A stretch of DNA of 64,000 nucleotides, taken from assembly GCA_035468285.1 (NCBI GenBank), contig DATISY010000071.1, forward strand, positions 39,697-103,696, given 5' to 3'. Each line of letters begins with the position of its first letter. Position 1 is the stretch's first letter. Made by a program: the position numbers and the translations under genes. The notes under the pieces are model-generated. The model searched no databases and had not been told where the DNA came from. It saw only the letters and a program-made list of their open reading frames with translations. This document shows, piece by piece, positions 1 to 64,000 of this stretch. The DNA comes from Acidimicrobiia bacterium. Lineage in GTDB: Bacteria > Actinomycetota > Acidimicrobiia > IMCC26256 > PALSA-555.

Positions 1-459
1 GCGGACGCCCGCGACGGGGTGGATCACGCCTGGGTCCCGCTGCGGGTCCCGCTCGTGGTCCGTTATCAGCGCCTCAACGGTGTCGTCCTCGCCCTCGACG
101 CGGCCGGGGCCCGCCAACGCGCGGTCACGACGGACCTCACCGCGGCGCTCGCCCAGTGGCAGCGTGTCGCGGCGACCGACGACCCCGGCGCGCAGGCGCC
201 ACTGGCCGACGACCTGGAGGCCCTGGCGCTGCGGGCCCGCGCCAACGTGCAGCACTCCGACCGGTTGCGACAGAACCCGACGCTGCAAACGGCGTTCGCC
301 GCGTTCGACCAGGCGATCGTCAACCCGCCCGCGGTGAGCGCGTACAACCGGGCGGTGCAGGCCTACCAGCGGCGTCGGACCAGCACCGCGGGCCGGATCG
401 TCGCCTCGTTGTTCGGGTTCGGTGAACGGCCGGTGCTGATGATCGTCGGGGGCACCTGA
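1..459 (+). CDS. LemA-family protein, C-terminal part (5' end lies outside the window)
   Basis: Frame +1 is open from base 1 to TGA 457-459. The tail ...SAYNRAVQAYQRRRTSTAGRIVASLFGFGERP resembles the conserved YN..V..YN...FGF C-terminus of LemA proteins. The family call rests on a remembered motif only. Confidence 0.45.
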   Translation, partial: ADARDGVDHAWVPLRVPLVVRYQRLNGVVLALDAAGARQRAVTTDLTAALAQWQRVAATDDPGAQAPLADDLEALALRARANVQHSDRLRQNPTLQTAFAAFDQAIVNPPAVSAYNRAVQAYQRRRTSTAGRIVASLFGFGERPVLMIVGGT

Positions 460-462
460 CGG

Positions 463-5160
<4,698 letters not shown>

Positions 5161-5230
5161 GGTCTCCTCGCGGGGTGTGCACACGGTTCCGCGGGGTCGC
5201 GGGATCCAAGGGGTCCGGCGCGCCATCCAC

Positions 5231-5259
5231 GTTCCGGAACCTTCCTGGAACCGTGGTTC
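5231..5259. promoter_or_regulatory. Candidate operator in the gltB-purK divergent region: palindrome GTTCCGGAAC plus GGAAC-N6-GGAAC direct repeat and GAACC-GT-GGTTC inverted repeat
   Basis: The sequence cacGTTCCGGAACcttcctGGAACCGTGGTTCaag reads directly in the 219-bp gap between the gltB start (5160) and the purK start (5380). There is no functional evidence. Confidence 0.25.
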
Positions 5260-5379
5260 AAGTTGGGGCGACGCCGATGTCGCGCCGCGCATCGTACCGG
5301 ACGCGGTGCCCCCTGCTCACCATTTGGGTGGCCACGCGGGCGTCGCCCCCACGCGCGCCGAGATGGGGTAGAACGCGGC

Positions 5380-6489
5380 ATGGACCGGAACCCGACGGTG
5401 GTCGGCGTCCTCGGCGGCGGGCAGCTGGGCCGCATGCTCGGCCTCGCCGGGCTCCCGCTCGGCCTCACGTTCCGGTTCCTCGACCCGTCCCCCGAGGCGC
5501 CCGCCGGGGCCGTCGGGCGCCTCGACACCGGCGCCCTCGACGACGCCGATGCGGTGCGCCGCGTCGCGGAGGGCGCCGACGTCGTGACCTATGAGTGGGA
5601 GGGGGTCGACGCGGACGCGGCACGCGCCGCGGTCGACGTCGCTCCTCTCCGACCCGGGAGCCGGCCGCTCGAGATCGCGCAGGACCGCGCCGCCGAGAAG
5701 GCCACGTTCGAGCGGCTCGGGATCGCCGTCCCCCCGTTCGAGACGATCGACGACCGTGCCGGCCTCGACCGTGCGATCACCCGGATCGGCCTGCCCGCGG
5801 TGCTCAAAGCGCGGCGAGGCGGGTACGACGGGAAGGGGCAACGGGTCCTGCGCGTCGCGACGGACGTCGACGACGCGTGGGCGGCACTCGGTGACGTCCC
5901 GCTGATCGTCGAGCGGCTGGTCCCGTTCGAACGGGAGCTGTCGATCGTCGCGGTGCGGGGCCTCGACGGCGCGACCGCGTGCTATCCCCTGGTCGAGAAC
6001 GAGCATCAGGGCGGGATCCTGCGCGTCACGCGGGCACCGGCATCCGACCTCGCGCCGGGCCAGCAAGCCGACGCGGAGGTGATCGCGGCGACGCTCCTGC
6101 GCGACCTCGACTACGTCGGCGTCCTCGCGATCGAGCTGTTCGAGCACGACGGTCAGCTCCTCGCGAACGAGCTCGCCCCCCGGGTCCACAACTCGGGTCA
6201 CTGGACGATCGAAGGTGCGGAAACCAGCCAGTTCGAGAACCACCTGCGGGCCATCCTCGGCTGGCCGCTGGGGTCCGTCACACCCCGCGGCCCGAGCGCG
6301 ATGGTGAACTGCCTCGGTGAGATCCCCGCACGCGCCGCGGTGCTCGAGGTCGCGGGAGCGCACCTGCACGACTACGGGAAGACCAGCCGGCCCGGCCGCA
6401 AGGTCGGCCACGTGACGGTGACGGCCGACAGCGTGGAGGAGCGCGACCGGCGCCTGGTCGCGGTCCGGACGGTCGTCGACCCCGGCTGA
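5380..6489 (+). CDS. purK: N5-carboxyaminoimidazole ribonucleotide synthase
   Basis: ATP-grasp protein with the typical PurK N-terminus (MDRNPTVVGVLGGGQLGRMLG) and the HNSGHWTIEGA motif. ATG 5380 chosen. The 5026-5379 part of the tracked ORF is Arg/Pro-rich and overlaps the gltB leader. Confidence 0.9.
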   Translation: MDRNPTVVGVLGGGQLGRMLGLAGLPLGLTFRFLDPSPEAPAGAVGRLDTGALDDADAVRRVAEGADVVTYEWEGVDADAARAAVDVAPLRPGSRPLEIAQDRAAEKATFERLGIAVPPFETIDDRAGLDRAITRIGLPAVLKARRGGYDGKGQRVLRVATDVDDAWAALGDVPLIVERLVPFERELSIVAVRGLDGATACYPLVENEHQGGILRVTRAPASDLAPGQQADAEVIAATLLRDLDYVGVLAIELFEHDGQLLANELAPRVHNSGHWTIEGAETSQFENHLRAILGWPLGSVTPRGPSAMVNCLGEIPARAAVLEVAGAHLHDYGKTSRPGRKVGHVTVTADSVEERDRRLVAVRTVVDPG

Positions 6490-6498
6490 TCGCGTGGG

Positions 6499-7644
6499 TT
6501 AGCGGACCGCGCCCGCGTCGCGCAGCTCGGCGACGTCGGCGTCGCTGAAACCCCAGTCGCGCAACGCGGCGTCGGTGTGCTCCCCCGGCTTCGCCGCGCC
6601 GCAGTGCAGCTCGGGTGGGGTGCGCGAGAAGCGCGGGGCGGGCGCGGGCTGGAGGACCCCCTCGTATTCGACGATCGTGTCGCGGGCCCGGATGTGCGGG
6701 TGGTCGGCGGCCTCGCTCATCGTCAAGACCGGCGCGAAGCAGGCGTCGCTGCGTTCGAGGAGGGCGCACCACTCGGCGCGCGTCTTGGTCTTGAACAGGT
6801 CGGTGAACCGGGACCGCAGACGGGGCCAGCCCTCCCGGTCCATCTGCGCCGGGAGGTCTTCGGCGTCGAGGCCGGTGGTGACCAGCAGCTCGGCGTAGAA
6901 CTGGGGCTCGAGCGACCCGAGCGCGATGAAGGCCCCGTCGGCGCACTCGTAGGTGTCGTAGAACGGCGCGCCGGTGTCGAGCACGTTCTCGCCGCGGTGC
7001 TCCTCGTCGAAGGCGCCCAGGTGGCGCAGACCCCACATCATCGACATGAGCACCGCGCTGCCGTCGACCATGGCCGCGTCGACGACCTGACCCTGCCCTG
7101 ACGTGCGGGCCTCGAGGATCCCGCACACGACACCGAAGGCGAGGAACATCCCGCCGCCGCCGAAGTCGCCGATCAGGTTGAGCGGCGGGGTCGGCTTGCC
7201 GCCCGCCCGGCCGAAGTGTGCGAGCGCGCCCGCCAACGCGATGTAGTCGATGTCATGCCCGGCGGTCTGGGCCATCGGCCCGTCCTGACCCCACCCGGTC
7301 ATCCGCCCGTAGACGAGGCGAGGGTTGCGGGCGAGGCACGCGTCGGGTCCCACCCCGAGCCGGTCGGTGACCCCGGGCCGGAATCCCTCGATGAGCGCGT
7401 CGGCGCCCGCCACGAGGCGCAGGACGGTCTCGACCCCGTCGGGATTCTTCAGGTCGACACCCACCGAGCGCCGGTTCCGGTCCAGGACCGGCACCCCGCC
7501 GGGATCGAAGCCGCGGTCGACGGACTCGACCCGGTGCATCCGGAGGACGTCCGCACCCATGTCGGCGAGGAGCATCGCCGCGAACGGCCCCGGGCCGATC
7601 CCGACGAGCTCCACGATCTTCACTCCTGCCAGCGGCCCGGCCAT
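6499..7644 (-). CDS. Family III CoA-transferase (CaiB/BaiF; alpha-methylacyl-CoA racemase-like)
   Basis: The N-terminus MAGPLAGVKIVELVGIGPGPFAAMLLADMGADVLR and overall length (381 aa) are typical of the CaiB/BaiF/AMACR family. Confidence 0.85.
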   Translation of the reverse strand: MAGPLAGVKIVELVGIGPGPFAAMLLADMGADVLRMHRVESVDRGFDPGGVPVLDRNRRSVGVDLKNPDGVETVLRLVAGADALIEGFRPGVTDRLGVGPDACLARNPRLVYGRMTGWGQDGPMAQTAGHDIDYIALAGALAHFGRAGGKPTPPLNLIGDFGGGGMFLAFGVVCGILEARTSGQGQVVDAAMVDGSAVLMSMMWGLRHLGAFDEEHRGENVLDTGAPFYDTYECADGAFIALGSLEPQFYAELLVTTGLDAEDLPAQMDREGWPRLRSRFTDLFKTKTRAEWCALLERSDACFAPVLTMSEAADHPHIRARDTIVEYEGVLQPAPAPRFSRTPPELHCGAAKPGEHTDAALRDWGFSDADVAELRDAGAVR

Positions 7645-7761
7645 GCTGTCCTCCCTGAAGTCGGCGTCAGACTAGGAGGGCGGGCACCGACACCGCCGGG
7701 CCTCCACTCGCGGCCGGTGGGTCGTTTTGACCCGGTGGTCTGGGGCGGGTTCGATGGGCGG

Positions 7762-8775
7762 ATGCGACTGCGCCTCGACCCGGCCGACGAGTACATGCAT
7801 CCGCTGGAAACGGCGAGCAACTTCAACGAGAGCATGTACTTCAACTGCTTCGACGCCCGCGAGCGCGTCGGGGGGTTCCTGCGGCTCGGCAACCGGGCCA
7901 ACGAAGGGTACGCCGAGCTCACGACGTGCCTGTACCTCCCGGACGGGCGGGTGGCATTCACGTTCCACCGGCCGGAGATCTCATCGAACGACGCGTTCGA
8001 CGCGGGCGGGATGCGCTTCGAGGTCGTCGAGCCGTTTCGCGCGCTTCGGGCCTCGTATCGGGGCAAGATCTGCCTCCTCGAGCATCCGCTCGAGATGGCC
8101 GACCCGCGTCGCGCCTTCACCGAGAACCCGTGGACGGACGCCGAGGTCGAGCTCGACTACCGCGGCGTGTCGCCCATGCTCGGCGGGGAGCCGGTGAATG
8201 ACGACGGCACTCCCCTCAGCGAGGATCCGACCCAGGGCTTTGCGCGTGGTCACTACGAGCAGCACGTCGGCGCGCGGGGTGTGATCCGGGTCGGTGACGA
8301 CGAGTGGGCGATCGAGGGGTACGGCCTGCGCGACCACTCGTGGGGTCCCCGGTTCTGGCAGGCCCCGTGGTGGTATCGGTGGCTGACCGGCAACTTCGGC
8401 GAAGACGAGGGGTTCGTGCTCTCCGTCATCACCGCACGGGACGGGGGCCAGCGCGTCGGCGGGGTCTGGTTCGCCAACGGCGAGTACCGCAATCTCGACC
8501 ACGTGACGATCGACACCACGTGGCGGACCGACGACCAGTACCACGAGCACATCCACGCGGTCGCGGTCACCGGCGACGAGGAGCACGTGATCGACGGGAC
8601 GGTCTTGTCCTTGATCCCGCTCCGCAACCGGCGCCAGACCCCCGACGGGGAGCAGCTCGTCACCCGCATCTCCGAGGGCATGACCGAGTGGAGGAGCGAC
8701 GGCCGGGTCGGGTACGGCCTCTCCGAGTACCTCGACCAGATCGTCGACGGTCAGCCCGTCGGCGTCGCGGCCTGA
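7762..8775 (+). CDS. Hypothetical protein, possibly AttH/CrtC-like beta-barrel (hydratase-like) fold
   Basis: A clean 337-aa ORF from ATG 7762; the upstream part of the tracked ORF 7216.. is antisense to the CoA-transferase. It contains GYGLRDHSWGPRFWQAPWWYRW, reminiscent of the DHxWG motif of AttH/CrtC-type proteins. The fold call is weak. Confidence 0.6.
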   Translation: MRLRLDPADEYMHPLETASNFNESMYFNCFDARERVGGFLRLGNRANEGYAELTTCLYLPDGRVAFTFHRPEISSNDAFDAGGMRFEVVEPFRALRASYRGKICLLEHPLEMADPRRAFTENPWTDAEVELDYRGVSPMLGGEPVNDDGTPLSEDPTQGFARGHYEQHVGARGVIRVGDDEWAIEGYGLRDHSWGPRFWQAPWWYRWLTGNFGEDEGFVLSVITARDGGQRVGGVWFANGEYRNLDHVTIDTTWRTDDQYHEHIHAVAVTGDEEHVIDGTVLSLIPLRNRRQTPDGEQLVTRISEGMTEWRSDGRVGYGLSEYLDQIVDGQPVGVAA

Positions 8776-8827
8776 ATCCTCGTTTGGGGAGCAGTCCGGC
8801 GGGACCCGGCTCGTAGGCTGCCGCGCC

Positions 8828-10210
8828 GTGGACGACGCAGCCGTCGCGGCCGCCGTGACCCGCCACCTCGGCGGCGACGCCACCGTGGACGGGCTGCGGC
8901 GCCTCTCGGGCGGCGCCTCCCGGGAGACGTGGGCCTTCACCGCCCACGTCGGGGGCGAACGGCTCGGTCTCGTCTTACGCCGCGACCCGGCACCGGCCAC
9001 GGGCGGCGTCGACCGCTCCACCGAAGCGGCGATCGTCGCCGCGGCGCACGACGCCGGCGTCCTCGCGCCCCGCGTCCGGTTCGTGCTCGACGACGCGGAT
9101 CACCTCGGCGTCGGGTTCGTCATGGACCACGTCGAGGGCGAGACCGTTCCTCGCAAGATCCTCCGCGACGACCGGTACGCGTCGGCGCGACCACGGCTGA
9201 CCGCGGCGTGCGCGGAGCAGGCGGCGCGGATCCACGCCCTGCCGGTCGACACGCTTCCCGCGCTCCCCGTCCTCGGCCCCCGCGAGCTCCTCGACCAGTA
9301 CCGTGCCGTGCTCGACACGTTCGGTGAGCCCCACCCCGCGTTCGAGCTCGGGATGCGCCGCCTCGCCGAGGAGGCACCCCCGCTCGAGGAGCCCCGACTC
9401 GTCCACGGCGACTTCCGCAACGGCAACCTCGTCGTCGACCCCGACGGGCTACGCGCGGTGCTCGACTGGGAGCTCGCCCACCGAGGCGACCCGATCGAGG
9501 ACCTCGGCTGGCTGTGCGTGAAGTCATGGCGCTTCGGGGTCACGGACAAGCCGGTCGGCGGGTTCGGTGACGTCGACGAGCTCTGCGCCGCGTACACCGC
9601 CGCGGGCGGCGGGGACATCGACCGGGATCGGCTCCGCTGGTGGGAGGCGCTCGGGACGCTGAAGTGGGGTGTGATCTGCGAGATGCAGGCCCAGACCCAC
9701 CTTCAAGGCTTGGTGCGCTCGGTCGAGCTCGCCACGCTCGGTCGACGCATCGCGGAGATGGAGTGGGATCTCCTCGAGCTGCTCGACGACGCGCCTCCGC
9801 CCGCTGTCGAGCTCCCCGACGGAGACGACGGATCGGTTCCGTTGACCGCGCTGCAGGACCGCCCCCGCGCCGCCGAGCTGCTCGAAGCCGTGCGGGAGTT
9901 CCTCGAGCACGACGTCCTCGGCGCGGTGGAAGGTCGGGTGTCGTTCCATACCCGGGTGGCGGTCAACGCCCTCGGGATCGTCGAGCGCGAGCTCGTCATC
10001 GGCCCCGCCCTCGACGTCACGATCCGGGAGCGGCTCGCCGCGTTCCTCGGCCACGACGGCGACCTGGCCGCCCTCATCAGCGAGCTGGCGGCCAAGATCC
10101 GAGCGGGGACCCTCGACGCCCAGCCCGACACGCTGGCGGTCACCCGCGCGCTCGTGCGCGCCAAGCTCGCGGTCGCGAACCCCCGGTACGGCCCGGGAAG
10201 CGCCCGGTGA
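8828..10210 (+). CDS. APH/ChoK-fold phosphotransferase (ACAD10/11-type kinase) with a helical C-terminal extension of roughly 120-150 aa
   Basis: Kinase catalytic and metal motifs LVHGDFRNGNLVVDPDG...VLDWELAHRGDPIEDLGW. Roughly the last 120-150 residues (AAELLEAVREFLEHDVL...VRAKLAVANPRY) carry no kinase motif. GTG start at 8828. Confidence 0.85.
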   Translation: MDDAAVAAAVTRHLGGDATVDGLRRLSGGASRETWAFTAHVGGERLGLVLRRDPAPATGGVDRSTEAAIVAAAHDAGVLAPRVRFVLDDADHLGVGFVMDHVEGETVPRKILRDDRYASARPRLTAACAEQAARIHALPVDTLPALPVLGPRELLDQYRAVLDTFGEPHPAFELGMRRLAEEAPPLEEPRLVHGDFRNGNLVVDPDGLRAVLDWELAHRGDPIEDLGWLCVKSWRFGVTDKPVGGFGDVDELCAAYTAAGGGDIDRDRLRWWEALGTLKWGVICEMQAQTHLQGLVRSVELATLGRRIAEMEWDLLELLDDAPPPAVELPDGDDGSVPLTALQDRPRAAELLEAVREFLEHDVLGAVEGRVSFHTRVAVNALGIVERELVIGPALDVTIRERLAAFLGHDGDLAALISELAAKIRAGTLDAQPDTLAVTRALVRAKLAVANPRYGPGSAR

Positions 10211-10524
10211 CGCCCCGGCGTGCGACCGCCACCGTGGTGTTGCTCGGGCTCGCGGTGATCGGCGCCGCGTCGACCGGGGCCGCCGCGTCGACCCCGACGC
10301 CGACCGTCCCGCCGTGCCCTGGTGGACACCCGGTCGGCCCCCACGCTGCGTGCCGCGGACCGGTGGTGCACCACTCGGGAGGAGGCGGGGGCGCCCTCAC
10401 GATCGCGTTGTCGGCCGTCGTCGGGCTCGGCGTCGCCGCGGCCGCGGTCGTCGTCGTGCGCCGCCGGATCACCGTCGACGCGCGGCGGCCGCCCCGTGCC
10501 ACACGACCCAAAGGCCCTAGTTGA
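10207..10524 (+). CDS. Small predicted secreted or bitopic membrane protein (105 aa)
   Basis: GTG 10207 overlaps the kinase stop (GTGA), and its TGA overlaps the xthA TTG start (TTGA). The N-terminal hydrophobic stretch (TATVVLLGLAVIGAASTGAAA) looks like a signal peptide. It also has a Pro/His/Cys-containing middle and a C-terminal TM (LTIALSAVVGLGVAAAAVVVV) followed by RRR. There is no homology evidence. Confidence 0.4.
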   Translation: MTPRRATATVVLLGLAVIGAASTGAAASTPTPTVPPCPGGHPVGPHAACRGPVVHHSGGGGGALTIALSAVVGLGVAAAAVVVVRRRITVDARRPPRATRPKGPS

Positions 10525-11309
10525 GACTCGCCACCTGGAACGTCAACTCGCTCAAGGTTCGCCTCCCACGCGTGGAGGAGTGGCTGGCCTACGCACAACC
10601 CGACGTGCTGTGCCTCCAGGAGACGAAGGTCGGTGACGACGCGTTCCCGCAGCTGACGTTCGGCGCGTTGGGCTACGACGCCGTGCATTACGGGCAGGGC
10701 CGGTGGAACGGCGTCGCGATCCTGTCCCGCGTGGGGATCAGCGACGTCACGACTGGCTTCGGCGACGCCGGACTCGTGGACCCCTACGAGGGCGACGCCC
10801 GCCTCCTCGCCGCGACGTGTGGCGGGATCCGGATCGTGACCGTCTACGTCCCCAACGGTCGCGACGTCGGCTCCGAGTTCTACGTCCGAAAGCTCGACTG
10901 GCTGGCCCGGCTCCGGGACTGGGTCGACGCCACGGCGTCCCCCGACTCGCCGGTGGCGGTGATGGGTGACTTCAACGTCGCCCCGGAGGACCGCGACGTG
11001 TGGTCCCCCGCGGCGTTCACCGGCTCGACCCATGTGACCCCACCCGAGCGGGAGGCGGTCCGTGCGCTCGAAGACTGGGGGATGGTCGATGCCTTCCGGG
11101 CCGTGTACGACCAGGACCGCCTGTTCACCTACTGGGACTATCGGCGCGGCGACTTCCACAATCACCGGGGGATGCGCATCGACCTCGTCCTCGTCACCGA
11201 GCCGCTCGCACGCCGGGTGCGGTGGGCGCTCGTGGACCGCAACGCCCGGAAGGGCCAGCTGCCGTCGGACCACGCGCCGATCGTCCTCGACCTCGACGAC
11301 GCCGGCTAG
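10521..11309 (+). CDS. xthA: Exodeoxyribonuclease III (AP endonuclease)
   Basis: MRLATWNVNSLKVRLPRVEEWLAYAQPDVLCLQETK and the C-terminal SDHAPIVLDL are canonical ExoIII/APE motifs. TTG start. Confidence 0.9.
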   Translation: MRLATWNVNSLKVRLPRVEEWLAYAQPDVLCLQETKVGDDAFPQLTFGALGYDAVHYGQGRWNGVAILSRVGISDVTTGFGDAGLVDPYEGDARLLAATCGGIRIVTVYVPNGRDVGSEFYVRKLDWLARLRDWVDATASPDSPVAVMGDFNVAPEDRDVWSPAAFTGSTHVTPPEREAVRALEDWGMVDAFRAVYDQDRLFTYWDYRRGDFHNHRGMRIDLVLVTEPLARRVRWALVDRNARKGQLPSDHAPIVLDLDDAG

Positions 11310-12151
11310 AGCGGAGGCAGCTCGGGGTCGGCGCCGTCGACGACGCGGCTGGTCAGCTGGACCGCGCGGGCGCACAGCTCCGGGTGGGTGGTGACGAGGA
11401 ACCGCCGGTTGCGGATCCCGTCGACGACCCGGTCGGCGAGATCGGCGGGGTCGGGTCCGCCGACGACGGCCTGCTCGAACATGCCGTAGACGATCTGGGT
11501 CCCCTGGTCGTGGGCGTGCCCGGGGGATGCGCCGAGCTCCTCGGGCCACGCCCGGTCGGTGTCCATGATCTGGGTCCGCAGGAACGACGGGCACAGCACG
11601 GAGACACCGACCTGGGACCCCGTGAAGGCGAGCTCGTGGAACAGCGAGGTCGAGAGCGCGACGACGGCGTGCTTCGACGCGGCGTACGGCGACAGGAATG
11701 GCGACGCGACGAAGCCGGCCAGCGACGCGGTGTTCACGACGTGGCCCTCGTCCTGGGCGACGAGGTCGGGCACGAACGACCGGATGCCGTGCACGACCCC
11801 CATGACGTTGATCCCGAGCACCCACTGCCATTCACGGTCGGGCTGGTCCCAGCTGGGCCGAATATGCCCGGACACGCCCGCGTTGTTGCAGATCACGTGG
11901 GTCGTGCCGAAGTGGTCGCGGGCAGCGCGCGCGAGCGCGTCGACGGAATCGGCGTCGGCGACGTCGGTGGGGACGCCCACCACCTCGGTGCCGGCGGCCC
12001 GGTGGCTCGCGACGGCCTCGTCGAGCGCGGCCGGGTCGATGTCGGCGAGGACGAGGCGCATCCCCTCCGCGGCGAACCGTCCCGCCATCGCCGCGCCGAT
12101 TCCTCGGGCACCGCCCGTGATCACCGCGACCTTGCCGTTGAGGTTCTCCAC
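11306..12151 (-). CDS. Short-chain dehydrogenase/reductase (SDR)
   Basis: NGKVAVITGGARGIGAAMA (TGxxxGxG), NNAGV, and YAASKHAV (YxxxK). GTG 12151 is preceded by AGGAAGG. The tracked ORF extends to 12295, but that N-terminus is Arg/Gly-rich filler. Confidence 0.85.
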   Translation of the reverse strand: MENLNGKVAVITGGARGIGAAMAGRFAAEGMRLVLADIDPAALDEAVASHRAAGTEVVGVPTDVADADSVDALARAARDHFGTTHVICNNAGVSGHIRPSWDQPDREWQWVLGINVMGVVHGIRSFVPDLVAQDEGHVVNTASLAGFVASPFLSPYAASKHAVVALSTSLFHELAFTGSQVGVSVLCPSFLRTQIMDTDRAWPEELGASPGHAHDQGTQIVYGMFEQAVVGGPDPADLADRVVDGIRNRRFLVTTHPELCARAVQLTSRVVDGADPELPPL

Positions 12152-12371
12152 GTCTGCCTTCCTGCGCACCGCCCCCGGCGTCCGCGACCGACCCGCTACC
12201 CCACCCGGAGGGAGATCGCCGCGTCGAGTGTCCCGACCCCCGGGGGCACCCGACACCTCGCCGTGTCGGAGAGCGGCGCATTCTGACCTAGTCATGGGGG
12301 CGCCGCCATCGACGGGTCCGGGCTCCGAGCGACGGCGCGGGTATCCGTCTGGAGCGCGGCACGGCGCGGGA

Positions 12372-12995
12372 TCAGCGCGGGTGTCGGCTCATGAACCAGA
12401 TTGGGAACCCGAGATGGTCGTCCTCGACGGCGACGTCGAAACCGGACCGGCGGTAGAAGACCACGTTCTCGGGCTTGTCGGTCTCGAGCCACGCCAACTC
12501 GCCGTCCTCGTCGAGCTGCTCACACAGCATCCGCAGCATCGCAGCGCCGACACCGAGGCCTTGGGCCCCAGGCTCGACGCCGACGGGACCGACGTGGACG
12601 TGGCGCTCCTCGGGGTCGTGCTCACACATCGTCCAGATCGTGTGCCGGGCCCGGTCGATCCCCACCGCAGCGTCGGGCGCGACCTCGGGCTGGACCCGCA
12701 GATCGGTCGGCGTCGAGACCGCGACGCAGGCAGCGGACGGCAACGACGCGGCGACACCGATGACATACGGGCCGATCAGCGCGCCGACCGACCCGGCGAG
12801 GATCCGGTCCCCGAACGTGTCGTAGCTGACCTGGAGCCGGCCGAGGCGGTCGTCGGGAACCGAGTACGTCATCATCGGGTTGTCGCGCAACGCGCGGCCG
12901 GCGACCGCGCCCGCGGCGTCGCGTTCCTCGTCACGCAACGGGCGGATCTCGAGGTGCCCCGAGACGGTCAGACGCCGCTCGAGATCACCAGACAC
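12372..12995 (-). CDS. GNAT family N-acetyltransferase
   Basis: Acetyl-CoA motif [18 protein letters not shown]. The C-terminus ends [21 protein letters not shown] 12995 lies 4 nt after the etfA stop, so it is probably co-transcribed with etfBA. Confidence 0.8.
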
Positions 12996-12999
12996 GGGA

Positions 13000-13968
13000 C
13001 TACTGCTTGGCCTTGATCGCCTCGATGAGCTTCGGGACCACTTTGTGGACATCGCCGACCACTCCGAGGTCGGCGACCGAGAAGATGGGGGCCTCACCAT
13101 CCTTGTTGATCGCCAGGATGTTGTCGGAACCCTTCATGCCGACGAGATGCTGCGTCGCGCCCGAGATCCCCAATGCCACGTAGAGCTTCGGTTTCACGAC
13201 CTTGCCGGTCTGGCCGACCTGTTTGGCGTAGGGAACCCAGCCGGCGTCGACGATGGCCCGTGACGCACCCGAGGCACCGTGGAGCAGCTTGGCCAGCTCC
13301 TCGACGAGGGGCTCGTACGCCTCGGCGCTGCCGAGGCCGCGACCACCGGACACGACCACGGTCGCCTCCTCGAGCTTGGGTCCCTCACGCTCCTCGACGT
13401 GTCGCTCGAGGACCTTCGCCGCGCCGGCCCGTCCAGCGTCGGCCGCCGCGACCTGCTCCACCTTCGCCGGGCCACCCCCGCTGGGCTCGGCGGGGAACGA
13501 CTTGGGGCGGATCACGGCGAGATAGGGACCAGGGCCGGTGAACGCGGTGTCGACGAGGGTGTTGCCACCGAACGCGGCAGTGCCCACGATGACCCGGTCC
13601 CCGTCGACGCGGAGCGCGGTGCCATTGGTGACCAGCGGCCGGTCGAGGACCGCCGAGAGGCGGGCCACCGCGTCGCGCCCGTCGTAGGTCTGCGCGAAGA
13701 GGATGAGGTCGGGCTGGTGGGTCGCCGCGAGCTCCTTCAGCGCGGCCGCGCCCATGACGCCGCTGAGCGCGTCGCCGGGATCGACCGCGTACATGGTGGT
13801 GACGCCATGCTCGCCGAGCGGGGCGGCCAGCGTGTCGGCGTCGCCCCCGACGTAGACGGCCTCGACGGTGTCGCCGAGCTCCCGGGCCTTGGTGAGCAGC
13901 TCCAGCGTGCTCGAGTGCGGCTTCGCGCCATCCCTCTCGGCATAGACCCAAACTTTGGAGATTCCCAT
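13000..13968 (-). CDS. etfA: Electron transfer flavoprotein alpha subunit
   Basis: 322 aa with the C-terminal FAD-binding region [10 protein letters not shown]...RAIVDAGW...[25 protein letters not shown], diagnostic for EtfA. Confidence 0.95.
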
Positions 13969-13979
13969 CGTCCTGCCCC

Positions 13980-14762
13980 TCAGATCACTTTGAGATTTTC
14001 GAGGAACGCGACCACTTGCTCGTGTGCGTTGCCTTCGTCTTCGATCTTCTCGCCGGCTTCCCGTGCGGGCGCCGCGGCGATGTTCACGATCTCCTGGCGC
14101 GCCCCGGCCCAGCCGACCTCGTCGGGCGAGAGCCCCAGATCGGCGACGCCGACCTGGTCCACCGGCTTGTTCTTCGCCGCCATGATCCCCTTGAAGGACG
14201 GGTAGCGGGGCTCGACGACGCCGGCGGTCACGCTCACCACCGCGGGCAGCGACCCTTCGACCTCGTCGAAGCCGGCTTCGGTCTGGCGTTGGATCGTGAC
14301 CTTGCCGTCACCGACCTCGACGTGCTTCGCGAAGGTGAGCGAGGGCCAGTCGAGGAGCTGGGCGATCTGGGCCGGGACCGTGCCCGTGTACCCGTCGGTG
14401 GATTCGGTGGCGGCGAGGAGAAGGTCGATGTCACCGACCCGGTCCACCGCCTTGGCCAGGACCTTCGCCGTCGAGAGGGCGTCGCTACCCGCGAGAGCCG
14501 GGTCCGAGATGAGGACGGCCTTCGCCGCGCCCATGGCCAGCGCGGTGCGCAAGCCCGAGACCTCGTCATTGGGGGCCATCGAGATGAGCGTGACTTCGCC
14601 GCTGCCGGCCTTGTCGACGAGCTGGAGGGCCATCTCGACCCCGAAGCTGTCGGATTCGTCGAGGATGAGCTTGCCCTCGCGCTTGAGGGTCTTGGTCTGC
14701 GGATCGAGCTCGCCGGGCACGGCCGGGTCGGGGATCTGCTTGACGCAGACGGCGATGTTCAT
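13980..14762 (-). CDS. etfB: Electron transfer flavoprotein beta subunit
   Basis: MNIAVCVKQIPDP... N-terminus and 260-aa length typical of EtfB. It sits 11 nt upstream of etfA. Confidence 0.95.
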   Translation of the reverse strand: MNIAVCVKQIPDPAVPGELDPQTKTLKREGKLILDESDSFGVEMALQLVDKAGSGEVTLISMAPNDEVSGLRTALAMGAAKAVLISDPALAGSDALSTAKVLAKAVDRVGDIDLLLAATESTDGYTGTVPAQIAQLLDWPSLTFAKHVEVGDGKVTIQRQTEAGFDEVEGSLPAVVSVTAGVVEPRYPSFKGIMAAKNKPVDQVGVADLGLSPDEVGWAGARQEIVNIAAAPAREAGEKIEDEGNAHEQVVAFLENLKVI

Positions 14763-14881
14763 TCGGTGCTCCGCTCAGTGTCGACGCGCCGCGTCAGCGG
14801 CACCCGTCGTGGATGGCGCATTTTGGCCGATGGGACCGGCAACGTCGAAACCGGGCCGGAAAGTGTCTGTACGGTCGGCGT

Positions 14882-16072
14882 GTGCCGGGCACCGCCGACC
14901 TTCTCGTCGTGGGTGCCGGACCGGCCGGTGCGGCGGCCGCGATCACCGCCCGGGGCCACGGTCTCGAGGTCGCGCTGGTCGACAAGGCAGCCTTTCCGCG
15001 CGACAAGACCTGTGGTGACGGACTCACCACCGCGGCCTTGGGCCGACTGGAGCGGCTCGGGGTCTCGGTCCCCGGGCTGGGGGTCGAGCCGGTCCGGTCG
15101 GTGGTGGTGGTCGCGCCCGATCACTGGCAGGTCGAGCTGCCGCTCCCGGCGGGAGGCTGGCATGCGACCGTGGTCGAGCGGTCGGTGCTGGACGCTGCGG
15201 TGCTGGACCGGGCCCGCGCCGTCGGGGTGTCGGTCCACGACGGCGTCGGGGTCGAGGCGGTCGCGGTTGACGGTGACACCGTCCGGGTGCGGACGAGCGA
15301 CGAGACGGAGTGGCAGGTCCCGTTCGTCGTCGCGGCCGACGGTCACTACTCGACGGTTCGGCGCCTGACGGCTCCCGCGGTCGAACCGGACCTGGGGGCC
15401 TGGCACGCGGTGCGCCAGTACTTCGCGCACGTCGGGGACCCGCGGCTGTGGGTGCTGTTCGAGCGAGATCTCCTTCCCGGGTACGCGTGGGTGTTCCCGC
15501 TGCCCGACGGGCGGGCGAACGTCGGCTTCGGGGTGCTGCGCCGGGCCGGGCACGACGGGAAGGCGCTGAAGCGACTCTGGGGTGACCTGCTGGCGCGACC
15601 CGTGCTGCGCGCGGTGCTCGGGGCGCGCGCCGAACCCGAATCCCGGTACCGGGCGTGGCCGATCCCCACGGCGTACTCCGCGGCACGCCTGGTCGACGGA
15701 CGGGTCCTCTACGCCGGCGACGCCGCCGCGGTCGTCGACCCGATGACCGGCGAGGGAATCGCGCAGGCGCTCGACACCGGCGTGTTCGCCGCGGACGCCA
15801 TCGCGGCGGACGTCGACCCGAGCCGGGTCGGGGCCCACTACCGGGACACCGTCGACCGGGCGCTCGGGCGTGATCTCCGGTTCGCGGCGTTCCTGCAGCG
15901 GCTGCTGCAGTCCGGGATCGTCGCCAACGGGGCCATCCGAGCCGCGGGGCTGAGCCCGTGGACGCGCCGCAACTTTGCCCGCTGGATGTTCGAGGACTAC
16001 CCGCGCGCCGCGCTCTTCACCCCCGACCGGTGGCGCCGCGACCTGTTCACTCCCAAGGGCGCGTTCACCTGA
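14882..16072 (+). CDS. Geranylgeranyl-reductase-family FAD-dependent oxidoreductase (MenJ/FixC-like)
   Basis: DLLVVGAGPAGAAAAITARGHGLEVALVDKAAFPRDKTCGDGL combines a Rossmann FAD motif with the PRDK-CGDGL signature of this family. GTG 14882 chosen; ATG 14813 is possible. Confidence 0.85.
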   Translation: MPGTADLLVVGAGPAGAAAAITARGHGLEVALVDKAAFPRDKTCGDGLTTAALGRLERLGVSVPGLGVEPVRSVVVVAPDHWQVELPLPAGGWHATVVERSVLDAAVLDRARAVGVSVHDGVGVEAVAVDGDTVRVRTSDETEWQVPFVVAADGHYSTVRRLTAPAVEPDLGAWHAVRQYFAHVGDPRLWVLFERDLLPGYAWVFPLPDGRANVGFGVLRRAGHDGKALKRLWGDLLARPVLRAVLGARAEPESRYRAWPIPTAYSAARLVDGRVLYAGDAAAVVDPMTGEGIAQALDTGVFAADAIAADVDPSRVGAHYRDTVDRALGRDLRFAAFLQRLLQSGIVANGAIRAAGLSPWTRRNFARWMFEDYPRAALFTPDRWRRDLFTPKGAFT

Positions 16073-16084
16073 TCTTCGAGCCGG

Positions 16085-17137
16085 TCAGAGCGTGGCGACC
16101 TGCGCGGGGCCGTCCGGCTCGACGAGGACCTTCACATGGTGCTCCGCGGCGCCGAGGAGCTCGAACGCGGCCGCAACACCTTCGAAGCCGACCCGTCCTG
16201 TGACCATCGGCGCGACGTCGAGACTCCCGTCATCAAGCGCGTGGAGCGTCGCGGTGAACTCGTCGTCGTCGTACGCGTACACGAACTGGACGTTGAGCTC
16301 CTTGATGATCGCGAAGAGGGGACGGATCCGGTCGGGTTGCATGCACACCCCCGCGACCACGACTCGGGCCTGCGCGGGCGCAGCGACGATGACCTCGTCG
16401 AGCATGCCGGGCACGCCAACCGCCTCGAAGATCACCACCGGGCGGCCCGCGGCGATGGTCTGCCACGCGTCGATCCCGGGCTCGTCGCGGGGGTCGACGA
16501 CGACGTGCGCGCCCAGCCGCTCAGCGAGGCCCCGCCGCTGGGCGGAGTAGTCGCACGCCACGATCGGTTCGACGCCGCGGGCGCGGAGCCACGCGATGAG
16601 CGCGAGGCCGATGGGCCCGCAGCCGACGACGAGCGCGGTGTCGCCGGCGGCGAGACGCGCCTTGTTCACAGCGTGGAGACCGACCGCCATCGGCTCGGTC
16701 AGCGCGGCGAGGCGCACGTCGAGGCCCCGGGGCACGCGGTGGCACAGGTCGGCGGTGAGCAGGAACCGTTCGCAGTACCCGGCGTAGTGGTCATTTGAGA
16801 ACCCGAGCGCGACGAGCTCCGGTGGGCGCACCAGGTATGGCATCGACACAACCAGGTCACCCCGCTGGACGGGGGGGTCGCTGGTGCCGGCGCCGAAGTC
16901 GAGCACCTCGCCGACCCACTCGTGGCCGAGATAGAAGTCGCCGTCGGGGTCGAAGCGGCCCTCGAGGCCCGACGCGGCCGCGACCTCGGGGAGCATCTCG
17001 GGGTGGGCCAGGGTGTGGAGGTCGGAGCCGCAGATGCCGCAGGCCCGGAGCGCGACGAGCGCCTCACCCGGAGCGGGTGTCGGCTCCGGGAACTCCTCGA
17101 CGAGGAGGTGGTGACGGCGGGCGACGACCCCTCGCAC
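16085..17137 (-). CDS. Zinc-dependent alcohol dehydrogenase family (MDR) oxidoreductase
   Basis: Zn-ligand motifs CGICGSDLH and GHEWVGEV, and Rossmann motif VVGCGPIGL. GTG 17137 chosen; the tracked ORF starts at 17200. Confidence 0.85.
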   Translation of the reverse strand: MRGVVARRHHLLVEEFPEPTPAPGEALVALRACGICGSDLHTLAHPEMLPEVAAASGLEGRFDPDGDFYLGHEWVGEVLDFGAGTSDPPVQRGDLVVSMPYLVRPPELVALGFSNDHYAGYCERFLLTADLCHRVPRGLDVRLAALTEPMAVGLHAVNKARLAAGDTALVVGCGPIGLALIAWLRARGVEPIVACDYSAQRRGLAERLGAHVVVDPRDEPGIDAWQTIAAGRPVVIFEAVGVPGMLDEVIVAAPAQARVVVAGVCMQPDRIRPLFAIIKELNVQFVYAYDDDEFTATLHALDDGSLDVAPMVTGRVGFEGVAAAFELLGAAEHHVKVLVEPDGPAQVATL

Positions 17138-17208
17138 GGGCGCAGCGTACGCCGAGCCGGGCGCCGGTCGGCTTGACCGGACGGCGGGACGCCACGACAC
17201 TCGCCGTC

Positions 17209-18453
17209 ATGTCGATCGACTTCACCCTCGCGCCCGACGTCGAGGCCATCCGCCTGCGGATCCGTGAGTTCATGGACGCCGAGGTGCGGCCTGCGGAGGA
17301 GAAGCTGTACGCCAACGCGCCCGGCGGCGAGCCCGACCGGCGCGACGTGGTCGGGATGATCATCGACCTGCGCCAGAAAGCCCAGGAGTGGGGCGTCTGG
17401 CTGCCCCACATGCCCAAGGAATGGGGTGGCCTCGGGCTCGGCATCACCGCGATGGCGTTCGTCTCCGCCGAAGCGGCCCGCACCACCTTCGGCCCGTTCG
17501 TCCTGAACGCCCAAGCCCCCGACGAGGGCAACCAGCACACCCTCTTGCACCACGGGAACGCCGACCAGCAGGAGCGCTACCTGCGACCCTCGGTCGAGGG
17601 TCGGGTCCGGTCCTGCTTCGCGATGACCGAGCCTGAGGTCGCGGGGTCCGACCCGACGGGGATCCGCACCTCAGCGGTGCTCGACGACGCCACCGGCGAC
17701 TGGATCGTGAACGGCCACAAGTGGTTCATCTCCGGAGCGAAAGGGGCCGGGTTCGCGATCCTCATCGCCAAGACCGACCCCGACGCGGACCCGCCCCAGG
17801 CGAGCAACACCGCGTTCCTCGTCGATCTCCCCGCGGAGGGCTGGGAGGTCGTCCGCGACATCGACACGATGGCCGGGCGCGGGAACCACTGCGAGATCCG
17901 CATCACGGACCTGCGGGTCCCCGCTGCGAACATCCTCGGTGGCCGCGGCAACGGGCATCTGCTCGGGCAGGCCCGACTCGGCCCGGCTCGCCTCGCGCAC
18001 TGCATGCGGTGGATCGGACAGATCGAGACCGCGTTGGAGATGCTCGTCGACCGGGCCGAGAAGCGCGAGCTGCACGGCGAGCCGCTGGCCGAGAAGCAGG
18101 CGATCCAGTGGATGATGGCCGACTCGGCGATGGAGCTCTACGGGGCCAAGCTCATGGTCCTCCACGCCGCGTACAAGATCGAGCACGAGCTCCCGTTCCG
18201 CCAAGAGGTGAGCTTCGCGAAGCATCACGTCGCGAACACGCTGTGGCGGGTCGTGGACCGGGCGGTGCAAGTCCACGGCGCGCTCGGCTACTCGACCGAC
18301 ACCCCGCTCGAGCGGATGTTGCGCCACGCCCGCTCGGCGCGGCTCGTCGACGGGGCCGACGAGGTCCATCAGGCCCTCATCGCCCGCAACCTGCGGGGCG
18401 CCTACGCGGAGAGCGGATCGCTCAAAGCCGCCACCGGCGACCTCGAGCTCTGA
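17209..18453 (+). CDS. Acyl-CoA dehydrogenase, ACAD10/ACAD11-like subfamily
   Basis: CFAMTEPEVAGSDPTGI, GHKWFISGA, ARLGPARLAHCMRWIG and LVDGADEVH closely follow the ACAD10/11-type signature (GRLGPGRIHHCMR ... ADGPDEVH) as I remember it. ATG 17209. Confidence 0.9.
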   Translation: MSIDFTLAPDVEAIRLRIREFMDAEVRPAEEKLYANAPGGEPDRRDVVGMIIDLRQKAQEWGVWLPHMPKEWGGLGLGITAMAFVSAEAARTTFGPFVLNAQAPDEGNQHTLLHHGNADQQERYLRPSVEGRVRSCFAMTEPEVAGSDPTGIRTSAVLDDATGDWIVNGHKWFISGAKGAGFAILIAKTDPDADPPQASNTAFLVDLPAEGWEVVRDIDTMAGRGNHCEIRITDLRVPAANILGGRGNGHLLGQARLGPARLAHCMRWIGQIETALEMLVDRAEKRELHGEPLAEKQAIQWMMADSAMELYGAKLMVLHAAYKIEHELPFRQEVSFAKHHVANTLWRVVDRAVQVHGALGYSTDTPLERMLRHARSARLVDGADEVHQALIARNLRGAYAESGSLKAATGDLEL

Positions 18454-18501
18454 GCCGCCGGGCCTGCGGAAGCGGGGACTCGCCCGGCGGATACGCGATC
18501 G

Positions 18502-19245
18502 GTGGGGGCAGGTTCCTACACTCTGCGCATGCCCCAAACGGCCGAGAGGCTCCGCGAGGTCCTGAAGACGCCGCACTGGTCGAGCGGCATCCCGCTCGAC
18601 ACTCCCCACCCGCGGCTGGGCGCGCTCGCCGAGCACGGGTACGTCGTGCTGCGTGACCTCGATCCCCCGATCGACGAGCGCGAGTACCTCGGCCTCGAGT
18701 ACATGGACTGGAAGAGCGGCGGCGACACGAACTTCGCGCCGATCGCCACCGCGGACGGCGAGCTCGACTGCCAGGGCTTCTGGAAGCAAGGTGACGAACG
18801 CCCCGACCGCGGTGGGCGGTGGACGTCGAACGCGGCCCAGTGCCCCACGATCGTCGCCCAGGTCGAAGCGGTCGGCTCGGACTTCGGTCGGGTCCGGGTC
18901 ATCCGCCTCGAGCCTCAGAGCTACGAGGACGCGCTCCGTCACATCCATCGCGACGACAACAACCGGTTCAACCCCGACCAGGAAGGTTGGGTCGTCCGCT
19001 CCTGGGTCGAGCTCACCGACAACCCCGACAGCTTCATGGTCCTCATGGAGCAAGGCCCCGACGGGCTTCCCGACGCCAGCACCGAGGTCCACCTCCCCCT
19101 GCACCGCGGGGCCCGCTTCGTCGTCGACACGCAGCGGCTGTGGCACGTCGTCGCGCACCCAGGACGCGAGACGCGATACGCCCTGATCTCGAGCTTCACC
19201 ACCGGCCCCAACCTCGACGCCTGGATCGCCGCCGAACGCGCCTGA
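18502..19245 (+). CDS. Hypothetical protein, possible cupin / Fe(II)-dioxygenase-like fold
   Basis: ORF 48 bp downstream of the ACAD, with a possible metal triad H-x-D...H (RHIHRDDN ... RLWHVVAH). ATG 18529 is an alternative start. I did not recognise a confident family. Confidence 0.6.
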   Translation: MGAGSYTLRMPQTAERLREVLKTPHWSSGIPLDTPHPRLGALAEHGYVVLRDLDPPIDEREYLGLEYMDWKSGGDTNFAPIATADGELDCQGFWKQGDERPDRGGRWTSNAAQCPTIVAQVEAVGSDFGRVRVIRLEPQSYEDALRHIHRDDNNRFNPDQEGWVVRSWVELTDNPDSFMVLMEQGPDGLPDASTEVHLPLHRGARFVVDTQRLWHVVAHPGRETRYALISSFTTGPNLDAWIAAERA

Positions 19246-19270
19246 TCGGCGGACGGCTTACGATCCCGAG

Positions 19271-20425
19271 GTGCGCTTCGGCACCTTCCTCGCCCCGTTC
19301 CACGACGTCGGGCAGAACCCGACACTGGCCCTCGAGCGCGACCTGGACCTGCTCGTGCACCTCGACCGGCTCGGGTTCGACGAAGCCTGGATCGGTGAGC
19401 ACCACTCCGGCGGGTTCGAGCTGATCGCGTCCCCGGAAGTGTTCATCGCCACCGCGGCGGAACGCACCCGGCACCTGCACCTGGGAAGCGGCGTGAACTC
19501 GCTCCCCTACCACCAGCCCCTCATGCTCGCCGACCGGTTCGTGCTGCTCGACCACCTCACCCGGGGTCGGGCCATCCTCGGCTGCGGGCCCGGTCAGCTC
19601 ACCTCCGACGCGTTGATGATGGGCATCCCGCCCGACACCCAGCGGCCGCGCATGGAAGAGGCCCTCGACGTGATCGTGCGGCTCCTTCGGGGCGAGACCG
19701 TCACCGCGCACACCGACTGGTTCACGCTCGATGACGCCCGCCTGCAGCTCGCGCCCTACTCACCCGACGGCATCGACATGGCCGTCGCCGCGTCGTTCTC
19801 CCCCGCGGGCCCTCGGGCCGCCGGCCGGTACGGGCTCGGTTTGCTGTCGATCGGCGCGACGACCGAGATCGGCTTCGACGTCCTCGCCCAGCACTGGGAT
19901 GTCATGGAGCAACGGGCTGCGGAGTTCGGTCAGCGCGCTGACCGCGCGCGGTGGCGCCTCGTCGGGCCGATGCACCTGGCCGACACGAAGGACCAGGCTC
20001 GCCGCGACGTCGAGTTCGGCATCCTTCCGTTCGCGCGGTACTTCCGGCACGTGCTGCCGGCAAGTCCGGTGGGTGACGCCGACGACGTGCCCGGCATCCT
20101 CGAGTACTGCGACCAGACCGGATTCGCCGTGATCGGCACACCCGACGACGCCATCCGCCAGCTCGAGCGTCTCGAGGAGCAGTCCGGTGGGTTCGGGACC
20201 TTCCTCGTGTTCGGCCACGAGTGGGCCGACCGGGAGGCGACCTTCAAGAGCTACGAGCTCTTCGCCCGGTACGTCATGCCACACTTCCAGGGTCAGCTGG
20301 AGCCGATCCGTCACTCCTACGACTGGGTGGCGGGCAGCGGCGGACGGTTCGTCAACGCGGCGACGAACGCCATCAACAAGGCCATCGAGGATCACGCCGC
20401 CGAGCGAGCAGTCCGCTCGACCTAG
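19271..20425 (+). CDS. LLM-class flavin-dependent oxidoreductase (luciferase-like monooxygenase)
   Basis: MRFGTFLAPFH...LGFDEAWIGEHHSGGFELIASPEVFIA is the typical LLM TIM-barrel N-terminus. 384 aa. Confidence 0.9.
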   Translation: MRFGTFLAPFHDVGQNPTLALERDLDLLVHLDRLGFDEAWIGEHHSGGFELIASPEVFIATAAERTRHLHLGSGVNSLPYHQPLMLADRFVLLDHLTRGRAILGCGPGQLTSDALMMGIPPDTQRPRMEEALDVIVRLLRGETVTAHTDWFTLDDARLQLAPYSPDGIDMAVAASFSPAGPRAAGRYGLGLLSIGATTEIGFDVLAQHWDVMEQRAAEFGQRADRARWRLVGPMHLADTKDQARRDVEFGILPFARYFRHVLPASPVGDADDVPGILEYCDQTGFAVIGTPDDAIRQLERLEEQSGGFGTFLVFGHEWADREATFKSYELFARYVMPHFQGQLEPIRHSYDWVAGSGGRFVNAATNAINKAIEDHAAERAVRST

Positions 20426-20850
20426 ACGGCGTCACCCGCGACGGGGGAACCGTGGTGGTGCACCATGCGCCACTGTCGGCCGTCGTGCACGAACACGTTC
20501 GTCGCCGCGACCCGGGCGCCGGACAGCGCGTCGCTGTCCGCGCCGCCCTCACCGGACGCGCCCTGCAGGATGTTCTCGTCGAGCGTGACGATCGCGACGC
20601 CGTCAAGGACGAGGATCTGTTCCTCGGTGAGGACGAACTGGATGTAGTCGGTGTTGGCGAAGATCGCCTCCCACGAGCCCAGCACCTTCGCCCACCCGTA
20701 CAGCGTCGGCCACCCCGGGTGCGTGACCCGGGCCCGCTCGGTGCGGTCCCAGACGCCAGCCATCGCGTCAAGATCACCCCGCTCGAACGCGGAGTAGAAG
20801 GCGCTGTTCGCGGAGCGGACTTCGTCCTCGACGGTCACGGCGAGCATCAT
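20422..20850 (-). CDS. NTF2-like (SnoaL/DUF4440-type) protein
   Basis: 142 aa. ...ANSAFYSAFERGDLDAMAGVWD... and the C-terminal WRMVHHHGS are typical of NTF2-fold proteins. Confidence 0.8.
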   Translation of the reverse strand: MMLAVTVEDEVRSANSAFYSAFERGDLDAMAGVWDRTERARVTHPGWPTLYGWAKVLGSWEAIFANTDYIQFVLTEEQILVLDGVAIVTLDENILQGASGEGGADSDALSGARVAATNVFVHDGRQWRMVHHHGSPVAGDAV

Positions 20851-20858
20851 GGCGGGCC

Positions 20859-21722
20859 GTGCCCCCCGTGTCGACGATCGTGCGCGTCGGCGCCTATGAC
20901 CTGGCGTGCCACGACTGGGGTGGCGTCGGTGACCCCGTCGTCCTCGCGCACGCCACCGGCTTCCACGGGGTCGTGTGGCGTCCCGTCGCGGAGCGCCTCG
21001 TCACGGCGGGCAGGCGTGTCTGGTCCTTCGACTTCCGAGGCCACGGTGACAGCGACCGCTCCCGGGAGGGGTACGCGTGGGAGCGATTCGCCGACGACGT
21101 CAGCGGCCTCCTCGCGTCCCTCGGGCTCGCGTCGGACCCCCGGCTGCTGACCGTCGGGCACTCGAAGGGCGCGACCGCGCTCCTCCTCGCCGAGGCCGCC
21201 CAGCCCGGCCTCATCGGGCGGGCCTGGTGCTTCGAGCCAGTCGTCATCCCCGGCGACCCGACCGCCCCCGACCCGACGTTCCCGCTCGCGGTGGGTGCCC
21301 GCCGGCGCCGCGCCACCTGGGACACGCCCGACGACGCCTACCGCTCGTGGGCGGCACGGCCACCGTTCGCGGCGCTGCACCCCGACGCGCTCGCCGCCTA
21401 CGTCGAGTTCGGCCTGCGGCGACGCCCCGACGGCCGCTGGGACCTGAAGTGCGCACCCACCGACGAGGCCGCCACGTACGCCCACGGCCCCGCGCACGGC
21501 CTCTGGACCGCGTTGCCCGCGATACGCGCCACGGTCCGGGTGGTGTGCGGCGAACGGACCGACGCCGTCCCCGCCCGCCTCGCGGAGCGGATCGCCGCGC
21601 GCCTGGAACACGGGAGCGCCGAGGTCATGACCGGCGTCGGTCACTTCGGACCCCTCGAGGATCCCGACGCTGCGGTGGCGTCCATCCTCGCCTTCGACGA
21701 GGCCACCACGCCGCCCGGCTAG
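20859..21722 (+). CDS. Alpha/beta hydrolase
   Basis: HATGFHG oxyanion region, GHSKG nucleophile elbow, and a C-terminal GHFGPLE histidine motif. GTG 20859; GTG 20868 is possible. Confidence 0.85.
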   Translation: MPPVSTIVRVGAYDLACHDWGGVGDPVVLAHATGFHGVVWRPVAERLVTAGRRVWSFDFRGHGDSDRSREGYAWERFADDVSGLLASLGLASDPRLLTVGHSKGATALLLAEAAQPGLIGRAWCFEPVVIPGDPTAPDPTFPLAVGARRRRATWDTPDDAYRSWAARPPFAALHPDALAAYVEFGLRRRPDGRWDLKCAPTDEAATYAHGPAHGLWTALPAIRATVRVVCGERTDAVPARLAERIAARLEHGSAEVMTGVGHFGPLEDPDAAVASILAFDEATTPPG

Positions 21723-23056
21723 TCGCGGGCAGGCGGGTCGACGTCTCGCTCCTCGCCTGGGCTGTCGGGGGAACCCGGCTCCGAACCGTCGTGTCCCCGG
21801 GCCCGTTGCGTCTCGATCATCGCCACACGGCTCGTCAGGAACAGGGCCACCATCGCTGCGAGCAGGACCGGCGGCAGCAATCGCACGCCGATCATCTCCG
21901 CCACGACGAGGCTCGACCCGAACGGGGTCTTGGTGACGCCCACGTTGACCGCCACCATGCACGCCGCGATCGCGACCACCCGGTCGACGCCAAGCAGCTG
22001 ATGCGCCACCTCGCCGAGTGCCGCACCGACGAAGAACAACGGGATGATGAATCCGCCCCGCCATCCCGACGACACGATCATCGACGACGCCACCAGCTTC
22101 ACGACCGCGGCCAGAAGGAGCGTCGCGACCGCCAGCTTCGCGGTCGCCACCGTTTGGATCTGTCCCTCACCAAACGTCAGCGCGTACGGGCTCAGCAGCG
22201 CCAAGGCCCCGAGCGTGGCCCCGCCCAGTGCCGGTCGGGCCACCGCCGGAAGACGGCGGAAGCACTGGCGGAAAACCTTCGCCAAGACCGTGAACCCACC
22301 AGCGGCGAGGGCGCCGAGCACCCCGGCGCCGACGCCGACCGCGAGGTCGACGGCACGGAGCGCGTGCGGCTCGGGGAACCGCCAGATCGGATGGAACCCG
22401 AACCCGGTCACCGCCGCGTACACCACGTAGCCCGACAGGGAGCCAATCGCCGCCGGCAACAGCGCCTCGTAGTACTGCAGACCTCGACGGTGCAGGATCT
22501 CGAGGGCGAAGATCGCCGACCCGAACGGCGCGCCGAACAGGACGGTGAAGCCGGCCGCCATCCCCGTGATGGTCAGGACCCGCGTGTCGGGCACAGCGAG
22601 GTTCCGGCGGCGGGCAATCCACGTCCCAATGGCGCCGGTCGTCTGCACGAGCGGCGCCTCGGGCCCGATCGCGCTCCCCGCCCCGATTCCCAGGAGCGAG
22701 ATTGGGATCAGGGAGCGCAGCTCCCGCAGGTCGGATCGGCCCCCCGTCACATGGATGTTGTCGACGAGCAGCTCGACGTCCCCCGGGTTGCCGAGTGTCA
22801 TCGTGAGCATCCCGATCGTGATCCCCACGCCGGTCAGGACCACGACATCGGCCGCCTCGCTGAACCCGCCCGGGCCCAAGAGGTGCGTCACGAGCCGCAA
22901 GGTCTCGACGTAGGCCGCGCCCACTAGCCCCGAACCGAGACCCACGAGGACGACGAACCACCACAGGCCCTGCCGGGCACGAACCACCGACGCGAACCCC
23001 CACGTTCGTGCGGCGAATGGCCCGCGACCCCCGTTGGCGCGCGAACGACGTTTCAT
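21719..23056 (-). CDS. Voltage-gated chloride channel (ClC) family protein
   Basis: Multi-TM protein with GIGAGSAIGPEAPLVQTTGAIG and FGAPFGSAIFALE motifs of the ClC family. ATG 23056 (MKRRSRANGG...) chosen; the tracked ORF begins at 23149. Confidence 0.9.
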   Translation of the reverse strand: MKRRSRANGGRGPFAARTWGFASVVRARQGLWWFVVLVGLGSGLVGAAYVETLRLVTHLLGPGGFSEAADVVVLTGVGITIGMLTMTLGNPGDVELLVDNIHVTGGRSDLRELRSLIPISLLGIGAGSAIGPEAPLVQTTGAIGTWIARRRNLAVPDTRVLTITGMAAGFTVLFGAPFGSAIFALEILHRRGLQYYEALLPAAIGSLSGYVVYAAVTGFGFHPIWRFPEPHALRAVDLAVGVGAGVLGALAAGGFTVLAKVFRQCFRRLPAVARPALGGATLGALALLSPYALTFGEGQIQTVATAKLAVATLLLAAVVKLVASSMIVSSGWRGGFIIPLFFVGAALGEVAHQLLGVDRVVAIAACMVAVNVGVTKTPFGSSLVVAEMIGVRLLPPVLLAAMVALFLTSRVAMIETQRARGHDGSEPGSPDSPGEERDVDPPARD

Positions 23057-23149
23057 ATCGTAATAGGATATTCCGCTTGGGGGCGAAGCCCGGCGTCGGC
23101 GCGAAAGTGTGAGACGGACGCGACGCGGCCGACAGCGACGGGAGGCCAC

Positions 23150-23563
23150 ATGACGCGGAGGGCCTTCGAGCTGGTGTCCATCGGTCGGGTCGAGTCTCCC
23201 TTGATCGACCGGTCAACGGCCCCGAAGCAAGGTGATGAGGGGTCGCCGCCGGCGTGTCTCGTCTTCGACGAAGCGGTCACCGACGCCCTCGCCGACATCG
23301 GCGCGCGAGACGACGTCATCGTCCTGACGTGGCTGCACCGCGCCCAGCGCGACGTGTTGCGCGTCCATCCTCGAGATGACCGCACCCAGCCGGAGTGAGG
23401 CGTGTTCAGCACCCGCTCGCCGGACCGACCGAACCCGATCGGGCTCCATCACGTCCGCGTCGTCTCGGTCGAGGGCCGACGGGTCCAGGTCCGAGACCTC
23501 GAGGCCATCGACGGCACCCCGATCGTCGACGTCAAGCCGGTGCTGCGCCATCGCGGCGCCTGA
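23150..23563 (+). pseudogene. TrmO/TsaA-family (YaeB-like) tRNA methyltransferase gene interrupted by one in-frame TGA at 23396-23398
   Basis: The 82-aa ORF 23150..23398 (MTRRAFELVSIGRVESPLIDRSTAPKQ...) is the N-terminal half of the family. The same frame continues after the TGA as GVFSTRSPDRPNPIGLHHVRVVSVEGRRVQVRDLEAIDGTPIVDVKPV..., the conserved C-terminal half, ending at TGA 23561-23563. Confidence 0.75.
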
Positions 23564-23614
23564 GCTTCCTGCTGACACGCGAGCTTGGAGGCGGAGCCAC
23601 CCGGGCCGGGCGGT

Positions 23615-24859
23615 TCATGCGATGACGCCGGCCTCGCGCAATCGAGCCAGCTCGGCGTCGTCGAGGCCCAGCTCCTCGTGTAGGACCTGGTCGGTGTGCT
23701 CGCCGACCCACGGGACTCGCGTCTCGGGGCCGTCCGCGACCTTGGACAGCTTCACCGGGTTGCCCGGCATGAGATACGGGGGTTCCCCGTCCGTGCGGGG
23801 CACCTCGACGAGCATGTCGCGGGCCGCGACGTGCGGGTCCGCGATCACGTCGGGCGCGGTGTTGACCGGGCCGGACGCAATGCCAGCCTCATTGAGCTCC
23901 CGGGCCGCCTCGAGCTTGGTCTTCCCCGCGGCCCACCCCTCGATCGCGGGTCGGATCACCTCCTCGAGGTGGACGCGCCAACCCTCCCGCGTCGCGAAGC
24001 GAGGATCGTCGAGCCACTGCGGTTGCCCGATCATCTTCGCCAGCCGTTCGAACTGGTGCTCCCGCCCGACCTGGACGACGAACCAGCCATCGCGGGCGCG
24101 GAACCCATCCATGATCAGCAACGGGCCGAGCCCGCCGGGCCGCAACCCCATCGACCAGAAGTTCGTGACGAGATCCGTCATCGCGACCACCGCGTCGAGC
24201 ATCGCGACGTCGACGTACTGGCCTTCGCCGGTGTGATCACGGTGACGGAGCGCGGCGAGCGCTCCGATCACCGCGAACATCGCGCTCGAGATGTCACCGA
24301 GCGCGCCGACGGGACCGACCACCGGTGGTTGGTCCTCCGGCTGCTTGAACGAGTAGATCCCCGACATCGCCTCGACGATCGGGGCGTACGCGGCCCACGA
24401 GTCGTACGGGGACGGCACGGTGTTGCCGAATCCCGACACCGACACGTAGATCAGCCGCGGGTACTCGGAGGCCAGGTCCTGATACGCGAGGCCCATGCGG
24501 GCCATCGTCCCCGGCTTGAAGTTCTCGGCCACGATGTCAACGTGACCCGCGAGCGCCCGGAACAGGTCTCGGCCCTCCGGGGCCTTCAGGTCGATGCCGA
24601 CACTGCGCTTGTTGAGGTTGTTGCGCAGAAACGTCGCGCCGGCGAGGCGACCTGTCGGGTCCTTCATCGCGGGAAGTGCGCCACGTCCCGACTCGCCATC
24701 TCGGGGGTGCTCGACCTTGATGACGTCGGCGCCGAGACGGGCCAGCACCTGCGTCCCGAACGGCAACGCCTGCATCTGCTCCGCGGCGAGGACCCGGATG
24801 CCGTCCAGGGGCTTCCCGTACCGCAGCGCGTCGGCGTTGGCGACGTCGCCGAGCTTCAT
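23615..24859 (-). CDS. Family III CoA-transferase (CaiB/BaiF)
   Basis: MKLGDVANADALRYGKPLDGIRVLAAEQMQALPFGTQVLARLGADVIKVEHP is a typical family III N-terminus. ATG 24859 chosen; the tracked ORF begins at 24988. Confidence 0.85.
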   Translation of the reverse strand: MKLGDVANADALRYGKPLDGIRVLAAEQMQALPFGTQVLARLGADVIKVEHPRDGESGRGALPAMKDPTGRLAGATFLRNNLNKRSVGIDLKAPEGRDLFRALAGHVDIVAENFKPGTMARMGLAYQDLASEYPRLIYVSVSGFGNTVPSPYDSWAAYAPIVEAMSGIYSFKQPEDQPPVVGPVGALGDISSAMFAVIGALAALRHRDHTGEGQYVDVAMLDAVVAMTDLVTNFWSMGLRPGGLGPLLIMDGFRARDGWFVVQVGREHQFERLAKMIGQPQWLDDPRFATREGWRVHLEEVIRPAIEGWAAGKTKLEAARELNEAGIASGPVNTAPDVIADPHVAARDMLVEVPRTDGEPPYLMPGNPVKLSKVADGPETRVPWVGEHTDQVLHEELGLDDAELARLREAGVIA

Positions 24860-25005
24860 CGCTCCACCGGCGCGGAAGTACGCGGCATTTGTCGAGTCAT
24901 GGCCCGCATCGTAGAGCCGCTCGCGACCGGACTCGGTGAGCGTGACGTACGATCCCCGTCCGCTCGAGTGCCGGGATCGGGACAACACACCGAAAGGGAC
25001 GATCG

Positions 25006-25935
25006 ATGAGGGTACGAATCCAGCTGCTCGCCGTCGCGACGGTCACGGTGTTCGCGCTCGGGTCGGCTCCGACGGTCGCGGGCGCCAAGCTGCCGCCACC
25101 GCGCAAGAACCATCAGCAGCAGGCGTCGGCGCTGTTCGTCGTCAACGCCAGCGGCGGGACCGCGACCAGCCCGACTGGATCGACGTTCACGCTGGACCTG
25201 TCGGGTGTGAACCCAGACGCGGTGTTCTTCACCGACCGGCCCGCACGCGACACCGGCGTGCTCGGCGTCGACCGGATGCTCCAGGTCCTGCGCGACGGCC
25301 AGCGCACCCCGCCCAACGGCGTCGTCGACGTCTCGGGCGGCCAGCAGGGACCCTTCGCCGTGGCGGTGGAGCTGACCAACCCGTCGTACGACCAATCCAG
25401 TCACACGCTCCACTACCAGGCCCACACCCTCAAGAAGACGAAGGGCACCCGGCTCACGCACTACGACCGCCGCCTCGACACCCAGCTCCCCGGCCAGTTC
25501 GGCCGCGCCGCGCTGTTCATCGACACCTCGCCGTTCGGCAGCACGAACTTCTGCGGCGTGACCGTCGCGAACTACACCGAGCAGAACGTCACCCTGAACA
25601 ACCAGTCCAAGTGGGGCACCGACACATGGGACCCGTCGCCCCCCAACAACGGGTTCATCCTCGGGCTCGTCGCGAACACGTACTGGCAGAGCGACGGCGG
25701 ATTCGCTCGCGGGTGCGGCAACTCCACGACGTGGCAGCAAGCGGACGGCACGACGTTCAACACGAGCGTGACCGATCCGTACGGCAACAACCCCAACTCA
25801 ATCAGCTGCACATCGTCGGACCCGACCGGTCACCCCTGCCACCTCGACCCGTCCAGCGTCACCCGGGGACCGGACGCGCAGGTCACCTTCTATTTCTGCG
25901 ACTTTGCGCGCCAGAGCATCTGCCCCGGCCAGTAG
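25006..25935 (+). CDS. Secreted two-domain protein of unknown function with a Cys-rich, Asn/Thr/Gln-rich C-terminal domain
   Basis: Signal peptide MRVRIQLLAVATVTVFALGSAPTVAGA and RBS AAGGGA upstream. The C-terminal ~135 aa contains 6 Cys. Codon third positions stay GC-rich, so codon usage looks native. Confidence 0.75.
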   Translation: MRVRIQLLAVATVTVFALGSAPTVAGAKLPPPRKNHQQQASALFVVNASGGTATSPTGSTFTLDLSGVNPDAVFFTDRPARDTGVLGVDRMLQVLRDGQRTPPNGVVDVSGGQQGPFAVAVELTNPSYDQSSHTLHYQAHTLKKTKGTRLTHYDRRLDTQLPGQFGRAALFIDTSPFGSTNFCGVTVANYTEQNVTLNNQSKWGTDTWDPSPPNNGFILGLVANTYWQSDGGFARGCGNSTTWQQADGTTFNTSVTDPYGNNPNSISCTSSDPTGHPCHLDPSSVTRGPDAQVTFYFCDFARQSICPGQ

Positions 25936-25946
25936 GGGGCTGACCC

Positions 25947-25963
25947 GGCCGCCGTCGGCGGCC
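25947..25963 (+). terminator. Candidate stem-loop after the secreted-protein gene (GGCCGCC-GTC-GGCGGCC)
   Basis: A perfect 7-bp GC stem with a 3-nt loop lies 12 nt after the stop codon. No U-tract follows, so function is uncertain. Confidence 0.3.
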
Positions 25964-26072
25964 CGGCGGCGCTCGGCTGCTCGCGTCCGCTCGCCGTCGG
26001 GGTTCTGCTGCCGGGTACGCTCGTCGCGTCCGTGACCCGCCGGGTCGATCGAAACGCGAGCGACGGGACGTC

Positions 26073-27479
26073 ATGCAGGGGATTCTGAGCGCCGCCGGGT
26101 ACGTGCCGTACCGGCGACTGGACCGCAGCACGATCACGAAGACGTTCGGTTCCGGTGGGGGACGCGGCACCCGCGCCGTCGCCGGCTACGACGAGGACAC
26201 GACCACCCTCGGCGTCGAGGCCGCACGCCTGGCCCTGCGCGGCGCACCCGGCATCGCCCCCCAGGCGCTCTGGTTCGCGACCGTGGCGCCCGCCTACCTC
26301 GACAAGACCAACGCCACCACGATCCACGCCGCGCTGCGCCTCGACGGCGACGTCCTCGCGGCGGACTTCGGGGGTGCGATCCGCTCCGGCGTCGGTGCGC
26401 TCGTCGCCTCGCTCCACGGTGGCACCCCGACCCTCATCGTCACCGCCGACACCCGCGACGGGCTGCCCACCAGCGGCGACGAATCCGCCGGCGGTGACGC
26501 CGGGGCCGCGATCCTCGTCGGCTCCGACTCGGACGGCCCGCTCCTCGCCACCCTTATCGGCGAGGGCCACGCCACCGAGGAGTTCCTCGACCGGTGGCGC
26601 ACCCCCGGCGACCGCCGCTCCAAGGTCTGGGAGGAGCGGTTCGGCGAGACGAAGTATGTGCCGCTCGGCGAGCAGGCCTGGAACGTCGCGCTGAAAGCCG
26701 CCGAGCTCACCGCCGACCAGATCAGCCGAGTGATCATCACCGGCCCGCACGCGCGCGCCATCCGCGCCCTCACCGGACGACTGGGCGTCGAACCGGACCG
26801 CGTCGTCGACGACCTCGCAGGCTCGGTCGGGTACTCGGGCGCAGCGCACCTCGGCCTGCTGCTCGCCGCGACACTCGAGACCGCCCAACCGGGCGAGATC
26901 GTCGCCATCGTCTCGCTCGCCGACGGCGCAGACGCCCTGCTCTTCCGGGTCACGGACACGATCACGGCATGGAAGCCCGCCCGGAGCGTGGCGGCCCAAG
27001 TCGCCGGTGGCGCCGACCTCCCGTACGGAAAGTTCCTCAGCTGGCGCGGCACGGTGACCCTCGAGCCGCCGCGCCGGCCCGAGCCCGATCGGATCTCCGC
27101 GTCCGTCACCGGGCGCACCGAGCACTACAAGTACGGGTTCGTCGGATCGCGAGACCGGGCGAGCGAAGCGCTGCACCTGCCACCCGCCCGCGTGTCCCGG
27201 GTCGGGGGCGCGGTCGACGACATGGATTCGGTGCCGATGGCCGATGTGCCCGGCACCATCGCGGCATTCACCATCGACCGCATCGCGTACTCGCCGAGTC
27301 CACCCATCGTGTTCGCCATCGTCGACTTCGACGGCGGAGGTCGACTGCCGGTCGAGCTGACTGACGTGAACGCCGATGACCTCCAGGTCGGTGACCGGGT
27401 CGAGATGACCTTCCGGCGGCTCTTCACCGCTGACGGAATCCACAACTACTTCTGGAAGGCTCGCCCTATCCGGGGCTGA
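26073..27479 (+). CDS. HMG-CoA-synthase/KAS-III-like thiolase-fold domain fused to a DUF35-type OB-fold domain (cysteine-free)
   Basis: The N-terminal ~330 aa follows the HMGS-like pattern (GYVPYRRLDR...AGYDEDTTTLGVEAA...). The C-terminal ~130 aa follows the DUF35 OB-fold pattern (GTIAAFTIDR...VDFDGGGRLPVELTD...GDRVEMTFR). The 468-aa translation contains no Cys at all. Confidence 0.85.
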   Translation: MQGILSAAGYVPYRRLDRSTITKTFGSGGGRGTRAVAGYDEDTTTLGVEAARLALRGAPGIAPQALWFATVAPAYLDKTNATTIHAALRLDGDVLAADFGGAIRSGVGALVASLHGGTPTLIVTADTRDGLPTSGDESAGGDAGAAILVGSDSDGPLLATLIGEGHATEEFLDRWRTPGDRRSKVWEERFGETKYVPLGEQAWNVALKAAELTADQISRVIITGPHARAIRALTGRLGVEPDRVVDDLAGSVGYSGAAHLGLLLAATLETAQPGEIVAIVSLADGADALLFRVTDTITAWKPARSVAAQVAGGADLPYGKFLSWRGTVTLEPPRRPEPDRISASVTGRTEHYKYGFVGSRDRASEALHLPPARVSRVGGAVDDMDSVPMADVPGTIAAFTIDRIAYSPSPPIVFAIVDFDGGGRLPVELTDVNADDLQVGDRVEMTFRRLFTADGIHNYFWKARPIRG

Positions 27480-27522
27480 GCGCGACGCCGGCGGAGCCGG
27501 CCGAGGAGAAGGCACAGAACCC

Positions 27523-28719
27523 ATGAGCTCGCACGGGATCAAAGACCAAGTCGCCATCGTCGGCATGGGATGCACGCGCTTCGGCGAGCATTGGACCAAA
27601 GGCGCCGACGACCTCCTGATCGATTCGACCACGGAAGCGCTCGAAAGCGCCGGCGTCGGGAAGCATGACGTCGACGCGTTCTGGCTCGGCACCGCCATGT
27701 CGGGGATGTCAGGGATGACGCTGTCGCGTCCCCTCGAATTGCAGAACAAGCCGGTCACCCGGGTCGAGAACTTTTGCGCCACCGGGTCCGAGGCGCTTCG
27801 CAACGCGGCGTACGCGGTCGCGTCAGGCGCGTACGACATCGCGATGGCTGTCGGCGTCGAGAAGGTGAAGGACAGCGGCTACCAGGGACTCGTCGGCGCG
27901 GGCAAGACGCCCACGGACGGCACGAACCGGACGTTGACCGCGGCCGCGATGTTCGCGATGTGCGCGCCCGCCTACGGAGCGAAGTACGGCGTCAGCGAGG
28001 AGCAGATGCGGGAGGTGCTGGCCCGCATCTCGTGGAAGAACCACTACAACGGGGCGCGGAACCCCCGGGCGCAGTTCCGCAAGGAAGTCACGATGGACAC
28101 GATCTGCGGTGCGCCGCTCATGGCGGGTGGCCTGCGGGTCTTCGACTGCTCCGGCGTGGCCGACGGGAGCGCCGCCGCGGTGCTGGTGCGGGCGGAGGAC
28201 GCGGCGAAGTACACCGACAAGCCGTTGTACGTGAAGGCGCTGTCGTTCGTCGCGGGGAACGCCTCCGGGAACGCCGACCCGGACTACGACTACACGTGGT
28301 TCCCCGAGATCCACGCCGCGGGACAGGACGCGTACGCCCAAGCGGGCGTGACCGACCCGCGCGGGCAGATCTCAATGGCGGAGGTCCACGACTGCTTCAC
28401 CCCGGCGGAGCTGCTCATCTACGAGGACCTCGGGTTCGTCGAGCGGGGCACGGCCTGGAAAGAGGTCCTCGCGGGGACGTTCGATCTCGCCGGCGACCTG
28501 CCCGTCAACCCGGACGGTGGCCTCAAGAGCTTCGGGCACCCGGTCGGCGCGTCGGGGCTGCGGATGTTCTTCGAGACGTGGCTGCAGCTGCGGGGCGAGG
28601 CGCCCGAGGATCGGCGGATCACCACCGCGGATCGGGGACTCGCATTGACCCACAACCTGGGCGGCTACCCGGGCGAGATGGTCAGCTTCGTCGGCATCGT
28701 GGGCAACGAACGAGGCTGA
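27523..28719 (+). CDS. SCPx-type thiolase (lipid-transfer-protein/Ltp-like acetyl-CoA acyltransferase)
   Basis: VAIVGMGCTRFGEH, nucleophile region ENFCATGSEALRNA, AEVHDCFT, and NPDGGLKSFGHPVGASG. A strong RBS GAGGAGAAGG lies in the 43-bp gap after the preceding gene. Confidence 0.9.
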   Translation: MSSHGIKDQVAIVGMGCTRFGEHWTKGADDLLIDSTTEALESAGVGKHDVDAFWLGTAMSGMSGMTLSRPLELQNKPVTRVENFCATGSEALRNAAYAVASGAYDIAMAVGVEKVKDSGYQGLVGAGKTPTDGTNRTLTAAAMFAMCAPAYGAKYGVSEEQMREVLARISWKNHYNGARNPRAQFRKEVTMDTICGAPLMAGGLRVFDCSGVADGSAAAVLVRAEDAAKYTDKPLYVKALSFVAGNASGNADPDYDYTWFPEIHAAGQDAYAQAGVTDPRGQISMAEVHDCFTPAELLIYEDLGFVERGTAWKEVLAGTFDLAGDLPVNPDGGLKSFGHPVGASGLRMFFETWLQLRGEAPEDRRITTADRGLALTHNLGGYPGEMVSFVGIVGNERG

Positions 28720-28735
28720 CGCCACCCTCGTCGGC

Positions 28736-29827
28736 TCAATCCAGCCAGTCTCGGATGACCGCCGCCCGACCGGCGTCCAGGTCCGGGCCCGTGGCCGTGC
28801 GCATCGGCTCGGTGCTCCCTCGGGACTGGACGTGGGGATCGGCGAGCATTGCGGCCACGTCGTTGACGGGCGCCACGGGGATGCGGGCCGCCAGGAACGC
28901 GTCGATGACGGTGTCGGCGTCGCGGGCGGCGATCCAGTCGGCGACGAGCGCGTCGAGCTCGTCGGCGTGGCCCATCCGGGTCGCGGCCTGCCCATAGCGC
29001 GCCCGGCTGCCGGCATCGTCGCGGTCGAGCAGCGCCAACAGCCGGGCCACCTGCGGATCGGTGGTGCCCGACACCGCGACGTACGCGCCGTCCGCGGCGC
29101 GGTACACGTTGCGAGGCGCGCCGCCCCGGACTCGGCTTCCTGATCGGCTCGGCGGGTCAGCCGGGTCGTAGCTCGCGATCGTCCCCCCGAGGACCTGGAG
29201 GACCGGCTCGTACATGCTGACGTCGACGAGACGGCCGCGGCCGTCGCCTCGGTCGCGACCCCAACCGGCGGCCAGCGCGCCGATGACCCCCGAGAATGCG
29301 GTCAGGGTGTCCCCGACCGGCACGGACGACAACATCGGGGGGCCTTCGGGATCCCCCGTCAGGTCGGTGAGGCCCGCGAACGCCTCGGCGAGGGTGCCCG
29401 CTCCCGGCCTGGCCGCGTACGGGCCGGTCAGCCCGTAGCAGCTGACAGCGACGACGACGAGGCGAGGGTTGAGGGCGGCGAGGTCCTCGAAGGTGCACGC
29501 CCAACGGGCCCGCACGCCCGGTGTCAGGTTCTCCACGAGGATGTCAGCGACCGACACCAGCTCGCCGAAGACGATCCGGTCGTCGGTGGTGTCGAGGTCG
29601 AGCACGATCGACCGCTTTCCTCGTGCCACCCAGGACCAGTTGCGCGAGACCCCGTCGCCGACCACGCCCATGCGGCGCATCGGGTCACCCCCGGGCGGCT
29701 CGACCTTGACGACGTCCGCGCCCAGGTCTGCGAGCATGGCACCGATCTGCGGCGCGGCGTAGAGGGTGGCCAGCTCGACGACGCGCAGTCCGGTCAGCGG
29801 GAGGTCGGGGTTCGGCGCTGGGCTCAA
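28736..29827 (-). CDS. Family III CoA-transferase (CaiB/BaiF)
   Basis: LTGLRVVELATLYAAPQIGAMLADLGADVVKVEPPGGDP is typical of the family. The TTG start overlaps the cupin stop (TTGA). Confidence 0.85.
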   Translation of the reverse strand: MSPAPNPDLPLTGLRVVELATLYAAPQIGAMLADLGADVVKVEPPGGDPMRRMGVVGDGVSRNWSWVARGKRSIVLDLDTTDDRIVFGELVSVADILVENLTPGVRARWACTFEDLAALNPRLVVVAVSCYGLTGPYAARPGAGTLAEAFAGLTDLTGDPEGPPMLSSVPVGDTLTAFSGVIGALAAGWGRDRGDGRGRLVDVSMYEPVLQVLGGTIASYDPADPPSRSGSRVRGGAPRNVYRAADGAYVAVSGTTDPQVARLLALLDRDDAGSRARYGQAATRMGHADELDALVADWIAARDADTVIDAFLAARIPVAPVNDVAAMLADPHVQSRGSTEPMRTATGPDLDAGRAAVIRDWLD

Positions 29828-30144
29828 TCCTTCAGCTCGACGAGGATTTCCCGATACCGCTGCTGACCGGTGTTCTTGGCGGTCTCGATCCCGCCCCGCT
29901 CGAGGTAGATGACGTTGCCGGGGGCGACGTCACCTTCGACCGTCCCTTCCCCGTAGCTGCCCTTCGTGTCGGCCTCGAAGATCCCGGCGATCTTGTCGCC
30001 CTCGAGCTGGATCAGGAGATAGTCGAGCGAGTGCTCGTGCACGTCGGAGGTCTCGCCGGGGTCGAGCAGCATCTCCCACACCCGGACCCGGTCGTTCTCG
30101 AAGAGCTTCGTCGTGGCGACGTCGCCGAGTTCTCGTTGGCTCAT
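29824..30144 (-). CDS. Cupin-domain protein
   Basis: A 106-aa small beta-barrel pattern (ENDRVRVWEMLLDPGETSDVHEHSLDYLLIQLEG...). ATG 30144 is preceded by AGGGGGAA. The tracked ORF start at 30210 would overlap the upstream LLM gene. Confidence 0.7.
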   Translation of the reverse strand: MSQRELGDVATTKLFENDRVRVWEMLLDPGETSDVHEHSLDYLLIQLEGDKIAGIFEADTKGSYGEGTVEGDVAPGNVIYLERGGIETAKNTGQQRYREILVELKD

Positions 30145-30175
30145 AGCGAGTTCCCCCTGTTGGCTCGGTGGTGGA

Positions 30176-31054
30176 TCACAGTTCGCTTGCGGGGCCGACG
30201 AAGTCGTCACCCAGCTTGGCGATCGCGTCCCGTGCGCCGGGCGCGTCGAGCGCGAAACCGGTGAGGACCAGCTGGTCGACGCCGGCGTCCCGATAGGCGG
30301 GTAGGTGGGACGGTTGCACCGGCTGCATGTAGGCGCCGATCGTCACGTCGATCTCGGACCGGCCTCGCCCGGCGTCGGCGAGGTGCTTCTCGAGCTGGCG
30401 GACCGACGCGGCCGCGGAGTCCGGCAGGTGGTTGAAGCCGTGCCAGCCGTCGCCTTGGGTCGCGACGCGGCGGAACGCGGCGTGGGTCTCCCCTCCGAAG
30501 TAGATCGGCGGGTGGGGCCGTTGCACCGGCTTGGGGTACATCCGGCAGGGAGGCAGCGCGTAGTGGGCGCCGTCGTAGCGGGACACCTCGTCCCGCCAGC
30601 AGGTCTTCATGACCTCGACGTAGTCGCGGGTCCGCGCCGCCCGGTCCGGGAACGGCGCATGGAGGACTTCGAACTCCTCGCGGAGCCATCCGATCCCGAT
30701 CCCGAAGTCGACCCGGCCGCCGGACAGCCAGTCGACGTTCGCGACCTCTTTGGCCGTGTACACCGGGTTGCGTTGGGGCACGAGGCACACCGCGGTGCCG
30801 AGCCGCAGCCGGTCGGTGACCGCGGCGAGGTAGGTGAGAGTGCTGAAGAGCTCCAGCATGCCGTTGTCGGCGGGAAGACCCAACCGGCCGTCCTCGGCGT
30901 ACGGGTAGCTCGAGCGGTACTCGTCGAGGAACACGACGTGCTCGCCGAGCCAGATCGAATCGAACCCAGCCGCTTCGGCCGCTTCGGCGTAGGCCGTCAG
31001 GTACTCCGGTGTCGCGATCGGGGACACGCTGGGCAGGAACAGGCCGAGGCGCAC
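30176..31054 (-). CDS. LLM-class (probably F420-dependent) oxidoreductase
   Basis: MRLGLFLPSVSP...AGFDSIWLGEHVVF is the typical LLM N-terminus. 292 aa. It is the first gene of an LLM-cupin-CoA-transferase run on the minus strand. Confidence 0.85.
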   Translation of the reverse strand: MRLGLFLPSVSPIATPEYLTAYAEAAEAAGFDSIWLGEHVVFLDEYRSSYPYAEDGRLGLPADNGMLELFSTLTYLAAVTDRLRLGTAVCLVPQRNPVYTAKEVANVDWLSGGRVDFGIGIGWLREEFEVLHAPFPDRAARTRDYVEVMKTCWRDEVSRYDGAHYALPPCRMYPKPVQRPHPPIYFGGETHAAFRRVATQGDGWHGFNHLPDSAAASVRQLEKHLADAGRGRSEIDVTIGAYMQPVQPSHLPAYRDAGVDQLVLTGFALDAPGARDAIAKLGDDFVGPASEL

Positions 31055-31215
31055 GGGCGCTCCTAGCGCGAGGCCGACGGTGCCGGAACTGGCCGCGGGA
31101 GCATAGGGCGCACGGCCCGGGGGGTGCCGCTGATCGGCTCATCGCCGGCTCCGACGTGACGTGCCGTCCCGCCGGGCACTCGGAAGGACGGCTGAACACG
31201 TGGGACGATCGGGGA

Positions 31216-31647
31216 ATGGCGCGCGAGCTGAGCACCGCGGAGTACGAGGAGCTGCTCCGGTTCCGGACCGGCCTGCGGCGGTTCCTGCGATGGAGCGAAT
31301 CGGAGGCCGCAGCGGCTGGCCTCACCCCGGCGCAGCATCAACTCCTCTTGGCGGTCCGAGGCCACGTGGGCCAGACCGGGCCGACCATCGGCGACGTGGC
31401 GGACTCGCTGCTGTTGCGTCATCACAGCGTGGTGGGGCTGGTCGACCGCGCCGAAGCCGCGGGGCTGGTGCGCCGACGTGTCGACCCCGACGACGCCCGA
31501 GTCGTGCGCCTCGCGTTGACCCCGACGGGTTCGCGGCGCCTGGCGCGGCTCACCGACGCGCATCTCGACGAGCTGGCCGTGCTGGCCACCACGGTACGGT
31601 CGTTCTCGGACGTCCTCACCGAACGCGGGCACCTCCGCGACTCGTGA
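31216..31647 (+). CDS. MarR-family transcriptional regulator
   Basis: 143 aa from ATG 31216. Winged-helix region LTPAQHQLLLAVRGH...GPTIGDVADSLLLRHHSVVGLVDRAEAAGLVRR. It is divergent from the LLM-cupin-CoA-transferase run. Confidence 0.85.
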   Translation: MARELSTAEYEELLRFRTGLRRFLRWSESEAAAAGLTPAQHQLLLAVRGHVGQTGPTIGDVADSLLLRHHSVVGLVDRAEAAGLVRRRVDPDDARVVRLALTPTGSRRLARLTDAHLDELAVLATTVRSFSDVLTERGHLRDS

Positions 31648-31691
31648 GCGCCGAGGTGCCCGGCCCGGTCAGGCCGGAGCGGCGGGTCGGG

Positions 31692-32105
31692 TTACGCGCC
31701 GGTCCCCGGCGTGGTCGCGGGCGTGGTCGCTCCGTTCGAGCCGCTGTTGTTGCCGTTCGAGCCGTCGTTGCTGTTCGAGCCGTCGTTGCCGGTGGGGTCG
31801 CCGCCGCGGCCGGGCAGGTTGCGGCCAGCACCGGGACCGAACCCGGCGGGGCTCTGCCGGTCGCCACCGCGGGCGTCGATGGGCACGAGGCCGCCGTGGT
31901 GGTCCGACCCGGTCGCTCGCCCGATCGCGAATCCACCGCCGAGCAGCGCGAGCACGGCCACGGCCACGGCGGCCCACTTGGGGATGTGCACGCCGGTGCG
32001 AGCGGTCCGGGTCTCCTCGGTCGGCTCGCTGGGTCGCGCCTCGGCAGGCGGCGTCGCCGCCGCCGGCGGTGGGGCGGCGGGTGTCGGTTCGGTCTCGTCT
32101 GGCAT
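31692..32105 (-). CDS. Predicted single-pass membrane protein with a Pro-rich N-terminus and a Gly/Asn/Ser-rich repeat C-terminus
   Basis: ATG 32105 (MPDETEPTPAAPPP...), one TM (WAAVAVAVLALLGGGFAIG), and a tail GNDGSNSNDGSNGNNSGSNGATTPATTPGTGA. Three other frames are also open here, so the frame choice rests on the TM and repeat logic only. Confidence 0.45.
   Translation of the reverse strand: MPDETEPTPAAPPPAAATPPAEARPSEPTEETRTARTGVHIPKWAAVAVAVLALLGGGFAIGRATGSDHHGGLVPIDARGGDRQSPAGFGPGAGRNLPGRGGDPTGNDGSNSNDGSNGNNSGSNGATTPATTPGTGA
31708..31791. repeat. Short imperfect tandem repeats (12 bp x2; 18-21 bp x3)
   Basis: ggcgtggtcgcg/ggcgtggtcgct (31708-31731) is followed by ccgttcgagccgctgttgttg / ccgttcgagccgtcgttgctg / ttcgagccgtcgttgccg (31732-31791). 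These encode the TTPATTP and N/G/S repeats on the minus strand. Confidence 0.7.
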
Positions 32106-32176
32106 TGCCGGTCTCCTCTGCTGGGTGAGGGGAGCATGAGGCCTGCGACCTGAACGCCGACTGAGAGGGCTGCGCG

Positions 32177-33130
32177 ATGATCCCGGCCGTGCGTCACGCA
32201 AACCGGCCGTTGCGCTTCGGCGTGATCACGTCGCATGCACCCGACGGCTCGGCGTGGCGAGCGCGCGCGCAGCGAGCCGAGGCGTTGGGCTACTCGTCGC
32301 TGCTCATGCCCGACCATTTCCAGGACCAGTGGGCACCGATTGTCGGGCTCACCGTCGCGGCCGAGGCCACGACCACGCTTCGGGTCGGGACGCTCGTGTT
32401 CGACAACGACTATCGGCATCCGGTCGTCCTGGCCAAGGAGCTCGCAACCCTGGACCGGGCCACGGGCGGTCGCCTCGAGGTGGGGATCGGCGCGGAGTGG
32501 AAGCGGACCGACTACGACGAGGCGGGGATCCCGTATGACCGACCCGGCGTCCGCATCGAGCGCATGGCAGAGGCGCTGACCGTGATGCGGGCCCTGTGGG
32601 CATCCGAGGAACCGGTCGTCTTCGAGGGGACGCACTACCGGATTCAGGGCGCGGTGGGGACTCCCCGACCGACACAGGTTTCGCCGCCCGTCTGCATCGG
32701 CGGTGGTGGTCGGCGCATCCTGTCGCTCGCCGCGCGTGCCGCGGACATCGTCAGCGTGAACGTCACCCTCACCGCGGGTGAGCTCGGTGCGGGAGTCGCC
32801 GCGTCCGCGACGCCACAGGCGTTCGACGAGAAGATCGGCTGGATCCGTGACGCGGCCGGCGAACGGTTCGAGACGATCGAGTTGCAGTGCCACTGCCCGT
32901 TCGTCATGGTCACGGCGGACGCCACGAGCATCGCCGAGCGGATGGGAGCCGGGTTCGGGCTCTCGGCCACGGACGCGCTCGAGGTTCCGCTCACGTTGTT
33001 CGGGACCGTCGACGAGCTGTGCGACATGGTGGAGGCTCGACGCGAGCGCTACGGCTTCAGCTACTGGATCGTCCCGGACGACGCGATGGAGGCGTTCGGC
33101 CCGGTGGTGGCACGTCTCGCCGGCCGTTGA
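32177..33130 (+). CDS. LLM-class F420-dependent oxidoreductase
   Basis: RPLRFGVITS...ALGYSSLLMPDHF...LRVGTLVFDNDYRHPVVLAKELATLD fits the pattern of the F420-dependent LLM subfamilies. 317 aa. Confidence 0.85.
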   Translation: MIPAVRHANRPLRFGVITSHAPDGSAWRARAQRAEALGYSSLLMPDHFQDQWAPIVGLTVAAEATTTLRVGTLVFDNDYRHPVVLAKELATLDRATGGRLEVGIGAEWKRTDYDEAGIPYDRPGVRIERMAEALTVMRALWASEEPVVFEGTHYRIQGAVGTPRPTQVSPPVCIGGGGRRILSLAARAADIVSVNVTLTAGELGAGVAASATPQAFDEKIGWIRDAAGERFETIELQCHCPFVMVTADATSIAERMGAGFGLSATDALEVPLTLFGTVDELCDMVEARRERYGFSYWIVPDDAMEAFGPVVARLAGR

Positions 33131-33145
33131 ACGCGGCGAGGACGC

Positions 33146-34156
33146 TCAGGTCCGGAACCCCGCGAGGACGCCCTTCCAACGGTCGGGGTCGCTGCGGTAC
33201 GGGGCGTAGAAGCTGATGCGGTCGACGAGGTCGCCGTAACGCTCGAGCAGCCGCTTGGGGATGTCCTCGGGTGAGGCGACGACGGCGAACGCCTCGAGGA
33301 TGTCGTCGGTGATGAGATTGCCCATCTGGGTCCATTCGCCGCGTTTGGATGCCGCGTTCAGCTCGGTTTGGAGATCTCCCCACCCGTGGAGCTCGAGCAC
33401 GCCGCGGTACGCGGGCGTGGAACCGTAGAACGCGATCTGCTGCTTAGTGCCCTCCCGGGCCTGCTCCAGCTCCTCGTCGCTGGTGCCGGTGACCACGAAG
33501 AGGGGGCCGCACACCTCGAAGTCGGCGCGGGATCGTCCGCTCGTGGCGAACCCCCGCTCCAGGGCCGGCATCGTCACCTCCCGGACGTAGCGCTCCGTGG
33601 TGAAGCCGTGGAGGATGATTCCGTCCGCGACCTCGCCGGCCACCTCGGTCATGCGCTCACCGACCGCGGCGAGCTGAATCGTGGGCAACCCGTGCGGGTT
33701 CGGACCCGGATTGAAGAACGGGGTCATGAGCGTGTGGCGGTAGAACTCGCCCCGGAAGTCGAGGGGCACGCCCTCGTGCCATGTGGCCCAGATCGCCCGG
33801 ATCGCCAGGATCAGCTCCCGCATGCGGGGCGCGGGATGCGACCACGGCATCGAGAACCGCTTCTCGATGTGCGCCTTGATCTGACTGCCGAGCCCGAGCC
33901 GGAAACGGCCGCCCGAGAGGGCGTGGAGGTCATAGCTCAGGTTGGCGAGCGTCATCGGCGTCCGGGCGAACGCCACCGCGATCCCGGTGCCGAGCTCGAG
34001 GCGCTCGGTGTGCTCGGCCGCGATGACCAGGGGCAGGAAGGGGTCGTGGCTCGTCTCGGCGGTGAGGCCGCCGTCGTAGCCGACGTCTTCGAGCTCCCGG
34101 GCGACGCGAGCGACCTCCTCGGCCCCGAGGCCGCCCAACCCCCCGTCGATCTTCAT
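33146..34156 (-). CDS. LLM-class F420-dependent oxidoreductase
   Basis: MKIDGGLGG...VGYDGGLTAETSHDPFLPLVIAAEHTERLELGTGIAVAFARTPM is typical of this family. ATG 34156 chosen. Confidence 0.85.
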   Translation of the reverse strand: MKIDGGLGGLGAEEVARVARELEDVGYDGGLTAETSHDPFLPLVIAAEHTERLELGTGIAVAFARTPMTLANLSYDLHALSGGRFRLGLGSQIKAHIEKRFSMPWSHPAPRMRELILAIRAIWATWHEGVPLDFRGEFYRHTLMTPFFNPGPNPHGLPTIQLAAVGERMTEVAGEVADGIILHGFTTERYVREVTMPALERGFATSGRSRADFEVCGPLFVVTGTSDEELEQAREGTKQQIAFYGSTPAYRGVLELHGWGDLQTELNAASKRGEWTQMGNLITDDILEAFAVVASPEDIPKRLLERYGDLVDRISFYAPYRSDPDRWKGVLAGFRT

Positions 34157-34241
34157 GCCCGCGGAGCGTACCGGCACCGGCCCCGACGGGGCTCCGAGTG
34201 GTCCGCGGCCCCGTCACACCCCGGCGATACCCTCCGATCTG

Positions 34242-35069
34242 ATGGCTTCGTTGCCGTACGCCTTGTCCCCGAGTTCGATCGGGTCCTTCAAGGAATGCCC
34301 CCTCGCGTTCAAGTTCGCGTACGTCGAGCGGCTCCCCGAGCCCCCATCGGTGTGGACGGTCAAAGGGACCCTCGTGCACCTCGCGTTGCAGTACCTCCTC
34401 GACCGTCCTGGAGACGACCGGACACTCGACGCCGCGCTCGCCGACCTCGATCGGGCTCGGGTGGCGCTCGCGTCGGACCCCGAGTTCTCGGCCCTCGAGC
34501 TCGACGACGAGCAGCGCGCCGTGTTCGACCGGGACTGCGAGGAGCTCGTCCGTCGCTACTTCGACCTCGAAGATCCCCGCACCGTTCACCCGATCGGCTT
34601 GGAGCTTCGACTCGAGGCGCGCATCGGTGGTGTCCGGATCCGGGGCGTCATCGACCGGCTCGACCTCGTCGACGGCGGCCTGGTCGTGACCGACTACAAG
34701 ACCGGCTCGGTGCCGTCGGAGATGTTCGAATCCAAGAGCCTCGCCGGGGTCCACATGTACGCGGCGATGTGTGAGCAGACGTTCGGGAAGCGTCCCGAAC
34801 GGGTGCAGCTGCTCTACCTGTCCCGCCCCGAGGCGATCATCTCGACCACGAGCGAGCAGACCGGTCACGGTGTTGCTCGCCGTACCGCTGCGGTATGGAC
34901 CGCGGTCGAGCGGGCCTGCGCGCGTGACGACTTCCGGCCTCGGCCGAGTCGACTGTGTGACTTCTGCACGTTCCGCCCGTACTGCCCTGCCCACGGTGGC
35001 GATCCGACCGGCGCGGTGGCGCTGCGCGGGCCGGGGACGATGGTCGAGCCGGCGCTCCCACTCGGCTGA
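34242..35069 (+). CDS. PD-(D/E)XK (RecB/Cas4-like) nuclease family protein with a Cys cluster
   Basis: The nuclease core is GVIDRLD...VVTDYKTG. One N-terminal Cys (FKECPLAF) plus C-terminal CDFCTFRPYC give four Cys, as in Fe-S-containing RecB-family nucleases. ATG 34242. Confidence 0.8.
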   Translation: MASLPYALSPSSIGSFKECPLAFKFAYVERLPEPPSVWTVKGTLVHLALQYLLDRPGDDRTLDAALADLDRARVALASDPEFSALELDDEQRAVFDRDCEELVRRYFDLEDPRTVHPIGLELRLEARIGGVRIRGVIDRLDLVDGGLVVTDYKTGSVPSEMFESKSLAGVHMYAAMCEQTFGKRPERVQLLYLSRPEAIISTTSEQTGHGVARRTAAVWTAVERACARDDFRPRPSRLCDFCTFRPYCPAHGGDPTGAVALRGPGTMVEPALPLG

Positions 35070-35111
35070 CGTTCGAGGGCGGCGCGTACCTCACCGGTAT
35101 GCTCGCCGTCG

Positions 35112-35639
35112 ATGCCGGGTATGTCTGAGGCGGTCACCGCGTTCGACGAGCGCATCGAGAAGTGGTTGGCGTCCCGTCGCTCCGCTCCAGCGGATCACGT
35201 CATGTACGGCATCTCCAGCGCTGCCGACCACGCTCTGCTGTGGCTCGCGCTCGCCGGCGTCCGGACGGCCCGCACCGGCGACCTGCGCTGGGGCGGCCGG
35301 TTCCTCGCGGCGCTCGCCGGTGAATCCGCGGTGACCAACCTCGTGAAGCTAATGACCCGCCGGGTCCGGCCTCAAGAGCACTTCGAGAACACCGAACCGC
35401 TCCCGTACGGGATGCGCCGACCGATCACGTCGTCCTTCCCGTCGGGACATGCCGTGACCGCGTTCACCGCGGCGTCCGTGCTCGCCCGCGACAGCAAGGC
35501 CGCACCGATCTACTACGCGCTGGCCGCCACGATCGCGTCGAGTCGTGTGTACACGCGGATCCATCACGCGTCGGACGGGCTGGCCGGTGTCGCGCTCGGC
35601 CTCGCCCTCGGGCGGGTCGCGAGACGACTGGTACGGTGA
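35112..35639 (+). CDS. PAP2-family phosphatase
   Basis: All three PAP2 motifs are present: KLMTRRVRP, PSGH, and SRVYTRIHHASD. Confidence 0.85.
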   Translation: MPGMSEAVTAFDERIEKWLASRRSAPADHVMYGISSAADHALLWLALAGVRTARTGDLRWGGRFLAALAGESAVTNLVKLMTRRVRPQEHFENTEPLPYGMRRPITSSFPSGHAVTAFTAASVLARDSKAAPIYYALAATIASSRVYTRIHHASDGLAGVALGLALGRVARRLVR

Positions 35640-35660
35640 ATCCTCCGCTGAAGGAGGCCG

Positions 35661-36254
35661 GTGACCCGCATCATCTCGGTCACGTTCGATTACCGCTGCC
35701 CGTTCGCCCGGAACGCTAACGAGGCCGTGGCCGCCGCGGTGCGTTCCGGTGCCCTTCCGGGCACCGAATGGCGCTTCCTGGCGTTCTCGCTGGATCAGGC
35801 CCACCTCGAAGAAGGCGACCCACCCGTCTGGGAGCAGGCGCCGGAGGCGTGGGGGTCCGGGGTCCTCGCGCTCCTGTACGGGGTCGCGGTGCGCGACACG
35901 TTCCCCGACCAGTTCCTCGACACGCACGTCGCCCTGTTCGCCGCCCGCCACGACGAAGGCCGCCGGCTCGACGACGAAGCTGTCTTGCGCGACGTCGTCA
36001 CCTCGGTCGGTCTCGACGCCGACGCGGTCGCGGAGGAGGCATGGAGCGGCCGTCCGTTGAAGACGTTGCACACCGAGCACACCCAAGCCGTCGACGAGTG
36101 GGACGTCTTTGGGGTGCCGACGTTCATCGAAGGGGAGGAGGCCGTGTTCGTGCGCTTCATGGACCGAGGCCGTGTCGCTGACCTGGAGCGCATGATCGGT
36201 CTGCTCGACTGGACGAACTTAAACGAGTTCAAGCGCACCCGCCTCCCCCGGTGA
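35661..36254 (+). CDS. DsbA-like thioredoxin-fold protein
   Basis: N-terminal beta-strand plus FDYRCPFA (a single-Cys variant of the CxxC site), and C-terminal ...FGVPTFI..., typical of DsbA/HCCA-isomerase-like proteins. Confidence 0.65.
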   Translation: MTRIISVTFDYRCPFARNANEAVAAAVRSGALPGTEWRFLAFSLDQAHLEEGDPPVWEQAPEAWGSGVLALLYGVAVRDTFPDQFLDTHVALFAARHDEGRRLDDEAVLRDVVTSVGLDADAVAEEAWSGRPLKTLHTEHTQAVDEWDVFGVPTFIEGEEAVFVRFMDRGRVADLERMIGLLDWTNLNEFKRTRLPR

Positions 36255-36263
36255 GCCGCGACC

Positions 36264-36626
36264 TCAGCTGAGCGGCCGGCGGACGTCGGCCAGCTCGTCG
36301 AGGACCTCGAGCCACTCGGCGTGCCCCGGGTCGTGCCACGCCGGGTGGCGACACGACGTCGCCAGGTCCTGGACGTAGAGGTGCAGGGTCGGGGCCTCCT
36401 CGGCGAGCTCCGCGAGGTCGCGGGCGCTGGGGTCGATGGCGTCGCTCAGGAGGTCCGCGACCGCCACCGCGGCGATGACCCGGCTCCGACAACGTGGACA
36501 AGCCGAGACGGTGGCGCCGTCGAAGTCGTGGGTCATGGCCAGGAGCCGGGTGGCCTCGTCGACATCGAGCACGAGCTCCTCGCCGTCTTCGTCGAGAATC
36601 GCCAGGACGTCGTCGGTGGTCGGCAC
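36264..36626 (-). CDS. Hypothetical small acidic protein with CPRC and C..H motifs
   Basis: The C-terminal ~120 codons of tracked ORF 36264..37532 look protein-like (VPTTDDVLAILDEDGEELVLDVDEATRLLAMTHDFDGATVSACPRCRSRV...SCRHPAWHDPGHAEWLEVLDEL). The rest of that ORF is antisense to qor. The start is uncertain (GTG 36626 or the ATG at LLAM-THDF). Confidence 0.4.
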   Translation of the reverse strand: MPTTDDVLAILDEDGEELVLDVDEATRLLAMTHDFDGATVSACPRCRSRVIAAVAVADLLSDAIDPSARDLAELAEEAPTLHLYVQDLATSCRHPAWHDPGHAEWLEVLDELADVRRPLS

Positions 36627-36659
36627 GCGCAGGACGGTACCGCCCGGGCATGACGCCGC

Positions 36660-37643
36660 TTGCCGCCCTACGCTGCCCCGTTCGTGCACGCCGTGACCGT
36701 CGTCGATGGGGACCTTGTCTGGGGCGAGCACCCCGACCCCGTCCCCGGGAGCCAGGACCTGCTCGTGGCGGTACGGGGCGCCGGCCTCAACGGGGCCGAC
36801 ATGCTGCAACGCCGGGGCCTCTACGCGGCGCCGCCCGGGTCCCCAGCCGACATCCCCGGGATGGAGCTCGCCGGCGAGGTCCTGGCCGCGGGCCCGGCGT
36901 GCACCCGTTTCGGGCCTGGCGACCGGGTCATGGCTGTGGTCGGCGGAGGCGCCCAGGCCGAGCGGGTCGTCGTCCACGAGCGGACCGCGCTCCCCGTACC
37001 CGAGCGACTGTCCTGGCCCGAGGCAGGCGGGTTCCCGGAGGTGTTCACCACCGCGCACGACGCGCTCTTCACGCAGTGCGGCCTGACCATCGGCGAGCGG
37101 GTCTGCGTGCACGGCGCGGCCGGCGGTGTCGGCTTGGCCGGCGTGCAGCTCGGGGCGTGCGCCGGCGCGCGTGTCGTCGCCACGGTCCGGAACGAGGCCC
37201 GCCGCGCCGACGTCGCTCGGATCGGGCAGGCATCCGGGTCGGTCGCGGTGATCGCCCCCGACGTCTTCGTCGAGCACGGCCCGTACGACGTCGTCCTGGA
37301 GGTCATCGGTGCACCGAACCTTCCCGGTGACCTCGACGCGCTCGCGATCGGCGGGCGCATCGCGGTGATCGGAGTCGGCGCCGGGGCGCGCGCGGACGTG
37401 AACCTGCTCGCTCTCATGGGCACCCGTGGCCGGATCCACGGCTCGACGTTGCGGGCCCGTCCCCTGGAGCAGAAGGCGGACGCTGCGCAACGCGTCGACC
37501 ACGACGTGCTGCCCCTGGTCGAGGCGGGTCATGTCCAGATCCCTGTCGACGCCACCTACCCCATGGCCGACGCGACCGAGGCGTACGACCGGTTCGCGGC
37601 GGGCGGCAAGCTCGGCAAGATCGTGCTCGTCAACGACCGGTGA
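36660..37643 (+). CDS. NAD(P)H:quinone oxidoreductase-type MDR (zeta-crystallin/Qor-like)
   Basis: LLVAVRGAGLNGADMLQRRGLY...PGMELAGEV and the Rossmann motif VHGAAGGVGLAGVQL. No Zn-ligand Cys motif, consistent with the Qor subgroup. TTG 36660 or GTG 36684 start. Confidence 0.85.
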   Translation: MPPYAAPFVHAVTVVDGDLVWGEHPDPVPGSQDLLVAVRGAGLNGADMLQRRGLYAAPPGSPADIPGMELAGEVLAAGPACTRFGPGDRVMAVVGGGAQAERVVVHERTALPVPERLSWPEAGGFPEVFTTAHDALFTQCGLTIGERVCVHGAAGGVGLAGVQLGACAGARVVATVRNEARRADVARIGQASGSVAVIAPDVFVEHGPYDVVLEVIGAPNLPGDLDALAIGGRIAVIGVGAGARADVNLLALMGTRGRIHGSTLRARPLEQKADAAQRVDHDVLPLVEAGHVQIPVDATYPMADATEAYDRFAAGGKLGKIVLVNDR

Positions 37644-37646
37644 CCG

Positions 37647-38318
37647 CTAGTGCGGGATCAAGATGCTGATCCGGGGCGGTTCGATACCGGACTGCGTCGT
37701 GAAGGGCCGCTTCGCGTCGAGGCCGATCAGCCACACCATCACCGATTGGTTCGGGTCGGGGCTCGGCTGCGGGAACGTGTCCAGCAGCTGGACGATCAGG
37801 GTGTGCTGGATGCCGGGAGGGAGCTGGAGGCGCAGGTTCCCCCGGTAGGTCTGGCCCGAGCCGCCCCGGCGGACATCGGTCCCCGACGCGGGGGCGAGGA
37901 TGACCTCCAAGATGGCGTGCACGCCGGTCAACGACTCGGCCGCCGTCCGGTTGAGACCGGGGGCGAACGGCGGCTGCTTGTACTCGACGGTGTAGCTCGG
38001 CGGGAACACCTTCGGCGCCACGTTGGGCGGCAGGTTGGTGGCATCGCCCGGGTCGAACACGAACGTGATCTCGTCGTAACAGACCGTGGGTTGGGTGGTG
38101 GCGCCGTTCAGGTACTCGGTGCGGTCGACGCGCGGCGCGACCTTCCGGGTGAGGGTGCTCCCCGTCACAAACTGGCAGCCGGGGCCGCCGCTGTTCACCG
38201 CGCGGTTCTGGCGCTTCGACGCGCTGGCGCCTGAGCCGCCCCCGCCACCGGAGCACGCGGCGGCGACGATGGTCAACGTGGAGACGAGCGCGACGAACCG
38301 CAACCGAGGAGAGCCCAT
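37647..38318 (-). CDS. Putative lipoprotein of unknown function
   Basis: Signal peptide with lipobox (LVSTLTIVAAAC-SGGGGGSG). 223 aa. I did not recognise a catalytic motif. Confidence 0.7.
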   Translation of the reverse strand: MGSPRLRFVALVSTLTIVAAACSGGGGGSGASASKRQNRAVNSGGPGCQFVTGSTLTRKVAPRVDRTEYLNGATTQPTVCYDEITFVFDPGDATNLPPNVAPKVFPPSYTVEYKQPPFAPGLNRTAAESLTGVHAILEVILAPASGTDVRRGGSGQTYRGNLRLQLPPGIQHTLIVQLLDTFPQPSPDPNQSVMVWLIGLDAKRPFTTQSGIEPPRISILIPH

Positions 38319-38353
38319 TCAGGCCGACGGTAGCGCCCGATACGATCGGTGGC

Positions 38354-39544
38354 ATGGCAGCACGTCCTGACACCGAGGTCGTCATCGTCGAAGCGGTCCG
38401 CACCCCGCTCGGCAAACGCAACGGCGGGTTGGCAACCGTCCATCCGGCGGACCTCCTTGGCGCGGTGCAGCGCGCCGCCATCGACCGGTCGGGCATCGAT
38501 CCGGCCGCGGTCGGGCAGGTCATCGCGGGGTGTGTCTCGCAGACCGGCGAGCAGACCTTCGACATCGCCCGGACCGCGTGGCTGAGCGCCGGGCTGCCGA
38601 TGGAGGTGGCGGGGACGACGGTCGACGCGCAGTGCGGCTCGTCCCAGCAGGCCACGAACCTCGGCGCGGCGCTGATCGGCGCCGGTGTCGTCGACGTTGT
38701 GCTGGCAGGCGGCGTGGAATCCATGAGCCGTGTGCCGCTCGGCACGGCGGTCTCCCAAGGTCCGGGGCGGCCCCTCCCCAAGCCGTACTTCGAGCGGTTC
38801 GAGCTGACGTCCCAGTTCGAGGGAGCGCAGCGCATCGCGGACAAGTGGAGTGTCAGCCGGGAGGACTGCGACCGGTTCGGGCTGCAGTCCCAGCAGCGGG
38901 CTCACGCGGCGTGGGCCGAGGGTCGCTTCGAGCGCGAAGTGCTTCCCGTCGACGCGCCGGACCGGGGTGAGGACGGCAAGCCCGCCGCGACGACCCACCG
39001 GGTCGAGCGCGACGAGGGGCTGCGGGAGACGTCGCTGGAGGCACTGGCGGCGCTGAAGCCCGTGGCGAGAGAAGACGGGGTCCATACCGCGGGTTCCTCG
39101 TCCCAGATCACCGACGGCGCGGCCGCGGTCCTCTTGACGTCGGCGGCGCGAGCCGAGGAGCTCGGGTTGCGGCCCCGCGCCCGGATCGTCGACCAGTGTC
39201 TCGTCGGCGTCGACCCCGTGTTGATGCTGACCGGCCCGATCGACGCCACCCGCCGGCTCTTCGACCGCACCGGGCTGACCATGGGCGACCTCGACACGAT
39301 CGAGATCAACGAGGCGTTCGCGTCCGTCGTGCTCGCCTGGGCGAAGGAGGTCCAGCCGAACATGGATCTCGTCAACCCCAACGGGGGCGCCATCGCCATC
39401 GGTCATCCGGTCGGGGCCACCGGGGCGCGGCTCGTGACCACCGCGCTGCACGAGCTCGAGCGCACCGATGGCCGGTACGGGCTCATCACCATGTGCTGCG
39501 GTGGCGGGCTCGGCACGGGGACGATCATCGAGCGGCTCGCGTAG
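38354..39544 (+). CDS. Acetyl-CoA C-acyltransferase (degradative thiolase)
   Basis: VVIVEAVRTPLGKRNGGL, nucleophile region TVDAQCGSSQQA, NEAFASV, and C-terminal MCCGGGLG. Classical thiolase I/II motifs. Confidence 0.9.
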   Translation: MAARPDTEVVIVEAVRTPLGKRNGGLATVHPADLLGAVQRAAIDRSGIDPAAVGQVIAGCVSQTGEQTFDIARTAWLSAGLPMEVAGTTVDAQCGSSQQATNLGAALIGAGVVDVVLAGGVESMSRVPLGTAVSQGPGRPLPKPYFERFELTSQFEGAQRIADKWSVSREDCDRFGLQSQQRAHAAWAEGRFEREVLPVDAPDRGEDGKPAATTHRVERDEGLRETSLEALAALKPVAREDGVHTAGSSSQITDGAAAVLLTSAARAEELGLRPRARIVDQCLVGVDPVLMLTGPIDATRRLFDRTGLTMGDLDTIEINEAFASVVLAWAKEVQPNMDLVNPNGGAIAIGHPVGATGARLVTTALHELERTDGRYGLITMCCGGGLGTGTIIERLA

Positions 39545-39554
39545 CCTCAGGGCC

Positions 39555-40406
39555 GTGACGCGCCTCGCGCCTCGAACCCCGCTCGTCGAGCAGTTGGGCT
39601 ACCCGCCTGACGCCCGGCTGGTGATCATCAACTGCGACGACTTGGGCTCGTCACGGTCGGCGAACGTCGCGGTGTACGACGCGCTCCGCAACGGGCTCGC
39701 GACCAGCGCCTCGTTGATGGTCCCGTGCCCCTGGGCGCGCGACGCCGCCGCGCAGTACCGCGGCGAGGACGTCGGGGTGCACCTGACGTTGAACGCCGAG
39801 TGGGAGACGTACCGGTGGGGGCCGATCACGCACTCCCCGAGCCTGCTCGACGGAGACGGCGGCTTTCCCCGCACGATCGAGGACACATGGGACCACGCCG
39901 ACCTCGACGAGGTTCGCCGCGAGCTGCGGGCCCAGATCGAGCGCGCCATCCTCTGGGGGTTCGACGCCAGCCACCTCGACAGCCACATGGGCACGCTGCA
40001 GCTGCGCGCCGACTTCTTCGGCGTGTATCTCGAGCTCGCGGTCGACTTCGGGCTCCCGCTGCGGATGGGCGCGGCCGGCGGCGAGCGGATCGTCGGGTTC
40101 CCATACCGGGACCTCGCCACCGCCGAGGGCGTCGTCTACCCCGACCACTTCGTCTTCTACCGGGGGGTGGGCGCCCGCCGCCACGTCGAACGGACGCTGT
40201 TCGATCTCCGACCGGGCGTCACCGAGGTGTACCTGCACCCCGCCATCGACGCGGACGAGCTGCGGGCATCACACCCCGACTGGGCCGGCCGGGTCGAGGA
40301 CCACGCCTTCTTGTGTGAAGACCCGTCGCTGCCCGATCTCGTCGAGCGGGCTGGCGCGACGCTGATCGGCTTTCGCGAGCTCCGCGAGCTGCAACGCGCC
40401 GCGTAG
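39555..40406 (+). CDS. ChbG/HpnK (YdjC-like) carbohydrate deacetylase family protein
   Basis: LVIINCDDLGSSRSANVAVYDAL and ...SHLDSHMG... match YdjC-family metal-binding motifs. GTG 39555 lies 10 nt after the thiolase stop. Confidence 0.8.
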   Translation: MTRLAPRTPLVEQLGYPPDARLVIINCDDLGSSRSANVAVYDALRNGLATSASLMVPCPWARDAAAQYRGEDVGVHLTLNAEWETYRWGPITHSPSLLDGDGGFPRTIEDTWDHADLDEVRRELRAQIERAILWGFDASHLDSHMGTLQLRADFFGVYLELAVDFGLPLRMGAAGGERIVGFPYRDLATAEGVVYPDHFVFYRGVGARRHVERTLFDLRPGVTEVYLHPAIDADELRASHPDWAGRVEDHAFLCEDPSLPDLVERAGATLIGFRELRELQRAA

Positions 40407-40423
40407 ACCGGCGCCGAAGCTGG

Positions 40424-40810
40424 TCAGTACTCGGTGCGGGCCCGGACCTGATCCTGGAGGGCTTGGTACTCGGGAGCCATGGTGAGCGGCATCAGCAGCA
40501 TGAGCTTGGCCATGTTGCCCGTCACCTTGGTCTTGCCTTGCATGAACGCGGCGTTGGCGTCGAGGTCACCTTTTTGGATCGCGACCGAATCCGCATAGGT
40601 GGTGGTGAGGGTGACCTCGGCGTCGGGCAGGTGACCGAGCGACGCCTCGATCAGCCGACCATTCTCGACGACCCAGTAGTAGGTGATGTCGCCGTCGGGG
40701 GCGCCGGTGACGACGAACTGCATCGTGGCGCTGACGCCAGGCCGTTCGGGTTGATCCTGCGCAAGGGCGCGAGCGTCGTCGAGCCATTCCTGGGTCAGGT
40801 ACTTCGGCAC
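40424..40810 (-). CDS. SCP2 sterol-binding domain protein
   Basis: 128 aa. ...GDLDANAAFMQGKTKVTGNMAKLM... is the SCP2 signature. GTG 40810 is preceded by GAGGGAGA. The remainder of tracked ORF 40424..41182 overlaps mca out of frame. Confidence 0.8.
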   Translation of the reverse strand: MPKYLTQEWLDDARALAQDQPERPGVSATMQFVVTGAPDGDITYYWVVENGRLIEASLGHLPDAEVTLTTTYADSVAIQKGDLDANAAFMQGKTKVTGNMAKLMLLMPLTMAPEYQALQDQVRARTEY

Positions 40811-40832
40811 AGGCGTCTCCCTCGGGAACCGA

Positions 40833-41765
40833 TCAGGAACGCCGCGGGAGTGTATCGACGGGCTCGTCGAGGTCCGCGGCCCGCACTCCGGCGAAGAGGT
40901 CATCCTCGGTTTCGCCCGGCTCCGGCCGCCCGACGCGTGATTCGGCGAGCACGAACTCGTCCCAGGGGAACACGTCTCGGATAACCCGGTCGGGAAGCCG
41001 CATCCAGAAACCCTCGGGGTCGACCTGGGTGCGGTGGGCGAGCAGCGCGGCGCGACGGCGGGCCAACCACGGGCCGACATCGACGAACGTCGTGAAGCGC
41101 GGCTGCTGGTCACCCTGGCGGAATCCCCGCTCGAACCAACGCTCGTACGGGCTCTCCTCGCCGCGCTCGAGGTGCGCGGCATGGAGCGCCTCGACGCGTC
41201 GGCGCGAGAAGCCGGTGTAGTAGAGCTTCGACGGCTGCCACGCGGGCCCGGCGTCGGGGTACCGGTCGGGATCCCCGGCGGCGTCGAAAGCCGGGAGCGA
41301 GATCTCGTGCACCCGGATGTGATCGGGGTGCGGATAGAACTTGCGGTCGTCGGCGTAGGTCACGATCACCTGGGGCTGCTCGGAGCGGATGATGCGCACC
41401 AGGCGACCGACTGCCTCGTCGAGCGGGGCGTTGGCGAAGTTGTCGGGGCGGGCGTTGACGTCGGTGTCCGGCATTCCCGAGTCGTGGTAGCCGAGCATGT
41501 GCAGGGCGTCGTAGCCGATCGCGTCGACGCTGGTCTGCAGCTCCTCGAGCCGGACCTCGGGGAGGCGGGCGCGCACCTCGGGGCTGTCCACCGCGGGGTT
41601 GAGGATGTCGCCCGCTTCGCCGCCGGTGCAGCACACGAGGACGCAGTGCACGCCCTCGTCGTGGTAGCGGGCGACCGTCGCCGCGCCCTTGGAGGCCTCG
41701 TCGTCGGGGTGGGCGTGGACGCTCAACAGCGCGAGCGGCTCACCGCTCCGATCCAGGGGGGTCAT
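40833..41765 (-). CDS. mca: Mycothiol S-conjugate amidase (Mca/MshB, LmbE-like deacetylase family)
   Basis: LLSVHAHPDDEASKGAATVARYHDEGVHCVLVCCTGGEAGDILNP is near-identical in pattern to Mca N-termini. 310 aa. Mca versus MshB cannot be fully separated by eye. Confidence 0.8.
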   Translation of the reverse strand: MTPLDRSGEPLALLSVHAHPDDEASKGAATVARYHDEGVHCVLVCCTGGEAGDILNPAVDSPEVRARLPEVRLEELQTSVDAIGYDALHMLGYHDSGMPDTDVNARPDNFANAPLDEAVGRLVRIIRSEQPQVIVTYADDRKFYPHPDHIRVHEISLPAFDAAGDPDRYPDAGPAWQPSKLYYTGFSRRRVEALHAAHLERGEESPYERWFERGFRQGDQQPRFTTFVDVGPWLARRRAALLAHRTQVDPEGFWMRLPDRVIRDVFPWDEFVLAESRVGRPEPGETEDDLFAGVRAADLDEPVDTLPRRS

Positions 41766-41827
41766 CGCGCTCCGACGGTACCGCCCCTGGCGGTGGATCG
41801 ACGCACCTGGTCGGTACAGTCGCGGCC

Positions 41828-43315
41828 TTGTCTTGGCGCCCGTTAGTCACGATCGGCGCGCTCGTCGCCGTCGTGACGGTCGGCCTCCCGGTCTCGGCGG
41901 GGGCGGCCACGAAACCGGCCGGGTCGCTCACCTGGAAGGGGTGCGGCGACGGGCTGCAGTGCACCACGCTGTCGGTGCCGGTCGACTGGTCCAAGCCGAC
42001 GGGCTCCCAGGTCGCGTTGGCCGTCGCCCGGCTCCCGGCGAAGGATCAGCAGCACCGGCTCGGGTCCCTCGTCATCAACTACGGCGGTCCGGGCGACCCC
42101 GGCACCGAATCGCTGCGGCTCGGTGCCAGCAGCATGCCCGCGGCGATCCGTGAGCGCTTCGACCTCGTGAGCTTCGACCCGCGCGGGACCGGCGCATCCC
42201 GCCCGATCGCCTGCGTCGACGACGCCACCTACGACCGGGTCCTCGCTCAAGATCCCACCCCGGACACGCCCGATCAGCTCCTGACGTTCTACAACGGCAC
42301 CAACGGCCCGATCGACCTGGTGCAGGCCTGCGTCGACAAGCAGGGGAGCTGGCTGGCCCAGGTCGGCACCCGCAACACCGTCCGGGACCTGGAGGCGCTG
42401 CGGGCTGCGATCGGTGAGCCCAAGCTGACGTTCCTCGGCTACTCGTACGGGACCGTCATGGGCGCGCTCTACGCCGAGATGTACCCGTCGCGGGTCCGGG
42501 CGATGGTGCTGGACGGGGCAGTGAATCTCTCGGCCACCGCGGCGAGCGAGCTCCACGACAACGCCGTCGGGTTCGAGCAAGCACTCGACGCGTTCCTCGC
42601 CGACTGCGCCGCGAAGACCAGCTGCGAGTTCCACGAGCACGGCAACCCGCAGGCGGCCCTGACCCAGCTGCGCCAGCAGTTCGAGAACGGGACCCAGCTT
42701 CCCGTCGGCGACGGCCGCCAGGCGGGGGCAACGCTCTTCTACCTGGCGTTGGCCAGCGGGCTCTACGACCGGGCGAACGGATGGCCGTTCCTGGCCAAGG
42801 CATTGGCGGGCGCGGTGCACGGCTCGGGAAGCGGGCTCGCCACCCTCGCCGACTCGATCAGCGGGCGCGGCACCGACGGTCACTTCAACGACCTGCAAGA
42901 GGCGCTGGCCACCATCCGCTGCGACGACCGCCACGACCCCCTGATGTCATTCACCGACTTCCAGGCCTTGTACAGCCAGTACAGCCAGGCGTTCCCCATC
43001 TTCGGCGCGTTCCTCGCGTCGTCACCGTTGGGTTGCGACCCGCGACTCCCTGCCCCTCCCCCTTCGGAGCAGGTCGGGGACGTACGCGTGACCGCCGCGC
43101 CGCCGATCCTCATCGTCGGGACGACCGGCGACCCGGCCACACCGTACGCAGGGGCGCTGGACCTCCAGCAGCGGCTGCGCGCGTCCCGTGTACTCACGTT
43201 GGTCAGCACGGAGCACGCCGGCTACGGCAAGGGCATCGGCTGCATCGACCATCCAGTCGACCGGTACCTGCTCACCCAGGTGCTGCCCCGCGTCGGGCAG
43301 CGCTGCAAAGCCTGA
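41828..43315 (+). CDS. Secreted alpha/beta hydrolase, tripeptidyl-aminopeptidase (TAP)-like
   Basis: Signal peptide (LVTIGALVAVVTVGLPVSAGAA), NYGGPGDPG, GYSYG nucleophile elbow, and a conserved C-terminal TAP-like region (ILIVGTTGDPATPY). Confidence 0.85.
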   Translation: MSWRPLVTIGALVAVVTVGLPVSAGAATKPAGSLTWKGCGDGLQCTTLSVPVDWSKPTGSQVALAVARLPAKDQQHRLGSLVINYGGPGDPGTESLRLGASSMPAAIRERFDLVSFDPRGTGASRPIACVDDATYDRVLAQDPTPDTPDQLLTFYNGTNGPIDLVQACVDKQGSWLAQVGTRNTVRDLEALRAAIGEPKLTFLGYSYGTVMGALYAEMYPSRVRAMVLDGAVNLSATAASELHDNAVGFEQALDAFLADCAAKTSCEFHEHGNPQAALTQLRQQFENGTQLPVGDGRQAGATLFYLALASGLYDRANGWPFLAKALAGAVHGSGSGLATLADSISGRGTDGHFNDLQEALATIRCDDRHDPLMSFTDFQALYSQYSQAFPIFGAFLASSPLGCDPRLPAPPPSEQVGDVRVTAAPPILIVGTTGDPATPYAGALDLQQRLRASRVLTLVSTEHAGYGKGIGCIDHPVDRYLLTQVLPRVGQRCKA

Positions 43316-43324
43316 CGGCCGGGC

Positions 43325-44392
43325 TCAGTCGTCGGGAACGGGTGACGCGTCGAGCCGGTAGAGCTCGATCCGTCCGATGCCACGCACCTTTCGGCGCCCG
43401 AGCCGGCGCAGCTGCAAGTCGGGTTGGTCCCCGAGTGCTGCGGCCACCTCGCTCGAGACGAGCACGGTCCCCGGGTAGGCGAGCTCGGTGAGGCGACTGG
43501 CGAGGTTCACGACCTGCCCGTAGTAGTCGCCCTCGCGGGACAGCACCGCGCCGCTGGCGAGCCCGGCTCGGGCGTCGGGCAGGACGGCATCCGCATTGGA
43601 TGCCCGGGCGAGCTGCAGCGCGATCCGCGCGGCCGGGGCCGGCTCGTCGGTGATGAACATGACCTCGTCACCGATGGTCTTGACGATCCGTCCTCCCGAT
43701 TCGACGACGATGTCGTGCGCGAGGGTCGCGAAGTGCTCGACGAGCGCCCCGAGCTCGTCGAGGTCGAGCCCTTCCGCGAGCGCGGTGTACCCGACGAGGT
43801 CCACGAACCCGACCGTGGCCGCCACCGTGCCCGGCGCCCCCGGCTCGGTGCCGACGAGCTTGCGCCAGATCGCCGCCCGGAGCTGCAGCCGGTGCGTGTG
43901 GTCGAGGAGCTGGGCGATCTCGTCGTAGTCGAGCCGCTCGGTGACGAGCACGGCGAGATCCTCGTCGGTCAGCCCGGCGCGGCGGGCCTCGTCGACGGAG
44001 CGGGCGAAGTCGTCGCTCTCCGCATCGGCGATGCGCGCCAGTGCGGAGCTGAGCACACGCGCTTGGGGAAGTGCCCGCTCGAGGTTCCAGTCATAGAACC
44101 ACGGCTCCTTGAAGCGGCGGACGAATCCGTGCATGGCCTCGACATCGGCGTCGGTGAACGCAGCCCGGTCGTCGGGCAGGTCGGGGAAGCCGATCGCTCG
44201 CCACACGGTGCGGGCCGTGGTGAGATCGATCTGGGCCTGCGCCGCGAGCTCGCGCATCGTGTACTTCCGCGCGCCGGGGAGCACGGCACGATCGAAGGCG
44301 AGCATCGTCAGGTAGCCGCCCGCCTCGGCCTCTTCGATCTCTTGGGGGGTTGCGCCGTTCCGGAGCAAGAAGCGCCGGACCCGCTGGTCCAT
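43325..44392 (-). CDS. Class III adenylate/guanylate cyclase with an Rv1264-like N-terminal regulatory domain
   Basis: Cyclase core ATVGFVDLVGYTAL...IVKTIGDEVMF...RAGLASG...GDYYGQVVNLASR. The ~170-aa helical N-terminal domain resembles the autoinhibitory domain of mycobacterial Rv1264/Rv2212 (from memory). ATG 44392 lies 8 nt after the ACAD stop. Confidence 0.85.
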   Translation of the reverse strand: MDQRVRRFLLRNGATPQEIEEAEAGGYLTMLAFDRAVLPGARKYTMRELAAQAQIDLTTARTVWRAIGFPDLPDDRAAFTDADVEAMHGFVRRFKEPWFYDWNLERALPQARVLSSALARIADAESDDFARSVDEARRAGLTDEDLAVLVTERLDYDEIAQLLDHTHRLQLRAAIWRKLVGTEPGAPGTVAATVGFVDLVGYTALAEGLDLDELGALVEHFATLAHDIVVESGGRIVKTIGDEVMFITDEPAPAARIALQLARASNADAVLPDARAGLASGAVLSREGDYYGQVVNLASRLTELAYPGTVLVSSEVAAALGDQPDLQLRRLGRRKVRGIGRIELYRLDASPVPDD

Positions 44393-44400
44393 CGCTGTCC

Positions 44401-45684
44401 TCAACCCGATCGGGGGACGTCCTTCCAGGCCAGGTCCCTGGAGCTGTCCGGCTCCTTCGGCAGTCCGAGCACCCGCTCCCCCAAGATGTTGCGCATGATG
44501 TTCGACGTGCCGCCCTCGATGGTGTTGGCCTGGGCCCGGAGGAAGCCTCGGGCAATCGCCGGTCGGTCCTCGCCCATCCCGCCGATGTAGGCGAGCGGAC
44601 CCTCGGGCCGCGTCGCGCCGGTCGGTTCCCACGCCACCCCGCCGAGGCCTTCCAGGTCGACGGCCAGCTTCTGGAGCCGCTGGTTGAATTCTGCCTGCAT
44701 CAGCTTTGTGATCGATCCCTCGGGCCCGGCTTCGGCGCCTGCCTTGCGCTTGTCACCGGCCCGCTGGTTGTTGAGCCGGATCAGACGGCCGTCGATGTAG
44801 AGCTGAGCGACCCGTTGGCGCAGCAGCGGGTCCGTGATCGGGTGGTGGCGCTTCATGAGCGACGCGATGGGGCTCCCGCCGACCGCGTCGCCCGCGAGGG
44901 AGCCGGCGCCGGAGAGCGCGACCCGCTCGTTCATCAGCGTCGTGACGGCGACCCGCCATCCCTCTCCTTCGGGCCCGACACGCATGGACTCGGGGATCCG
45001 GACGTTGTCGAAGAAGACCTCGTTGAACTCGGCGTCGCCGGTGATCTGCACCAGCGGGCGCACCTCGACGCCGGGGGCCTGCATGTCGACGATGAAGTAG
45101 CTGAGCCCCTTGTGCTTGGGCACGTCGGGATTGGTGCGGGCCACGAGCATCCCGTACCGGGCGATGTGGGCGAGCGTCGTCCAGACCTTCTGACCGTTCA
45201 CGACCCACTCGTCGCCGTCACGGACGGCGCGGGTCGACAGGCCGGCGACGTCGGATCCGGCGCTGGGCTCGCTGAAGAGCTGGCACCAGATCTCCTCGTT
45301 GGTGGCGAGGCCGCGGAGCAGCTTGTGCTTCTGCTCCTCGGTGCCCCAGGTGATCACGGTCGGACCGCCCATGCCGATGCCGATGATGTTGAAGGGGCGC
45401 GGTACCCGATAGTGGTTGAGCACCTCGTTGACGTCTTTCGCCTGCGTCGGGCTCAGCGAGAGGCCCGCGCCGTACTCCGCCGGCCAGGTCGGAGTCGCGT
45501 AGCCCGACTCGCCGAGGCGGGTGCACCAGGCGCGGTAGTCCAGCCCGTGGCGCAGCTCCTCGAAGCGCGCGTCGTCACCGTTGTCGACCGCCTCCATCCA
45601 ACCGTCGGGCAGCTCGGCACGTAGGAAGGTTCGGACCTGCTCGCGGAGCTGCTCGTCAGTGAGTTCGGCGGTATCGATCGCCAT
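44401..45684 (-). CDS. Acyl-CoA dehydrogenase (FadE-type)
   Basis: WCQLFSEPSAGSDVAGL, EWVVNGQKVWTT and GEGWRVAVTTL are ACAD motifs. ATG 45684 (MAIDTAELTDEQLREQV) chosen. Confidence 0.9.
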   Translation of the reverse strand: MAIDTAELTDEQLREQVRTFLRAELPDGWMEAVDNGDDARFEELRHGLDYRAWCTRLGESGYATPTWPAEYGAGLSLSPTQAKDVNEVLNHYRVPRPFNIIGIGMGGPTVITWGTEEQKHKLLRGLATNEEIWCQLFSEPSAGSDVAGLSTRAVRDGDEWVVNGQKVWTTLAHIARYGMLVARTNPDVPKHKGLSYFIVDMQAPGVEVRPLVQITGDAEFNEVFFDNVRIPESMRVGPEGEGWRVAVTTLMNERVALSGAGSLAGDAVGGSPIASLMKRHHPITDPLLRQRVAQLYIDGRLIRLNNQRAGDKRKAGAEAGPEGSITKLMQAEFNQRLQKLAVDLEGLGGVAWEPTGATRPEGPLAYIGGMGEDRPAIARGFLRAQANTIEGGTSNIMRNILGERVLGLPKEPDSSRDLAWKDVPRSG

Positions 45685-45902
45685 GGGCCCTCCTGGTCTG
45701 GGCGTGGAACGGATCGTACCGGGAGTCGGGGCCGCGCCGCTGCCCTCCGGCACGGATGGTGCGAACCCGCAGCGCACCGCTCTCGCCGGTATCCTTGAAC
45801 AACGACGCCGCCGCACCATGGAACGACCACGTCTCGTGTGTCACCCGAGGCGAAGCCACCGCGGTGCGCAGGGCGGGTCCGGGGGGGACGGACGGAGGCG
45901 TG

Positions 45903-46598
45903 ATGAGGGTCCACCATCCCGAGCGTCACCGGTACTCCCGTGTGGGCTGGCTGCGGGCCGCGGTGCTCGGCGCGAACGATGGGATCGTCTCGGTGGCCAG
46001 CATCGTGCTCGGCGTCGCCGCGGCCACGTCGGCGCAGAGCCAGGTCGCGGTGGCAGGCATCGCCGCGCTCGTCGCCGGCGCGATGGCGATGGCCGCCGGT
46101 GAGTTCGTGTCGGTGAGCTCCCAGCGGGACACCGAGCATGCCGACATCGCCCGAGAGCGGCGCGAGATCCTGCAGAACCCCGATCACGAGCTCAGCGAGC
46201 TGCAGGAGATCTACCAGCTCCGGGGCCTCGACGAGGGCCTCGCCGGTCAAGTCGCGCAACAGCTGATGGCCGCCGATCCCCTCGGCGCGCACTTGCGCGA
46301 CGAGCTCGGCATGACCGCGGCGACCCGAGCGCAGCCGCTCCAGGCGGCCATCAGCTCCGCGGTCAGCTTCGCGCTGGGCGGCGCCCTCCCCCTCGTGGTC
46401 GCGATCCTGGTGCCCAGCGGCGCCCGCGTTCCCGTCGTGGCCGCGGTCGCGTTCGCGTTGCTGGCGGTGACCGGCGCGCTCGGCGGCCGGTTCGGCGGCG
46501 CGCCCGTCGGCCGAGCCGCGCTGCGCGTCCTCGCCGGCGGCAGCGCGGCAATGCTGATCACCTGGGTGATCGGGACGCTGGTCGGCACCGCGATCTGA
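45903..46598 (+). CDS. VIT1/CCC1-family iron/manganese transporter
   Basis: WLRAAVLGANDGIVSVASIVLGVAAA is the family signature. It also has an acidic cytoplasmic loop (EHADIARERREILQNPDHE) and C-terminal TM helices. ATG 45903. Confidence 0.85.
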   Translation: MRVHHPERHRYSRVGWLRAAVLGANDGIVSVASIVLGVAAATSAQSQVAVAGIAALVAGAMAMAAGEFVSVSSQRDTEHADIARERREILQNPDHELSELQEIYQLRGLDEGLAGQVAQQLMAADPLGAHLRDELGMTAATRAQPLQAAISSAVSFALGGALPLVVAILVPSGARVPVVAAVAFALLAVTGALGGRFGGAPVGRAALRVLAGGSAAMLITWVIGTLVGTAI

Positions 46599-46635
46599 GC
46601 GACCCGCCCGGCGCCCAGCCCGGCAGTGGTGGTGG

Positions 46636-47151
46636 TCAGCTGGGACCGGGTGGATTCCAGAAGGTGTACAGGCGCTCCGGCTCGATCCGGGCGTAGACCG
46701 CGTTGTTCTCGACCCACTGCTCCCACTCGGGCCCGTATCGGGGCACATAGGTCGCGAGGAGCGTGTCGCGAAAGCCCCGCTCGTCCGCGGCGGCGAGATC
46801 GATCGGGTGTGCCGAGCCGTGCACGATGACCGCGAGTTCCTCGCCGCGGGTGTGCGCCGCGCTCACCGCCGGGCGGGCCCGGATGTGGCGCATGCGCACC
46901 GAGTGCGGCGCGGAGCCGAAGTAGAAGCGCGCCCGATAGAAGACGCCGTCGACCGGACCGACCCGCGGTTGGCCCGATGCGGTGACCGTGGCGAGATTCA
47001 GGATCTGGACACCGACCATGAGCTCGCACAGTGCCACTGCGTCGAGACGCCGGTCGGGGGTGAAGATGCTCTGCAGATGCGCGCCACCGTGGGCATGGCT
47101 CTCGTCGAGGAGCCGCTGGAGGGCCTCGACGTCGGCTCGGGTCTCTCGCAC
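46636..47151 (-). CDS. Pyridoxamine 5'-phosphate oxidase-family (split-barrel flavin/F420-binding) protein
   Basis: 171 aa with a split-barrel pattern (...ILNLATVTASGQPRVGPVDGVFYRARFYF...). It starts 7 nt after the P-type ATPase stop, so it is probably in the same operon. Confidence 0.7.
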   Translation of the reverse strand: MRETRADVEALQRLLDESHAHGGAHLQSIFTPDRRLDAVALCELMVGVQILNLATVTASGQPRVGPVDGVFYRARFYFGSAPHSVRMRHIRARPAVSAAHTRGEELAVIVHGSAHPIDLAAADERGFRDTLLATYVPRYGPEWEQWVENNAVYARIEPERLYTFWNPPGPS

Positions 47152-47158
47152 CGGTCGC

Positions 47159-49591
47159 TCAGGACACCGAGGGACGCGCGGCCGGGGCCCCGTCCGATTC
47201 GTCGGCCTCGCCTCGCCGCTGCAGGAGGAGGCGGCTGGCCCGCCAGCCGACCTCGATGAGAACGATCCCCACGACCGCGATCACGGCTCCCTCGGCGAGG
47301 ATCGTGCCGGTCGGGAGCGACAGCGCATAGAAGCGGCGGAACGGAGGAACCGCCATGATCGTGACGACGCACGCGACCATCGCGACGACGAGGAGGCCCC
47401 GCCACCAATTGATGGGTCGGGCGAGGATGGCGAGGATCCAGAGCGCCATCACGATCACCACGAGCGCCGCCGCGGTGCGGGCCTGCGTCAGCGTGAGGTG
47501 CTCGGTGTAGAACGCGAGCCCATAGGTGAGGAGCGCGGCGGATCCGATGACGAGCCCTGCCGGCACGCAGAAGCGCAGCACACGCTTGATGAACCCCGGG
47601 ATGTAGCGGCGGGTGTTCGGGGCCAACGCCAGGAAGAACCCGGGGACACCGATCGTGAACGTGCTGATCACGGTCAGGTGCCGGGGCAGGAAGGGATACT
47701 TCCAGTTCAAGATCACGACCGCGACCGCCAAGAGGATGGCGTACACGGTCTTGGTCACGAACAGGTTCGCGGACCGCTCGATGTTCGCGATCACCCGCCG
47801 TCCCTCGGCCACGACGCCCGGCAAGGTGGCGAACCGGCTGTCGAGCAGGACGAGTTGGGCCACGGCGCGGGTCGCCGCCGCGCCCGAGCCCATGGCGACG
47901 CCGATATCGGCGTCCTTGAGCGCCAACGCGTCGTTGACACCGTCGCCGGTCATCGCGACGACGTGGCCGTGGGTTTGGAGCGCATGGACCATCGCCCGCT
48001 TCTGCTGGGGCGTGACTCGGCCGAACACGGTGTGTGACTCGAGCACCCCGCCAAGCTGCTCCTCGTCCTCGGGCAGCTCGCGGGCGTCGTAGGGCGCGTC
48101 GGCGCCAGGGAGCCCGACACGGGCGGCGACCGCGGCGACGGTGCGGGGGTTGTCGCCGGAGATCACGCGCAGCGCGACGCCCTGCTCGGCGAAGTACGCG
48201 AGCGTCTCCTTGGCGTCGGGTCGGATCTGCTCCTCGAGGAGGACGAGCGCGACGGCAGTGGGCCGGGCCGGGAGCTGCTCGCCGGCGGGCTCGTCGCTGA
48301 CGGCGAGGACCAGGACCCGCTTGCCGGACGCGGCGAGCTCGTCGGATCGAGCCCGCAGCGGATCGGCGGGACCGGCGTCGGGGAAGACCATCTCGGGGGC
48401 GCCGAGTATCCAGGTGCCGTGACCCTCGAACGTCGCCGCGCTCCACTTACGGGCCGACGAGAACGGCGTGGCCGCGGTGCGGCTCCAGCCCGCGGGCGGG
48501 GTCAGCGCGGCCCCGACCGCGGCGAGGGTGGCGTTGCGGTTCGGGTCGTCGGCGAGCGCGCCGAGCGCCACGTCGATGTCGTCGGGGCGGGGACCGAGCG
48601 CCTCGTAGTGGTCGAACACGACGTTGCCATCGGTCAGGGTGCCGGTCTTGTCGAGACAGACGATGTCGACGCGGGCGAGACCCTCGACAGCCGGGAGCTC
48701 TTGGACCAGCACGTTGCGGCGGGCCAGCGTCACGGCGGCGATCCCGAACGCCAGGCTTGTGAGCAGCACCAGCCCCTCGGGCACCATGCCGACGACGCCC
48801 GCGACGCTGCTCGTCAGGGCGGACGCGACGTCGCTGCTGCGGAGCTGCTGCCAGAGGAGCAGCCCCGCCACGGGGAACAGGGCGTACTGGATGAGGCGGA
48901 GCAAGAAGTTGATGCCGTCGACGAGCTCGGAGCGGACGAGTCGGAACTGGCGGGCCTCAAGGGCGAGCTTGCGGGCGTAGGAGGCAGACCCGACCGCCGT
49001 GGCCTGAACGCGACCGGTGCCGGCCACGACGATGCTGCCCGACATCACGGGCGTGCCCGGCTCCTTCTCGACGGGGTCCGATTCGCCGGTCAGCAGCGAT
49101 TCGTCGATCTCGAGCCCGGCGCCGGCGCGGACGATCCCGTCCGCGGGGACCTGATCACCGGTTCGGAGCTCGACGAGGTCGTCGAGGACGATCGATTCGA
49201 CGGGCACTTCTCGGAGGTCGCCGTCGCGGACCACTCGGGCGACGGGCGCGCTCAGCACGGCGAGCGAATCGAGCTTCCGTTTGGCGCGGATCTCCTGGAC
49301 GATCCCGATCAGCGCGTTCGCGATGAGCACGATTCCGAACAGGCCGTCCTGGGGCTGTCCGACGACGAGGATGACGGCGAGCATCGTCCCGAGAATCGCG
49401 TTGAAGCGGGTGAAGACGTTGGCACGGACGATCTCCCCGTAGGAGCGGCTCGTGCGTTCGCCACCGCCGTTGGTGAGCCCGCGCCCGACGCGGTCCTCGA
49501 CCTCGACCGCGGTGAGACCCGTCGGGGGTGTCTCGTGCTCGGGGGCGGCCGGGACCGGCGCACCAGCATCGATGGGCGCCGACGCGGTCAT
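47159..49591 (-). CDS. Cation-translocating P-type ATPase (P2-like, CtpE-like)
   Basis: TGES, phosphorylation site CLDKTGTLT, hinge MTGDGVNDALALKDADIGVAMG, and about 10 TM segments. 810 aa. Ion specificity cannot be determined by eye. Confidence 0.9.
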   Translation of the reverse strand: MTASAPIDAGAPVPAAPEHETPPTGLTAVEVEDRVGRGLTNGGGERTSRSYGEIVRANVFTRFNAILGTMLAVILVVGQPQDGLFGIVLIANALIGIVQEIRAKRKLDSLAVLSAPVARVVRDGDLREVPVESIVLDDLVELRTGDQVPADGIVRAGAGLEIDESLLTGESDPVEKEPGTPVMSGSIVVAGTGRVQATAVGSASYARKLALEARQFRLVRSELVDGINFLLRLIQYALFPVAGLLLWQQLRSSDVASALTSSVAGVVGMVPEGLVLLTSLAFGIAAVTLARRNVLVQELPAVEGLARVDIVCLDKTGTLTDGNVVFDHYEALGPRPDDIDVALGALADDPNRNATLAAVGAALTPPAGWSRTAATPFSSARKWSAATFEGHGTWILGAPEMVFPDAGPADPLRARSDELAASGKRVLVLAVSDEPAGEQLPARPTAVALVLLEEQIRPDAKETLAYFAEQGVALRVISGDNPRTVAAVAARVGLPGADAPYDARELPEDEEQLGGVLESHTVFGRVTPQQKRAMVHALQTHGHVVAMTGDGVNDALALKDADIGVAMGSGAAATRAVAQLVLLDSRFATLPGVVAEGRRVIANIERSANLFVTKTVYAILLAVAVVILNWKYPFLPRHLTVISTFTIGVPGFFLALAPNTRRYIPGFIKRVLRFCVPAGLVIGSAALLTYGLAFYTEHLTLTQARTAAALVVIVMALWILAILARPINWWRGLLVVAMVACVVTIMAVPPFRRFYALSLPTGTILAEGAVIAVVGIVLIEVGWRASRLLLQRRGEADESDGAPAARPSVS

Positions 49592-49658
49592 CGTCGGCGA
49601 CGGTAGCCGAACCGAGGTCCGCGATTGATCAATACACCACGTCCGTGCAGGCCGACGG

Positions 49659-52600
49659 CTAGTGGAAGTCTCGTGATCGCAGCAGCGCCGCGGGATGTAA
49701 GGCGAGCGTCGCGATGTGCTCGGCGAGGAGGTTGATCACGCCTTGTTCGCGTTCCAGGCGGCCCCGGATACGCAACGCGGGTGACGTGCGCGCCACCCGA
49801 CGGAAGCGCTGCCAGACGTCGGGGGTGCAGATCACGTTCACCAAACCGGTTTCATCTTCGAGGTTGAGGAAGACCACCCCTTTGGCGGTCTCAGGTTGCT
49901 GACGGTGGGTCACGACCCCGGCGATCTCGACCCGGACGCGGTCGCGCCGCGTCCGCAGCTGCTCGGCGGTGACGACACCCTGGGCGGTGAGCTCGTCACG
50001 CACGAATTCGGTGGGGTGACGCGCGGCGGAGAGTCCGGTGGCGCCGAGGTCGGCGGCTGTCTCCTCCAGCTCGGACATCCCGGGGAGGGTGGGCGCTTCG
50101 ACGCCCGTCACGATTCCCGGCAGCGTGCCGGGGCGGGCGTCGCGCAGCGCGCCGGCCGCCCAGAGCCCTTCCCGGCGGGCGACCCCGAACCCGGCGAACG
50201 CCCCCGCGGTGGCGATCGCCTCGAGGGCGTCGACGGGCGCTTCGGTGCGGCGTGTGAAATCCTCGAGGCTCGTGAACGGATGCTCGCGGCGCGCGTCGTC
50301 GATGCGATCCAGGAGCCGTCCGGTGAGTCCCCGGATGTAGCGCAGCCCCACCCGAACCGCGTGGGTGGACACGTCGGCGCACCAGCCGGGCCGGGGAACC
50401 CCGACCGGTCCTGCATCGGAGGTTCGGGCCTCGAGGGTGCAGTCCCGTCGTGAGGCGTGCACGCAGGGACCGAGGACCTGGACGCCGTGACGGATGGCGT
50501 CGCGCACGATGGTGTGCGGTGAGTAGAAGCCCATGGGCTGGGCGTTCAGCAGCGCGCAGGCGAACGGTGCCGGGTAGCGACGTTTCATCCAGGCGCTGGA
50601 GTAGACGAGGTAGGCGAAGCTCACCGAATGGCTTTCGGGGAACCCGAAGTCGGCGAACGCTTCGAGCTTGCGGGCGATCTCCTCGGCGGTCTCGCCGGTG
50701 ATCCCGCGCTCGGCCATGCCCTCGAGGAGACGGTCTCGCATCGCGGCCATCCGGGTGCGGGAACGTTTTGATCCCATCGCCTGACGCAGACGATCGGCTT
50801 CTCCGGGGGTGAACCCGGCGGCGTCGATCGCGATCTGCATGAGCTGCTCTTGGAAGAGCGGAACACCGAGGGTCTTGCGGAGACAGGGCTCGAGCACCGG
50901 ATGGGGATAGGTGATGGGCTCTTCGCCGCTGCGGCGCCGTAGGTAGGGGTGGACGGAGCCACCCTGGATGGGGCCCGGCCGGATCAAGGCGACTTCGATG
51001 ACGAGGTCGTAGAAGGTGCGGGGCCGGAGGCGAGGCAGGGTCGCCATCTGGGCTCGACTCTCGACTTGGAACACTCCGACGGTGTCGGCGGCGCACAGCA
51101 GGTCATAGACCTCGTCTTCTTGGGGGATGGTGGCGAGGTCGACGTCGGTGCCCTCGTGCTCGCGGATGAGGTCGACGGCGAGATGCAGCATCGTGAGCAT
51201 GCCCAAGCCGAGGAGGTCGAACTTCACGAGACCCGCGGCGGCGCAGTCGTCCTTGTCCCACTGGAGCACCGACCGGTTGTCCATGCGGGCCCACTCGACA
51301 GGGCAGAACTCCACGAGGGGGCGATCAGCCATCACCATCCCGCCGGAGTGGATACCGAGGTGACGTGGGTAGTCGAGGACTTGCCGGGCGAGGTCGAGCA
51401 CCAGCTCCGGGACGGGTGGGGCCCCGTCGGTGCCGGTGACATCGTCGAAGGCCTGGTCGCGGGACCGCCACCGGTCGATCCACTTGGTGAGGGCGTCGGC
51501 GTGCCCGCTCGAGAGCCCGACGACCTTCGCCATCTCTCGCAACGCGGAGCGCGGCCGGTAGGTGATGACGTTCGCGACCTGCGCGGCACGGTCGCGCCCG
51601 TACTTCGTGTACACGTACTGGATGACTTCCTCGCGGCGTTGATGCTCGATGTCGAGATCGATGTCGGGAGGACCATCTCGCTCGGGCGAGAGGAACCGCT
51701 CGAAGAGCAGCCCGAGCTCGACCGCGTCGGCCTTGGTGACACCGAGGGCATAGCAGACCGCGCTGTTAGCCGCGCTTCCGCGCCCCTGGCAGTAGATGTC
51801 GTTCGTGGCGCAGAACTGGACGATGTCGACGAGTAGCAGGAAGTACCCCGGGAAGTTGAGGGTCTCGATGACCTCGAGCTCGTACGCGAGCTGGCGCGTG
51901 GCCTGGTGGTGCTGCGGATGCGTCACCGGGTAGCGAACCGCGGCGCCCCGGGCGGTGAGCTCCCGGAGCCAGGACATGTCGGTGTGGCCGGACGGCACGT
52001 CGAGGTCGGGAAGGTTCGGGGCGGCGAGGCGCAGATCGAAGGCGCACGCGTGAGCGATGTCGAGGGTGCGTTCGACGGCGCCGGGCCAGCGGGCGAAGCG
52101 GCGCGCTTGCTCCGCGGGGCTGCGGAGCTGCGCCAGGGGTGACGCGGGCAGCCAGCCGTCGATCTCGTCGAGGGAGCGGCGGGCCCGGATCGCGGCGAGC
52201 GCGGTGGCCAAGGGTCGCTGCGCGCTCGTCGCGTAGTGGACGTTGTTGGTCGCGACGACTTCGATCCGGGAACGGGCCGCGAGCTCGGCCAAGGCGTCGT
52301 TGCGGTGACGATCGATCGGGTCGCCGTGGTCCCACAGTTCGACGAGCACCCGGTCGCGCCCGAACGCGTCGACGAGTCGATCCAACGCCCGGCGGGCCAC
52401 AGCGGGTCCGTCCGCGAGCAACGCTCGGGGGACGGACCCCTTGCGGCAGCCCGTGAGCACCCACCAGGACTCGTTCGCTTGATCGGCGCGACCGTCCGTC
52501 AGGTGCACCCCGACCCGGGCGGCGGCGGCAAGATCAGGGAGCGTGAACGACGGGGCACCTTTCTCTCCGTCGAGCTGACCGGCGCTGATGGCCCGGGCCA

Positions 52601-52895
52601 GCCGGGCGTGACCGGCGGGTCCTTGGGCGAGGACGACGAGATGCTCCCCCGGCGGGTCCGCGACCCCGTTGGCCGGCCGGGAGGCGGTGAGGGTGAGCTC
52701 GGCACCGAATACGGTCGGCAACCCCACGAGGCGGGCCGCCTCGGCGAACCGGACGATGCCGTAGAAGCCGTCGTGGTCCGTGACCGCCAGCGCCGCCAGC
52801 CCCACCCGGGCGGCCTCGTCGACCAGTTCCTCGGGATGGCTCGCCCCATCGAGGAACGAGAAGTTGGTGTGGCAGTGCAGCTCCGCGTAACGCAC
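49659..52895 (-). CDS. dnaE2: Error-prone DNA polymerase III alpha-like subunit DnaE2 (ImuC)
   Basis: PHP domain start VRYAELHCHTNFSFLDGASHPEELV...LAVTDHDGFYG and pol III alpha core motifs; about 1078 aa. GTG 52895 chosen. The upstream 295 codons of the tracked ORF are antisense to the ABC ATPase gene. A LexA box lies 33 nt upstream. Confidence 0.9.
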   Translation of the reverse strand: MRYAELHCHTNFSFLDGASHPEELVDEAARVGLAALAVTDHDGFYGIVRFAEAARLVGLPTVFGAELTLTASRPANGVADPPGEHLVVLAQGPAGHARLARAISAGQLDGEKGAPSFTLPDLAAAARVGVHLTDGRADQANESWWVLTGCRKGSVPRALLADGPAVARRALDRLVDAFGRDRVLVELWDHGDPIDRHRNDALAELAARSRIEVVATNNVHYATSAQRPLATALAAIRARRSLDEIDGWLPASPLAQLRSPAEQARRFARWPGAVERTLDIAHACAFDLRLAAPNLPDLDVPSGHTDMSWLRELTARGAAVRYPVTHPQHHQATRQLAYELEVIETLNFPGYFLLLVDIVQFCATNDIYCQGRGSAANSAVCYALGVTKADAVELGLLFERFLSPERDGPPDIDLDIEHQRREEVIQYVYTKYGRDRAAQVANVITYRPRSALREMAKVVGLSSGHADALTKWIDRWRSRDQAFDDVTGTDGAPPVPELVLDLARQVLDYPRHLGIHSGGMVMADRPLVEFCPVEWARMDNRSVLQWDKDDCAAAGLVKFDLLGLGMLTMLHLAVDLIREHEGTDVDLATIPQEDEVYDLLCAADTVGVFQVESRAQMATLPRLRPRTFYDLVIEVALIRPGPIQGGSVHPYLRRRSGEEPITYPHPVLEPCLRKTLGVPLFQEQLMQIAIDAAGFTPGEADRLRQAMGSKRSRTRMAAMRDRLLEGMAERGITGETAEEIARKLEAFADFGFPESHSVSFAYLVYSSAWMKRRYPAPFACALLNAQPMGFYSPHTIVRDAIRHGVQVLGPCVHASRRDCTLEARTSDAGPVGVPRPGWCADVSTHAVRVGLRYIRGLTGRLLDRIDDARREHPFTSLEDFTRRTEAPVDALEAIATAGAFAGFGVARREGLWAAGALRDARPGTLPGIVTGVEAPTLPGMSELEETAADLGATGLSAARHPTEFVRDELTAQGVVTAEQLRTRRDRVRVEIAGVVTHRQQPETAKGVVFLNLEDETGLVNVICTPDVWQRFRRVARTSPALRIRGRLEREQGVINLLAEHIATLALHPAALLRSRDFH

Positions 52896-52928
52896 CCTGG
52901 CCTCCGTCGCCGGGGCGCGGCACGGTAG

Positions 52929-52942
52929 CGAACATGTGTTCG
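52929..52942. promoter_or_regulatory. LexA (SOS) box CGAACATGTGTTCG upstream of dnaE2
   Basis: The half-sites CGAAC and GTTCG are perfectly inverted, separated by the 4-nt spacer ATGT. This fits the actinobacterial CGAAC-N4-GTTCG consensus, and the box lies between dnaE2 and the divergent ABC transporter genes. Confidence 0.7.
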
Positions 52943-52979
52943 CATCCGCAACCGGGACGGCCCCGGGCGACGGGGGCCC

Positions 52980-53921
52980 ATGGGCATCACAGTTAGGGTC
53001 CGAGGCATGCCGGCCCCGGTCGTCGTCGTCCAGGGGCTCCGCAAGGCGTACGGGTCCCACGTCGCGGTGAAGGGCATCGACTTCGAGGTGCAGGAAGGCG
53101 AGATCTTCGGCTTCCTCGGCACCAACGGTGCCGGCAAGACGACCACCATCGAGATCCTCGAGGGATACCGGTCCCGGACCGCCGGCGACGTGACCGTGCT
53201 CGGGCTGGACCCGGCGCACGCGACGAGGGCGTGGCGGGAGCGGATCGGGTTGGTCCTGCAGGAGAGCGAACTCGATCCGCTTTACACGGTGCACGAGACC
53301 GTCACCATGTTCGCCTGCTACTACGAGCATCCTCGCCCGGTCGATGACACCATCGCGCTCGTTGGCCTGCGCGAGCAGCGCGACGCCCGGATAGGCCAGC
53401 TCTCGGGGGGCCAGAAGCGCCGCGTCGACGTCGCGCTCGGCTTGATCGGTGACCCGGACCTGTTGTTCCTCGACGAGCCGACGACCGGCTTCGACCCGCA
53501 GGCTCGCCGCGACGCGTGGACCATGATCGAAGGGCTCCGCAACCTGGGCAAGACCGTGTTCTTGACCACCCACTACATGGACGAGGCGCAACATCTCGCC
53601 GACCGCCTGACGATCCTGCGGGACGGTGTGATCGTCGCCCAGGGCACCGCGGCGCAGCTGAGCGCCCAGTCGGGCGGAACCGTCATCCGGTTCACCCTGC
53701 CGGGTGGTGTCACCCCCGGTCAGGTGGAGCAGGAGACCGGGACCCACCCCGACGTGTCGGGCGCGGAGGTCACGCTGCACTGCGAGGGCTCACCCCAGCA
53801 GGTGCTCTATCAGCTCACGGGCTGGGCCGAGCGGGAGCACCACACGCTCGAGAATCTCGTGGTCAGCCCGCCGACGCTGGACGATGTGTTCCTCGAGCTG
53901 ACACAGGAGAGCACAGCGTGA
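52980..53921 (+). CDS. ABC transporter ATP-binding protein (DrrA/ABC-2 type)
   Basis: Walker A GTNGAGKTT, Q-loop, signature LSGGQKRR, and Walker B LLFLDEPTTGFD. ATG 53007 (MPAPVVVVQGLRKAYG) is an equally plausible start. Confidence 0.9.
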   Translation: MGITVRVRGMPAPVVVVQGLRKAYGSHVAVKGIDFEVQEGEIFGFLGTNGAGKTTTIEILEGYRSRTAGDVTVLGLDPAHATRAWRERIGLVLQESELDPLYTVHETVTMFACYYEHPRPVDDTIALVGLREQRDARIGQLSGGQKRRVDVALGLIGDPDLLFLDEPTTGFDPQARRDAWTMIEGLRNLGKTVFLTTHYMDEAQHLADRLTILRDGVIVAQGTAAQLSAQSGGTVIRFTLPGGVTPGQVEQETGTHPDVSGAEVTLHCEGSPQQVLYQLTGWAEREHHTLENLVVSPPTLDDVFLELTQESTA

Positions 53922-54697
53922 ACACGGTCGCGCTGAGCGCCCGCCAAACCGGTTTCGCGCTGCTCGGGCGTCGACGTGACGCCCGGGCGATGATCTTCAC
54001 GGTCGTCATGCCGATCGTGTTGCTCGTGCTGTTCAACTCGATCTTCGGGACGAGGGGGTCGACGACGCCGGTGCACGGGTCGCGCCTGTCCATCCACGCG
54101 TACTTCATGGCGGGGATCATCGCGTACGCGATCATGCTCAACGGGTTCAGCAGCCTGCTCATCGGGTTCACGACCGACCGGGAGGCCGGCCGTCTCAAGC
54201 GGTACCGCGGAACGCCGATGCCGCCCGGCGTCTTCCTCGGCGCCGAGATCATCGCCAACATCGTTGTCATCGCCGCGATGGTCGTCACCCTGCTCCTCAT
54301 CGGGCGAGTCGCGTACAACATCGCGATCCCGACGAGCGCGTTCGGGCCCATCGTCGTGTACGTCGTCCTCGGCACGGCGACGATGTGCTCGCTCGGGATC
54401 GCGGCGACCCGGCTCACCACCACACCCGACGCCGCGTCGGCCATCGGGCCGTTCGCGACCGTGATCCTCGGGTTCATCTCGGGGACCTTCGTGCCCGTGA
54501 GCCAGCTCCCAGGGTGGCTGGAGCAGATCGGTCGGGTCTTCCCCCTCGCCCACCTGGCCCAGGGGCTCCAGGGCTCCCTGGTGGCCGGAAGCGGCCTCGA
54601 CGCGACGAATGTCGCGGTGCTCGCGGCCTGGGCCGTGGCCGGCCTCGTCGTGGCCGTGCGCACCTTCCGCTGGGAGCCCCTGGCCGCCCAGGGCTGA
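53918..54697 (+). CDS. ABC-2 type transporter permease
   Basis: GTG 53918 overlaps the ATPase stop (GTGA). It has six predicted TM segments and 259 aa. The upstream part of tracked ORF 53516.. is out-of-frame overlap with the ATPase gene. Confidence 0.8.
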   Translation: MNTVALSARQTGFALLGRRRDARAMIFTVVMPIVLLVLFNSIFGTRGSTTPVHGSRLSIHAYFMAGIIAYAIMLNGFSSLLIGFTTDREAGRLKRYRGTPMPPGVFLGAEIIANIVVIAAMVVTLLLIGRVAYNIAIPTSAFGPIVVYVVLGTATMCSLGIAATRLTTTPDAASAIGPFATVILGFISGTFVPVSQLPGWLEQIGRVFPLAHLAQGLQGSLVAGSGLDATNVAVLAAWAVAGLVVAVRTFRWEPLAAQG

Positions 54698-54795
54698 TCG
54701 CCCCCGGGGCCTTCATCAAGCGATAATGACCGCGGTCAGTTTTCTTCACATGGGCGGCGTAGGCCTAGGGGCAGGTCCAAGCGAAAGGGAGCCAC

Positions 54796-55701
54796 ATGAG
54801 CACCACGCCGTTCTCCCCTCCCCCCGAGTCCTCCGGGAAGCCCGGCCCAGGCCCCGAGGACCGTCCCACCCCTTCCGGGCTCGCGATCGGGTTCATCACC
54901 GTCACCCTCCTCGTCATCGCCCTGGCGACCCGCGGCGCGGGTGTCGTCGGGATCGCGGTGCTGTTCCTGGTCTTCGTGCCGCTGGAGAAGCTGTTCGCCT
55001 TCCGACCCCAGAAAGTGTTCCGACGCGCGTTCCTCACCGATCTCACCCACCTGCTCGTCAACAACATGCTGATCACGGTCGGGGTCCTCGTCGCGGTCGT
55101 CGCGGCGATGATCCCGTTCTTCTGGCTGCGGGACCTCGACATCGCCGGCAGCCTGCCGCCCGCCGCGGCGGTGGGCCTCGCGACCGTGATCGTGTTCGTC
55201 GGCCAGTACTGGGCGCACCGGCTCACGCACCAGGTGCCGGTGCTGTGGCGGTTCCATTCGGTCCATCACAGCATCGAGAACATGGACTGGCTCGCGTCAG
55301 CTCGGGTCCACCCGATCGACCAGGTGTTCACGCACGGCGCGGTCGTGATCCCGCTGTACCTGCTCGGCTTCAACGGCAACGTCTTCGGCGGCGTCGTGGT
55401 GTTCTTCACGCTGCTCGCGTTGTTCCAGCACGCCAATGTGCGGCTGCGTTTCCCGGTGCTGCGCTGGGTGATCAACACCCCGGAGTGGCATCACTGGCAC
55501 CACGCCGTGGACCGCGAGGCGATCAACAAGAACTTCGGGTTGCCCGTCGTCGACAAGGTGTTCGGGACCGCGTACATGCCTCGGGGTCAGTGGGCGTCGG
55601 GGTTCGGGACGACCGAGCCCGTGCCGCCCGTCGGGTATGTCCGCCAGCTCGGGTACCCGTTCACGGCGGCGGCGCGGACGGGCCGGGCGTCGGGGCAGTA
55701 G
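54796..55701 (+). CDS. Fatty acid hydroxylase / sterol desaturase family membrane protein
   Basis: His boxes HRLTH, HSVHH and WHHWHH, plus N-terminal TM helices. RBS AAAGGGAG upstream. Confidence 0.85.
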   Translation: MSTTPFSPPPESSGKPGPGPEDRPTPSGLAIGFITVTLLVIALATRGAGVVGIAVLFLVFVPLEKLFAFRPQKVFRRAFLTDLTHLLVNNMLITVGVLVAVVAAMIPFFWLRDLDIAGSLPPAAAVGLATVIVFVGQYWAHRLTHQVPVLWRFHSVHHSIENMDWLASARVHPIDQVFTHGAVVIPLYLLGFNGNVFGGVVVFFTLLALFQHANVRLRFPVLRWVINTPEWHHWHHAVDREAINKNFGLPVVDKVFGTAYMPRGQWASGFGTTEPVPPVGYVRQLGYPFTAAARTGRASGQ

Positions 55702-56230
55702 GCCCCGGCCACGGGCCCAGGTCGGGCTGGTCGGCGCCGCGCACGACGAGCTGGACCCGCCGCCAGAGGACTTGCTCGAGGGTGAGGGTTCCCACGACGT
55801 CGAGAGCCCAGAAGAGGACACCCTGGAGCAGCACCCCGTTCGTGATCGCGCCGAGCTCTTGGGGGTGGAACGTGGCGGGCAGGTCCCCGCGCTCGATGCC
55901 CCGGGCGAAGATCCGGGCGTAGACGTCACGCAGCTCGGGGCCGTCGGTGTCGGGGCGGCCCCGCCGGGCACCGCGGAGGACCTCGAGCGCGGCGCGACCC
56001 ATGAGCTCGCGGGACGCGTACCGCTGCGCGTCCCCGAGTCGGGTCACGACCGTCCGGAACACCTCAAGGACGGAGGCGCCGTCGGCGAGGTGCCGGTCGA
56101 CGTCGGCGGCCAGCGCCTCGCTTGCACCCCCGGCGGCCACCTCGAGCAGCAGGTGCTCCTTCGTCGGGAAGTAGTAGAAGAACGTCCCTTTCGACACGCT
56201 CGCGTGGTCGCAGATCTCGCTGACCGCCAC
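55661..56230 (-). CDS. TetR-family transcriptional regulator (minimal ORF; probably extends upstream to about 56359, see findings)
   Basis: HTH helices 2-3 are VSEICDHASVSKGTFFYYFPTKEHLL. The first canonical start (GTG 56230) truncates helix 1, but the in-frame upstream translation RTRQALRDAAATLWTERGYDAV looks like TetR helix 1. Confidence 0.8.
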   Translation of the reverse strand: MAVSEICDHASVSKGTFFYYFPTKEHLLLEVAAGGASEALAADVDRHLADGASVLEVFRTVVTRLGDAQRYASRELMGRAALEVLRGARRGRPDTDGPELRDVYARIFARGIERGDLPATFHPQELGAITNGVLLQGVLFWALDVVGTLTLEQVLWRRVQLVVRGADQPDLGPWPGPTAPTPGPSAPPP

Positions 56231-56454
56231 CGCGTCGTAGCCCCGCTCGGTCCAGAGGGTCGCCGCGGCGTCGCGGAGGGCCTGGCGGGTGCGATGGGCG
56301 CGGGCTTGGCGCAGCTTGGTGACCCGGGGCGGGTCGTCCTCGGTCAGCGTCGCCTCCAGAGGGCCGGTCCCGCACGAGCACGAGCGAGCGAGAATGTTGA
56401 CCGGGGTCGATGCTACCGACGCGCCCCCGAGGTCCCGGCTGATGCCAGCATCGG

Positions 56455-56805
56455 GTGGTGGAACTGGGAGCCGACGCTGCCTTCTGCTACCTGACCACCC
56501 GGGGTCGGGTGACCGGGCGTGCCCATGAGATCGAGATCTGGTTCGCGCGGGTCGCCGACACCTTCTATCTGCTCGCGGGGGGCGGGGAACGCTCCGACTG
56601 GGTCCGGAACCTCCGGGCGGACCCGGCGGTCACGATCCGCGTCGGTGACGTGACGAGTACGGCCCGAGGCCGCGTCCTGGGGCCCGGCGCCGAGGATGCG
56701 CTCGCCCGACGGCGGGTGTTCGACAAGTACCAGCCGGGCTACCAGGGGGATCTGCGGGGGTGGCGGGACCGCGCCCTGGCGGTCGCAGTCGACGTTCAGT
56801 CGTAG
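56455..56805 (+). CDS. Deazaflavin-dependent nitroreductase (DDN/DUF385) family protein
   Basis: 116 aa. CYLTTRGRVTGRAHEIEIWF...LLAGGGERSDWVRNLRADPAVTIRVG matches the F420H2-dependent DDN-family pattern. Divergent from the TetR gene. Confidence 0.75.
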   Translation: MVELGADAAFCYLTTRGRVTGRAHEIEIWFARVADTFYLLAGGGERSDWVRNLRADPAVTIRVGDVTSTARGRVLGPGAEDALARRRVFDKYQPGYQGDLRGWRDRALAVAVDVQS

Positions 56806-58400
56806 ATCGCCTCGATCCCGGTCCGGCCCCCCTCCATCACCACGAGGCAGGCGATCTCGGTCTGTTCGCCGCGGGCCACGACCTGCCACAGCGCCCGCCG
56901 GCGCCGACAGACCCGATCCCACCAGCGCACATCCTGGGGCCACGGGCCGGCCCAGGCGATCACCGGCGCGTCCCCGACCGGCTCGGCCACCAGGCGGGCC
57001 GGCGCGGCGGACGCCTCTCCCCGTCCCGACACGATGACCGGGATCCCTCGGGCGTCGAGCAGCGACGCGGTCAGGCGGGGCTCATAGACCCGGGTCGGCG
57101 CGGGGCCCGGAACCACTCCGGGCCAGCCTGGCCGCTCCGGGCCCGGGTCCGACGTCTGGGTCTCACCCCACGGCACCCACCGGATCCGTTCGCTGGGGAG
57201 ACGACCGCCACACGACACCGCGGTGACGACCGCGTCCGGTCCGAGCATCCCTTGGAGGCGCGCCAGGACCTGATCCGCCCGATCACCCGCAGCGGCGTCA
57301 CCACCCCAGAAGCCCAGCTGACGGCCAACCGCGGGGACGACCCGATCGGGGGCGAGCCGGACGAGGACGAGGCCCGCGGTCGCGTCGTCGTCGACGCCGT
57401 CGGTGTCGAGACGCCGGCCGGTGAGCCAGCCGTCGAGCTGCCAGCGCAGCCGCGTGACGAGCGCCGCGGACGTGAGCCGGCCGTCGTGGCGCCAGCAGCG
57501 CGACAAGCGTTCGCCGTGCTCCGTCTCGGCTTCCACCACGACCTGGGTGCACGCCAACCCCAGCGTGGCGAGCCGTTCGAGGAGCCGGTCGGCGAGCCCT
57601 TTCGCCGCGAACGCCGCTTCGTCGACCCGGGTCGCGGGAGGGTCGAGCTCGCAGGTCTCGACCAGCTCGGGGGGTGGAGGCAGCGGCGGCGCGGTGTGCT
57701 CGTCGAGGCCGCGGGCGAGCCGATGGGCGCGGGCCCCGGACCGTCCGAACCGGGTGAGGACCGACGGGGCCGGCAAGGCTGCGAAGTCGCCGAGGTGGGC
57801 CAGTCCGAGCCGTTGCAGCAGAGGCGTGAGCTCGTCGTCGTCGAGCGCCGTCACCGGCCACGCCGCGAGGAACGCGGGCGTGTCACCCGACGCGACGACG
57901 CGGACACCTCCCGCGGGGGCGCGGCGAGCAGCCAGTCGGGCCGCGAAGGGCCCGTCAGCGACCCCGACACGGGCGTCGCCAATCCCGATCTCGGCCACCG
58001 CGGCTAAGACCCGACTGGCGAGGCCGTCGTCCCCGCCGAAGTAGCGAGACGGGCCCCGGGTGGGGAACGTCAGCAACCCTGGGCGCTCGAGGACCACCCC
58101 GGGGGTGATCAGCTCCGTCGTGCGAGCCACGGCTTCGAACGCGCGCGCTTCGTCGGCGAGATCGGCGTCGACCACGACGAGGCCAGGACAGCGAGCCTCG
58201 GCCTCGCGGCGCCGCAGCCCTCGCGTCACCCTCTCGACCCGCGCGTCTCGAGACGCGGCCCGCACCACCAACCCGTGGCTCCCAGGCTCGACGACGGCGA
58301 CGGGGCTGGTGCCCACCGCCGGGTGCGCGCGCCGGGCCACGACCACCGGCCAGTCGGGGCACCAGAGACACAACGTCCGTTCAGCTGGCGAGAACACCAC
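56796..58400 (-). CDS. imuB: ImuB, Y-family-polymerase-like mutasome subunit
   Basis: TLCLWCPDWPVVVA...GLRRREAEARCPGLVVVDAD is the typical ImuB N-terminus. GTG 58400 overlaps the end of imuA'; GTG 58397 and 58424 are alternatives. Confidence 0.85.
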   Translation of the reverse strand: MVFSPAERTLCLWCPDWPVVVARRAHPAVGTSPVAVVEPGSHGLVVRAASRDARVERVTRGLRRREAEARCPGLVVVDADLADEARAFEAVARTTELITPGVVLERPGLLTFPTRGPSRYFGGDDGLASRVLAAVAEIGIGDARVGVADGPFAARLAARRAPAGGVRVVASGDTPAFLAAWPVTALDDDELTPLLQRLGLAHLGDFAALPAPSVLTRFGRSGARAHRLARGLDEHTAPPLPPPPELVETCELDPPATRVDEAAFAAKGLADRLLERLATLGLACTQVVVEAETEHGERLSRCWRHDGRLTSAALVTRLRWQLDGWLTGRRLDTDGVDDDATAGLVLVRLAPDRVVPAVGRQLGFWGGDAAAGDRADQVLARLQGMLGPDAVVTAVSCGGRLPSERIRWVPWGETQTSDPGPERPGWPGVVPGPAPTRVYEPRLTASLLDARGIPVIVSGRGEASAAPARLVAEPVGDAPVIAWAGPWPQDVRWWDRVCRRRRALWQVVARGEQTEIACLVVMEGGRTGIEAIYD

Positions 58401-59034
58401 GTTCTCGTGTCGTCCTCGCGTCACTGATCCGAACGACCGGCGGACGGGCGCGCAACAGTCCGGACCCGAGCTCGAGACCAGACCACGCGCGGGCGCCGAC
58501 GTGCAGACGGTGGGTGGCGGTCGCCGGCCACTGGACGGGTGGAAACAGCACGGGCACCAAGACCACACCGCGCTCGCGTGCGCGGGCCACCAGGCGCCGC
58601 GCCTCACCGGCGCGGACCTGGCGGGGCACGTCGGCTACCACCACGCTCATCCCGTCGAGCAGCACGGAGACCGTCGTCGCCCAGCGGTCGGGGGGAACCC
58701 GCCGGACCACGACGAAACGCTCGGCGACGCCCAGCTCGGCGAGCGCCTCGCCTCCCCACGTGCCGTGGAGATCGACCGCCCCGGCCCATTCCCCCACCGC
58801 GGTCGCCGCGGCGCACAGCGACACAGCCGCCGAGGTGACACCGGCGCCGACGCTGCCGTCGACCACCAGCACCGAGCCTCGCATCAGCCCCTCGGGGAGG
58901 ATCTCCCCGAGCGGCCCCGGGATGACCAGGGTCCGGTCCCGGGCCAGCACCGTCGGACGGACCCGGCCCGCGATCCCGGCCAGACGCGCGCGCGCCTCTC
59001 GATCCCGGGCCGGGAGGGCAGCTGGTTGCGTCAT
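58381..59034 (-). CDS. imuA: ImuA'-like (RecA-fold) mutasome accessory protein
   Basis: It lies directly upstream of and overlapping imuB, has a degenerate P-loop-like GSVLVVDGSVGAGVTSAAVSL, and has a LexA box just upstream. Start moved to ATG 59034 because the tracked N-terminus (59070) runs through the LexA box. Confidence 0.65.
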   Translation of the reverse strand: MTQPAALPARDREARARLAGIAGRVRPTVLARDRTLVIPGPLGEILPEGLMRGSVLVVDGSVGAGVTSAAVSLCAAATAVGEWAGAVDLHGTWGGEALAELGVAERFVVVRRVPPDRWATTVSVLLDGMSVVVADVPRQVRAGEARRLVARARERGVVLVPVLFPPVQWPATATHRLHVGARAWSGLELGSGLLRARPPVVRISDARTTRERGVLAS

Positions 59035-59048
59035 TCGCCCCGGTATAC

Positions 59049-59062
59049 CGAACATATGTTCG
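59049..59062. promoter_or_regulatory. LexA (SOS) box CGAACATATGTTCG upstream of imuA'-imuB
   Basis: A perfect 14-bp palindrome of the CGAAC-N4-GTTCG type, 15 nt upstream of ATG 59034, in the gap shared with the divergent MOSC gene. Confidence 0.75.
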
Positions 59063-59123
59063 TGGCGCAACCGGGAGCGAAAAGGTCTCGCCGAGGTGGG
59101 AAGCGACCGACCACGATGGGCGG

Positions 59124-59708
59124 GTGGAGCATCCGACGCCGCTCGAGCTGACCGAGGGGTTGGAGGAGGTCCTCCGGTCCCCCCACGACGAGGGACCCGT
59201 CATGCTCATCGTGCGTCGGCAGGGCGCCGCGGCGCGTGACGTGCTGCCCGCGGCAACGCTGGACGTGACGGACGGCCTCGTCGGCGACACGTGGCGGACC
59301 CGGGGAAGCCGACGGACCCCGGACGGGCTAGCCGATCCCAAGATGCAGCTGACCGTGATGAACGCCCGCGCCGCCGCGCTCATCGCCGTCGAGGACGAGC
59401 GCTGGAAGCTGGCGGGCGATCAGCTCTACGCCGACCTCGATCTCAGCGAAGCCAACCTGCCGCCCGGCACTCGGCTCGCGGTCGGGTCGGCGATGATCGA
59501 GGTCACCGACGCGCCGCACCTGGGTTGTGCGAAGTTCCAGGCGCGCTTCGGTGACGACGCGCTCCGGTTCGTCAACTCCGAAGTGGGGCGTACCCTGCGC
59601 CTGCGGGGGGTCAACACCCTCGTGGTGCAGGGCGGCCGCGTGGCGCTTGGTGACGAGATCCGCAAGGTGGGCTCACCCGCGAGCGGCTCCGTCATCCCGG
59701 GCCTCTGA
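59124..59708 (+). CDS. MOSC domain-containing protein
   Basis: ...QLTVMNARAAALIA...GDQLYADLDLSEANLPPGTRLAVGSAMIEVTDAPHLGCAKF is the MOSC beta-barrel with the conserved Cys region. Confidence 0.8.
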   Translation: MEHPTPLELTEGLEEVLRSPHDEGPVMLIVRRQGAAARDVLPAATLDVTDGLVGDTWRTRGSRRTPDGLADPKMQLTVMNARAAALIAVEDERWKLAGDQLYADLDLSEANLPPGTRLAVGSAMIEVTDAPHLGCAKFQARFGDDALRFVNSEVGRTLRLRGVNTLVVQGGRVALGDEIRKVGSPASGSVIPGL

Positions 59709-59718
59709 CGCCGCTCAC

Positions 59719-60486
59719 CTACCCAGATTGTGCGGCAGCGCGGGGGACGACGGGGGTCGCGCGGTTCGGTTTGCGGGCACGGAGGAAGCAGAAGATCGGG
59801 AGGCGGTCCCATCCGGTGAAGCGGGACTGGCCGGGTGGGCTGTCCCATGCTGGCTCGCGGATCGTCTCGATGAGGAGCCCGGCGGCTTCGAACGCCCGTG
59901 CGTACGCCTCGAGCGGACGATGCATCGAGTGGAACGTCATGGCGAGACCGTCACGTTCGAGATGGTCCGAGTACCGGAACGACGCGAGGTAGGAGCCCGT
60001 GATGACGAACGAGGCGTCGCTGGTCTCGCCGGTGAACGCGCCAGCCGAGTTGATGGGATGCACGATGGCGACCACGAGGTGACCGCCGGGACGGAGGACC
60101 CGGGCGGCCTCCCGGATGCTGGCGTCGAGATCGTCGACGTCCTGGAGCGACATGCATGCCACGGCCAGGTCGGCGACCCCGTCGGCGACGGGAAGGGCGG
60201 CGAGGTCCCCCAGCAACGCGGGGGTTGCCTGGTCATGGGTGACCGCGAGGCGGGTGAGGGTTTCCGAGCTGTCGATGTCGACGACGTGATGGCCGCGCGC
60301 GGTGAGTTCCCGGGCCAGGCGCCCTTCGCCGCCGCCGAGGTCAAGGGTGAGCGGGCCGGGTTCGGGGAGGACCTCGAACAGCCGCCAGCGGGTGAAGTGC
60401 CAGAAGGTGTCGTGATCGGGAGCGCGAGCCCACGCGGCCCACGCGAGCGCCTGGTCGTCCCAGAGCCGGCGGAGCGGCTCGGTCAC
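59719..60486 (-). CDS. Class I SAM-dependent methyltransferase
   Basis: Motif I LDLGGGEGRL, the acidic loop VVDIDSS, and motif post-II LRPGGHLVV. GTG 60486 overlaps the upstream gene's stop (GTGA). Confidence 0.85.
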   Translation of the reverse strand: MTEPLRRLWDDQALAWAAWARAPDHDTFWHFTRWRLFEVLPEPGPLTLDLGGGEGRLARELTARGHHVVDIDSSETLTRLAVTHDQATPALLGDLAALPVADGVADLAVACMSLQDVDDLDASIREAARVLRPGGHLVVAIVHPINSAGAFTGETSDASFVITGSYLASFRYSDHLERDGLAMTFHSMHRPLEAYARAFEAAGLLIETIREPAWDSPPGQSRFTGWDRLPIFCFLRARKPNRATPVVPRAAAQSG

Positions 60487-60851
60487 TCCGCGACAGGCTC
60501 GGGCGGCTTGATCGGCTCGACACCGATCGCGCGCAGCGCGTCGGGTGACCAGCCGGCCTCGTCGCCGTAGTAGCCGAAGAGGTGGCGGATCGCGTGCTCG
60601 ACCTTGGGTTCGAGGGTGTCCCAGCGGTCGGGGGGCGCTTCCACGGTGACCGCGCTCGAGTAGATCGTGACCCGCCAGGCACCGAGGTCGAAGAGCCGTC
60701 GGGCGAGCACGTCGGGGGGTCGGGAGCCGGCCGCGTCGCCGATGGATCCGTACCGTTCGATCGCCATGCCCGTGATCGACCGGTTGCACGAGAAGATCAT
60801 CATCGACGGTGCGGCACCGTGCCGCGCGGTCACGGTGATCTCCTGGCCCAT
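60483..60851 (-). CDS. Hypothetical protein, Nfu/NifU N-terminal-domain-like
   Basis: 122 aa. ...LARRLFDLGAWRVTIYSSAVTVEAPPDRWDTLEPKVEHAIRHLF resembles the Nfu_N pattern (LA..LF...GV..V....dfvTV.k....W). A memory-based call. Confidence 0.5.
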   Translation of the reverse strand: MGQEITVTARHGAAPSMMIFSCNRSITGMAIERYGSIGDAAGSRPPDVLARRLFDLGAWRVTIYSSAVTVEAPPDRWDTLEPKVEHAIRHLFGYYGDEAGWSPDALRAIGVEPIKPPEPVAE

Positions 60852-60869
60852 GGGTTCGAGCCTAGAGGG

Positions 60870-61442
60870 TCACTCGTGACGACCGAGGACTGCGAGGAGC
60901 TGTGACTGACGGTCGGCGCCGGCCGGGACGCTGACCTCGGTGCCGAACATGCCGCTGCCTTCGAGCATCTCGCGTTGCGGCGTGACCACTTCCCAGCACG
61001 CCTCGACGAGGTCGGCGGGCAGGTTGGTGTCTTGGCCGGTCGACTCGGCGAGATCCCATCCGTGGATCAAGACATCGAGGAACCGGTGCCCGCAGTAGAC
61101 CGATCCCGGGACCGGGCCGTACGAAACGGCCACCATGCGGTCCATGGCGTCCGGTGCGCGGAACGCGGCGGCCGCCTCCGCGGCGGAGGCGTCATAGGCG
61201 GCGAGGGGGTCGGCGCCGAGGAGGTCGCCGTCGAGTCGGTCCCCCACCTCCTCGATGCTCTGCCCTCCGACGAGCGGCGCGACCCAGAAGTTGCCGCTGA
61301 CGAGGTGGTTGGCCAACGCCCGAACATTCCAGTCCGCGCACGTCGACGGGAGGGACCACTGGTCCGGTCCGATCCCCGCGACGAACGCCCGGGTGGTCTC
61401 GAGGACCGCCCGCGCATGGGCTTCAGGCAAGTTGACGCTCAT
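60870..61442 (-). CDS. DinB-like / mycothiol-dependent maleylpyruvate isomerase N-terminal domain family (TIGR03086-like) protein
   Basis: ATG 61442 (MSVNLPEAHARAVLETTRAFVAGIGPDQWSLPSTCADWNVRALANHLV...) and ...DVLIHGWDLA... are typical of this actinobacterial family. Confidence 0.75.
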   Translation of the reverse strand: MSVNLPEAHARAVLETTRAFVAGIGPDQWSLPSTCADWNVRALANHLVSGNFWVAPLVGGQSIEEVGDRLDGDLLGADPLAAYDASAAEAAAAFRAPDAMDRMVAVSYGPVPGSVYCGHRFLDVLIHGWDLAESTGQDTNLPADLVEACWEVVTPQREMLEGSGMFGTEVSVPAGADRQSQLLAVLGRHE

Positions 61443-61486
61443 GGACTCCTCCGGAAACGAGGCGGGCGCGTCGGGTACCAACGACC

Positions 61487-62143
61487 CTACGCGAACAAGC
61501 GGCCGGGAGGCGGCGGGACGCCCCGCCAGCACAGCCCATCCATGAAGATCCACGACCGCCGGTGGATGGCGCTGGGGCCGTAGGCCCGGAGCGCGTGCTG
61601 ATGCATGGGGGCCGGATACCCGACATTGGACTCGAAGTCGTATGGCGGGTAGTGCTCCGCCTCCTCTCGCATGAGCGCGTCGCGGGTGACCTTCGCCACA
61701 CATGACGCGGCCGCGACCGCGAGGATCGACATGTCACCTTTCACGACCGTGATCACCCGGTCACCGAGGCCGAGGTAATCGAACTTGCCGTCGAGCAGGA
61801 TCCGGTCGGGCACGTAGCCCTGTGCGGACAGCTCGGTGAGCGCCCGATTGGCGGCGTAGCGCAGCGCGATGGTCATCCCGAGCGCGTCGCACTCCTCGTA
61901 GGAGGCGTGTCCGACGCCGATCGCGACGGCCCAGTCACGCACCGCGGCGGCGGCGCGTTCACGTTCCGGGCGCGCCAACATCTTCGAATCGCGGACACCG
62001 CGCAGATGATCGGGTGCGGGTACGACGGCCGCGACGGTCACCGGGCCGGCCCACGCGCCGCGCCCGACCTCGTCGATGCCGACGACGACCTCGTCCCCTG
62101 CCTGCCAGCAGCGGCGCTCGAGCCGCAGCGTCGGGTAAGTCAC
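61487..62143 (-). CDS. rnhB: Ribonuclease HII
   Basis: VGIDEVGRGAWAGPVTVAAVV and DSKML motifs; 218 aa. Confidence 0.9.
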   Translation of the reverse strand: MTYPTLRLERRCWQAGDEVVVGIDEVGRGAWAGPVTVAAVVPAPDHLRGVRDSKMLARPERERAAAAVRDWAVAIGVGHASYEECDALGMTIALRYAANRALTELSAQGYVPDRILLDGKFDYLGLGDRVITVVKGDMSILAVAAASCVAKVTRDALMREEAEHYPPYDFESNVGYPAPMHQHALRAYGPSAIHRRSWIFMDGLCWRGVPPPPGRLFA

Positions 62144-62221
62144 GGGACGAAAACTATCTGTTCACGCGGTCGTCACCGCGGCTCGGTTTCAATCCGGGCT
62201 CACGCTCGGTACGATCGTCGC

Positions 62222-62431
62222 ATGCAGCCCGGAACGCGTGTCGAGGTCCGGTCCCGGTTCGACCGGCGCTGGGCCCGGGGCTTCGAGGTCGACGCTGTCG
62301 TCGCCGAGCCCGACGTCCCCGATCCGGGCTACCGGATCCGCCGCCGCTCGGACGGGGCGGTGCTGCCGTCGCTGTTCGTCAGCGACGAGGTCCGGGAGGA
62401 GAAGCGCGGCCGGTCGATGTGGTGGATGTGA
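62222..62431 (+). CDS. Small basic hypothetical protein (69 aa)
   Basis: From ATG 62222: MQPGTRVEVRSRFDRRWARGFEVDAVV...GYRIRRRSDGAVLPSLFVSDEVREEKRGRSMWWM has an SH3/Tudor-like look. The upstream part of tracked ORF 61907.. is antisense to rnhB. Confidence 0.4.
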   Translation: MQPGTRVEVRSRFDRRWARGFEVDAVVAEPDVPDPGYRIRRRSDGAVLPSLFVSDEVREEKRGRSMWWM

Positions 62432-62481
62432 CCGGCTCGGCCGAACCCGGCGGTTCGGGCTGACCCCTGAGTCGAGGGCGG

Positions 62482-62772
62482 CTACTCGGAGCTGAGCCGC
62501 TCGATCAGGTCGTCGATCGGGACCGCTTGGAGGGTCATCGTCCGCATCGTGCCCCGGGCGGCCAGGTTGATCGCGGCCTTCGCCAGGGTGGCCTCGTCGG
62601 GCGCCTCGATGACGTTGAGGAAGTCCCACTGGCCCATGAGCGCGTACTGGGCGACGACCTTCAGGCCCATCGCCTCGAACTCGTGGGTGACCTCCCGGAT
62701 CCGCTCCGGGTTCTCCCGGACGGTCGCCCACCCGTCGGGTCCCAGGGTCGTCAGCATCATGTAGGTGCCCAC
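62482..62772 (-). CDS. GYD domain-containing protein
   Basis: VGTYMMLTTLGPDGW...VVAQYALMGQWDFLNVIEAPDEATLAKAAINLAARG fits the GYD-family pattern (here G-Q-W-D in place of G-x-Y-D). GTG 62772 or ATG 62760 start. Confidence 0.75.
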   Translation of the reverse strand: MGTYMMLTTLGPDGWATVRENPERIREVTHEFEAMGLKVVAQYALMGQWDFLNVIEAPDEATLAKAAINLAARGTMRTMTLQAVPIDDLIERLSSE

Positions 62773-62801
62773 CCGCGGAGCGTAGAACGTGGTGGACCCC
62801 G

Positions 62802-63224
62802 TCACGATTCGAGGCGCGCGATGTTGGATGCCTCGGTGGGATCCGGGTCGGTGCCGAACCAGGCGTCGAGCATCTCCCGGGCGAGCTCGGTGCTGGTCAG
62901 CCGCAGCCCCATCACGACGACGTTGGCGTCGTTCCAGCGGCGGGCACCGGCCGCGGTGGCGGCGTCGGTGCACAACGCGGCCCGGGCGCCCGGGACCTTG
63001 TTCGCGGCGATGGACGCGCCGGTGCCCGTCCAGCAGAACAGGACGCCGGTCTCACACGTTCCCGACGCGACCAGCTCCCCGACCTCGCGTCCGACCTGAG
63101 CCCACTGCTTGTCCTCCCCGCCGGGCGGACCGAGCAGGGTCACGTCGTGGCCGCGGTCTCGCAAGTCGTCGGCGACGGCGTCCGTGAGCGGGGTCTGCTC
63201 GTCCGAGCCGAGGGCGACACGCAT
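62802..63224 (-). CDS. rpiB: Ribose-5-phosphate isomerase B
   Basis: MRVALGSDE... and GVLFCWTGTGASIAANKVPGARAA are RpiB/LacAB motifs. ATG 63224. Confidence 0.9.
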   Translation of the reverse strand: MRVALGSDEQTPLTDAVADDLRDRGHDVTLLGPPGGEDKQWAQVGREVGELVASGTCETGVLFCWTGTGASIAANKVPGARAALCTDAATAAGARRWNDANVVVMGLRLTSTELAREMLDAWFGTDPDPTEASNIARLES

Positions 63225-63243
63225 CCGTGACACGGAGAGGAGG

Positions 63244-63894
63244 CTAGGGGACGAGCGCGGCGTGGACGTCAGCGAGGGTGGCGAACCGGTGGTGGGGCAC
63301 GTCGTACCAGTCGCACCAGTCCGCCAGCGCCCCTTTGGCGAACACGACGTCGGCGAGGAGCGCGGCCTTCCGGTCACTCGTGCCGTCACCGATGAGCACG
63401 GTCGTACGCCCGGCCCGGTGTGCGTCCTTGATGGGGGCCTGCTTGCACACCCCGCAGGTCGCGCAGGCGCAGCAGCGGTCCTCGTGCGGGAACTGGAGGA
63501 CGCCGGTCACCCAGTCGACCCGGTTCGTGAGGACAGGGACGCCGGCCGGGCCGCAGACGGCGTCGGCGTAGAAGCCGAAGCCGTCGGAGACGACGGTGAG
63601 CTCCGCGCTGGCGTCGCGCAAGGTGGCGACGAGAGGCACGAAGCCGGGATCGATCGGGACCTCGGCGGCCGTTGCCCGCAGCGTCGCCTCGTCGACGTCG
63701 AGGAGCTCCCACTGGCCCACGAGGCATTCGCGGCTGCCGATCACGCCTGCGTCGTACTCGTCGTGCAGCCCAAGCCAGGCGTCGGCGGCGTGGCGCGCCA
63801 ACAGGTGCTGGCCCACGTCGCGGAGCGTCACGGTGCCGTCGAAGTCGAGGAACACCGACGTGGTCCGGAGGTCCAGAGCCACGCGGGTCGGCAT
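63244..63894 (-). CDS. HAD-IB phosphatase, MtnX-like, with an internal Cys cluster
   Basis: Motif I is FLDFDGTVT and motif IV is LIGDGTSDR. The cluster CCACATCGVCK recalls the C..CGCCK element of MtnX-type phosphatases. ATG 63894. Confidence 0.8.
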   Translation of the reverse strand: MPTRVALDLRTTSVFLDFDGTVTLRDVGQHLLARHAADAWLGLHDEYDAGVIGSRECLVGQWELLDVDEATLRATAAEVPIDPGFVPLVATLRDASAELTVVSDGFGFYADAVCGPAGVPVLTNRVDWVTGVLQFPHEDRCCACATCGVCKQAPIKDAHRAGRTTVLIGDGTSDRKAALLADVVFAKGALADWCDWYDVPHHRFATLADVHAALVP

Positions 63895-64000
63895 CGATCG
63901 ATGGTACCGAGCGGCGCGCTGCAGCACGTCGAGCGTCCCGTCGGCGGTCCGGGTCCGGACCGTAGGCTGCGCGTCATGAGACTGGCCTCGCCGTCTTCCG

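Follow-up and report, generated by a model that had tools for sequence, protein, structure and literature searches.

A cysteine-free HMG-CoA synthase-like/DUF35 fusion encoded beside an SCP2-type thiolase in an Acidimicrobiia bacterium: a probable structural partner of a degradative thiolase

Genes and domains at the locus

The window (the whole stretch of 64,000 nucleotides analyzed here, from an Acidimicrobiia bacterium) contains a gene for a 468-aa fusion protein followed by a thiolase gene, with genes for family III CoA-transferases to both sides. The features, numbered from the first nucleotide of the window, are as follows.

23615..24859, minus strand: family III CoA-transferase CoAT1, 414 aa (Pfam CoA_transf_3, E 7e-98)
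25006..25935, plus strand: 309-aa ORF with a signal-peptide-like N-terminus, between CoAT1 and the fusion (assessed by homologue survey)
26073..27479, plus strand: fusion ORF, ATG start, 468-aa product
26073..26972, plus strand: HMG-CoA-synthase-like thiolase-fold domain of the fusion, approximately aa 1-300, apparently catalytically dead (alignments, column counts, AF2 model)
26973..27134, plus strand: linker of the fusion, approximately aa 301-354 (conserved columns)
27135..27218, plus strand: degenerate zinc ribbon of the DUF35 module, aa 355-382 (column counts, no Pfam zf-ChsH2 match)
27219..27479, plus strand: DUF35 OB-fold domain, aa 383-468, then the stop codon (Pfam OB_ChsH2_C, AF2 model)
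27503..27512, plus strand: purine-rich Shine-Dalgarno-like element GAGGAGAAGG before the thiolase start (read from the sequence)
27523..28719, plus strand: SCP2-type (archaeal-ACAT-like) thiolase, predicted catalytic subunit, ATG start, 398 aa (NCBIfam, Pfam and PDB matches)
28736..29827, minus strand: second family III CoA-transferase, 363 aa, convergent with the thiolase (Pfam CoA_transf_3, E 3e-101)

An earlier, sequence-only reading of this DNA had described a 468-aa fusion of an HMG-CoA synthase (HMGS)-like domain and DUF35 devoid of cysteine. That description holds: the ORF is present, both halves have Pfam matches (ACP_syn_III_C at residues 207-285 and OB_ChsH2_C, the DUF35 OB fold, at residues 387-448 with E 5.9e-12), and the product contains 0 Cys. 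The AF2 model of the fusion (pLDDT 96) includes an OB β-barrel with strands 384-388, 394-402, 412-419, 424-429, 442-453 and 456-465. Foldseek places the model closest to 9skh, 6et9_I, 9vbo and 5m3k, and its fit to the archaeal HMGS 6et9_I (TM 0.86, 2.2 Å rmsd) confirms the HMGS/KAS-III thiolase fold. By sequence as well as fold, the closest solved relatives are the HMGS-type subunits of thiolase/DUF35 complexes (9skh, 6esq/6et9, 9vbo and 5m3k), with PhlA-type subunits as the top PDB sequence matches (5m3k_A, E 6e-16; 9skh, E 3e-14). Across orthologues of the fusion, identity to the window protein has a median of 65%, a sign, in our reading, that selection is purifying although the protein is non-catalytic.

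The linker segment is conserved family-wide in the pattern Y318..L322..W-R..EPPRRPEP. Y318, L322 and R348 occupy nearly invariant columns in the alignment of fused homologues, and P332, P333, R335, P336, P338 and R340 do not vary among 18 orthologues. We infer that this segment is probably the equivalent of the helices or tail by which stand-alone DUF35 proteins, at their N-terminus, touch their partners; the N-terminal tail of PhlB is in tight contact with both PhlA and PhlC (PMC6392133). The gap between the fusion and thiolase genes is 43 bp, as had been stated, and the strong ribosome-binding site claimed within it is better called plausible: GAGGAGAAGG could serve the thiolase at a spacing of ∼10 to 14 nt, which is rather long.

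Loss of catalytic and zinc-binding residues in the fusion

Catalytic positions were placed by aligning the fusion to the archaeal HMGS 6esq_I and to PhlA. The archaeal Glu82 column is occupied by V71 (motif ATVAP; codon 26283..26285), Cys114 by I103 (GGAIRSG; codon 26379..26381), His238 by T223 (codon 26739..26741), and Asn270 by Y254 (codon 26832..26834) or a gap, depending on the alignment. The sequence-only reading, which had pointed to ADFGGAIRSG and ATVAP as sites of a lost nucleophile and Glu, was therefore right on both, and the His is gone as well. Column counts were made in 89 diverse and in 208 full-length fused homologues, and at the two key columns all 208 sampled sequences lack the HMGS Cys and Glu. 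With the Glu-Cys-His-Asn tetrad entirely replaced, the HMGS half appears to be catalytically dead, a well-supported reading of the alignments.

We also considered the fusion as an HMG-CoA synthase (EC 2.3.3.10) and rejected this assignment: only the fold fits, the tetrad is missing, and the curated families score below cut-off (113 bits with the archaeal HMGS model PRK04262, cut-off 244 bits; 79.5 with TIGR00748, cut-off 353). Several sources annotate fused proteins as 'hydroxymethylglutaryl-CoA synthase'; this label is incorrect, and metagenome-based predictions of the mevalonate pathway could be misled by it.

The apparently dead domain nonetheless carries nearly invariant charged residues (D40, E41, D42, D98, R104, D126, R128, E137, D142, R176 and R189), as read across 115 fused homologues with identity down to 29%. 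A ligand-binding or other catalytic role for these residues is conceivable, which counts against the structural role that we favor below. Such conservation would suit a specificity subunit, with an activity that needs no cysteine, or with a part in regulation or substrate delivery (acyl-CoA hand-over, chain-length gating); in 2010 it was proposed that PhlA regulates chain length and DUF35 delivers acyl-CoA (PMC2954200), and PpATase and SmaATase retain a chamber between the HMGS-like and thiolase subunits (PMC12960953). However, the substrate in PhlACB is touched by PhlC residues only (PMC6392133), an activity of PhlA, MucA or the Pseudomonas fluorescens fusion is nowhere reported (PMC6392133, PMC12960953), and D98, D126, E137 and R176 are, by eye, common to active HMGS and so may be structural. 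We regard a specificity subunit as unlikely.

The four cysteines of the rubredoxin-like DUF35 zinc ribbon, also noted earlier as missing, are replaced by D361 (27153..27155), S364 (27162..27164), S375 (27195..27197) and G378 (27204..27206). Each of these columns is Cys in 72 to 74 of the 89 diverse fused homologues; the ribbon pattern reads CCCC in 72 of 88 distant homologues and D[ST]SG in 120 of 120 close ones. Homologues with Cys4 match Pfam zf-ChsH2 at the segment equivalent to residues 357-383, and the window fusion has no match to this family. The Cys4 site is kept in homologues from Rhodococcus, M. avium, Variovorax, Azoarcus and Novosphingobium, and all proteobacterial fused homologues examined (∼29 to 36% identical to the window fusion) keep the ribbon, unlike the window protein. 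Loss of all four ligands is particular to a clade comprising Acidimicrobiia and a few Streptomycetaceae. To our knowledge, every DUF35 (Pfam PF01796 plus PF12172) of solved structure binds zinc. The ribbon segment of the window fusion is modeled confidently (AF2 pLDDT 93-97), and the ribbon of the Acidimicrobiia clade is predicted to fold without zinc. In CtShy the zinc finger gives shape to the substrate cleft of the partner, and without the zinc ribbon the contact between DUF35 and thiolase could be weaker or different, a point against the complex proposed below.

The complete absence of cysteine deserves less weight than it was first given. At the Cys frequency of the window ORFs (∼1.1%), the naive probability of finding none in 468 aa is ∼0.006; since the window holds four Cys-free ORFs of at least 200 aa, a neighboring CoA-transferase among them, the total absence is just mildly unusual. 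The informative point is the loss of specific functional cysteines. A zinc-free DUF35 could be an adaptation to zinc-poor or oxidizing habitats, which would fit the complete absence of Cys.

An intact thiolase and its relation to known complexes

The thiolase keeps its catalytic residues: Cys85 (FCATGS; codon 27775..27777), H289-D-C291-F (His289, codon 28387..28389; Cys291, codon 28393..28395) and G-H339-P (His339, codon 28537..28539). These residues, which lie in motifs that the earlier reading singled out as those of an SCPx-type thiolase (FCATGS, HDCF, GHPVGASG), are invariant across 61 to 62 orthologues. The protein matches Pfam Thiolase_N and Thiolase_C_1, scores 590 bits against the acetyl-CoA acetyltransferase equivalog PRK06157 (NCBIfam; cut-off 403 bits), and has PDB matches that include 6esq_A, 4yzo and 7yvy; it is nearer the thiolase of the archaeal complex (6esq_A, E 1.4e-52) than PhlC (E 5e-22). 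By homology with SCP2-type thiolases, Cys85 would form the acyl-enzyme after activation by His339, and the HDCF motif (His289/Cys291) would provide acid/base catalysis, the predicted net reaction being the thiolytic cleavage of a 3-oxoacyl-CoA. A survey for the fusion beside a thiolase, which had been suggested, showed that 77 of 80 related genomes have a thiolase gene immediately 3' of the fusion.

The sequence-only reading knew of no characterized example of this arrangement, and on this it was mistaken. As early as 2010, DUF35 was reported in an operon together with two thiolase-superfamily members, one active and one inactive (PMC2954200); the structure of PhlA has since been solved (PMC6392133); and the fused form itself, PfACAT/HMGS-DUF35 of P. 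fluorescens, was purified and assayed by Liao et al. (Nat Commun 2026; PMC12960953). By its published description, PfACAT/HMGS-DUF35 has the same two-gene layout, with a tetrad-less HMGS fused to DUF35 and a thiolase that, like the window thiolase, has the catalytic Cys, HDxF and GHx; both lack PKS/NRPS neighbors. It makes neither HMG-CoA nor acetoacetyl-CoA and only cleaves acetoacetyl-CoA, an activity nearly lost in the HDxF mutant H294Y (PMC12960953). It probably differs from the window pair, which comes from Acidimicrobiia, in its zinc ribbon: the window clade lacks the four zinc-ribbon Cys and the window protein lacks any Cys. The two genes are, by sequence and gene layout, a member of the known kind of fused dead-HMGS-DUF35 plus thiolase, and the interpretation is not new. 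The earlier proposal of a pseudoenzyme scaffold for the thiolase is well supported by the loss of the tetrad, the fold relatives and the adjacency; its claim to novelty falls, since PhlA, MucA and the P. fluorescens fusion precede it.

A dead HMGS-like subunit, a catalytic SCP2-type thiolase and DUF35 also make up PhlACB (PpATase), CsATase and MucABC (SmaATase) (5m3k/5mg5, 9skh and 9vbo). In PhlA the Cys is Gly115 and the Glu is Cys83, and catalysis takes place only in PhlC; PhlB (DUF35) bridges the PhlA and PhlC dimers, and active enzyme is obtained only if all three are co-expressed (PMC6392133). These systems consist of three separate polypeptides with a zinc-binding DUF35, whereas in the window the HMGS-like and DUF35 parts are fused and the ligands are lost. 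Their thiolases lack HDxF and acylate small aromatic or tetramic acceptors in PKS/NRPS clusters. The PhlA-type top matches of the fusion raise the question of whether the window pair is likewise a Friedel-Crafts C-acyltransferase (CoA-independent or acetyl-CoA-dependent) of secondary metabolism with a small-molecule acceptor. The window thiolase, however, retains HDCF, and it is loss of HDxF in PhlC and MucB that defines the acylase branch (PMC12960953); the thiolase is also far nearer archaeal ACAT (E 1e-52) than PhlC, and the context is catabolic, with no PKS or NRPS neighbors. We consider such an acyltransferase exceedingly improbable.

The archaeal thiolase/HMGS/DUF35 complex (6esq/6et9), with which the thiolase and the HMGS fold align so closely, is likely the ancestral architecture of the window pair. 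There, HMGS is active (Glu82, Cys114, His238 and Asn270), DUF35 is a separate zinc-binding protein, and acetoacetyl-CoA is channeled into HMG-CoA for the mevalonate pathway. The benzoylsuccinyl-CoA thiolase BbsAB (7pxp; window thiolase match E 3.8e-37) offers a degradative comparison: it is SCP2-type, has HDxF, needs a DUF35 partner, and acts in a pathway of which a family III CoA-transferase is likewise a part (BbsEF; 9fn0 is among the PDB matches). BbsA, in contrast, is a stand-alone DUF35 without an HMGS-like domain, and the enzyme has a known substrate and occurs in anaerobic toluene degraders.

The steroid side-chain aldolases ChsH2-Ltp2 and Shy-Sal likewise have a fused DUF35 that docks onto a thiolase-fold enzyme, and what the earlier reading stated on Ltp2-ChsH2 and on the archaeal complex agrees with the literature. 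Their clusters are β-oxidation-like, with two-subunit acyl-CoA dehydrogenases and hot-dog hydratases as in relatives of the window, an arrangement resembling chsE/chsH/ltp2. This likeness and the DUF35 partnership would suit a retro-aldolase such as Ltp2 or Sal whose DUF35 is supplied by the fusion instead of a hydratase, an analogy that the earlier reading had drawn. DUF35 is fused to a hydratase in the aldolase systems and to a dead HMGS in the window, their zinc site is Cys4 or Cys3His, and their thiolase-fold partner has altered catalytic residues (paired Tyr residues in Ltp2, a YDCY motif in Sal). The window thiolase, however, with Cys85, HDCF and GHP invariant in orthologues, exceeds the acetyl-CoA acetyltransferase cut-off and matches Ltp2 (6ok1) weakly (E 8e-20). 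A retro-aldolase is very improbable.

Gene neighborhoods and the probable role in β-oxidation

Of 80 related loci, 38 have a CoAT1 orthologue (at least 40% identity), which in most cases lies immediately upstream of the fusion gene and diverges from it. The closest solved relatives of CoAT1 are a CaiB/BaiF protein, succinate-hydroxymethylglutarate CoA-transferase and formyl-CoA transferase, and not racemases; it is likely an activator of the free acid substrate or a recycler of the CoA thioester product. A CoA-transferase as conserved neighbor is particular to the clade of Acidimicrobiia and a few Streptomycetaceae. Among the 61 related loci with a complete upstream flank, each of four features is present at 31 to 36: the CoA-transferase, a racemase-like gene, the subunits of an acyl-CoA dehydrogenase, and a pair of hot-dog hydratases. 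The racemase-like gene is of the alpha-methylacyl-CoA-racemase type (E 6e-58 to Mtb MCR 1x74), and the two-subunit acyl-CoA dehydrogenase is PimC/PimD-like. In Rhodococcus, M. avium, Variovorax, Azoarcus and on Novosphingobium plasmids, the pair shares operons with genes for an SDR, a hydratase, an acyl-CoA dehydrogenase and a CoA-transferase or ligase. Neighbors include CoA-transferases, luciferase-like oxidoreductases and acyl-CoA dehydrogenases, with no polyketide or NRPS cluster. The block of acyl-CoA dehydrogenase, hydratase and racemase is absent from the window's own 64 kb, so the pathway inference rests on the relatives.

Two further neighbors have a weaker claim to the system. The 309-aa ORF at 25006..25935 has no Pfam or NCBIfam match and no homologue at any of the 80 related loci, and in relatives the CoA-transferase gene abuts the fusion gene without an intervening ORF; it is probably a lineage-specific insertion rather than part of the system. 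The second CoA-transferase (28736..29827) is of a generic CaiB/BaiF type, and its orthologue cluster occurs at just 4 of 80 loci. It is a neighbor in the closest relatives only, and its membership is uncertain.

Taken with the known complexes, we consider it quite probable that the pair forms a two-gene HMGS/thiolase/DUF35 complex with a zinc-free ribbon, in which the thiolase is the sole enzyme and performs β-oxidation thiolysis. The fusion would have descended from an archaeal-type HMG-CoA synthase that lost Glu-Cys-His-Asn and became covalently joined to a DUF35 adaptor, and would now be a structural subunit and partner of the thiolase. The DUF35 part and the conserved linker are predicted to clamp onto the thiolase dimer, and the dead HMGS dimer to complete a shared CoA/substrate chamber and maintain the solubility and activity of the thiolase. 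Judging from the neighbors, the pair probably acts at the last step of a specialized β-oxidation of a bulky, 2-methyl-branched or dicarboxylic acyl-CoA, with the neighboring family III CoA-transferase presumably loading CoA onto the free acid.

Liao et al. call the P. fluorescens complex a possible evolutionary intermediate, unrecruited to a pathway, and its complex formation a possible vestige (PMC12960953), which could suggest that the window fusion is a decaying, functionless relic beside a thiolase that acts alone. Yet the fusion ORF is intact, has many invariant columns, a very confident fold prediction and its thiolase adjoining in nearly all related loci. At 90% identity there are at least 8000 clusters in the fused family, and at 50% identity with E ≤ 1e-30 there are 646; across the family, judging by the 208 sampled homologues, the fused dead form is the rule. 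Moreover, related thiolase subunits are inactive or insoluble if expressed alone (PMC6392133, PMC12960953), as is MucB by itself (PMC12960953). A relic is highly unlikely.

As inactive HMGS-like partners of DUF35-dependent thiolases, the fused form included, are already published, the locus adds little on how these complexes work. The literature leaves the physiological role of the fused complexes open, and the conserved neighborhoods tie the fused family to catabolic β-oxidation and yield testable substrates. The fused pairs may be a thiolysis module in a widespread bacterial route for 2-methyl-branched, bulky or dicarboxylic acyl-CoAs, and not leftovers. The full set may comprise a racemase, a two-subunit acyl-CoA dehydrogenase, an R-hydratase pair, an SDR and the SCP2-type thiolase, and in bacteria this route may correspond to the peroxisomal AMACR/MFE-2/SCPx pathway. 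That the fused pairs are a dedicated β-oxidation thiolysis module and, jointly, that the Acidimicrobiia DUF35 is the first zinc-free docking module is a proposal we advance tentatively, as possible rather than probable. The window pair itself, to go by its sequence, seems, apart from some mildly unusual traits, an ordinary representative of a large and already known family, with a suggested role in the breakdown of fatty-acid-like compounds. Its clade, sizeable and with cultured members such as Yinghuangia soli, lacks the zinc ligands and is a natural experiment on the zinc site in complex assembly.

The fusion gene and its thiolase partner

Both open reading frames proposed in the sequence-only reading were recovered with the same boundaries and are separated by a gap of 43 bp, which contains GAGGAGAAGG.

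26073..27479, + strand, fusion of an HMGS-like domain to a DUF35 domain, 468 aa
27523..28719, + strand, SCP2-type thiolase, 398 aa

Proteins identical to those of the window were found in an Acidimicrobiia metagenome-assembled genome. Pfam assigns residues 207-285 of the fusion to ACP_syn_III_C (the KAS-III/HMGS-type C-terminal half) and residues 387-448 to OB_ChsH2_C (the DUF35 OB fold, E 5.9e-12), while residues 2-328 score 113 bits against the NCBIfam archaeal HMG-CoA synthase model, for which the cut-off is 244. The thiolase scores 590 bits against the acetyl-CoA acetyltransferase equivalog PRK06157 (NCBIfam, cut-off 403).

An AlphaFold2 model of the fusion was built on 115 homologues (mean pLDDT 96, pTM 0.94). 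Foldseek analysis against the PDB identifies as its closest matches CsATase's PhlA-type subunit (9skh), the HMGS from the archaeal thiolase/HMGS/DUF35 complex (6et9_I and 6esq_I, TM 0.86 and 2.2-2.4 Å rmsd), MucA (9vbo) and PhlA (5m3k and 5mg5), with free-standing HMG-CoA synthases and FabH/OleA/BioZ enzymes at lower ranks. For the thiolase, similarity is highest to archaeal ACAT-type thiolases, 6esq_A among them (E 1.4e-52), and much weaker to PhlC (E 5e-22).

Catalytic positions were mapped by HMMER alignment of the fusion to archaeal HMGS (6esq_I) and PhlA (5m3k_A), which bore out the earlier claim that the Glu, Cys and His of HMGS are lost: Glu82 is replaced by V71 (within the motif ATVAP), Cys114 by I103 (GGAIRSG) and His238 by T223, and Asn270 aligns with Y254 or a gap. 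The HMGS-like half is incapable of HMGS chemistry, and a true HMG-CoA synthase was rejected on the missing tetrad and on scores below the family cut-offs. Among 208 full-length fused homologues aligned with MAFFT, none has Cys in the nucleophile column and none has Glu in the Glu column; the inactivation therefore characterizes the fused family as a whole and is not peculiar to this gene. The dead domain may instead have a ligand-binding or specificity role, as many of its charged residues are nearly invariant, although some of these are common to active HMGS too. The thiolase, by comparison with its 61-62 orthologues, holds a complete SCP2-type catalytic set: Cys85, His289-Asp-Cys291-Phe and Gly-His339-Pro, noted as intact from the sequence, are all present and invariant.

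Distribution and gene neighbourhood

A word-indexed search of 90%-identity clusters places at least 8000 clusters in the fused family, with 7999 among the matches listed at E ≤ 1e-5, and an exhaustive search of 50%-identity representatives returned 646 clusters at E ≤ 1e-30, many of them full-length (about 450-500 aa), with identity down to 29%. Members occur in Acidimicrobiia, Streptomycetaceae, Rhodococcus, Mycobacterium, Bacillaceae, Sphingomonadaceae, Variovorax, Azoarcus and Paraburkholderia. For many of them JGI/IMG and some NCBI records give the name 'hydroxymethylglutaryl-CoA synthase', a label that is wrong for the fused family because the Cys and Glu are absent in the 208 homologues, and one that would lead to false mevalonate-pathway calls in metagenome annotation.

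We compared 80 genome loci carrying fusion homologues. A thiolase orthologue lies directly 3' of the fusion in 77 of them, and the two genes are inherited together. Neighbours were counted in those 61 loci whose 8-kb upstream flank is complete.

Conserved neighbours of the fusion gene in these 61 loci
Thiolase: 59/61
Family III CoA-transferase, orthologue of window 23615..24859: 31/61
Alpha-methylacyl-CoA-racemase-like protein (E 6e-58 to M. tuberculosis MCR, 1x74): 35/61
PimC-like large acyl-CoA dehydrogenase subunit (ACADa): 36/61
PimD-like small acyl-CoA dehydrogenase subunit (ACADb): 33/61
Hot-dog proteins, FAS1_DH_region/HadA-like and MaoC-like: 35/61 and 36/61

ACADa, ACADb and the racemase occur together in 32 of these 61 loci, and an MFS transporter is a frequent companion; the usual order is MFS<, ACADb<, hot-dog<, hot-dog<, racemase<, ACADa<, [CoA-transferase<], fusion>, thiolase> (arrowheads give direction; the bracketed gene is not always present). 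In related Acidimicrobiia (loci L007-L082), the divergent operon upstream of the fusion is recurrent, running from MFS to ACADa and sometimes including the CoA-transferase.

Annotated plasmids from cultured bacteria carry the pair in beta-oxidation-type operons. The Variovorax plasmid operon comprises an SDR, MaoC, fusion, thiolase, acyl-CoA dehydrogenase and CoA-transferase. The Rhodococcus DK17 plasmid has thiolase, SDR and crotonase downstream and CaiB/BaiF, acyl-CoA dehydrogenases and HMG-CoA lyase upstream. On an M. avium plasmid the pair is found with a CoA ligase, hydratases and a ring-hydroxylating dioxygenase, and on an Azoarcus plasmid with a MaoC pair, an SDR, ETF and a CoA-transferase. 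The Novosphingobium ES2-1 plasmid encodes an acyl-CoA dehydrogenase, an SDR, the fusion, the thiolase and two enoyl-CoA hydratases, with a lipid-transfer-protein/OB-fold pair, a P450 and a FadD3-family ligase alongside. On this plasmid (p3, 5963..17365) the fusion and thiolase genes lie about 2 kb from the lipid-transfer protein and its stand-alone OB-fold (DUF35) partner, placing two different DUF35-dependent thiolase-fold systems in one steroid-like catabolic cluster.

The window belongs to the subset of loci in which only the CoA-transferase stays beside the pair. The acyl-CoA dehydrogenase/hot-dog hydratase/racemase block of the relatives is absent from the 64 kb, where only distant paralogues were found. 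Upstream of the fusion lie:

23615..24859, - strand, family III CoA-transferase, the conserved neighbour of the pair
25006..25935, + strand, 309-aa ORF with 6 Cys and a hydrophobic, signal-peptide-like N-terminus

The 309-aa ORF is inserted between the CoA-transferase and the fusion, which adjoin in relatives. Neither Pfam nor NCBIfam matches it, and homologues are missing from all 80 related loci; it was rejected as a core part on that absence. A second CoA-transferase (28736..29827) was likewise rejected, being conserved in just 4 of the 80.

Several other genes of the window were noted. A called gene of 53 aa (23402..23563, + strand) matches just the N-terminal part of TrmO (PF01980), which suggests a fragment of a gene. 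The surroundings of the pair hold, within 15 kb, four luciferase-like (Bac_luciferase) oxidoreductase genes (19271..20425, 30176..31054, 32177..33130 and 33146..34177) as well as a MarR regulator (31216..31647) and a SnoaL-like protein, and may constitute a larger catabolic island. A third family III CoA-transferase gene (6499..7644, - strand) adjoins a 519-aa ORF with DUF7064 and DUF7065 (7216..8775, + strand); the two overlap by about 430 bp as listed, so one start is probably mis-set. Elsewhere are a classical thiolase with Thiolase_N and Thiolase_C, not of the SCP2 type (38354..39544, + strand), and a further acyl-CoA dehydrogenase (44401..45819, - strand), neither orthologous to the relatives' module.

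Characterized relatives and proposed role

DUF35 fused to thiolase-superfamily members was described by Krishna et al. 2010 (PMC2954200), who also recognized phlABC as one active and one inactive thiolase-superfamily protein with DUF35. The architecture is Phl(A2C2)2B4, in which PhlB bridges PhlA and PhlC dimers; PhlA carries Gly115 where HMGS has its Cys and Cys83 where HMGS has its Glu, catalysis is by PhlC residues only (Cys88), and PhlACB is active only if all three are co-expressed (Pavkov-Keller et al. 2018, PMC6392133). Liao et al. 2026 (PMC12960953) solved MucABC, found MucB alone insoluble or inactive, and mined 1,030 bacterial HMGS/ACAT/DUF35 loci, 1,001 of them outside a secondary-metabolism context. 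Their PfACAT/HMGS-DUF35 complex of Pseudomonas fluorescens made neither HMG-CoA nor acetoacetyl-CoA and cleaved acetoacetyl-CoA thiolytically, an activity nearly abolished by H294Y.

The sequence-only reading, which took the fusion for a pseudoenzyme scaffold or specificity subunit and knew of no characterized example, was thus right in substance; the arrangement is not new, since it is established for homologues including this fused, dead HMGS-DUF35 form with its thiolase. The window pair is one more member of an established kind, and its gene context suggests a physiological role. In characterized homologues DUF35 holds thiolase and HMGS-type dimers clamped together, thiolase activity depends on assembly, and thiolysis is the only reaction supported by the fused form with a dead HMGS. 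By analogy, the fusion would be a structural partner of the adjacent thiolase, and the two together would cleave a 3-oxoacyl-CoA. Synteny points to a 2-methyl-branched, bulky or dicarboxylic acyl-CoA as the probable substrate, with the neighbouring CoA-transferase as the putative activator of the free acid. By our own comparison, the set of racemase, R-hydratase, SDR and SCP2-type thiolase parallels the peroxisomal AMACR/MFE-2/SCPx route, and BbsAB/BbsEF is a parallel for the pairing of a DUF35-thiolase with a family III CoA-transferase.

Other readings are contradicted. A Friedel-Crafts acylase conflicts with the retained HDCF of the thiolase and the catabolic context, an Ltp2- or Sal-type retro-aldolase with the retained Cys and His motifs, and a pseudogene or relic with the strong conservation of the fusion and the very large family.

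Zinc ribbon and cysteine content

All DUF35 domains of known structure coordinate zinc through Cys4, except CtShy, which uses Cys3His (Sal paper); a ligand-free ribbon is therefore a real departure. The loss proposed in the sequence-only reading was confirmed, with D361, S364, S375 and G378 at the four columns that hold Cys in 72-74 of 89 diverse fused homologues. D-[S/T]-S-G occupies them in 120/120 close homologues (at least about 60% identity), and the ligands are missing too in about 16 of 88 distant representatives. Pfam zf-ChsH2 matches Cys4 homologues at the equivalent segment and gave no match in the window fusion or in a related DSSG-type protein. Cys4 is kept in homologues from Rhodococcus, M. 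avium, Variovorax, Azoarcus and Novosphingobium, and its loss is common to those from Yinghuangia soli and a Streptomycetaceae strain. The segment is modeled at pLDDT 93-97. Judged from these alignments, the ribbon without cysteine or zinc ligands is a clade-specific variation of the known kind.

The 468-aa fusion has no Cys at all, as first counted, against about 1.1% of residues across the window's ORFs. This zero was rejected as a striking statistic per se, since the residue is missing from four window ORFs of 200 aa or more (13000..13968, 23615..24988, 26073..27479 and 54796..55701). The neighbouring family III CoA-transferase (23615..24859, - strand) is likewise Cys-free, and avoidance of cysteine may extend beyond the fusion to some other proteins of this genome.
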